A stretch of DNA of 32,000 nucleotides from Desulfotalea psychrophila LSv54 (GCF_000025945.1 NC_006138.1:2970001-3002000); one strand, 5' to 3'. Shown: positions 1 to 32,000, numbered from the stretch's first letter. The notes: a model not told the origin generated them from the letters alone. Numbers and translations: made by a program.

Positions 1-1719
1 ACCCCACTCTTCCGGGGAGAGATCCAACTCTGCAAGTTCACGCTTAACACGCTCAACATCAGCATTGTCTTTATCAATTTTATTTACAGCAACAATGATT
101 GGCACATTGGCAGCCTGAGAGTGACGAATCGCCTCACGGGTCTGGTCCATAACGCCATCATCTGCAGCTACCACAAGGATAACAATATCTGTTACCTGGG
201 CACCACGAGAACGCATTTCTGTAAAGGCAGCATGGCCCGGAGTATCAACAAAGGTAACATCTCCTGAGGCAGCTTTTACATGGTAGGCACCGATATGCTG
301 GGTAATACCACCTGCTTCACCATCTGCTACATCGGTTTTACGAATAGCATCCAGAATAGAGGTCTTACCGTGATCAACATGACCCATAACGGTAACAACA
401 GGACAACGTCCTACCTCTATACCACCCTCTTCTGCTTCGGTAAGAAGTTGAATACCAAGCTCATCGGTAATACCCTGATCTACCTCATAGCCATATTCGG
501 TTGCAATAAGGGTCGCAGTATCGATATCAACAGACTGGTTGATGGTGGCCATAAGCCCAAGTCCCATCAATTTACCGATCACATCACTTGCCTTAACCTT
601 CATACGACCGGCAAGATCACCTACGGTGATGGTGTCATATACCTTAACATGCTTCTTACTCGCCTTCATCTCCGATGGTGGTAAAGTCTGAGCATCACGC
701 TTACCTCTTCTCGGACGTCTACCACGGTTCTGATAATCGGTTCCGAAGTGGGTAAATTTTACACCTTTTTTCCCCTTAGCCTTTGGACGGCTATCACGCT
801 CTGCAGGCTTCTCATCACGACGGCCCTTCTTCTTTCTGTTACGACTGTCATCCTGAGCAGGTGTAGCAGGTGCCGCTGGCTTAGGAGGTCCGCCTGCACT
901 ACGATTAGGTGACGGAGTACTTGGACGTGGGCTTCTATTAACCGGTGGCCTGGTTGGCTTTCTGCGAGGGCGAGAAGGCTCTTCTCTCTGAATAGGCAAC
1001 TCTACCCGACCAATAACACGGACACCTCCACTTCGATATGGCTGTTGAGCGGGTTTAACTTTTTTATCAGTACTGGCAGGTGTTGCTACCTTTTTACTGT
1101 CTACTGCTGTTTTGCTTTTTTCCACGGTTTCCGTATGTTCTGCTCGTTTTATTTCTGGGGCACCTGCTTTTTTCTCGTTACTGCCAGCACTCACTACCTC
1201 TGGCTTAGCAACAGCAGCACTTTCTTCTTTCTCAATGGTTGGTTTCTGTGCTTTCAACTGAGACTCTTCCTCTCTCTCTAAGGGGGCGGTAGGAGCCTCT
1301 TTGTTAGTAACGAGTTCCTCTACAACCGGGGCAACTTCTTGTATCACAGGTTCACTCTTCTCGGCCTTAACAGGCTCCGATTTTTTTACCTCTTCAGCCA
1401 CCACTTCTTTAGGTACCTCGACGCTTACCGCCTGTACCTCTTCTACAATTTTTTCTGGCACGACAGGTTCATCTACTTTCTTACCCCCAATTACAGTGGT
1501 AGGTCGATGCGCGGCTGCAGCTTCATTTGTCGCCTGCCCTGTGTCTTGCCCAGACTCTTTTGTGCCAAGGAAGGTACGTCGAATCTCATCGGCGGTAGCA
1601 TCATCTACGGTGGAGCTATGACCTTTGATTTGATACCCCTTTTTGATCAGCTTATCAGCAAATGCTTTACCGCTCATCCCTGCCTCTTTGGCCAACTCGT
1701 AAATCCTAATCCTGCTCAT
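1..1719 (-). CDS. infB: translation initiation factor IF-2 (N-terminal part and G domain; C-terminus lies beyond window start)
   Basis: Absent from the ORF track because it runs off the edge. Reverse complement from ATG (1719-1717) reads [36 protein letters not shown]..., followed by a Lys/Pro/Glu-rich linker. GTPase motifs read directly: GHVDHGKT (~365-400), DTPGH (~231-250), NKID (~61-90). SD GGGAG lies 6 nt upstream. The gene follows nusA-ylxR as in the conserved operon. Confidence 0.93.
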
Positions 1720-1830
1720 TCGTTACTCCCGTATCCTTCCCATTCATCAATAAAATTAAGATCAAAACCTCAACCTTAATTCATGAGCCTGTAAAATATA
1801 CTTTAAACTTATAGCAGACAATTCGGGCAA

Positions 1831-2031
1831 CTACAGGCGAAAAATCCTTTTCCATCTCCTCTGCTGTTTCATCAACTGTTCAGAACAGTTATCCTTATCA
1901 CAACAGTATGCTCCACGCCCTTCCAGCACAGCCTTTTCGTCAAAAAAAGGTGCCTCACCACGCCACACAAATCGTCGCAAAGTCTGCTTTTCCTGTTTTA
2001 CACCGCAACTCACGCAGGTTCGCACAACCAT
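1831..2031 (-). CDS. ylxR: YlxR/DUF448 family RNA-binding protein
   Basis: 66 aa ORF with RTCVSCG...LRRFV...GRGAYCC pattern typical of YlxR. Located between nusA and infB, the canonical position. Confidence 0.85.
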   Translation of the reverse strand: MVVRTCVSCGVKQEKQTLRRFVWRGEAPFFDEKAVLEGRGAYCCDKDNCSEQLMKQQRRWKRIFRL

Positions 2032-2039
2032 AGTCGACC

Positions 2040-3440
2040 CTATTGTTGCTGAGTTGTTGGTTCTTCTGGATCCTGTCCTGCTTCAGCATTATCTGTGATC
2101 TCTTCAACCACAACAGCCTCTTCAGAAGATTCAGCATCTACAGTATCAGCATTTATATTCTCAGCCTCACTCGCCTCTACAGAACTTATCTCTGTTTCCT
2201 CTGCTACAAATGGATTTGCCTGCGCATCCTTAACAAGAGCGGCCGCAAACTCCTCATTTATAGCTCGTAAAACGGTAAGATCAGCAATCTCAGTCTGCGC
2301 AAGAACAGCCGTTGAAACAATACCTCTTGCCCAGAGCTGATCGGCAAGACCTTCATCTATACCGTGAATTTTAAGTAAACTTTGGTATCCAGGATCCTGC
2401 AAATTAGCATAGCGTTGCTCGCTCTTTACATCAATACGACAACCAAGCAACCTTGAGGCTAAACGTACATTCTGGCCCTGTCTACCGATGGCCAAAGAAA
2501 GTTGGTCATTTGGCACAACAACAAGCAATGAGTTTCTCTCTTCGTCATTACGTACCATACTTACATGCGCTGGCGCTAAGGCATTGTAAACATACTTGGC
2601 AATATCTGGACTCCAAGTAACAATATCAATACGTTCTCCCTGCAATTCCTGTACAACATTCTGCACACGAGAACCCTTCATACCAACACAGGCACCTACT
2701 GGATCGACATCACTTTCCGAAGAGCTCACCGCAATTTTTGCCCGAAAACCAGGCTCACGACTCACACCCAGAACACGAACAATGCCCTCACTCATCTCAG
2801 GTACTTCCATCTGAAAGAGTTTTTCTAAGAACTCATCACATGTACGAGAAAGAATCAGCTGACAATCGCGACTGGTCTGACGGACCTCAAGCAGATAAGC
2901 ACGAATACGATCACCCTGCTTAAAGGTTCGCTTAGGAATCTGATGTTCTTTTGGCAAAATAGCATCGGTGCGACCCAGGTTAACAACCATATTGCCGCGT
3001 TCAAAACGCTGAACGATACCACTGACAACCTCGCCAACACGATCCTTATACATGTCATAAATAACATCTCGTTCGGCATCTTTCATGCGGTTAATAATAA
3101 CCTGTTTTGCCGATTGAGCAGCGATACGACCAAGATCAGTGATATTGGACATTTTTTCGCCAAGATCATCTCCCAACTGAACGGCTGGATCAAGAATCCG
3201 AGCGTCTTCAAGAGCAATCTCTGTCTGCTCATCCTCTATTTCTTCAACCACGGTTCTAAATTGAAAGACATCAACCTCGCCATACTCTTCATTATAGCGA
3301 ACTTCTATGTCACGACGGCTACCAAATTTCTTTTTAGCAGCAGACTCAACAGCTTCTTCTATAGCGCTGACCAATATTCCCTTATCAATTCCACGATCTC
3401 TACTAATTTGGTCAATTATGCGTTTTAAATCCGACAGCAT
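2040..3440 (-). CDS. nusA: transcription termination/antitermination factor NusA
   Basis: 466 aa. Has an N-terminal NusA domain, an S1-like segment (GEVVSGIVQRFERGNMVVNLG) and KH motifs (DPVGACVGMKGSRVQNVVQELQGERIDIV; LAIGRQGQNVRLASRLLGCRIDV). The C-terminal tail is acidic. Confidence 0.96.
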   Translation of the reverse strand: MLSDLKRIIDQISRDRGIDKGILVSAIEEAVESAAKKKFGSRRDIEVRYNEEYGEVDVFQFRTVVEEIEDEQTEIALEDARILDPAVQLGDDLGEKMSNITDLGRIAAQSAKQVIINRMKDAERDVIYDMYKDRVGEVVSGIVQRFERGNMVVNLGRTDAILPKEHQIPKRTFKQGDRIRAYLLEVRQTSRDCQLILSRTCDEFLEKLFQMEVPEMSEGIVRVLGVSREPGFRAKIAVSSSESDVDPVGACVGMKGSRVQNVVQELQGERIDIVTWSPDIAKYVYNALAPAHVSMVRNDEERNSLLVVVPNDQLSLAIGRQGQNVRLASRLLGCRIDVKSEQRYANLQDPGYQSLLKIHGIDEGLADQLWARGIVSTAVLAQTEIADLTVLRAINEEFAAALVKDAQANPFVAEETEISSVEASEAENINADTVDAESSEEAVVVEEITDNAEAGQDPEEPTTQQQ

Positions 3441-3514
3441 ATCTCACTCCGTTACTCTAACGTTCAACTCCTGCATCGGGAGATTTATCTTTTTATGTCT
3501 TTACGCCCAGTAAA

Positions 3515-3970
3515 TTACAATACCAATCTTGCCTTATTCAGTTGCTCGATCCCACACTTCACAGCAATTTTTCCGTCAACAAGCAGAGATACTTCTCCAT
3601 CCTCGACAGGACCGATTATTCCCTCAAAGGTCTTTTCGCCATTAAGAGGTTCGTGCAATTTTATACGAGCTTTTTTACCCGCAAATCTTTCAAAGTTAGC
3701 TAAAGATTTCAAAGGACGCTCCACACCAGGAGAAGAAACCTCTAGGTGGTAAGCTTGTTCTATGACGTCTTCAACGTCTAGGTATTGGCCAACTTCCCGA
3801 CTTACCTGGGCGCATAGATCAAGTGTCACGCCACCTTCTACGTCAATAAACAGACGCAAAACCCAGCCATGTCCTTCACATCTAAATTGTATGTCAACAA
3901 GCTCTACATCCATGGACTGCAACACGGATGCAACATAGCCTTCTATTTTCTCTACAGCTGCCTCGCTCAA
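3515..3970 (-). CDS. rimP: ribosome maturation factor RimP
   Basis: 151 aa with VLRLFID...LEVSSPGVERPL signature. TTG start (3970-3968) preceded by GAGG 7 nt upstream. Lies immediately upstream of nusA. Confidence 0.9.
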   Translation of the reverse strand: MSEAAVEKIEGYVASVLQSMDVELVDIQFRCEGHGWVLRLFIDVEGGVTLDLCAQVSREVGQYLDVEDVIEQAYHLEVSSPGVERPLKSLANFERFAGKKARIKLHEPLNGEKTFEGIIGPVEDGEVSLLVDGKIAVKCGIEQLNKARLVL

Positions 3971-4034
3971 GATTCAACCTCTACGCAGTGACCACACGTC
4001 TTTATATAATAACAATTAAATTACATGCAGGCAT

Positions 4035-4057
4035 AAAAAAAAGCGGGCAAAGCCCAC
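4035..4057 (-). terminator. intrinsic terminator-like hairpin plus U8 tract, 65 nt upstream of the rimP start on the same strand
   Basis: Minus strand reads GTGGGC-TTT-GCCCGC followed by TTTTTTTT (plus-strand A-run 4035-4042). The stem is 6 bp with one G-U pair. Confidence 0.6.
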
Positions 4058-4087
4058 TTCCGAAAGCTCTCCCCAAGATCTGGAAAA

Positions 4088-4096
4088 AGTATAACA
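4088..4096 (-). promoter_or_regulatory. extended -10 promoter element (TGTTATACT) facing rimP
   Basis: Reverse complement of 4088-4096 is TGTTATACT (TGnTATAAT-like). The predicted TSS near 4081 places the 4035-4057 hairpin inside the leader. Confidence 0.35.
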
Positions 4097-4559
4097 CAAA
4101 TCACAGGATGTGATCTGCTACCGAACATACTTTAATAACCATAAACACCCATCTTTGTCAAGAAATAAGAGCGAGAAAGAATTCCACGAATTACCGGCTA
4201 TTTCATCGATATACATTTTTCTATCCAGCCCCCAACCCCTGACAAAAACAAATAAAAGAGCTGTTTTTAGCCGGTCACAAAAAAAATTCTCGTTGACTTT
4301 TACGGGCTCGCTCTTTATTAAATGCCAATATGACAATTCTATTTGATATACTTTTATCAATAAGCTCAGTACCAAGGCTCTATGTCGTCAGCTATCGGTC
4401 ATTTTAGCTCTCTGAAAAACAGCAGCACTGTATAAATTTGTGTTATTTTGTGTATGCTTGTTTTCTCCATCACAAGACTAGAGCCACGCACCCTGTATCG
4501 CCGCAAGGCATTTTTCCAAAAAAAATTTTCCGTAGCCCAAACAAGGATTTATATATAAT

Positions 4560-7022
4560 ATGACCACAAAAATACTTATCATTGCCGAGAAACCAAGTGT
4601 GGCAGGAGACCTCGCCAAGGTACTTCCTGGAAAATTCACCAAACAAAAAACACATTACGAAAGTGACAGCCATATAGTTTCCTATGCAGTCGGTCACCTT
4701 GTCAGCCTCTGCTACCCCGAAGAGATAGATCCGATCTATCAGAAATGGGGCTTGGCGAACCTCCCCATCCTCCCCGAATCATTTCCACTGAAGGCGGTGG
4801 AAAACACCAAGAGCCAACTTAACGCCCTAAAAAAGCTTATCCGCAGAAAAGATGTCACAGAGATCATCAATGCCTGCGATGCCGGACGTGAAGGTGAACT
4901 CATCTTCAAATATATTCTTAAGTACGTCTGGAATACGAGCGTTGCCAAAAAAACAATTAAACGCCTCTGGTTGCAATCGATGACCGCCGAATCCATCAAA
5001 AAGGGATTCAATAATCTGCGGGAAAACGACACCATGCAGAGCCTTGAAGACGCAGCCCTCTGTCGCTCAGAATCCGATTGGCTCATTGGCCTTAATGCCA
5101 CCCGTGCCCTCACCGGATTCAACTCCCGCAAGGGAGGCTTTTTCCTCACCCCCTGTGGCCGAGTGCAGACCCCGACTCTTTCTCTCATCGTCAAAAGAGA
5201 GGCCATCCGCAATGGCTTCACCCCGACAGATTATAACTGCCTCCAGGCAAACTTCAGCTTTGAGACGGGAAGCTATTCTGGCAAATGGATTGATCCAAAC
5301 TTCAAGAAGGATCCCAAGAACAGCTACCTGAGACAGGATAGAATCTGGGACAAGCAAAAAGCCCTGGCTATCTTGGAAAAATGTCAGCAAAAGCCAGCAA
5401 ATGCCACAGAGAACAGCAAGGAATCCCGGCAAAGCGCCCCCCAGCTCTTTGACCTCACAGCTCTACAGAGAGAGGCAAACTCACGTTTTGGCTTTTCCGC
5501 CAAAAACACCTTGGGAATCGCCCAAGCTCTCTACGAAAAGCACAAGGCCCTGACCTACCCAAGAACAGACTCCAGACACCTGCCCGAAGACTATGTAGAC
5601 ACGGTAAAAGAGATCACCCAAAACCAAACAGGCTGGGAATTCGCAGCCATTGCCAAAACAGCACTGAAAGAGGGCTACATAAAGGCACAAACCCGCATCT
5701 TCAATAACAAAAAAATCTCTGATCACCATGCGATCATCCCAACAAACACCCTGCCACAAAACCTCAGTGAGCCGGAATTAAAAATATACACAATGGTGGT
5801 CCAGCGCTTCCTTGCTATCTTCTTTCCACCAGCAGTCTTCCACAACACCAAACGCTACTCTCTGGTGGAAGGTCAAACCTTTTTAACCGAGGGGAAAATA
5901 CTCTTGGAGGCTGGCTGGAAGGTCGTCTACGCAGGGGCAGACGGAAGTACCGGCAAAGATAAAATCCTTGCGCCCATCCCTACAGGAAGCCCAGTCACCT
6001 GCAACAAAATCGAAAAAGAAGCACTGACAACCACCCCCCCCGCCCGCTATAACGAGGCGACCCTGCTATCGGCCATGGAAAACTCGGACAAGTTTATAGA
6101 GAACGAAGAACTTGCCGACGCCATGAAAGAGCGAGGCCTAGGCACACCGGCAACCCGAGCCACAATTATAGAGAAGCTGATCAAAGAAAAATACGTGGTG
6201 CGTGAGGCAAAAGATCTCGTCCCCACAGGCAAGGCCTTTGAACTGTTTTCACTTATCGAGGCAATGAAGATAGACACCCTCGCCTCTCCTGAAATGACCG
6301 GTGAATGGGAGTATAAGCTTAATCAAATATTTAAGGGCGAGATGACCAGAGATGATTTCATGCAAGAAATCCGTCAACTTACCCAACAAATAGTCGACAG
6401 GGTAAGAGACTTCAACACCGATGAAGAACGTAGCCTCGCCCCCTTCAGCCCCGTGGGAGAGACAGTCATCTACTCCACCCCTACAGCCTGGGTCTCAGAA
6501 GATGGGACAATTGCCATCAGGAAGGTCCTGGGTGGCAGACTCATGTCAAACAAAGAAATAGTGGCCCTGCTTGAAGGAAAGAGCCTCGGCCCCTTTAGTG
6601 ACTGGCGCTCCAAACGTGGCAAAAATTTTACCGCAACGGTCAGCCTCAAAAACAACAAGATTGAATTTATCTTTGCAGATTCAACGGCCGATCTCGACAT
6701 TGATAGCATTAAAAAACAGGAACCTCTCGGACTCTCACCCGTTGACCAAACGGCAGTTTTTGAAACACCTGTTGGCTATATGTCAGAATCAGCTCTTGAC
6801 GGAGAGAGCAAAAAAGGTTTAAAAATCAGTAAAGTTATCCTAGATAAAACCATCTCCAAGGAAAATATCCAACAGCTACTCACTGATGGAAAAACAGAAC
6901 TTATACAGGGATTTATCTCCAAAAGAAAACGACCCTTTGATGCCTATCTTTTAATGGACAAAAAAGGAAAAATAACTTTTGAATTTCCTCCCAGAAAACC
7001 AAAAAATAAGCCACAAGACTAG
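4560..7022 (+). CDS. topB: DNA topoisomerase III with two C-terminal topoisomerase repeat modules
   Basis: 820 aa. N-terminus KILIIAEKPSVAGDLAKVL is topo III-type Toprim. TYPRTDSRHL is the active-site Tyr region. The C-terminus has two similar ~55-aa modules (IRKVLGGRLMSNKEIVALLEGKS...IEFIF and ISKVILDKTISKENIQQLLTDGKT...ITFEF) in place of Zn fingers. Confidence 0.9.
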   Translation: MTTKILIIAEKPSVAGDLAKVLPGKFTKQKTHYESDSHIVSYAVGHLVSLCYPEEIDPIYQKWGLANLPILPESFPLKAVENTKSQLNALKKLIRRKDVTEIINACDAGREGELIFKYILKYVWNTSVAKKTIKRLWLQSMTAESIKKGFNNLRENDTMQSLEDAALCRSESDWLIGLNATRALTGFNSRKGGFFLTPCGRVQTPTLSLIVKREAIRNGFTPTDYNCLQANFSFETGSYSGKWIDPNFKKDPKNSYLRQDRIWDKQKALAILEKCQQKPANATENSKESRQSAPQLFDLTALQREANSRFGFSAKNTLGIAQALYEKHKALTYPRTDSRHLPEDYVDTVKEITQNQTGWEFAAIAKTALKEGYIKAQTRIFNNKKISDHHAIIPTNTLPQNLSEPELKIYTMVVQRFLAIFFPPAVFHNTKRYSLVEGQTFLTEGKILLEAGWKVVYAGADGSTGKDKILAPIPTGSPVTCNKIEKEALTTTPPARYNEATLLSAMENSDKFIENEELADAMKERGLGTPATRATIIEKLIKEKYVVREAKDLVPTGKAFELFSLIEAMKIDTLASPEMTGEWEYKLNQIFKGEMTRDDFMQEIRQLTQQIVDRVRDFNTDEERSLAPFSPVGETVIYSTPTAWVSEDGTIAIRKVLGGRLMSNKEIVALLEGKSLGPFSDWRSKRGKNFTATVSLKNNKIEFIFADSTADLDIDSIKKQEPLGLSPVDQTAVFETPVGYMSESALDGESKKGLKISKVILDKTISKENIQQLLTDGKTELIQGFISKRKRPFDAYLLMDKKGKITFEFPPRKPKNKPQD

Positions 7023-7117
7023 ATATTGCAATAAGATAGAACAAAACTGCAACTAGAAGCTTATTATAAAGGGGTAACTAGTTATTGCCCTAAAAAAATT
7101 AGTAGCAAACAAACACT

Positions 7118-7492
7118 ATGAAACAGATAAAAAAAGAATTCCGTGACAAAAGCAGCGTTGAACTCGCTGAAATTTGTGCCCAGATTGCACTTGACAATAA
7201 GGCAGAAGATATCGTCATCGTCGATGTACAGGGCCGAGTAAGCTTTACCGACCAGTTCGTTATCATGAGTGGCCGTTCCACCCGTCACGTCCTGGGTCTT
7301 GCTGAAAATATAGAAGCTGCCTTTCGCTCCAAAAAGGTAAAGGCATCCACTGCCGAGGGTCTCGAAGATGGCATGTGGGTTCTCCTTGATTTTGACGATA
7401 TCATCGTCCATATTTTCTACTATGAACAACGTGAGTTCTATGATCTTGAAGGCCTATGGAATGAGGCTCCCCAAAAGAAAATCACCGAGTAA
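7118..7492 (+). CDS. rsfS: ribosome silencing factor RsfS (iojap family)
   Basis: 124 aa with KAEDIVIVDV...SFTDQFVIMSGRSTRHV...WVLLDFDDIIVHIF, the typical RsfS pattern. Confidence 0.9.
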   Translation: MKQIKKEFRDKSSVELAEICAQIALDNKAEDIVIVDVQGRVSFTDQFVIMSGRSTRHVLGLAENIEAAFRSKKVKASTAEGLEDGMWVLLDFDDIIVHIFYYEQREFYDLEGLWNEAPQKKITE

Positions 7493-7524
7493 AAATAGGT
7501 AAACCGCTTTCTCAATTATTCTAC

Positions 7525-7570
7525 ACAGCTCATAATCCCTAAATGGACTCATGAGCTGTACTTTATTATC
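7525..7570 (+). terminator. intrinsic terminator after rsfS
   Basis: Perfect 9-bp inverted repeat ACAGCTCAT (7525-7533) / ATGAGCTGT (7551-7559), followed by the T-rich ACTTTATTAT. Confidence 0.5.
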
Positions 7571-7608
7571 TCCACACCTGGAAATAAAGATTATTAAAGA
7601 GAGTTTCT

Positions 7609-9018
7609 ATGCAATATTTTAGTACACGGGGCGAAACAGCACCTGTTTCATTTACAAAGGCTGTAATGATGGGCCTTGCAGAAGACGGCGGTCTTCTCCT
7701 GCCAAGGACAATCCCCAGGATCGGCAACGAGACCTTATCATCCTGGGAAAACCTGAGCTATGCCGAACTCGCCTTCGAGGTAATGTCTCGCTTTATCGAC
7801 GATATTCCTGAAAACGACTTAAAAGCCCTCATCAATCGCTCCTATGCAAGCTTTGAGGCAGAGGATGTCGCTCCCCTGGTGCATCATGGCGACCTCCATA
7901 TCCTTGAGCTCTTTCACGGACCCACCCTGGCCTTTAAAGATATTGCTCTTCAATTTTTAGGCAATCTCTTTGAGTACCTGCTGGAAAAAGACGACAAGGT
8001 GCTCAATATAATAGGAGCAACTTCCGGCGACACAGGAAGTGCGGCAATATATGGAGTAAGGGGCAAAGAACGAATTCGTATCTTCATCCTTCATCCCCAC
8101 AACCGAGTCAGCCCTGTCCAGGAAAAGCAGATGACCAGCATCCTGGATGACAATGTTTTCAATATTGCCATCGAAGGATCTTTTGACGATGGTCAGGCTA
8201 TCGTTAAAAAAATATTTGGCGACCTCGACCTAAAAAAAGAATACTCCCTTGGCGCCATCAATTCCATCAACTGGGCCCGGGTACTTGCTCAGGTTGTATA
8301 CTATATCTATAGCTACCTGCATGTACGTACCCACGAAAAGATGCCCTCCATGGATTTTACTGTGCCCACCGGAAATTTTGGTGATATATTTGCAGGCTAT
8401 ATCGCCAAGAGAATGCTCCCCGAAGGCGCCATTCGCCAACTTGTTCTCGCCACCAATCAAAACGACATTCTTAACCGTTTTGTTGGGGCCGGCGACTACT
8501 CCCTCAGCGATGTGGCCATGACCACCAGTCCTTCAATGGATATACAGGCGGCATCAAATTTTGAACGCTATCTCTACTACCTCATGGATAGCGAAGCAGG
8601 AAAAACCAAAGAGCTGATGGAACAATTTAGCCAGGAAGGCAAGATCGATCTCTCTGACTATCTCGACCAAATCCGTAGAGACTTCTCCAGTGTCGCTGTC
8701 TCCAACGAAGAGGTCTCTGAAACGATCTCCGACTTCTACAACAAGTACGACTATGTGCTCGACCCACATACTGCCGTCGGCGTAAAAGCTGCAGGCGACA
8801 AGTACACAGTTGGAGTACCCATGGTCTGTCTCTCTACGGCCCATCCTGCAAAATTCCCTGATGCAGTACATGATGCTATTGGGCGTGACCCGGAAGTTCC
8901 TCCATCCATCGACGGCATTCTCGAAAGAGAATCTCGTTGCCAGGTGCTGGCCGCAGATGCCAAGGTTATTGTTCAATATATAAAAGACAACGCAAAAACC
9001 GCACAAAAAGAGCAATAA
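7609..9018 (+). CDS. thrC: threonine synthase (long form)
   Basis: 469 aa. Begins MQYFSTRG. PLP-lysine region is HGPTLAFKDIALQ. Also has GATSGDTGSAA and TAHPAKF motifs. Confidence 0.93.
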   Translation: MQYFSTRGETAPVSFTKAVMMGLAEDGGLLLPRTIPRIGNETLSSWENLSYAELAFEVMSRFIDDIPENDLKALINRSYASFEAEDVAPLVHHGDLHILELFHGPTLAFKDIALQFLGNLFEYLLEKDDKVLNIIGATSGDTGSAAIYGVRGKERIRIFILHPHNRVSPVQEKQMTSILDDNVFNIAIEGSFDDGQAIVKKIFGDLDLKKEYSLGAINSINWARVLAQVVYYIYSYLHVRTHEKMPSMDFTVPTGNFGDIFAGYIAKRMLPEGAIRQLVLATNQNDILNRFVGAGDYSLSDVAMTTSPSMDIQAASNFERYLYYLMDSEAGKTKELMEQFSQEGKIDLSDYLDQIRRDFSSVAVSNEEVSETISDFYNKYDYVLDPHTAVGVKAAGDKYTVGVPMVCLSTAHPAKFPDAVHDAIGRDPEVPPSIDGILERESRCQVLAADAKVIVQYIKDNAKTAQKEQ

Positions 9019-9047
9019 GATTCAAACCGAGATCCCCCAAGCGCTGC

Positions 9048-9076
9048 TTGACTTTCTCAAATAGGTGCTCTACATT
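9048..9076 (+). promoter_or_regulatory. sigma70-type promoter for the tatA genes
   Basis: TTGACT (9048-9053), 17-nt spacer, TACATT (9071-9076). Confidence 0.5.
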
Positions 9077-9080
9077 CAGA

Positions 9081-9185
9081 TGACCTTTTGCCTCCCCATG
9101 GGGCGATTATGTGCAAACACTGCAGGGCAAAGGGTCACAATATTCTACTAACCAATCATAGGCCTAATAGCATTTACAGGCCTAT
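9081..9185 (+). promoter_or_regulatory. structured 5' leader upstream of tatA (two stable stem-loops)
   Basis: A 12-bp stem, 9081-9092 (TGACCTTTTGCC) with 9126-9137 (GGCAAAGGGTCA), has one G-U pair and encloses CCCCATGGGG. A second perfect 8-bp stem is ATAGGCCT (9158-9165) / AGGCCTAT (9178-9185). Confidence 0.4.
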
Positions 9186-9220
9186 CAGATAAAGGTTTAT
9201 TCTTTGATAGAGGTATAATT

Positions 9221-9421
9221 ATGTTTGGACTTGGTATGCCGGAACTTATTGTTATCTTGGTTATCATCGTTATTATTTTTGGTGCAGGCAAATTACCGGA
9301 AATTGGCTCAGGTATCGGCAAGGGAATAAAAAACTTCAAGGAAGCCACTAAATCCGAAGAGGCTGCCAAAAAAATTGACAAGTCCGAGGAAAAATCCGAG
9401 GAAAAGCCCGAAGATAAATAA
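9221..9421 (+). CDS. tatA: twin-arginine translocase TatA/E family protein
   Basis: 66 aa. [29 protein letters not shown] is the TM helix plus FG hinge plus amphipathic helix. The tail is an acidic KSEE repeat. SD GAGG lies 7 nt upstream. Confidence 0.92.
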
Positions 9422-9512
9422 GCTTGTCCAGCTCTACCCAACCAAAGCCTATCCCTACACAAACGCCCAGTGTCCTCTTGCTGGGTGTTCCCCCTAGCCA
9501 CGGAGTTTTCAT

Positions 9513-9767
9513 ATGTTCGGTCTCGGAGCCCCTGAGCTTATAGTTATTCTTGTTATTGTCATTTTAATTTTTGGTGGTAAAAAATTGCCCAAGCTTGGCT
9601 CAAGCCTTGGTCAGGCAATGAAATCTTTTAAGCAGGGCGTTAGTGACGTTGAAAAGGGCAGCAAAGACATTATGGGCGACATCCCCGGCGTCCAGGAGGC
9701 AACAGAGCTCAAGGAGAAGGTAGATCAGGTGAAAAACCTTGGCAAGGTGACAAAAATATTCAAATAG
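9513..9767 (+). CDS. second TatA/E family protein (paralogue)
   Basis: 84 aa. [33 protein letters not shown] has an FG hinge (TatA-type) rather than the GP hinge of TatB. SD GGAG lies 7 nt upstream. Confidence 0.88.
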   Translation: MFGLGAPELIVILVIVILIFGGKKLPKLGSSLGQAMKSFKQGVSDVEKGSKDIMGDIPGVQEATELKEKVDQVKNLGKVTKIFK

Positions 9768-10077
9768 GCAGGTAAATACTTCACAAACAGAACATAACAG
9801 AAAAATCGACTCAACATTAAGACGATTATTCGAAAAAGACCCGCTAGTCAGATTCCCCGGCCAGCGTCACCAAGCTTTCTCCTCCCGAGCCTCCTCTTTT
9901 CTGGCAAAACATCTTATCCCAGAGGAATAAAAGGCCTTTTTGTAAAAAAAAGGTCCCCTACAGCATGAGAAGAACGGACAAGCAGAGGCGTTGCAGCATT
10001 GATTGTTTCTCACAATCCAGACAATTCAGAAGATTGTTCTCCCCGTACCCCTTGCAACTTTTTTTTGTTCTCCTCGC

Positions 10078-10106
10078 TTGACTTTCCCCCTACCTTCCTG
10101 TAAAAT
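10078..10106 (+). promoter_or_regulatory. sigma70-type promoter for the glutamate synthase operon
   Basis: TTGACT (10078-10083), 17-nt spacer, TAAAAT (10101-10106). It lies ~110 nt upstream of the ATG at 10217. Confidence 0.5.
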
Positions 10107-10216
10107 TGACTTTCTTAGTAAGTTTGTTTTATCGGTGATATCGTTTCAGTTTACTTCTCATAAAACACCATTACCGCCCAAACAGGTATTATCCTTTTTC
10201 TTTTACAGGAGAAAAC

Positions 10217-11359
10217 ATGTGTCGTTTAGCTTTAAAAACCGCAACTGAACCTTTTTCGCCCTATGAGGTTCTTGAAGCCATGGAGGCTATGCAGGAGGGT
10301 TACGACGGTTCCGGCCTTGGCCTGCTCCTTCGTGGTCTGCAGTTTGCGGACTTCAAATACAATTCAAAATACCCCATATTGTCCGGTATTGCCCACTCGG
10401 AAGAGGCATGGGCCCGGATGAATGATTTTATGGACGAACGTGGTTATGAACTTAAGTATGACCATCGCTTTGCCATGGACCCCAAATACGCACAGACCGA
10501 AGGTCGTTTTCGCTACTTCCTTCGTGCCTATCGCATGCCGGAACGCTTTAAAAATGCTAGCCAACAAGAGAAAGATGATGAACTACTTCTTACTCGACTT
10601 GCCCTCCGCCAAAATGGCGAGGCACATGGCAACGACTTAACCGCCTTCTCCTTTTGGCCCGATGTCGCGATAATCAAAGAGGTTGGCTGGCCCCTTGAAA
10701 TTGGCAACGCCCTTCGCCTCTATGATGGCCAGATAAAGTCCCGTATCTGCATGGCCCAGGGACGACAAAACACCAACTACGGCATTAACCTCTACGCCTG
10801 TCACCCCTTCTTTATTCAAGGCATTGCCACCATGACCAATGGCGAAAACACCGCCTTTGTGCCCATCCGTGAATGGCTCCAGGCCAGACAATTTCCAGGC
10901 TATGTTGGCTACCAAAGTGACTCTGAGGTTTTTGCCCATATACTGCACTACACCCTCAGAGAGCTCAAATTGCCGCTGGAGGCCTATAAGCATATCATCA
11001 CCCCACTCTCTGGACGAGAGCTGGACGTTCATCCGCAGGGTGATTTCCTTAAAGGACTCAAGCAAACCTGTAGACGCCTCATCATCGATGGCCCCAATGC
11101 TATCATTGGCACCCTGTCGGATGAGACCTGTCTCCTGGCAATGGATCAGAAAAAACTTCGACCTGCTACCGTTGGCGGCCGAGAAGGCGAATGGGCTATT
11201 GCCTCAGAACTCTGTGGCGTTGCTGCCATGGTGCCTGACCGTGACCCATCCCTTGATTTTCAACCTATGCGTGAACACACAATCATCGTCCCACCAGATA
11301 GAAAGGAGTTGAAGATATGGTCTCAACAGGATCCATTCCAGTTACCCCCACTAGCTTAA
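10217..11359 (+). CDS. class II (Ntn) glutamine amidotransferase, stand-alone glutamate synthase domain-1-like subunit
   Basis: 380 aa starting MC (Cys2 nucleophile). SD AGGAG is upstream. It is first in a cluster with the FMN and GXGXG glutamate synthase modules. Confidence 0.8.
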   Translation: MCRLALKTATEPFSPYEVLEAMEAMQEGYDGSGLGLLLRGLQFADFKYNSKYPILSGIAHSEEAWARMNDFMDERGYELKYDHRFAMDPKYAQTEGRFRYFLRAYRMPERFKNASQQEKDDELLLTRLALRQNGEAHGNDLTAFSFWPDVAIIKEVGWPLEIGNALRLYDGQIKSRICMAQGRQNTNYGINLYACHPFFIQGIATMTNGENTAFVPIREWLQARQFPGYVGYQSDSEVFAHILHYTLRELKLPLEAYKHIITPLSGRELDVHPQGDFLKGLKQTCRRLIIDGPNAIIGTLSDETCLLAMDQKKLRPATVGGREGEWAIASELCGVAAMVPDRDPSLDFQPMREHTIIVPPDRKELKIWSQQDPFQLPPLA

Positions 11360-12957
11360 CATACAGCGATCTCCCGTGGATTATTGAGCACAGAGAGGAT
11401 AGATGTACCCTCTGTGGAAAATGCACAACTATATGCCCAAAGGGTGCTATCAGCCTGAGCTATAGACGTCAACGTTTACCCAAGCTCGATGTTTTCAGTA
11501 AAAAACGCTCCAGTGACTATCGCACCTTCACCGGTATTCGCCAGAGCACCGATCTTGCCCATGCCTGCATTGGCTGCGGCATGTGCGCCATGGTCTGCCC
11601 CAACGAGGCCATAACACCGGTCGCAAACGACAACGAACACCGCAGCCAGTTCTTCCACAATATAAATGGAGAACCATATAAACGCGGTGGACGCCGCAAT
11701 ATAAGCGGAGCTACCCTGCTTGACCGTATCATGTTCAACCGAATTTCCATGCTTACCGATCCCGCCCTGGACGCAGGCAGACATGAGTTCAACGTAACCA
11801 CTACTCTTGGTCGGGTCTTGGCCCCCAAGGAGTTCCTTGATCGTACCCGCAAGGGTGAATGGATACCTCCCACCAGGGAGATATTCCCCTTTGTCATTGG
11901 TTCCATGTCCTTTGGTGCTCTCTCACCGAATATGTGGCTTGGCTTGCTCCAGGGCGTTGCCTACTGCAATGAAGTCCTGGGAATTCCAGTCGTTATGTGT
12001 ACCGGCGAGGGTGGTTGCCCTCCATGGGTACTGAGAAGCCCATACCTCAAGTATATTATCCTGCAAATCGCCTCCGGTTATTTTGGTTGGGATGAAATCA
12101 TCCGTGCCATTCCGGAAATGGAGTGCATGCCAGCAGCAATTGAGATCAAATATGGACAGGGAGCAAAACCCGGTGACGGCGGACTGCTTATGGGACATAA
12201 GGTAAGTCAGCTCATCTCCCGACTACGTGGTGTACCTCAGGGCGTTGATCTACCTTCACCTCCAGTACATCAAACCCTGTACTCCATTGAAGAAAGTGTT
12301 ATGAAGATGATTCAAACACTCTCCACCGCATTTGATCACAAGGTACCGGTATACCCTAAGATTTCAGCCTCCACCTCGGCAAAATCCGTGCTCAACAACC
12401 TGGTGCGTAACCCCTATGCTGCCGGACTTACCATCGATGGCATTGACGGCGGAACCGGTGCAGCCTATGACGTTTCCATGCATGCAACAGGACACCCTAT
12501 CGCCTCCTGCGTACGTGAATGTTATCTCGAGTTGGCCAAGCAGGGAAAACAGAACGAAATTCCTATATTTGCAGCAGGTGGTATCGGCAAAAACGGCAAT
12601 GTTGCCCAAAACGGTATGGCCCTGATAATGCTTGGTGCATCGGGCGTTCATATTGGCAAGTATATCATGCAGGCCGCAGCCGGCTGTCTCGGTAACGAAA
12701 AAAACCGTTGCAACGTATGTAATCTTGGTATCTGTCCAAAGGGAATCACAAGCCAGAATCCAAAGCTCTACCGAAGACTTGACCCCGATAAGGTGGCCGA
12801 GAGAGTAGCCGAGGTATTCTGCTCCATCAATACCGAGGTCAAAAAAATCATGGCTCCTCTTGGTAGATCGCAAAGTCTTCCTATTGGTATGTCAGATGCC
12901 CTTGGTATTGCCGACAAGGCAGCGGCAGATAGACTCAACATAAAATACGTTTGCTAA
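11317..12957 (+). CDS. glutamate synthase FMN-binding (domain 2) subunit with N-terminal 2x[4Fe-4S] ferredoxin module
   Basis: 546 aa. Cys motifs CTLCGKCTTICP and CIGCGMCAMVCP. Glutamate synthase central-domain motifs KYGQGAKPGDGGLLMGHKV, SPPVHQTLYSIEE, IDGIDGGTGAA. SD AGGAG lies 8 nt before the ATG. Overlaps the upstream gene by 43 nt. Confidence 0.88.
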   Translation: MVSTGSIPVTPTSLTYSDLPWIIEHREDRCTLCGKCTTICPKGAISLSYRRQRLPKLDVFSKKRSSDYRTFTGIRQSTDLAHACIGCGMCAMVCPNEAITPVANDNEHRSQFFHNINGEPYKRGGRRNISGATLLDRIMFNRISMLTDPALDAGRHEFNVTTTLGRVLAPKEFLDRTRKGEWIPPTREIFPFVIGSMSFGALSPNMWLGLLQGVAYCNEVLGIPVVMCTGEGGCPPWVLRSPYLKYIILQIASGYFGWDEIIRAIPEMECMPAAIEIKYGQGAKPGDGGLLMGHKVSQLISRLRGVPQGVDLPSPPVHQTLYSIEESVMKMIQTLSTAFDHKVPVYPKISASTSAKSVLNNLVRNPYAAGLTIDGIDGGTGAAYDVSMHATGHPIASCVRECYLELAKQGKQNEIPIFAAGGIGKNGNVAQNGMALIMLGASGVHIGKYIMQAAAGCLGNEKNRCNVCNLGICPKGITSQNPKLYRRLDPDKVAERVAEVFCSINTEVKKIMAPLGRSQSLPIGMSDALGIADKAAADRLNIKYVC

Positions 12958-13013
12958 AACGATAGCTGATATGTCAGATATTATTTCCAATCTTATGACA
13001 TAAGGAGTTTTCA

Positions 13014-15341
13014 GTGACAAGAACTGTGATAAACGGCCTCGATGAAAACGGTCGTCGAATAAGCTCTATGGAGTTTGAGAAAATGGTCCGGGCTGCTGCC
13101 AGCAGCTCAGCCAATATCCATCTCAACTCCTACGGGCAACATAATATAGGTATTAGATTAGAGCACAAAGAGGGACTCAACATCACCGTTGAAGGCCCTT
13201 CTGGACAGCGTCTTGGTTGCATGGGACTTCCCGGCACCAAGATTGTCTGTAAGGGCGCCACCTCCGATGATGTCGGCTACCTGAATATTGGTGCTGAAAT
13301 CACCGTCCTCGGTGACGCCACCAACGGTGCCTGTAATGCCATGGCCATGGGCAAGGTCTATATTGGTGGCTCCATTGGTGCCCGTGGTCTGACCATGACC
13401 AAGTGGAACCCGGAGTATGAAAAACCTGAACTGTGGGTACTTGGCTCCACCGGCGATTCTTTTGCCGAATTCAACTGTGGTGGTATTGCTGTCGTCTGTG
13501 GCATCAAGCCCAAAACCCCGAAAAATATACTCGGCTATCGACCATGTGTCGGAATGGTTGGCGGCTCGATCTACTTCCGTGGACCAATAGATGACTCTTA
13601 CTCAAGACTTAATGCCAAGCTCTGCAAACTAGATGACCAGCAATGGCAGTGGCTCCTTGAAAATATGCCGACCTTTCTCGGCAATATCCAAAGAGAAGAT
13701 CTTAGTGAAGAACTCACCATCCGGGAAGATTGGCATGTCCTGAGCTCCATTACCACCCAAGAGCGGGCTCTTATGTGGGCAGGTCCCATGCCCATGGCAG
13801 AATTTCGCCGTGAACACTGGGATAAAACCTTTGGCGGTGACCCCCTACGTGATATTGCCCCTGGCCTTGACCGTAGTCCCATTAATGCCATCACCACCGG
13901 AGAACTTCGTCGCAAAAAGCCCTACTGGGCCAACAACGAATATTCTGCTCCCTGCACATACTACTGTCCAATTCACATTCCAACCGTGGAACGCCTGCGT
14001 CTTCTCCGAGAGGGAAGGGCAGATGAGGCCTACGAACTACTGCTCCGCTACACGCCTCTTCCCGCCTCTGTCTGCGGCGCTATTTGTCCTAACCAGTGCA
14101 TTCAGAATTGTTCAAGAAAAGGTGTTGATGAGGCCATTGACACCCAAATTCTTGGTCGGGCAGCTGGACATTTTCCGGCGCCTAAACCAGCAGCTGCCAC
14201 AGGCAAAAGAGTTGCCATCATTGGTGGTGGCCCCGGCGGCATGAATGCAGCATGGCAACTTGCCCTTAAAGGTATTGAGGCCCATATCTTTGAGCAAGAT
14301 GACAAACTCGGCGGCAAGCTGGCAGGAGTAATCCCCTGGGAGCGCCTGCCACAGGCAACATGGCAGTATGAAATCGATCGTTTCACCTCCATGGAGGGGA
14401 TCGAACTGCACCTGAATACCACCATGACCAAGGGAAAGTTTGCCGAGCTGCAAAGAGATTATGACTACGTTATCGTAGCCGTAGGAACCCACGAGCCACG
14501 AAGCATTCCATTTCCAGGACATGAGAAGGTGATCCCGGCCCTCCACTTCTTAAAGGATGCCAAAAACGCCAGCCACCCTCCACAGGTAGGCAGAGAAGTC
14601 GTGATCATCGGCGCAGGCAATGTCGGCTGTGATGTAGCCTGTGAGGCCTATCGCCTCGGCGCGGAAAAGGTTACCCTGATAGATATCCAAAAGCCGCTGG
14701 CCTTTGGTAACGAAAAAGAGGCAGCCGAAGCACTGGGCGCTCAATTTCGTTGGCCAATAACCACAAAGGAGGTAACGGATCAGGGTATTATCACCACGGA
14801 TGGCGAACTGATACCTGCTCAGACCGTTATTGTCTCTATTGGTGATGTTCCCGCCCTCTCCTTCCTGCCGGATTCCGTGGAGACCATGACCGTTGGTGGC
14901 GCAGATTGGGTAACCACCAACGAGGCATATGTTACCTCAAACAAGAAGGTACTTGCCGTAGGCGATGTAAAACGACCAGGGCTTGCAACCAACGCCTTGG
15001 GTGCTGGCAAAGACGCCGCAGAGTACATTCTTGCCACCGAAAAAGGCGAGAAGTGGGAGCCCTTCAGCAAACCACTCATTGCCCAATCCGCCCTGACCAT
15101 CACTCATTACGCGCCGATAGCAAAGGAAGCAACAGAGGCAAATCAGGCCGACCGTTGTCTCTCCTGTGCCTCCTGCCGTGATTGCCATCTCTGTGAAACC
15201 ATCTGTCCAGAGGGTGCCATTTCACGGGAAGATCTGGGCAACGGAGAGTATCGCTATGTCTCCAACGACGATAAATGTATCGCCTGTGGTTTTTGCGCCG
15301 ACACCTGTCCCTGTGGTATCTGGGTCATGAACCCCTACTAG
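13014..15341 (+). CDS. fusion protein: glutamate synthase GXGXG (domain 3) module + GltD-like NAD(P)H/FAD oxidoreductase + C-terminal 2x[4Fe-4S] ferredoxin
   Basis: 775 aa with GTG start and AGGAG 6 nt upstream. The N-terminal beta-helix repeat pattern is GPSGQRLGCMGLPGTKIVCKG...GDATNGACNAMAMGKVYIGGSIGARG. A GltD-type Cys cluster region follows (CPIHIP...CGAICPNQC). Dinucleotide folds are VAIIGGGPGGMNAA and VVIIGAGNVGCDVA. The C-terminus has CLSCASCRDCHLCETICP and CIACGFCADTCP. Confidence 0.88.
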   Translation: MTRTVINGLDENGRRISSMEFEKMVRAAASSSANIHLNSYGQHNIGIRLEHKEGLNITVEGPSGQRLGCMGLPGTKIVCKGATSDDVGYLNIGAEITVLGDATNGACNAMAMGKVYIGGSIGARGLTMTKWNPEYEKPELWVLGSTGDSFAEFNCGGIAVVCGIKPKTPKNILGYRPCVGMVGGSIYFRGPIDDSYSRLNAKLCKLDDQQWQWLLENMPTFLGNIQREDLSEELTIREDWHVLSSITTQERALMWAGPMPMAEFRREHWDKTFGGDPLRDIAPGLDRSPINAITTGELRRKKPYWANNEYSAPCTYYCPIHIPTVERLRLLREGRADEAYELLLRYTPLPASVCGAICPNQCIQNCSRKGVDEAIDTQILGRAAGHFPAPKPAAATGKRVAIIGGGPGGMNAAWQLALKGIEAHIFEQDDKLGGKLAGVIPWERLPQATWQYEIDRFTSMEGIELHLNTTMTKGKFAELQRDYDYVIVAVGTHEPRSIPFPGHEKVIPALHFLKDAKNASHPPQVGREVVIIGAGNVGCDVACEAYRLGAEKVTLIDIQKPLAFGNEKEAAEALGAQFRWPITTKEVTDQGIITTDGELIPAQTVIVSIGDVPALSFLPDSVETMTVGGADWVTTNEAYVTSNKKVLAVGDVKRPGLATNALGAGKDAAEYILATEKGEKWEPFSKPLIAQSALTITHYAPIAKEATEANQADRCLSCASCRDCHLCETICPEGAISREDLGNGEYRYVSNDDKCIACGFCADTCPCGIWVMNPY

Positions 15342-15353
15342 AGTTCAGCCGAC

Positions 15354-15390
15354 AAAGAGGGCTCGGCGTAGACGGCGAGCCCTCTTTCCC
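15354..15390 (+). terminator. intrinsic terminator after the glutamate synthase operon
   Basis: AAAGAGGGCTCGGCG / CGGCGAGCCCTCTTT forms a GC-rich stem of ~12 bp with one mismatch, followed by a short TTT tract. Confidence 0.6.
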
Positions 15391-15525
15391 CCTCCCACCT
15401 TCTTCCCTCTCACAAAAGTCACTTTCATAGTGACTCAAACTGCTGTATACTCGCCATAGCTATCAAGCGGTAATTCAAAAAAATCGCCTGTTATCATTTA
15501 ATTAAAATTTACCTTTCATGGTTAT

Positions 15526-17292
15526 ATGGCAATGATTGACCCCCTACGTAAGATCCTGACCCCCCTCAAAGAGACACAAAATATTCGTGGTGTTGAGCTC
15601 CCCATCGGTTTGGAATTTCTCCAGCTCGTTGTTACCGGCCCCCCCGGTGCCGGCAAATCGTATTACATTGACCAGATAGGCGGTTGGCCCAACGAGGGCT
15701 ATATAGATCTCACCCATAAGGGTTGGTGGAAAGGGCAATCCCTCACCTATCGACCACGGGAGGTGCATCTGGGAATCCCCTTCAAGGGCTATAAAGAGGC
15801 CATAACCGTTTTTGACCGGGAATGGCTCGATGCCCCCACCCCTCCACGGCTGGACCTGTCACGCATAAAACTCCCCCCTGCCCAGGATGGTCTCTTTGTT
15901 ACCAACTGGAACGACAGATATATTTTTGAATTTCTTATCCCCGATGCAGCGACCGTCTACGCCCAGAGAACAGGCCGACAAGACGAGGGATATTTCCCGG
16001 TAGATGACGATCTCACCCTTTCCATGGTCGAAGAACAACTGCTGGTATATCAGGAGGTGGCTCACTATCTCCATAGGGCAGGAATGCACGTCTATGTACG
16101 CAAAGGTCTCAACTCACCGCCAATGATCATTGTAGAAAAGGGAAGTGGTACGGTTCCCTTCTGGTCTGTTGAGAAGAAGGTGGAGCGCCCCAGCCTACGC
16201 ACCCTCGCCGGTTGGCGCTATCTACTGCTTCACCACAGACCCATCAATTGGTTGCATATTAGCCATGAGAACAAACTCTTAACCAAGTCCGGCAGAATTG
16301 CCCACGATGGTCGCGGTTTTAAACTCCTCCTTGGCAAACAGTCTCTCTACTTTCAACCCGAAATCCCCCTGGGAATCTCTAAAAAAGAACTGACCAAGAA
16401 CTGGACCTTTAGCAGCAGCCTCCACTGCTCCGCGCCCAACAGCCCCGCTTTTTTGCGTTTGTGTGTAGGGGAGACCGCCATCCTGGGACGCCTTAACCAA
16501 GCCCTCACTGACATTGTCCAACTGGATAAATCTGTAGCAGGACGGCATGTCAGCGTTTCTAACATCAAGGGAGATCTCGTTCTCACCCCCCTTGATAATA
16601 CGGCAACAACATCCATTCGGCGCCTAAACGACCTTGACCATCGGGAAAAACTGGAAAGCAACCGCTATGCCTCCTTTATCGCTCTTCGCAAGCTGATGGA
16701 GGGTCCCATCCAGGAGCTGGATACAGAGAGAGCCCTGAGCGACCTACAACAGATTAATAAAATTTTGGCAGGAGAAAGCTCCCGCCCCATCAATAAAAAC
16801 GGTGAGCCGGGAGGCATCCTGGACCTCACAGAGGATGCCAACGCCATCATTGTCGGCGACCTCCATGGCCAGGTGGACAATTTTCTTAAAATTCTCACCG
16901 AAAACTGTATTATCCATAATCTGAGAAAACGGCGCTCCACCCTGATTATTCTGGGAGATGCCATCCACTCCGAGATTGCAGGCGAGATGGAAGATATGAC
17001 CAGCAGTGTCCTACTCATGGATATAATACTTCGTCTCAAACTGGCCTATCCCAAAAATGTCCACTATATTCGGGGTAATCACGATAGTTTTGATGCCACC
17101 ATCAGCAAGAATGGAATATCTCAGGGGCTACTCCACAAGGAGCATCTCCTTAAGATCCGTGGCTTGGAATACGTAAATGCCATGAACGCCTTTTGGCAGC
17201 AGATTCCCTATATCGTCCGCTCACCAATTTTTTCCGCCTGCCATGCAGGACCGCCCCTGACTGAATGCCCGAAAATGATCTTATTAATGTAA
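15526..17292 (+). CDS. multidomain protein: N-terminal P-loop NTPase-like region, central FHA-like segment, C-terminal PPP-family (calcineurin-like) Ser/Thr phosphatase domain; truncated by a frameshift
   Basis: 588 aa. Walker A is VVTGPPGAGKSY. The FHA-like stretch is ILGRLNQALTDIVQLDKSVAGRHVSV. Metallophosphatase motifs are IIVGDLHGQ, ILGDAIHSE, IRGNHD and ACHAG. The ORF stops before the final GH motif of the fold. Confidence 0.7.
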   Translation: MAMIDPLRKILTPLKETQNIRGVELPIGLEFLQLVVTGPPGAGKSYYIDQIGGWPNEGYIDLTHKGWWKGQSLTYRPREVHLGIPFKGYKEAITVFDREWLDAPTPPRLDLSRIKLPPAQDGLFVTNWNDRYIFEFLIPDAATVYAQRTGRQDEGYFPVDDDLTLSMVEEQLLVYQEVAHYLHRAGMHVYVRKGLNSPPMIIVEKGSGTVPFWSVEKKVERPSLRTLAGWRYLLLHHRPINWLHISHENKLLTKSGRIAHDGRGFKLLLGKQSLYFQPEIPLGISKKELTKNWTFSSSLHCSAPNSPAFLRLCVGETAILGRLNQALTDIVQLDKSVAGRHVSVSNIKGDLVLTPLDNTATTSIRRLNDLDHREKLESNRYASFIALRKLMEGPIQELDTERALSDLQQINKILAGESSRPINKNGEPGGILDLTEDANAIIVGDLHGQVDNFLKILTENCIIHNLRKRRSTLIILGDAIHSEIAGEMEDMTSSVLLMDIILRLKLAYPKNVHYIRGNHDSFDATISKNGISQGLLHKEHLLKIRGLEYVNAMNAFWQQIPYIVRSPIFSACHAGPPLTECPKMILLM

Positions 17293-17612
17293 GATACAGA
17301 GCGGATCTGGCAAAAGAGCTCACCTCTAACCGGGTAGAGCGACCAGGGAGTATGAATGGCTACAATAAAAATGACATAAAACGTTTTCGCAAACTGCTGG
17401 ATCTTGGCTCCAGAACAGCTGTTATTGTTGGCCATACCCCCCTTGACCCCTTTGCCAGTGTATGGACAGATGCGGGCACAATCAGAAGTCATCATATTGT
17501 TTATAGCGGACATAATCAGGGGCCATCAATATTTACCCAGTCTACAGGAAAAATGATCCAGGTCAGCTACCCCTATGAACCATTAATAAAATTAATAAAT
17601 AAGATTCGCTAA
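17265..17612 (+). CDS. C-terminal remainder of the PPP phosphatase domain, in the -1 frame relative to the upstream ORF (probable fragment of one gene)
   Basis: 115 aa carrying AVIVGHTPLD, the last conserved metallophosphatase motif. Overlaps the upstream ORF by 28 nt. It has no SD of its own. Confidence 0.5.
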   Translation: MPENDLINVRYRADLAKELTSNRVERPGSMNGYNKNDIKRFRKLLDLGSRTAVIVGHTPLDPFASVWTDAGTIRSHHIVYSGHNQGPSIFTQSTGKMIQVSYPYEPLIKLINKIR

Positions 17613-17616
17613 TATA

Positions 17617-17646
17617 TTGACAGGTAGTTATAGAGAGACAGATAAT
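17617..17646 (+). promoter_or_regulatory. sigma70-type promoter for the DUF47-PiT operon
   Basis: TTGACA (17617-17622), 18-nt spacer, GATAAT (17641-17646). Confidence 0.45.
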
Positions 17647-17659
17647 ACGGTTATTTTCT

Positions 17660-17676
17660 TGACAGCCTTACTGTCA
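17660..17676 (+). promoter_or_regulatory. palindromic operator-like site TGACAG-N5-CTGTCA
   Basis: Perfect 6-bp inverted repeat just downstream of the predicted TSS. CTGTCATA (17671-17678) equals the first 8 nt of the E. coli Pho-box repeat. Confidence 0.3.
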
Positions 17677-17745
17677 TACAATAAAAACCGTGGAAATCTG
17701 TTTTTATTAATCCCTATCGAACTAATAAAAGTAAGGTATTATATT

Positions 17746-18432
17746 ATGGCTCTTTTACCAACCAGTGCCCTCTCGGGACTCCTTCGCGGTTCGCCGTTTA
17801 AACCTATTCAGGAACATATGAGAGTAGTATTTTCCTGCGTTTGCCAGATACCACCATTATTTGATGCCCTATATCACAAAGATGACGTTCAGCTCTCCAT
17901 ATTTGCTGAAAAAATAATTAATCTTGAGACCGAAGCGGATAAACTCAAAAGCAAGTTTCGTCTCAATATGCCTAAATCGCTCCTGCTTCCAGTTGATCGT
18001 AAAGATCTTCTCGGTCTCATCAGTGATCAAGATGCAATTGCAGATACAACGGAGGAAATTGCCCAAATACTGCTCTACCGAGATATGACGGTACCAGAAG
18101 AATTGAAGGTGCTCCTTGACGAACTCCTTGAGGCCACCATAGAAATTTCCTCCGACGCAAAGGCCATCATCGAACAACTCGACGAACTCCTGGAAGTAGG
18201 TTTTGGCGGAAGAGAATTTGATAAAGTTACAAGGATGATCGCTGGCGTTCGACGTGGCGAACATAATATTGATAACATACTACACAGATCTAGACGTGCC
18301 CTTTTTGAAGTAGAAAATAGCCTTGACCCTGTCTCGGTTATGTTCTGGTATGAGATTCTTGGTTTACTCGGTAAGATTTCCGATTTAGCCGAGAACCTTG
18401 GCGACCGCCTGCTTCTATTCATGTCTAAATAA
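17746..18432 (+). CDS. DUF47 / TIGR00153 PhoU-like phosphate-transport accessory protein
   Basis: The ORF track starts at TTG 17617, but ATG 17746 (MALLPTSALSGLLRGSPFKPIQEHM...) has AAGG upstream and gives the usual ~228 aa. Lies directly upstream of a PiT transporter, the classic pairing. Confidence 0.8.
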   Translation: MALLPTSALSGLLRGSPFKPIQEHMRVVFSCVCQIPPLFDALYHKDDVQLSIFAEKIINLETEADKLKSKFRLNMPKSLLLPVDRKDLLGLISDQDAIADTTEEIAQILLYRDMTVPEELKVLLDELLEATIEISSDAKAIIEQLDELLEVGFGGREFDKVTRMIAGVRRGEHNIDNILHRSRRALFEVENSLDPVSVMFWYEILGLLGKISDLAENLGDRLLLFMSK

Positions 18433-18444
18433 TCTGGGGGAAAT

Positions 18445-19710
18445 ATGGAAATTATTGCCGCACATGGCACAGCAATGCTCATTATGGCCGTTATATTCGG
18501 CCTGTATATGACCTGGGGCATAGGCGCTAACGACCTCGCTAATGCCATGGGAACTTCGGTTGGAGCCGGAGCGATCACCGTAAAGCAGGCCATTGGAATT
18601 GCTATTTTTTTTGAATTCCTTGGAGCTGTTATTGCAGGTGGAAATGTTACTAAAACCATTCGAAAGGGAATTATTGATCCCTCAACCCTGGTCAACACGC
18701 CTGAGATACTCGTCTACGGCATGCTTGCCGCCCTTCTTGCGGCAGCAGTATGGCTAATGATAGCCTCATCCCGTGGTTGGCCTGTATCCACCACCCACTC
18801 CATTATCGGTGCTCTGGTGGGCTTTGCCATAGTTGGCATTGGTCCGGGAGCCGTGCATTGGGGAAAAATAGGCAGTGTTGTTGCCAGTTGGATTGTCTCA
18901 CCTATAATTGGTGGAACCATCGCCTATCTGCTCGTTATGAGCACCAGAAAGCTTATTTTTGACACAGCTAACCCTCTTAAAAATGCCAAAAGATATGCGC
19001 CCTTCTATGTCTTTCTAGTAGGGTTTATCATCTCGCTGGTTACCCTCTTTAAGGGTTTGAAGCATCTCAACATCGACCTCACCTCAGGGCAAAGTCTTCT
19101 CTGTGCTGCTCTTTTTGGTTGTTTTACCGCCCTTATGGGTTGGTATCTCACCAAAGACATTAAAGAGGATGTTACTGCCAACCGAGAGTTCAGCTTTGCA
19201 AGTGTTGAGAGGGTATTCACCCCCATGATGCTCTTCACTGCCTGCTCCATGGCCTTCGCCCACGGCTCAAATGACGTAGCCAATGGCATTGGACCACTTG
19301 CTGCCGTCTATAGCATTATTAGCTCCGGTGGTGAAGTTATGCAGGACTCACAGCTTCCCATCTGGATCCTTCTTCTAGGTGGTGCGGGTATTGTCCTTGG
19401 TCTTATCACCCTCGGTTACCGGGTAATGCTTACCGTGGGGAAAAAAATCACAGAGCTTACCCCCTCCCGAGGTTTCTGCGCAGAACTTGCCGCAGCCATT
19501 ACCGTTGTTATTGCTTCGCGTACGGGACTGCCTGTTTCCACCACTCATATCCTTGTCGGCTCCGTACTCGGGGTAGGCCTGGCACGAGGAGTAGGAGCAC
19601 TTGACCTGCGGGTGATCCTCAACATTGTCATATCCTGGGTTGTCACCCTGCCCGCAGGGGCATTTATGGCAATGCTCTTCTTCTTCACCCTTAAGGGTAT
19701 CTTTGGTTAA
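18445..19710 (+). CDS. pit: inorganic phosphate transporter, PiT family
   Basis: 421 aa, polytopic. Has the duplicated PiT signature GANDLANAMGTSVG and GSNDVANGIGP. Confidence 0.92.
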   Translation: MEIIAAHGTAMLIMAVIFGLYMTWGIGANDLANAMGTSVGAGAITVKQAIGIAIFFEFLGAVIAGGNVTKTIRKGIIDPSTLVNTPEILVYGMLAALLAAAVWLMIASSRGWPVSTTHSIIGALVGFAIVGIGPGAVHWGKIGSVVASWIVSPIIGGTIAYLLVMSTRKLIFDTANPLKNAKRYAPFYVFLVGFIISLVTLFKGLKHLNIDLTSGQSLLCAALFGCFTALMGWYLTKDIKEDVTANREFSFASVERVFTPMMLFTACSMAFAHGSNDVANGIGPLAAVYSIISSGGEVMQDSQLPIWILLLGGAGIVLGLITLGYRVMLTVGKKITELTPSRGFCAELAAAITVVIASRTGLPVSTTHILVGSVLGVGLARGVGALDLRVILNIVISWVVTLPAGAFMAMLFFFTLKGIFG

Positions 19711-19718
19711 AACTCTCT

Positions 19719-19755
19719 TTGGTTGCAAATATTTTAAAAAAATATTTGCAACCAA
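19719..19755. terminator. bidirectional terminator between convergent pit and M48 protease genes
   Basis: Perfect 17-bp inverted repeat TTGGTTGCAAATATTTT / AAAATATTTGCAACCAA with a 3-nt loop. It is A/T-flanked on both strands. Confidence 0.7.
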
Positions 19756-19758
19756 TGC

Positions 19759-21228
19759 CTACTTACCCTGCAAACGATCAAGCAACTCCAGAGCCTTCTC
19801 ACTCTCCTCCTTTATTTTCTTAGTCGTTTTCGCATTTTTAATCGTCTGGTTAAAATTAAAACGAGCAAGCCTTAGCCTCCCCCTATACAGATTATATTTG
19901 CCAAGATAATAGGTAGCCATACCCTTTTTTTTCTGACTACTGGCAAGACGCCCCAGTTCATAGTAGGCCTTATCATATTCAGGCATAGCACTGAGGACAC
20001 TCTTATAATACTTTTCTGCCTGGGTAATATCTCCCCTTCTTGCCATCAACCTGCCAAGGTTAAAAATGGCAAAGAGATTGCCAGCATCACGGGCCAAGGT
20101 CGCCCGCAAATCCTGCTCTGCCGCCACAAGCTGCCCCGCCTCAAGCTGAATATATCCCCTGTCACCAATCAATGCGATCTTATCCGGAAAATCCTTAATT
20201 GCTTGGTTTATATACTGAAGACTTCTTGGATAATCATTTTCTCGCAGGGCAACAAGGGCAAGACCATAGCCTGACATCTTTTTTTCAAACTCTGTTGAGC
20301 GGGCAGAGGTATGAAGACTAATAAGCAGATCACGAAAGGAGGCAGACTCTGTTACCTGAGAAAGCACCCTGTACTTAAAACGAAAAAAAGCAAAATTATC
20401 AACTTTAACAATCCCTCTACCACCTCGTTTCTTATCAATAATGACAAGAGATTCAACATACTCAAGCCGAGCCTCTGGATTGGGGTGAGTCACAAGATAC
20501 TGAGGAAGTTTTTCACTGCGATAACGGGCAATGCGACGCATTGTACCCAACATCTTCACCTGTCCCTGCGGATCCCGGTGCAGGGCCTTCATCCAATCAT
20601 AGGCAAGCAAATCAGCCTCCTCCTCATGGATACGGCTATAGTGAAGGGATATACTTCGTCCCGTGGCCATGGCTCCAACTAACAGGGCTGGAGCAAGGGC
20701 TCCACCGGTCAGAAGAGCAAGCAGGGCAAGACCCGCAGTAGCTACAGTACTCACCTTACCCTTATCCATCCTGGCGGCAAGATGCCTCCTGACAACATGA
20801 CCAATTTCATGGGCAAGTACTGAGACGAGCTCATCCTCGGAGTTCATTGCCGCAATAAGGCCGGAATAAAAGAAGATCAATCCCGAAGGAGCAGCGAAGG
20901 CATTAAAGTCCTTACTATCAACAACATAAAAATGATAATCAAAATACTGAATGCCCGCAACACGAAGCACCTCATCACCCAAGGAGTTTATATACTGGTC
21001 AATATCAGGATCATCAACAAGAGGAAAAGCTCCACGGACTGAATAGAGGAGCTTAGCACCCAACTCCTGCTCTTCCTTAACACTAAAGGCTGAGCTCGTT
21101 GCCGGCATACTGACAATAAAGAAAAAAGCTACAAGAACAGCCGTGTATTTACGGTGATACCTTTTAATCTTTTTTAAAAGACGCAACGAGACATATAATT
21201 CCCTCTTCCATTGAGACAATAGGTGCAT
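19759..21228 (-). CDS. M48 family zinc metalloprotease with C-terminal TPR repeats (BepA/YfgC-like), secreted
   Basis: HEIGHVVRRH zincin motif. Signal peptide is KYTAVLVAFFFIVSMPATSSA. The C-terminal half is TPR-like. The start is uncertain: the ORF is open to 21294. ATG 21228 has AGGA 8 nt upstream, and TTG 21186 is also possible. Confidence 0.8.
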   Translation of the reverse strand: MHLLSQWKRELYVSLRLLKKIKRYHRKYTAVLVAFFFIVSMPATSSAFSVKEEQELGAKLLYSVRGAFPLVDDPDIDQYINSLGDEVLRVAGIQYFDYHFYVVDSKDFNAFAAPSGLIFFYSGLIAAMNSEDELVSVLAHEIGHVVRRHLAARMDKGKVSTVATAGLALLALLTGGALAPALLVGAMATGRSISLHYSRIHEEEADLLAYDWMKALHRDPQGQVKMLGTMRRIARYRSEKLPQYLVTHPNPEARLEYVESLVIIDKKRGGRGIVKVDNFAFFRFKYRVLSQVTESASFRDLLISLHTSARSTEFEKKMSGYGLALVALRENDYPRSLQYINQAIKDFPDKIALIGDRGYIQLEAGQLVAAEQDLRATLARDAGNLFAIFNLGRLMARRGDITQAEKYYKSVLSAMPEYDKAYYELGRLASSQKKKGMATYYLGKYNLYRGRLRLARFNFNQTIKNAKTTKKIKEESEKALELLDRLQGK

Positions 21229-22183
21229 ATCCAAAATCCTTTTGGGCATTTTCAATAGAAAAATAGTGTGATTTTGCCAGTTGCTCCGCAACAAATCTGG
21301 TCATGGGCGGATCGTTTTGCAGGCCAAGAACTCTATAGGCACCTTCAAAAAAGGCGCCCAAAGCATAGGCCAGAGAGAAGGGCACAGATCTTTCAAGCGG
21401 TGGCACATCCAGACGAACAAAGAGCTCATTAAGCCAATCCCACAGATTCACAGGCTGGCCCTGACTGATAAAATAGGCCCTGCCAGCAGCTGTTCCAGCG
21501 CGCAGCAAATTATTTGCCGCCAGCAGATGGGCATGGGCAACATTATCCACATAGGATACATCAACAATATTATCTTTTTTGCCAACAATCTTCAAACGAT
21601 TTTGCAGGCGACTGGCCACCAGACGAGGAATGAGATGCGGATCGCCAGGCCCCCAAACCAGATGGGGCCGCAGGGCAACACAGGCAAGGCGGGAGGGATC
21701 TACCGCAAGCACAGACTTCTCCGCCATCACCTTGCTTTTGGCATAGTGACAGAGAAATTTTTCCGGATAGGGCAGACTCTCATCTCCATTAGCAATCGAC
21801 TGTCGATTAAAAACAACCGAGGGGGTCGAGGTATAGACCAGGGCCCGAACCCGACCTAGACAGGCTGCGATAACAGACTGCGTCCCCAGAACATTGGTCT
21901 TGTAATAATCATCCCATTCACCCCAAATACCTGCCAGAGCGGCAACATGAAAAACCACATCCATACCCTCAACGGCACCCACCATAAAGGCCTGGTCACC
22001 GATATCTCCCCGGTAACATTCAACCCCCATGGCCTCAAGCTGAGGATAGAGACCACGGCCAACAACACGCACCTGAACTCCATCGGCCAGTAGCATCTGG
22101 ACAATTGCCCGACCGACAAAACCATTTCCACCTGTGACCAGGGCCCTCTCTATTTTGCCCGTGACAACTCTTGACTGGCCCAT
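21164..22183 (-). CDS. oleD: NAD(P)-dependent 3-beta-hydroxysteroid dehydrogenase/epimerase family reductase, OleD-like
   Basis: 339 aa. Has the LVTGGNGFVGRAIV Rossmann motif and the YAKSK (YxxxK) catalytic motif. Third gene of a hydrolase / AMP-ligase / SDR triad. Overlaps oleC by 34 nt. Confidence 0.7.
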   Translation of the reverse strand: MGQSRVVTGKIERALVTGGNGFVGRAIVQMLLADGVQVRVVGRGLYPQLEAMGVECYRGDIGDQAFMVGAVEGMDVVFHVAALAGIWGEWDDYYKTNVLGTQSVIAACLGRVRALVYTSTPSVVFNRQSIANGDESLPYPEKFLCHYAKSKVMAEKSVLAVDPSRLACVALRPHLVWGPGDPHLIPRLVASRLQNRLKIVGKKDNIVDVSYVDNVAHAHLLAANNLLRAGTAAGRAYFISQGQPVNLWDWLNELFVRLDVPPLERSVPFSLAYALGAFFEGAYRVLGLQNDPPMTRFVAEQLAKSHYFSIENAQKDFGYAPIVSMEEGIICLVASFKKD

Positions 22184-23775
22184 ACCGATAATTTCTCCCG
22201 AAATATTTTCGCATTATGTCGAATATCCACGGGAAAAGACCTGTGAACAAGAAAGTGTTCTATCTCAGCGGTAAGAGGGTCAGCCGCCGCAAGTGCTCGA
22301 ACATCCTCCAGTAGATCCCCATCCGAAATAGTGGCCCCCTTTTTCTTCTCGACAATAAGGGCGGGCTCTGTAACTCCTCCAATCCCCTTTACTGCCACAA
22401 GGGCCGAACGGTAGACATCATCATGCTCATTAACAATGGCCTCACAGGGAATGGTGAAGAGGGTTCCCGCTTCTGTCACCACCCGATGAGCACGACGGCC
22501 ACAGAACCACAACAGACCATCCACATCAAGATAACCGGTATCACCCATACGATGCCAAAAGGTGGCCCCATCCTCTATTTTAGCCAGACGGGTCTCGTGG
22601 GCATTATTATCATAGGCCCGAGTAACCACATTACCGCGGACAATAATTTCTCCTATCTCTCCTGCGGCACAGACCTGCACATCCTCTATACAGGCAATAG
22701 GATCATCGGAAATAGTAATAACCCGCACCTCCATACCGGGTAGGGCACGGCCAACACAGGCGCCTGCCCCCCGCCTACTTCTCTCCCAGGTCGAAGACAA
22801 AATTTCCCTGCCGGTGATGGAGACAATGGGCAGACTCTCCGTCGCCCCATAGGGGGTAAATATCTCTGCATCCTTTGGCAGCATCTTCTCCACCCTCTGT
22901 AAAAGCTCACCAGATACGGGGGCACCTGCCATGAGGACCTTCTTCAGAGAGGGCAGAACAATCTTTTTCTGCACACAGTAGTGACTCACCACATTCCAGA
23001 TAGCCGGCGAACCAAAGGAGTAGGTCACTCCATATTTTTCAATCGATGCGATATACTTTTGCGGATCAACCTGAGCCGGCTTGGTCGGATCCATATCAGG
23101 AATCACAGCACAGGCCCCGAGAGACGTTGAAAAGAGGGCAAAGAGAGGGAAGCCAGGCTGATCAACATCGCCTACACCGATACCGTAGTATTTCCCCACA
23201 TGCTCACGTTGGGCGGCAAAGAGATCATGTTCATAACGGACGCCCTTAGGGGCACCGGTGGATCCCGTGGTAAAGATAATTGCCGCCAGATCATCCTTTT
23301 TAGGCTGATGGGCTGGATAGGCATGCATGCTCTTCACCCCGGCCCTGCGAATATCCGGCCCAAATATCCCACAGGCACTCCCACAACAGAAAGAGAGCCT
23401 GATGGTGGAGAAGGTACGGCGAAACAGCCTGGAGACCAGAAGCGCCTTGGGAATGCCTATCAAAACAGCAGGCGTCACCCGGGCAATACAACGCAATAAG
23501 TTCTTATAGCCCATGCCCGGATCAATCAGAATAACAGGAGCACCAAGCTTAAAAAGGGCAAAGGTCAGACAGATAAAATCCGCCGATGGCTTGACCATCA
23601 GCATGACGCGATCGCCCGATTTAACGCCTGAATCACGGAGATAATGAGCATAACTATCGGAGAGACGATTCAGCTCTGCAAAGGACATTTCACGCCCCGT
23701 GGCAGCCTCAACAAGCCCTCTCTGCTCTCCATACTTCTGGGCAACCTCCTGCAGGGTTCTACCAATATTCAGCAC
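22150..23775 (-). CDS. oleC: AMP-dependent synthetase/ligase (ANL family), OleC-like beta-lactone synthetase
   Basis: 541 aa. AMP-binding motif is IIFTTGSTGAPKGV. The GTG start lies 1 nt after the oleB stop. Confidence 0.7.
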   Translation of the reverse strand: MLNIGRTLQEVAQKYGEQRGLVEAATGREMSFAELNRLSDSYAHYLRDSGVKSGDRVMLMVKPSADFICLTFALFKLGAPVILIDPGMGYKNLLRCIARVTPAVLIGIPKALLVSRLFRRTFSTIRLSFCCGSACGIFGPDIRRAGVKSMHAYPAHQPKKDDLAAIIFTTGSTGAPKGVRYEHDLFAAQREHVGKYYGIGVGDVDQPGFPLFALFSTSLGACAVIPDMDPTKPAQVDPQKYIASIEKYGVTYSFGSPAIWNVVSHYCVQKKIVLPSLKKVLMAGAPVSGELLQRVEKMLPKDAEIFTPYGATESLPIVSITGREILSSTWERSRRGAGACVGRALPGMEVRVITISDDPIACIEDVQVCAAGEIGEIIVRGNVVTRAYDNNAHETRLAKIEDGATFWHRMGDTGYLDVDGLLWFCGRRAHRVVTEAGTLFTIPCEAIVNEHDDVYRSALVAVKGIGGVTEPALIVEKKKGATISDGDLLEDVRALAAADPLTAEIEHFLVHRSFPVDIRHNAKIFREKLSVWASQELSRAK

Positions 23776-23776
23776 C

Positions 23777-24643
23777 TTAATCTTCCTCGCAAACTGTGAA
23801 AAAACGTTCTAATCGCGGAGCAATATCAGCAAACTCATCTTCTAATATATAGTGACCGCCATTTTCGTAATATACCTTTTCCGCATAGGGAACCCGCTCA
23901 CACCACTGCCGATAAAAGTGATCATTAAAGCAGAAGTCCTTTCCACCCCAGAGGATAAGGGTTGGCACCTGCCGCGCGACCAGGGCCTCTAGCCCCCGCT
24001 CCACCTCCACCAGGGTTCCATAGCTGGGATGGGCTGAGTTCAGCGGAATATCATGGACAAATCCATAAACAGCAACCCGTTTTTCCCAGTTCGAGTAGGG
24101 AGCAAGATATCCCGCCACCACCTCTTTGGATAATCTCTTCTGCACGGCCATAAAGCTTGCAGGCCAGGCAAAACCATTCAGTCCTCGGACAAGATACTCA
24201 CCAAAAAGAGGAGCCCGACAGAGACTGATACGCAGGGGTATATGAGTTGAACGAAATGCTGCGGTATTCAATACCACCAATTTTTCTACCCTCTCCGGGG
24301 CAAATGCAGCACAGCCAACCCCGATGGCCCCACCCCAGTCATGAACCACCAGAGAATATTTTTCTATCTGAAGATGCTCCAGCAGCTGAAAAAGATTCTG
24401 CCGATGGGTTTGCAGGGTATAGGAATAATCCTGGGGCTTATCCGAAAGACCACAACCCATATGATCCACGGCAATAATGCGGTGGGTCTTAGAGAGAAGG
24501 CTGATGACTCTACGGTAATAAAATGACCAGGTTGGATTACCATGGACCAGGACAATGACGGGGCCATGCCCCTCATCCACATAGTGCAGACGTTGACCGC
24601 CTATTTCGAAATAATTCGATTGAAAAGGATACTCTGTAAACAC
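23777..24643 (-). CDS. oleB: alpha/beta hydrolase of the haloalkane-dehalogenase-like type, OleB-like beta-lactone decarboxylase
   Basis: 288 aa with HGNPTWSFYYR, DHMGCGLSDKP and the Asp-nucleophile elbow VVHDWGG. GTG start. Confidence 0.7.
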   Translation of the reverse strand: MFTEYPFQSNYFEIGGQRLHYVDEGHGPVIVLVHGNPTWSFYYRRVISLLSKTHRIIAVDHMGCGLSDKPQDYSYTLQTHRQNLFQLLEHLQIEKYSLVVHDWGGAIGVGCAAFAPERVEKLVVLNTAAFRSTHIPLRISLCRAPLFGEYLVRGLNGFAWPASFMAVQKRLSKEVVAGYLAPYSNWEKRVAVYGFVHDIPLNSAHPSYGTLVEVERGLEALVARQVPTLILWGGKDFCFNDHFYRQWCERVPYAEKVYYENGGHYILEDEFADIAPRLERFFTVCEED

Positions 24644-25175
24644 AAGTCCCCACTTATATTTAAATTTAACATAAGTGCACCTCCAAATATCTGAAGATAC
24701 GCGTAATAGATCAGCTATAACGATTTTCTATCTCTACTGCTCAAAGGCCTCCTGACAATCTTACAAAAGGCAGAGCTCTTCGCCGAAGATAACTATACTA
24801 TCTTAGTAAATTTCTGCACCGAAGTTCTCCTCCCTTAGAGAGAAGGGACTCTCTTTTATGAGAAATTTCTTTTTCTATAACAACAAGGGGCCCTCTTGCT
24901 CCTTTGCCCGATTTAATAGCCACAGTCTCTACCAACGCTATCTCTCTCCCCGCTCTGCCAGATCAACTCTTTTTTTCCTAAGTGCTCAAAAAAAATCATC
25001 CTTAGAAAAAGCCCCCAAGCTCCAAATAAAACTAAAAAAAAGAATTGGCACAATCAGCAAAAAATAAAATTTACTTTAGCAAAATCGCTGTCTGGTGTAG
25101 ACTGTTTTGTTTTGCAGTTAATAACTAACCTAGAACGAACAATTCTCTTGCAGAGAGACTTATAAATAAAACACT

Positions 25176-26894
25176 ATGACAAACAAAGAAATTATAAAAA
25201 GATTGTACCACGAGATCATTCCCTATAAAATCCCGCTATTTATAGCAATGTTTGCCATGATTGTCGTAGCGGCCCTCACGGGCGCTCAGGCATATTTGGT
25301 GAAGGATCTCCTCGATAAAATCTTTATGGAAAAAGATGTCTTTTTTCTGCAAATACTTCCCCTTATTATTATTGCCATCTTCTTCACTAAGGGTGTCCTC
25401 TACTATACCTATGCAATCATTCTTGAGAGGGTTGGTCAATCTATTATTCGTGATTTTCGTCTGAAAATATTTGCCCACATACACCGCCAATCCCTCTCCT
25501 TTTTCCATAACACCCCGACAGGCACCTTGATATCCAGAGTGCTCTCCGACGTTGCTCTTATGCAACAGGCTGTCTCCACTGTTATCATCCAGCTCCTACG
25601 AGATTTTTTCCAAGTGATCTTCCTGCTTGGCGTCATCTTCTACATGAACTGGAAACTTGCCCTGATATGTTTTCTCATCATCCCCCTGGCAGCCATCCCC
25701 ATCGTCAAATTTGGTAAAATCTTCAGAAAGCTGAGCACAAAAACCCAGGAGGAGACTGCTGAAGTCTCCAACATGCTCCATGAGACAATTTCCGGAAGCA
25801 GAATTGTCAAAGCATTCTGCCGAGAAGATTATGAGGTAGAGCGCTTTCACAGGCAAGTAGAGACACTCTTTACCATCACCATGAAGAATGCAAAATACCG
25901 CGTATTCCAAAGCCCCCTGATGGAAATAATAGGTGGTTTTGCCGTAGCGGGCATCATCTGGGTGGGCGGCAGTGAAGTCATTAACGGCTCGGCAACACCG
26001 GGTACCTTTTTTGCCTTCTTAACAGCAATGATCACCGCCTACGACCCCGTGAAGCGAGTCAGTCAAGTCAACTCAACGATCCAACAGGGACTTGCCTCGG
26101 CACAACGGGTCTTTGCCATATTGGATATTAAGCCGGAAATAGAGGACAAGCCGGAAGCAACGTCCCTCGCCCCCTTCAAAGAATCCATCGAGTTTCATGA
26201 TGTTTCCTTCTCCTACGGAACAGAAAAAATTCTCTCTCACATCAACCTGAAGGTCCCTGCCGGAGAGGCCCTGGCCATTGTCGGCCCCAGCGGTGGGGGT
26301 AAAACAACCCTTACCAACCTTATTCCCAGGTTTATTGACTTGCAAGAGGGTTCAATCACCATCGACGGCACCGATATTAGAGATGTCACCACCAACTCCC
26401 TGCGCAATCAAATTGCCATGGTCACCCAACAGACAATTCTCTTTAACGACACCATCAGAAACAATATCGCCTACGGCAAGGACAGCTGTACAGAAGAGGA
26501 GATCAGACGGGCGGCAAAGGCAGCCCATGCCCTGACCTTTATAGAGGAACTTCCCAATGGCTTTGATACCGCCCTCGGCGAGGGAGGGGCAAAACTCTCG
26601 GGCGGACAGCGCCAGAGAATCTCTATTGCCCGGGCCCTCCTGGCCGATGCCCCCATTCTTATTTTAGATGAGGCAACCTCAGCCCTCGATACAGAATCAG
26701 AACGAGAGGTACAAAAGGCCCTGGAAAACCTTATGCAAAACCGAACAACCTTTGTTATTGCCCATAGACTTTCAACAATCAAAAACGCATCTCGAATTGT
26801 GGTGGTCAAAAAGGGAAAAATAGTAGAAGAGGGAAGTCACGAGGAACTGCTAAAGCTTGAGGGCGAATACCAACTACTCTACAATATGCAATAG
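25176..26894 (+). CDS. msbA: ABC transporter permease/ATPase, lipid A export MsbA-like
   Basis: 572 aa. Six-TM N-terminal domain, Walker A GPSGGGKTT, signature LSGGQRQRISIARAL, Walker B ILILDEATSALD. Confidence 0.88.
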   Translation: MTNKEIIKRLYHEIIPYKIPLFIAMFAMIVVAALTGAQAYLVKDLLDKIFMEKDVFFLQILPLIIIAIFFTKGVLYYTYAIILERVGQSIIRDFRLKIFAHIHRQSLSFFHNTPTGTLISRVLSDVALMQQAVSTVIIQLLRDFFQVIFLLGVIFYMNWKLALICFLIIPLAAIPIVKFGKIFRKLSTKTQEETAEVSNMLHETISGSRIVKAFCREDYEVERFHRQVETLFTITMKNAKYRVFQSPLMEIIGGFAVAGIIWVGGSEVINGSATPGTFFAFLTAMITAYDPVKRVSQVNSTIQQGLASAQRVFAILDIKPEIEDKPEATSLAPFKESIEFHDVSFSYGTEKILSHINLKVPAGEALAIVGPSGGGKTTLTNLIPRFIDLQEGSITIDGTDIRDVTTNSLRNQIAMVTQQTILFNDTIRNNIAYGKDSCTEEEIRRAAKAAHALTFIEELPNGFDTALGEGGAKLSGGQRQRISIARALLADAPILILDEATSALDTESEREVQKALENLMQNRTTFVIAHRLSTIKNASRIVVVKKGKIVEEGSHEELLKLEGEYQLLYNMQ

Positions 26895-26902
26895 GACTCC
26901 TC

Positions 26903-26932
26903 TCCCTGTTGCCGCTCAGTTGGTAACAGGGA
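26903..26932. terminator. hairpin between convergent msbA and histidine kinase genes
   Basis: TCCCTGTT (26903-26910) / AACAGGGA (26925-26932), 8 bp perfect with a 14-nt loop. The U tracts are weak. Confidence 0.4.
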
Positions 26933-26937
26933 AAGGA

Positions 26938-28704
26938 TTACGCTGCCAAAGGCAAAGAAACGGTGGCTATACAACCACTCTCTACCCCATTTTCTAGATA
27001 AAGCTTACCACCATGCTCTCCAATGATCTTGGCACTCATGGACAGCCCCAGTCCAGTTCCCTCTGCCTTGGTAGTAAAGTAGGGATCAAAAACATGAGCG
27101 AGCAAACTCTTCTCTACCCCCAGGCCATCATCAATGATCTGCACCTGATAAAAGCCAGCAACAACCTGGCAACGAACAACAATCTCCCCACCTGCCTGCA
27201 TAGCTTGAAAACTGTTTAAAAGCAGATTCAAAAACACCTGATTCAACCTATCAGCACTGCCGAGTACCCGTAGGGACGTGTCAGAAAATTCCGTAACAAG
27301 GCTAATACCTGCATCCTCTGCGTCCAAGGCGACCAAAGAGAGGGCCTTGGTAATTACCTTTTCCAGATAGACAATCTCGCCTCTCTCCTCCTCAGGCTTT
27401 GCATAGTCAAGAAGTTCTGTAATACTTCTATTGAGTCTTTCCACCTCATCCACCAGGACCTGAGCCGTTTGCTGCCCCTTAGAACCACCGGCAAAAAACG
27501 AGTGGAGAAGCATACCAAGGCCCTTAATTGAGCTGAGTGGATTACGCAGTTCGTGAGCAACTCCGGCTGCCATCTTACCAAGAGAGGCCAGATGGGCATG
27601 CCGTTGCATCTCTCTCTCCAATGCCTTCTGAGTCGTGAGGTCCTGGAGAAGAATCACATAGCCATCCTCATCACCAAGATCATTTTTCACCTCAACCAAA
27701 TTCAAAAAAAGTACCTTCTTTCCATCATCCGCCTCAACCTCTATCTCCTTCCCCTCCTGCCACCGACTGAGATCAAGAGCCAGCGAGGAGTGGGCCATTA
27801 ACTCCTCAAGCGGTTTTCCCAGAAAAGATTCATCCCTTATGCTCAGCAGAAAGCAGGCTGCATCGTTGATCAGACGGATAGCACCGTCACGGCCAACACC
27901 GACAAGACCAACGGGGATCGAGGCAACAAGATGATCTGTAAACACACGCATCTTGGCAAGCTCTGACTCAGAATGGCGAAAACTCTGCAGGGTCAAGAGA
28001 GAGAGCCCTCCACCCAGACCAACAAGCAATAAGACCACGGAGAGGATGGCTATTTGATTACGATTTTCTTTAAAACCGCTATTAAACTGATCGAGATCGA
28101 GGACGGCAAAGAGCCAGAGCCTTTTGCCATAGATGGTACCGGGACCTGCAAAAAACGGTCTATCTTTCCTGTGATGCATCATGGGACGCATTGCAGAACG
28201 CCGGCCCTGCCGGGAAAGATCAAGTAGAGTGAGCACCTGAAAAGTTTTTCCGTCGACATCTTCAGGAGCAAGTTCCCGAAAGAAAAACCTCTTCCTCCCT
28301 TGACCGACTACCGATTCTTTTAAAAATTTTTCGTCCGCTTGGGACAGAGCAAGCTCTTCACCATCCACCACCGAGGAGAGCACCTGACCATCAGCCAAAA
28401 CAATCTGCAGAGAATCCACCCCGGCCTGCTCCTGGGCCTGATCAATGGCCCGAAGCAGATAACCCTTAAAAAGGGTATTATCTATCGTCCCACCGGCACG
28501 ACGCAAAGATTTACGCATATCACTGGCAATAATACGACGTACAGCCTCTGTCTGTTGAAAAAGGGCGTTTTCCAACAACACCCTCTCTCGCTTATGCGAA
28601 CTCACCCCCAAGCCGGCAATAATAGCCGCGAGCAAGAAACATGCTACCGCAAAAATCCAAGGAGAGACATTAACAAGACCCTTTTTCATAGAACTCTGCC
28701 TCAC
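26938..28704 (-). CDS. membrane sensor histidine kinase (two TM helices flanking a periplasmic domain, PAS, HisKA, HATPase_c)
   Basis: 588 aa. H-box AHELRNPLSSIKG, N-box LNLLLNSFQAM, G-boxes IDDGLGV and GTGLGLSMS. TM1 is WIFAVACFLLAAIIAGLGV and TM2 is IAILSVVLLLVGLGGGLSLL. The start is GTG 28704 or ATG 28689. Confidence 0.9.
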   Translation of the reverse strand: MRQSSMKKGLVNVSPWIFAVACFLLAAIIAGLGVSSHKRERVLLENALFQQTEAVRRIIASDMRKSLRRAGGTIDNTLFKGYLLRAIDQAQEQAGVDSLQIVLADGQVLSSVVDGEELALSQADEKFLKESVVGQGRKRFFFRELAPEDVDGKTFQVLTLLDLSRQGRRSAMRPMMHHRKDRPFFAGPGTIYGKRLWLFAVLDLDQFNSGFKENRNQIAILSVVLLLVGLGGGLSLLTLQSFRHSESELAKMRVFTDHLVASIPVGLVGVGRDGAIRLINDAACFLLSIRDESFLGKPLEELMAHSSLALDLSRWQEGKEIEVEADDGKKVLFLNLVEVKNDLGDEDGYVILLQDLTTQKALEREMQRHAHLASLGKMAAGVAHELRNPLSSIKGLGMLLHSFFAGGSKGQQTAQVLVDEVERLNRSITELLDYAKPEEERGEIVYLEKVITKALSLVALDAEDAGISLVTEFSDTSLRVLGSADRLNQVFLNLLLNSFQAMQAGGEIVVRCQVVAGFYQVQIIDDGLGVEKSLLAHVFDPYFTTKAEGTGLGLSMSAKIIGEHGGKLYLENGVESGCIATVSLPLAA

Positions 28705-28715
28705 AGGGAGGCCTC

Positions 28716-30425
28716 TTAAAAAATTTTACTTTGAAAAATTTTCCCTAAGATTACCCGGGTAACAAGATATGTTGAGAAGACCCCCTCCGAGCCCATGGGG
28801 CCGGAGGCAAGGGTCTGACCACTTATAAGCGGGTTATCCGATGCATAATAGGCACAACGTACCTTGACATCAGCAGATAATCTTTTCCGTATTATGCTCG
28901 CACCAATTGCTCGCTGAAAATGGGCTCCCTCCATCTCCAGCCCCACCATCCCCCACTTGGATTTTAAAAATCTTTTGAGCAGATCGCTGTTTTGCAGGGA
29001 GGTGCCCAGGACCGTCAGCATTGAACCCGTAACAACTCTTATGCCCTTCTTACAGATGGTAAAATCTTCCGGTGCCAAATCGTTATCTACAATATAGTTA
29101 TCAGGTGTACCCTCAAGCACATAGGCGGAGGCCAACATAATGTCACCTTTTTTACCAGCAAGAATGCCCGCCTTACCCATAACAGAGATAGATTTCACAT
29201 CAAGTTTACAGTGGGGAAAATCGTCCTGGCCCCTTAAAAACTCATCAAGAATAGTAAAGGCCTGGGTACCAAAGGCATAATCAATCACCAGAAGCACAGG
29301 GGCATCTTCTCCCCATTGGTCGCCGACAATAGATGGATGGAGCACCTCAACTTTAGAGGTATCAATAAACTGAACATCAATACTGGAGCCAGATGTATCA
29401 TGCCAAAAGCGAAAACCATGCGCCAGGGCATACTCCTCCAGATCATCTTCTTCATCCCTAAGCTCCCGCACCATTACCGCCAGATCACTGGGTACCTCTC
29501 GATCTTGCCTCTGTAAATAGCCAGGACCATAGAGCACGTTACGACAGGAATGCATATTAGCACTAATTATATGCAGGGACCGATTCGCTAAACCACCCTC
29601 AACAATAGCCCCTATAACAGACTTTGCCCAAACAGATGCATACTTACTGGCGGCTATCATATCGTTCATGGAAGGGGCACATACTATCTGAAAGGTACTG
29701 GAAGGGTTTACCTCACACCCACCCCGGCACCTCCTCCCTATTTCATAAATAAAGGAGAAGAGACTGCTATTGGCACCATCCCGCAGGCGAGTTCCCTCCA
29801 AATACTCATAACTATCCCTGGTTTCCTTATAGCTGCGACCAAGAAATTTCGAGAGAACCCAGAGGGCCTGATCAAGCTCTTCCCCCTGAAGTTCAAGGTC
29901 TTCCCCCTGAAGCTGAACCCCACTCTCCATCAGTTTTTTTAACTTGGCCCAGTCGCCATTTACGGGGTCTTCTTCCGCCCGTATCAAATTATGTATCTTA
30001 GAGGCCTCAAGATTTAAAAAAACAATATGAGTAAGAATGTCATAAACCTCGCTCTCGCCCCGGGTGACGATAAAGCACATTTCAGTCTCAGAAATAGCAT
30101 AGGAGAGCCTGCGTCGTTTAAGTGGCGTCCTCTTTTCAAAGGATGTTTGAGCAAAATCGTCAACACTGGTAAGGACAAGTTTTTCACATTTCTCAATTCC
30201 ACGGGGCATACGATTAATCACGTACTCCAAGCCTTTAAGCTCAACGACACGCGGATCATTCATGGAACCATATATTTCAGGACTGATCTGAATGAGGGCC
30301 TCTGCCAACTTCTCCCCCATCACATCGGTTGGTCGATAATAACCCTGAATAATAATCGCATCGGCTATGGTTTTAAATGTAGCAATTGCCCTACGAGACC
30401 GTTGCGCCTTGGTAAGATGGTCCAT
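28716..30425 (-). CDS. uncharacterised protein: unknown ~380-aa N-terminal region + C-terminal nucleoside phosphorylase (PNP_UDP_1/MTA-AMP nucleosidase)-like domain
   Basis: 569 aa with SD GAGGA 6 nt upstream of the ATG. The C-terminal pattern is VLLVIDYAFGTQA, SVMGKAGILAGKKGDIML, GSMLTVLG, GLEMEGAHFQRA. I recognise no motif in the N-terminal two-thirds. Confidence 0.75.
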   Translation of the reverse strand: MDHLTKAQRSRRAIATFKTIADAIIIQGYYRPTDVMGEKLAEALIQISPEIYGSMNDPRVVELKGLEYVINRMPRGIEKCEKLVLTSVDDFAQTSFEKRTPLKRRRLSYAISETEMCFIVTRGESEVYDILTHIVFLNLEASKIHNLIRAEEDPVNGDWAKLKKLMESGVQLQGEDLELQGEELDQALWVLSKFLGRSYKETRDSYEYLEGTRLRDGANSSLFSFIYEIGRRCRGGCEVNPSSTFQIVCAPSMNDMIAASKYASVWAKSVIGAIVEGGLANRSLHIISANMHSCRNVLYGPGYLQRQDREVPSDLAVMVRELRDEEDDLEEYALAHGFRFWHDTSGSSIDVQFIDTSKVEVLHPSIVGDQWGEDAPVLLVIDYAFGTQAFTILDEFLRGQDDFPHCKLDVKSISVMGKAGILAGKKGDIMLASAYVLEGTPDNYIVDNDLAPEDFTICKKGIRVVTGSMLTVLGTSLQNSDLLKRFLKSKWGMVGLEMEGAHFQRAIGASIIRKRLSADVKVRCAYYASDNPLISGQTLASGPMGSEGVFSTYLVTRVILGKIFQSKIF

Positions 30426-30473
30426 ATAAAATCCTCATAAAGTCTTGTTTAGCAAGTTAGGTGAGAAAACATA

Positions 30474-30526
30474 CAGAAAAGATTAATACAACACGTATGA
30501 AAATACTACCATATCGTGTTGTATTA
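30474..30526 (-). terminator. intrinsic terminator after engB
   Basis: Perfect 12-bp inverted repeat TAATACAACACG (30484-30495) / CGTGTTGTATTA (30515-30526). On the minus strand it is followed by ATCTTTTCTG. Confidence 0.6.
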
Positions 30527-30577
30527 TAAGAAAAGTTACAGGAGAATGGGCAGGTGGGGCGAGAAGTAAGGGTAAGA

Positions 30578-31159
30578 CTAAGCTAGATAGGATTCCAAGA
30601 CTGCAATTAATTCATCACGCCCCTGGCCTGTCTTAGAAGAAAAAAGGATTCGCTCATCTTTTTTGATTCCATGACCTGCGTCAAGAATGGCGGCATGCCT
30701 GCTAAGCTGATTACCTGACAACTTATCTATTTTAGTATAAATCGGTAAAACAGGCACCTTCTGCTCACGAAGCCAGTCAAGCAATTGACGATCAAGGGCC
30801 TTAGGCTCATGGCGAATATCAATAATAACCACAACACACTTTAAAGCCTCTCTTTCGGAAATATAGCTGGTGATCAGCTTTTGCCAGTTATTTTGCATTT
30901 CTTTGGAGACCCGGGCAAAACCATAGCCAGGTAAATCGACGAGCATACAATCTTCAGCAGCCTGGAAAAAATTCAATCCCTGGGTTTTTCCCGGCCTGCC
31001 ACTTACCTTAACAAAACCACTTCGTCTCAACAGGGTATTCATCAGACTAGATTTACCAACATTAGACCGACCGGCAAAGGCAAACTCAGGCAAACCATCT
31101 TCAGGCAACTGGTCTAAACCGTGAACACTTAGGAGAAACGTAATATCGTTTAAATTCAC
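30578..31159 (-). CDS. engB: ribosome biogenesis GTP-binding protein YsxC/EngB
   Basis: 193 aa with G1 GRSNVGKSSLMN, DLPGYG and TKIDK. GTG start with GGAG upstream. Confidence 0.92.
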   Translation of the reverse strand: MNLNDITFLLSVHGLDQLPEDGLPEFAFAGRSNVGKSSLMNTLLRRSGFVKVSGRPGKTQGLNFFQAAEDCMLVDLPGYGFARVSKEMQNNWQKLITSYISEREALKCVVVIIDIRHEPKALDRQLLDWLREQKVPVLPIYTKIDKLSGNQLSRHAAILDAGHGIKKDERILFSSKTGQGRDELIAVLESYLA

Positions 31160-31180
31160 TGTTTCTTCTCCTCATTATAA

Positions 31181-31222
31181 TTAAAAACAAAATAGGGATA
31201 AAACCATAATTGGTTTTATCCC
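31181..31222 (-). terminator. intrinsic terminator after hisG
   Basis: Perfect 11-bp inverted repeat GGGATAAAACC / GGTTTTATCCC (31195-31222). On the minus strand it is followed by TATTTTGTTTTT. Confidence 0.7.
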
Positions 31223-31295
31223 ATAAATCTGCCCCCTACGAGGCTAAACCAGCATGTTTACCACAAACCGGTTTAAAGAAAAACAGCAAAGATGA

Positions 31296-32000
31296 TCAGA
31301 TCACCTTATTAAGAGCATACTCAATGATACCCTCGGCCCCAACCTTATGCAAACGGGGCACAAGATCACGAACAATATCTTTTGAGATAACAGTCTCAAC
31401 GGAAAACCATTCAGCATCGGAGAGTCCTGCTACAGTCGGAGCATTAACACTGGGGAGCATTGCAACAATTTCGTCAAGTTGCTCTGCTGCCACATTCATC
31501 TTGAGACCAACAATCCTATCGGCCTTGAGGGCCCCTTGAAGCAGGAGGCACATATTCTCAATTTTTTCACGCTTCCAAGGGTTCTCCCAAGCCTCTTTAT
31601 TGGCTATAAACTGGGTATTGGACTCCATGAGTTCATAAATAATTCTGAGACCATGGGCACGGATAGTATTTTCTGTTTCCGTTACCTCAACCACCGCATC
31701 CACAAGACCTGCAACTACCTTTGCCTCGGTGGCACCCCAAGAAAACTCGATCTCTACGTTGATACCAAGATCCTTAAAAAATCTCTCACTAACGCCAACG
31801 AGTTCTGTAGAAATTTTCTTCCCCTCAAGATCTTCAAGGGTTTTGATATCAGAATCACCAGCCACGGCAACCACCCAACGAGTGGGGCGGTTACTCACTT
31901 TAGAATAGACCAGATCACTTACCACAACAATCTCTGACTGATTCTCCATGGTCCAATCTTTGCCGGTGATACCAGCGTCCAACATACCACTCTCGACATA
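31296..32000 (-). CDS. hisG: ATP phosphoribosyltransferase, long form (N-terminus beyond window end)
   Basis: The frame stays open to the window edge (..YVESGMLDAGITGKDW..). The C-terminal HisG regulatory domain is present (LKMNV...APTVAGLSDAEWFSVETVI...GAEGIIEY). Confidence 0.9.
   Translation of the reverse strand, partial: YVESGMLDAGITGKDWTMENQSEIVVVSDLVYSKVSNRPTRWVVAVAGDSDIKTLEDLEGKKISTELVGVSERFFKDLGINVEIEFSWGATEAKVVAGLVDAVVEVTETENTIRAHGLRIIYELMESNTQFIANKEAWENPWKREKIENMCLLLQGALKADRIVGLKMNVAAEQLDEIVAMLPSVNAPTVAGLSDAEWFSVETVISKDIVRDLVPRLHKVGAEGIIEYALNKVI

Follow-up and report, generated by a model that had tools for sequence, protein, structure and literature searches.

A probable housekeeping purine N-ribosyl-cleaving enzyme, DUF6909, and its orphan sensor kinase neighbour in the Desulfobulbales

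The window analysed here is a stretch of 32,000 nt from Desulfotalea psychrophila. On its minus strand, a gene for a 569-aa protein of the family DUF6909 is followed directly by a gene for a sensor histidine kinase. With a probability of roughly 0.6, we propose that DUF6909 is a housekeeping enzyme that cleaves purine N-ribosyl bonds, and that one lineage co-transcribes its gene with that of an orphan kinase of the ZraS/AtoS type. Both genes of the pair are real. DUF6909 is catalogued and widely conserved, and the pairing is limited to one bacterial order.

The DUF6909 gene (28716..30425, minus strand) carries an AGGA 8 nt 5' of its ATG. Its product matches Pfam PF21850 (DUF6909) above the gathering threshold, with 181.2 bits where 27 are required, in three stretches that reach up to profile position 535 of 535. 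It is 100% identical to the D. psychrophila protein named 'DUF6909 family protein' by NCBI, and it is cytosolic, with no hydrophobic segment. Homologues align across residues 1–567, with an end-to-end identity of 41–62%, and full-length matches with 40–55% identity across phyla are found in at least 595 GTDB species. At 90% identity the family comprises more than 8000 clusters, all about 560 aa long with a coverage of 99–100%. It ranges over Desulfobacterota, SAR324 and Bacteroidota, is near-universal inside large clades and is highly conserved between phyla. Divergent copies elsewhere show 24–28% identity and other gene contexts; one of them lies among archaeal-type neighbours (ELP3, Nre, DUF211). 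The earlier note on this DNA could assign the first ~380 aa to no family and saw a novel N-terminal module fused to a nucleoside-phosphorylase-like domain. Neither claim survives, as the whole protein is a full-length PF21850 member and its layout is shared without exception by a family already catalogued. The reading as a novel fusion was rejected on the full-length homologues across phyla. A literature search returned no paper mentioning DUF6909 or PF21850.

The C-terminal domain (residues 282–569; 28719..29582, minus strand) is predicted to adopt the nucleoside phosphorylase-I (NP-I, PNP_UDP_1) fold, the three-layer alpha/beta fold of PNP, MTAN, UP and AMP nucleosidase. The full-length AlphaFold2 model has a pLDDT of 76, with 85–96 through much of residues 260–440. 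Searched with Foldseek against the PDB, it gave 564 matches with E ≤ 0.001; each of the 50 listed is an NP-I enzyme with probability 1.0. The best matches are AMP nucleosidase (2guw/1t8s), MTAN (1nc3), UP (4k6o) and PNP (1pke), with E-values of 3e-8 to 5e-7 and a target TM of 0.56–0.67. The fold begins around residue 282, with the strand 283–288 as beta1, and a helical/beta segment is inserted at ~300–376. Modelling with AlphaFold and Foldseek had been suggested as a check of a PNP/MTAN-type C-terminus; the fold stands (E ~1e-8, probability 1.0), with residues ~282–569 modelling like AMP nucleosidase, MTAN, PNP and UP, but the boundary once placed at ~380 moves to ~282. At the profile level, PNP_UDP_1 (PF01048) is the sole other Pfam family recurrently matched by DUF6909 members, with sub-threshold matches in 19 of 43 and a best E of 3.9e-4. 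The window's protein scores 13 bits and misses the gathering score of 25.1, which sets it apart from MtnN and DeoD. Neither an hmmsearch of the PDB nor hhalign with individual E. coli sequences yielded significant NP-I homology. A MAFFT alignment to Mtn, DeoD and Amn of E. coli brings all conserved blocks into register in the same order.

Three motifs mark the putative active site. GLEMEG (495–500; 28926..28943, minus strand) places M498/E499 on M173/E174 of MTAN, M180/E181 of PNP and M404/E405 of Amn, the Glu being the ribose-binding residue. YYASDNPL (526–533; 28827..28850, minus strand) places D530 on D197 of MTAN, D204 of PNP and D428 of Amn, the base-contacting general acid. MGKAG (416–420; 29166..29180, minus strand) puts K418 at the position of S76 of MTAN, of the PNP phosphate ligand S90 and of H305 of Amn. 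M498/E499 and D530 are conserved to at least 97% in 79 family sequences, K418 is invariant in the family, and the flanking Gly-rich loops and beta-strand blocks are invariant across phylum-level distances. The C-terminal motifs picked out earlier are likewise present and invariant across DUF6909, and the catalytic residues, whose conservation was to be checked, are kept in the alignment with Mtn, DeoD and Amn. Since NP-I sequence homology stays below threshold, these residue equivalences, and with them the retained sugar- and base-contacting positions, rest on one MAFFT alignment and the predicted fold. The M404/E405/D428 triad is what is conserved across Amn homologues (PMC9584410). The titles of two mutant structures among the Foldseek matches, 1z5o (D197N) and 9fxe (D204N), name studied active-site residues.

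The C-terminal ~290 residues would most likely act on purine (adenine-type) ribosides or ribotides, binding them and cleaving the N-glycosidic bond; we infer both the catalytic activity and the purine substrate class. Hydrolysis, in the style of MTAN or AMP nucleosidase, appears more likely than phosphorolysis. The phosphate-binding set of E. coli PNP (R24, R87, S90) is not kept in the alignment-dependent comparison, with R87 replaced by V415 and S90, like S76 of MTAN, by K418. The alignment is unreliable around R24, and R295 is not conserved. On this alignment, the protein does not qualify as a phosphorolytic PNP/UP enzyme. MtnN and DeoD share the fold, the order of the conserved blocks, the ribose-binding Glu and the base-protonating Asp with DUF6909, but the DUF6909 protein is about twice as long, carries a 280-aa N-terminal domain and has Leu477 in place of the base-stacking Phe.

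The closest structural likeness is to Amn (PDB 1t8s, 2guw, 7uwq), which also combines an accessory N-terminal domain with a C-terminal NP-I catalytic domain. Chain 2guw_B is the best Foldseek match of the DUF6909 model (E 3.1e-8), Amn M404/E405/D428 correspond to M498/E499/D530, Amn SDKPL is similar to SDNPL of DUF6909, and AHAYL resembles ASAYV. There are differences, too. The DUF6909 protein matches neither the NCBIfam nor the Pfam models of Amn, its N-terminal domain is unrelated (no AMNp_N Pfam match, and none of 1t8s, 2guw and 7uwq among its listed Foldseek matches), an extra insertion of ~75 residues follows beta1, and Amn His305 is replaced by Lys418. DUF6909 members come from Desulfobacterota, Bacteroidota and SAR324, the matched Amn structures from enterobacteria. 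Membership of the Amn family itself was rejected for the 569-aa protein, which has no Amn-type N-terminal domain and matches no Amn model.

The N-terminal domain (residues 1–280; 29586..30425, minus strand) is modelled as alpha/beta plus helical (AlphaFold2 pLDDT 80.7, pTM 0.79). Its model has no significant Foldseek match in the PDB (best E 0.04, TM ≤ 0.2), and it shows no profile similarity to the C-terminal domain. Among 1.84e9 representatives it occurs in 121 clusters and is seen only N-terminally in proteins of 527–577 aa. Conserved motifs are PEIYG (49–53), ELxGLxYVxxRxPxGIExC (62–80), PxKRRR (101–106) and YDxxTH...E...K (128–143), and the invariant polar residues are E50, Y52, E62, R72, R104, R106, Y128, D129, T132, H133, E140 and K143. 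Its conservation is on par with that of the catalytic domain, also in the number of invariant polar residues. Taking the two domains of AMP nucleosidase as a model, we infer a family-specific accessory domain, which may serve as a regulatory, ligand-binding or oligomer-forming module. A second catalytic site built from the conserved polar residues is also conceivable, in which case the chemistry may exceed simple nucleoside cleavage.

This wealth of invariant polar residues also speaks for a different reading, in which DUF6909 is a non-catalytic NP-I-fold protein, acting as ligand-binding regulator or scaffold, or catalyses another reaction centred on the N-terminal domain. The missing canonical PNP phosphate ligands, the lack of a reliably aligned equivalent of the water-activating Glu12 of MTAN and the sub-threshold PNP_UDP_1 matches point the same way. 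Pseudoenzymes, however, usually lose their catalytic and substrate-binding residues, and in DUF6909 the NP-I substrate and catalysis trio is invariant over phylum-level distances together with the Gly-rich loops and beta-strand blocks. We hold this reading to be quite improbable.

The second gene (26938..28704, minus strand) encodes a 588-aa sensor histidine kinase with Pfam domains PAS, HisKA and HATPase_c above threshold. Its sensor region (27979..28704, minus strand) consists of two hydrophobic segments in the hydropathy profile, TM1 (8–38) and TM2 (216–242), enclosing an extracytoplasmic domain of ~180 aa that has no Pfam match; this region shares 26–35% identity among orthologues. A cytoplasmic PAS domain follows (residues 257–360; 27625..27936, minus strand; PAS_4 E 1.3e-7), then the HisKA dimerisation and phospho-acceptor domain (375–439; 27388..27582, minus strand) with H384 in HELRNPL, and the HATPase_c catalytic domain (483–587; 26944..27258, minus strand) with N, G1, F and G2 boxes. 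The H, N, G1, F and G2 boxes are intact, as in class I (HisKA) sensor kinases, and the earlier assignment as a PAS/HisKA/HATPase membrane kinase was right. The protein is a canonical transmembrane sensor kinase of the PAS-HisKA type and catalytically intact.

ZraS and AtoS are NtrB-type HisKA kinases whose partners are sigma-54 activators. They are the best NCBIfam matches of the window's kinase, which has an H-box HELRNPL and shares 31% identity with E. coli AtoS over residues 240–586, across PAS-HisKA-HATPase. Both scores fall far short of the equivalog cut-offs (AtoS 257.6 bits against 646, ZraS 242.6 against 479), for which reason identity as a ZraS or AtoS equivalog was rejected, and the sensor domain is unrelated. 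An NtrC-type regulator adjoins the kinase or a relative in none of ~100 loci. The window contains no response regulator gene, and none lies next to a kinase orthologue; among 80 kinase loci there are only two receiver-like ORFs, each upstream of the DUF6909 gene but on the other strand, and neither adjoins the kinase. The family appears ZraS/AtoS-like and orphan throughout Desulfobacterota, with its regulator probably encoded elsewhere. In another group of related kinases, a CpxP/ZraP-like Metal_resist gene lies divergent to the kinase gene, an arrangement also seen for zraP and zraS. The kinase gene of one sublineage overlaps a downstream glycosyltransferase gene beside LPS genes.

In the window, ORF calls and the sequence bear out the gene coordinates and the 11-nt spacer given before. 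The spacer (28705..28715, minus strand) reads TAA-gaggcctccct-GTG, with GAGG right after the DUF6909 stop codon, and lengthens to 26 nt if the kinase starts at codon 6, an in-frame ATG. On the upstream side of the DUF6909 gene, the terminator-like engB 3' hairpin (30484..30526, minus strand) has a 12+5 bp stem followed by AAUCUUUUCUGU, a U-rich stretch 3' of the stem. It folds with −18.9 kcal/mol (z −5.08), and 0 of 200 shuffles fold equally well. On the other side, between the end of a convergent msbA-like gene at 26894 and the end of the kinase gene at 26938, a strong hairpin (26898..26937) folds on either strand (−24.4 and −24.8 kcal/mol, z −5.5 and −5.3 against shuffles) and has no clear U-tract. 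Both flanking hairpins are thus real, folding far better than shuffles (z about −5). Scanning from the engB hairpin to the DUF6909 start codon detected no sigma-70-like promoter, so the autonomous operon suggested by the earlier note, bracketed by the hairpins, is no more than plausible. No riboswitch was detected in the window or in five other DUF6909-family loci searched whole.

How far does the pair hold? Of 80 genome loci, 20 have the kinase gene directly downstream of DUF6909; these 20 are all from Desulfobulbales, and in each the two genes share a strand and are separated by a spacer below ~90 nt. None of the loci examined from Desulfobacterales, SAR324, Syntrophobacterales, Bacteroidota or divergent copies has an adjacent kinase. 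There, DUF6909 has no conserved partner and lies beside unrelated housekeeping genes (purD, rfb genes, GH3, gpmI, a UDG-like gene, thiolase, thioredoxin reductase and others). Conversely, relatives of the kinase sensor domain lack DUF6909 in 40 of 72 testable metagenome loci and keep the pair in 32; in the 40, the kinase gene stands after uvrC-DUF166 or priA and before tsaE-ycaO. With kinase adjacency confined to Desulfobulbales and kinase relatives occurring alone, each gene exists independently. 'Kinase-associated', as the enzyme had been called, is accurate inside this order and wrong for all other DUF6909 loci examined. In Desulfobulbales, the kinase gene would have come to sit immediately downstream of DUF6909, and the two are probably co-transcribed there; in general neither protein seems to need the other.

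The outer flanks of the Desulfobulbales pair vary, with hisG-engB in some loci and gpmI in others. Retention of the pair through the whole order despite changed flanks is also expected of a functional link, so that 'only co-transcribed' may understate the relationship. The two proteins could form a signalling module specific to Desulfobulbales and sensing the metabolic state, in which the enzyme makes or destroys a small purine-derived ligand sensed by the cytoplasmic PAS domain of the kinase, or the kinase binds the enzyme and regulates it directly without a receiver. The same-strand arrangement with short spacers in 20 of 20 genome loci and 32 metagenome loci, the 11–26 nt spacer in the window, the cytoplasmic PAS domain and the lack of a cognate regulator nearby all fit such a module. 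Both families, however, are widespread without each other, and no phospho-acceptor domain, whether receiver, HPt or other, is present in DUF6909. The kinase family is orphan everywhere and elsewhere lies beside unrelated core genes (uvrC, priA, tsaE), which suggests that proximity to core genes is its normal state, and the glycosyltransferase/LPS context and the divergent CpxP/ZraP-like gene point to a role at the envelope. We regard a dedicated module as unlikely.

A histidine kinase gene adjoining a PNP-fold gene with a conserved catalytic Asp also brings to mind Detocs and Cap17-type immune ATP nucleosidases, and the earlier note had considered a defence function. Here the kinase would sense infection and activate a PNP-type nucleotide-depleting effector. 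Detocs consists of three genes, the TPR sensor kinase DtcA, the stand-alone receiver DtcB and the receiver-PNP fusion DtcC (bioRxiv 10.1101/2023.01.24.525353). It is solely the co-occurrence of histidine kinase and PNP-fold protein that recalls this system; none of DtcA, DtcB and DtcC is present. The sensor of the kinase is of the TM-periplasmic-TM-PAS type, without TPR, the DUF6909 protein has no fused receiver (Pfam Response_reg, jackhmmer), and there is no third gene. An iterated jackhmmer search of all stop-to-stop frames of 60 aa or longer in the 32-kb window, seeded with the E. coli AtoC receiver, found no receiver domain, and no large ORF matches Pfam Response_reg, in agreement with what had been noted before. 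Neither protein matches PADLOC-DB 2.0.0, which may or may not include Detocs models, at E ≤ 1. The distribution and neighbourhood of DUF6909, conserved and near-universal in large clades among housekeeping genes, and the ordinary base composition and GC content also argue against an anti-phage system. With every defining feature of Detocs failing, we give this reading almost no credence.

The DUF6909 gene would behave as a vertically inherited housekeeping gene and not as a mobile or defence gene. A more far-reaching version, which we consider very improbable, sees in DUF6909 an N-glycosidase of nucleotides or nucleosides that spans phyla and had escaped recognition, for example a functional analogue of AMP nucleosidase controlling the adenylate pool in Bacteroidota and Desulfobacterota, allosteric through its structurally new N-terminal domain and, in Desulfobulbales, wired directly to a receiver-less ZraS-like kinase. 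If true, the Desulfobulbales enzyme and its ZraS-like kinase would represent a non-canonical enzyme-kinase signalling pair.

The 569-aa protein encoded at 28716-30425 (minus strand) is 100% identical to the NCBI entry 'DUF6909 family protein [Desulfotalea psychrophila]' and scores 181 bits against Pfam PF21850 (DUF6909), for which the cut-off is 27. Homologues, about 560 aa long throughout, align with it end to end, which makes the protein, previously described as a novel fusion, a full-length DUF6909 member. The best 120 of more than 8000 scored 90%-identity clusters share 51–62% identity at 99–100% coverage. A relative is encoded in at least 595 species (GTDB contigs, one genome per species). 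The best 80 of these relatives are 40–55% identical over residues 1–567 and belong to Desulfobulbales, Desulfobacterales, Syntrophobacterales, SAR324 and one Spirochaetota MAG, together with many Cytophagales, Flavobacteriales, Chitinophagales and Saprospiraceae. Neither NCBIfam nor PADLOC holds a model that matches the protein, and our literature search found no paper mentioning DUF6909 or PF21850. A divergent copy in GCA_964441565.1 (L085:2280-3968, L086, L087), its N-domain 26% identical, has an archaeal-looking neighbourhood of ELP3-like radical SAM, Nre, DUF211 and GH57 genes, so the family may extend into archaea.

The AlphaFold2 model of the DUF6909 protein, built from 43 homologues, has a mean pLDDT of 76. 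Foldseek returns 564 PDB matches at E<=0.001, and every one of the 50 listed is a nucleoside phosphorylase-I (NP-I) enzyme. They include AMP nucleosidase (2guw, 1t8s), MTA/SAH nucleosidase (1nc3), uridine phosphorylase (4k6o) and PNP (1pke, 1xe3), with E of 3e-8 to 5e-7, probability 1.0, target-normalised TM of 0.56–0.67 and about 300 aligned columns. The extent of the match places the onset of the NP-I domain near residue 282 (strand 283–288), with an inserted segment at about 300–376. The PNP-type fold that had been suspected at the C-terminus is thus borne out by structure comparison, with its boundary at about 282 rather than about 380. At the sequence level, support for the NP-I assignment is weak but consistent. 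PNP_UDP_1 is the sole recurrent Pfam match besides DUF6909 among the C-terminal domains (19 of 43, best E 3.9e-4); the D. psychrophila protein itself reaches E 0.066 and 13 bits, below the cut-off of 25.1. Searches of PDB sequences by phmmer and profile hmmsearch, using the protein and the family alignments, gave noise only. Alignment of the C-domain profile by hhalign to single E. coli sequences of MTA/SAH nucleosidase (Mtn), purine nucleoside phosphorylase (DeoD) and AMP nucleosidase (Amn) was not significant; the best local stretch against DeoD is the G(V/L)EME block.

When 13 diverse C-domains are aligned with E. coli Mtn, DeoD and the catalytic part of Amn (MAFFT L-INS-i), all canonical NP-I blocks fall in register: LHIISA with IGIIGA, DYAFGTQA with KSGIGKVA and GHGMGIPS, MGKAG with TGSAG, VGSCG and IGHCG, KKGDIML with KVGDIVV, GLEMEG with AVEMEA, GVEMEA and AIDMES, and ASDNPL with ISD, VSD and VSDKPL. 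In this alignment E499 corresponds to E174 of Mtn, E181 of DeoD and E405 of Amn; M498 to M173, M180 and M404; D530 to D197, D204 and D428; and K418 to S76, S90 and H305, respectively. L477 takes the place of F151 in Mtn and F159 in DeoD, and V415 that of the PNP phosphate ligand R87. Each of these six residues is kept in at least 97% of 79 cross-phylum sequences. According to the paper on the Klebsiella Amn structure (PMC9584410), Amn homologues keep exactly M404, E405 and D428, the residues in contact with base and sugar. With M498, E499 and D530 aligned and conserved in the same way, the C-domain looks catalytically competent for cleavage of the purine N-ribosyl bond. The replacement of the phosphate-binding Arg by V415 favours hydrolysis over phosphorolysis for the predicted activity, a preference that depends on the alignment.

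On their own, the N-terminal 280 residues give a model with pLDDT 80.7 and pTM 0.79 and no significant counterpart in the PDB (best E 0.04, TM at most 0.2). Profile comparison by hhalign reveals no similarity between N- and C-domain and no sign of internal duplication, so we regard the weak matches of the N-domain model to uridine phosphorylase and MTAN (E 0.04–0.5, TM ~0.15, rmsd ~19 Å) as noise. With the N-domain as query, phmmer retrieves only 121 clusters from 1.84 billion representative proteins; the full-length proteins all have 527–577 aa with the domain at their N-terminus, and the remainder are fragments. The module is therefore confined to the DUF6909 architecture. Its conservation equals that of the catalytic domain, and its motifs PEIYG, ELxGLxY..R.P.GIE.C, P.KRRR and YD..TH...E..K are invariant. 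A nearly invariant basic motif, PxKRRR(x)S (residues 103–106, window 30108–30119), sits in a low-confidence loop (pLDDT <50, residues 100–105) and may serve to bind polyanions or nucleotides, or in regulation. Amn likewise joins an accessory N-domain to an NP-I catalytic domain, but the two N-domains are unrelated. DUF6909, a family already in the catalogues as a DUF, would be an NP-I enzyme that carries an accessory domain unique to it.

ORF calling reproduces both genes of the pair as first noted, 28716-30425 for DUF6909 and 26938-28704 for the 588-aa kinase, each on the minus strand. The 11-nt spacer (TAA-gaggcctccct-GTG) contains GAGG; an alternative in-frame ATG five codons further on would lengthen it to 26 nt. 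The two bracketing hairpins, 3' of engB (30484-30526, z -5.1) and between the kinase and the convergent msbA-like gene (26898-26937, z -5.5), fold far better than shuffled controls, and a U-rich run follows only the engB hairpin. A consensus scan found no sigma-70-like promoter from the engB hairpin to the DUF6909 start codon, and for this reason the autonomous operon proposed earlier is plausible rather than established. Rfam gives no match to a riboswitch or any other RNA, either in the window or in five DUF6909 loci searched whole.

Elsewhere in the window, a 380-aa ORF without Pfam match at E<=0.001 (10217-11359, plus strand) runs 43 nt into the first gene of a glutamate-synthase-like pair, 11317-12957 (Glu_synthase and Fer4) and 13014-15341 (GXGXG and pyridine-nucleotide oxidoreductase), and is a candidate for the missing amidotransferase-type subunit. 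Small ORFs of 66 and 84 aa lie in tandem at 9221-9421 and 9513-9767 (plus strand); both start MFGLG(M/A)PELIVILVI and, judged by eye from the sequence alone, look like a duplicated TatA/E-type gene. A 588-aa protein (15526-17292, plus strand) with a family match at residues 441–529 only (Metallophos) and some 440 unassigned residues before it is encoded upstream of a PhoU_div/PHO4 phosphate-transporter pair (17617-19710).

A full-length kinase orthologue, 36–40% identical to the window kinase with the sensor region included, lies directly downstream on the same strand in 20 of 80 DUF6909 genome loci. All taxon-named loci among the 20 are Desulfobulbaceae or Desulfocapsaceae (Desulfoprunum, Desulforhopalus, Desulfocapsa, Desulfofustis, Ca. 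Desulfatifera). The pair persists although its outer flanks vary, with hisI-hisG-engB upstream and Wzy_C/msbA/lpxL-type genes downstream at some loci, and gpmI upstream and DUF4126/glgB downstream at others. In Desulfoprunum (L094:11694-14596) the stop of the kinase gene overlaps the beginning of a gene for a GT4 glycosyltransferase, and Wzy_C and msbA come next; LPS-related genes thus adjoin the pair in this sublineage, as msbA does in the window. The remaining ~58 loci and the divergent members lack the kinase and have no conserved neighbour; genes found there include purD, dTDP-rhamnose genes, a UDG-like gene, ELP3 and those for a GH3 family protein, an M23 peptidase, thiolase, thioredoxin and thioredoxin reductase. 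In all-against-all neighbour clustering of the 80 loci, the Desulfobulbales kinase is the only conserved partner to emerge. The adjacency is an order-specific arrangement, and the idea of a kinase-associated effector is not supported for the family. Within Desulfobulbales the pair is stable, which may reflect co-transcription only or a functional link.

Seen from the kinase, a metagenome scan with its sensor region (6-sequence alignment) gave 80 loci, 72 of them with enough upstream DNA. DUF6909 is directly upstream in 32, mostly the closest kinase relatives, with 3–76 nt between aligned ends, and is not directly upstream in 40. The relatives without DUF6909 occur in other conserved core-gene contexts, uvrC-DUF166-kinase-tsaE-ycaO or priA-kinase (L124:1419-8210, L148:435-2954, L153:2296-2754). 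One such group has a divergent Metal_resist (CpxP/ZraP-like) gene, a pair that recalls zraP-zraS but without zraR. The window kinase has intact H, N, G1, F and G2 boxes, shares 31% identity with E. coli AtoS in the cytoplasmic part and falls below the NCBIfam equivalog cut-offs for ZraS/AtoS. The window lacks a receiver domain, as first reported, both by Pfam on all large ORFs and by iterated jackhmmer on frames of at least 60 aa (seed, E. coli AtoC receiver). None of the 80 metagenome loci has a receiver adjacent to the kinase. Given this and the contexts without DUF6909, we assign the kinase to a conserved family of ZraS/AtoS-like orphans, which appears conserved across Desulfobacterota. The 80 loci contain only two receiver-like ORFs; both lie upstream of the DUF6909 gene and are encoded on the other strand. 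The sole receiver source near the pair is a cheA(hybrid)-cheW-cheB-cheR-cheY cluster (L093:152-6284, Desulfotalea sp. MAG, opposite strand), 3–9 kb upstream of hisI-hisG-engB-DUF6909 in the closest relatives; its equivalent in D. psychrophila would fall past window position 32000. As parts of a chemotaxis cluster on the other strand, these receivers are discarded as partners of the HisKA kinase.

The earlier note also considered a defence-like role, with the anti-phage system Detocs as precedent. The Detocs preprint (bioRxiv 10.1101/2023.01.24.525353) sets out three defining genes: one for a sensor kinase with TPR repeats, one for a stand-alone receiver that serves as a 'buffer', and one for an effector in which a receiver is joined to a PNP domain. 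The pair includes none of them. Its PNP-fold protein is encoded by a conserved core gene, and GC around the pair (0.48–0.50) is unremarkable in a window ranging from 0.43 to 0.53. We therefore reject a Detocs-like defence system.

This removes a tempting but unsupported defence annotation from the pair and leaves the neighbouring kinase placed in a conserved orphan family. Should the fold and the active-site mapping be right, a large DUF family, strongly conserved and with thousands of sequences in Bacteroidota, Desulfobacterota and SAR324 and divergent copies elsewhere, gains a testable biochemical hypothesis: an NP-I domain that cleaves the purine N-ribosyl bond, coupled to a new accessory domain. 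If true, DUF6909 could fill a gap in nucleoside/nucleotide salvage or adenylate homeostasis in these phyla.
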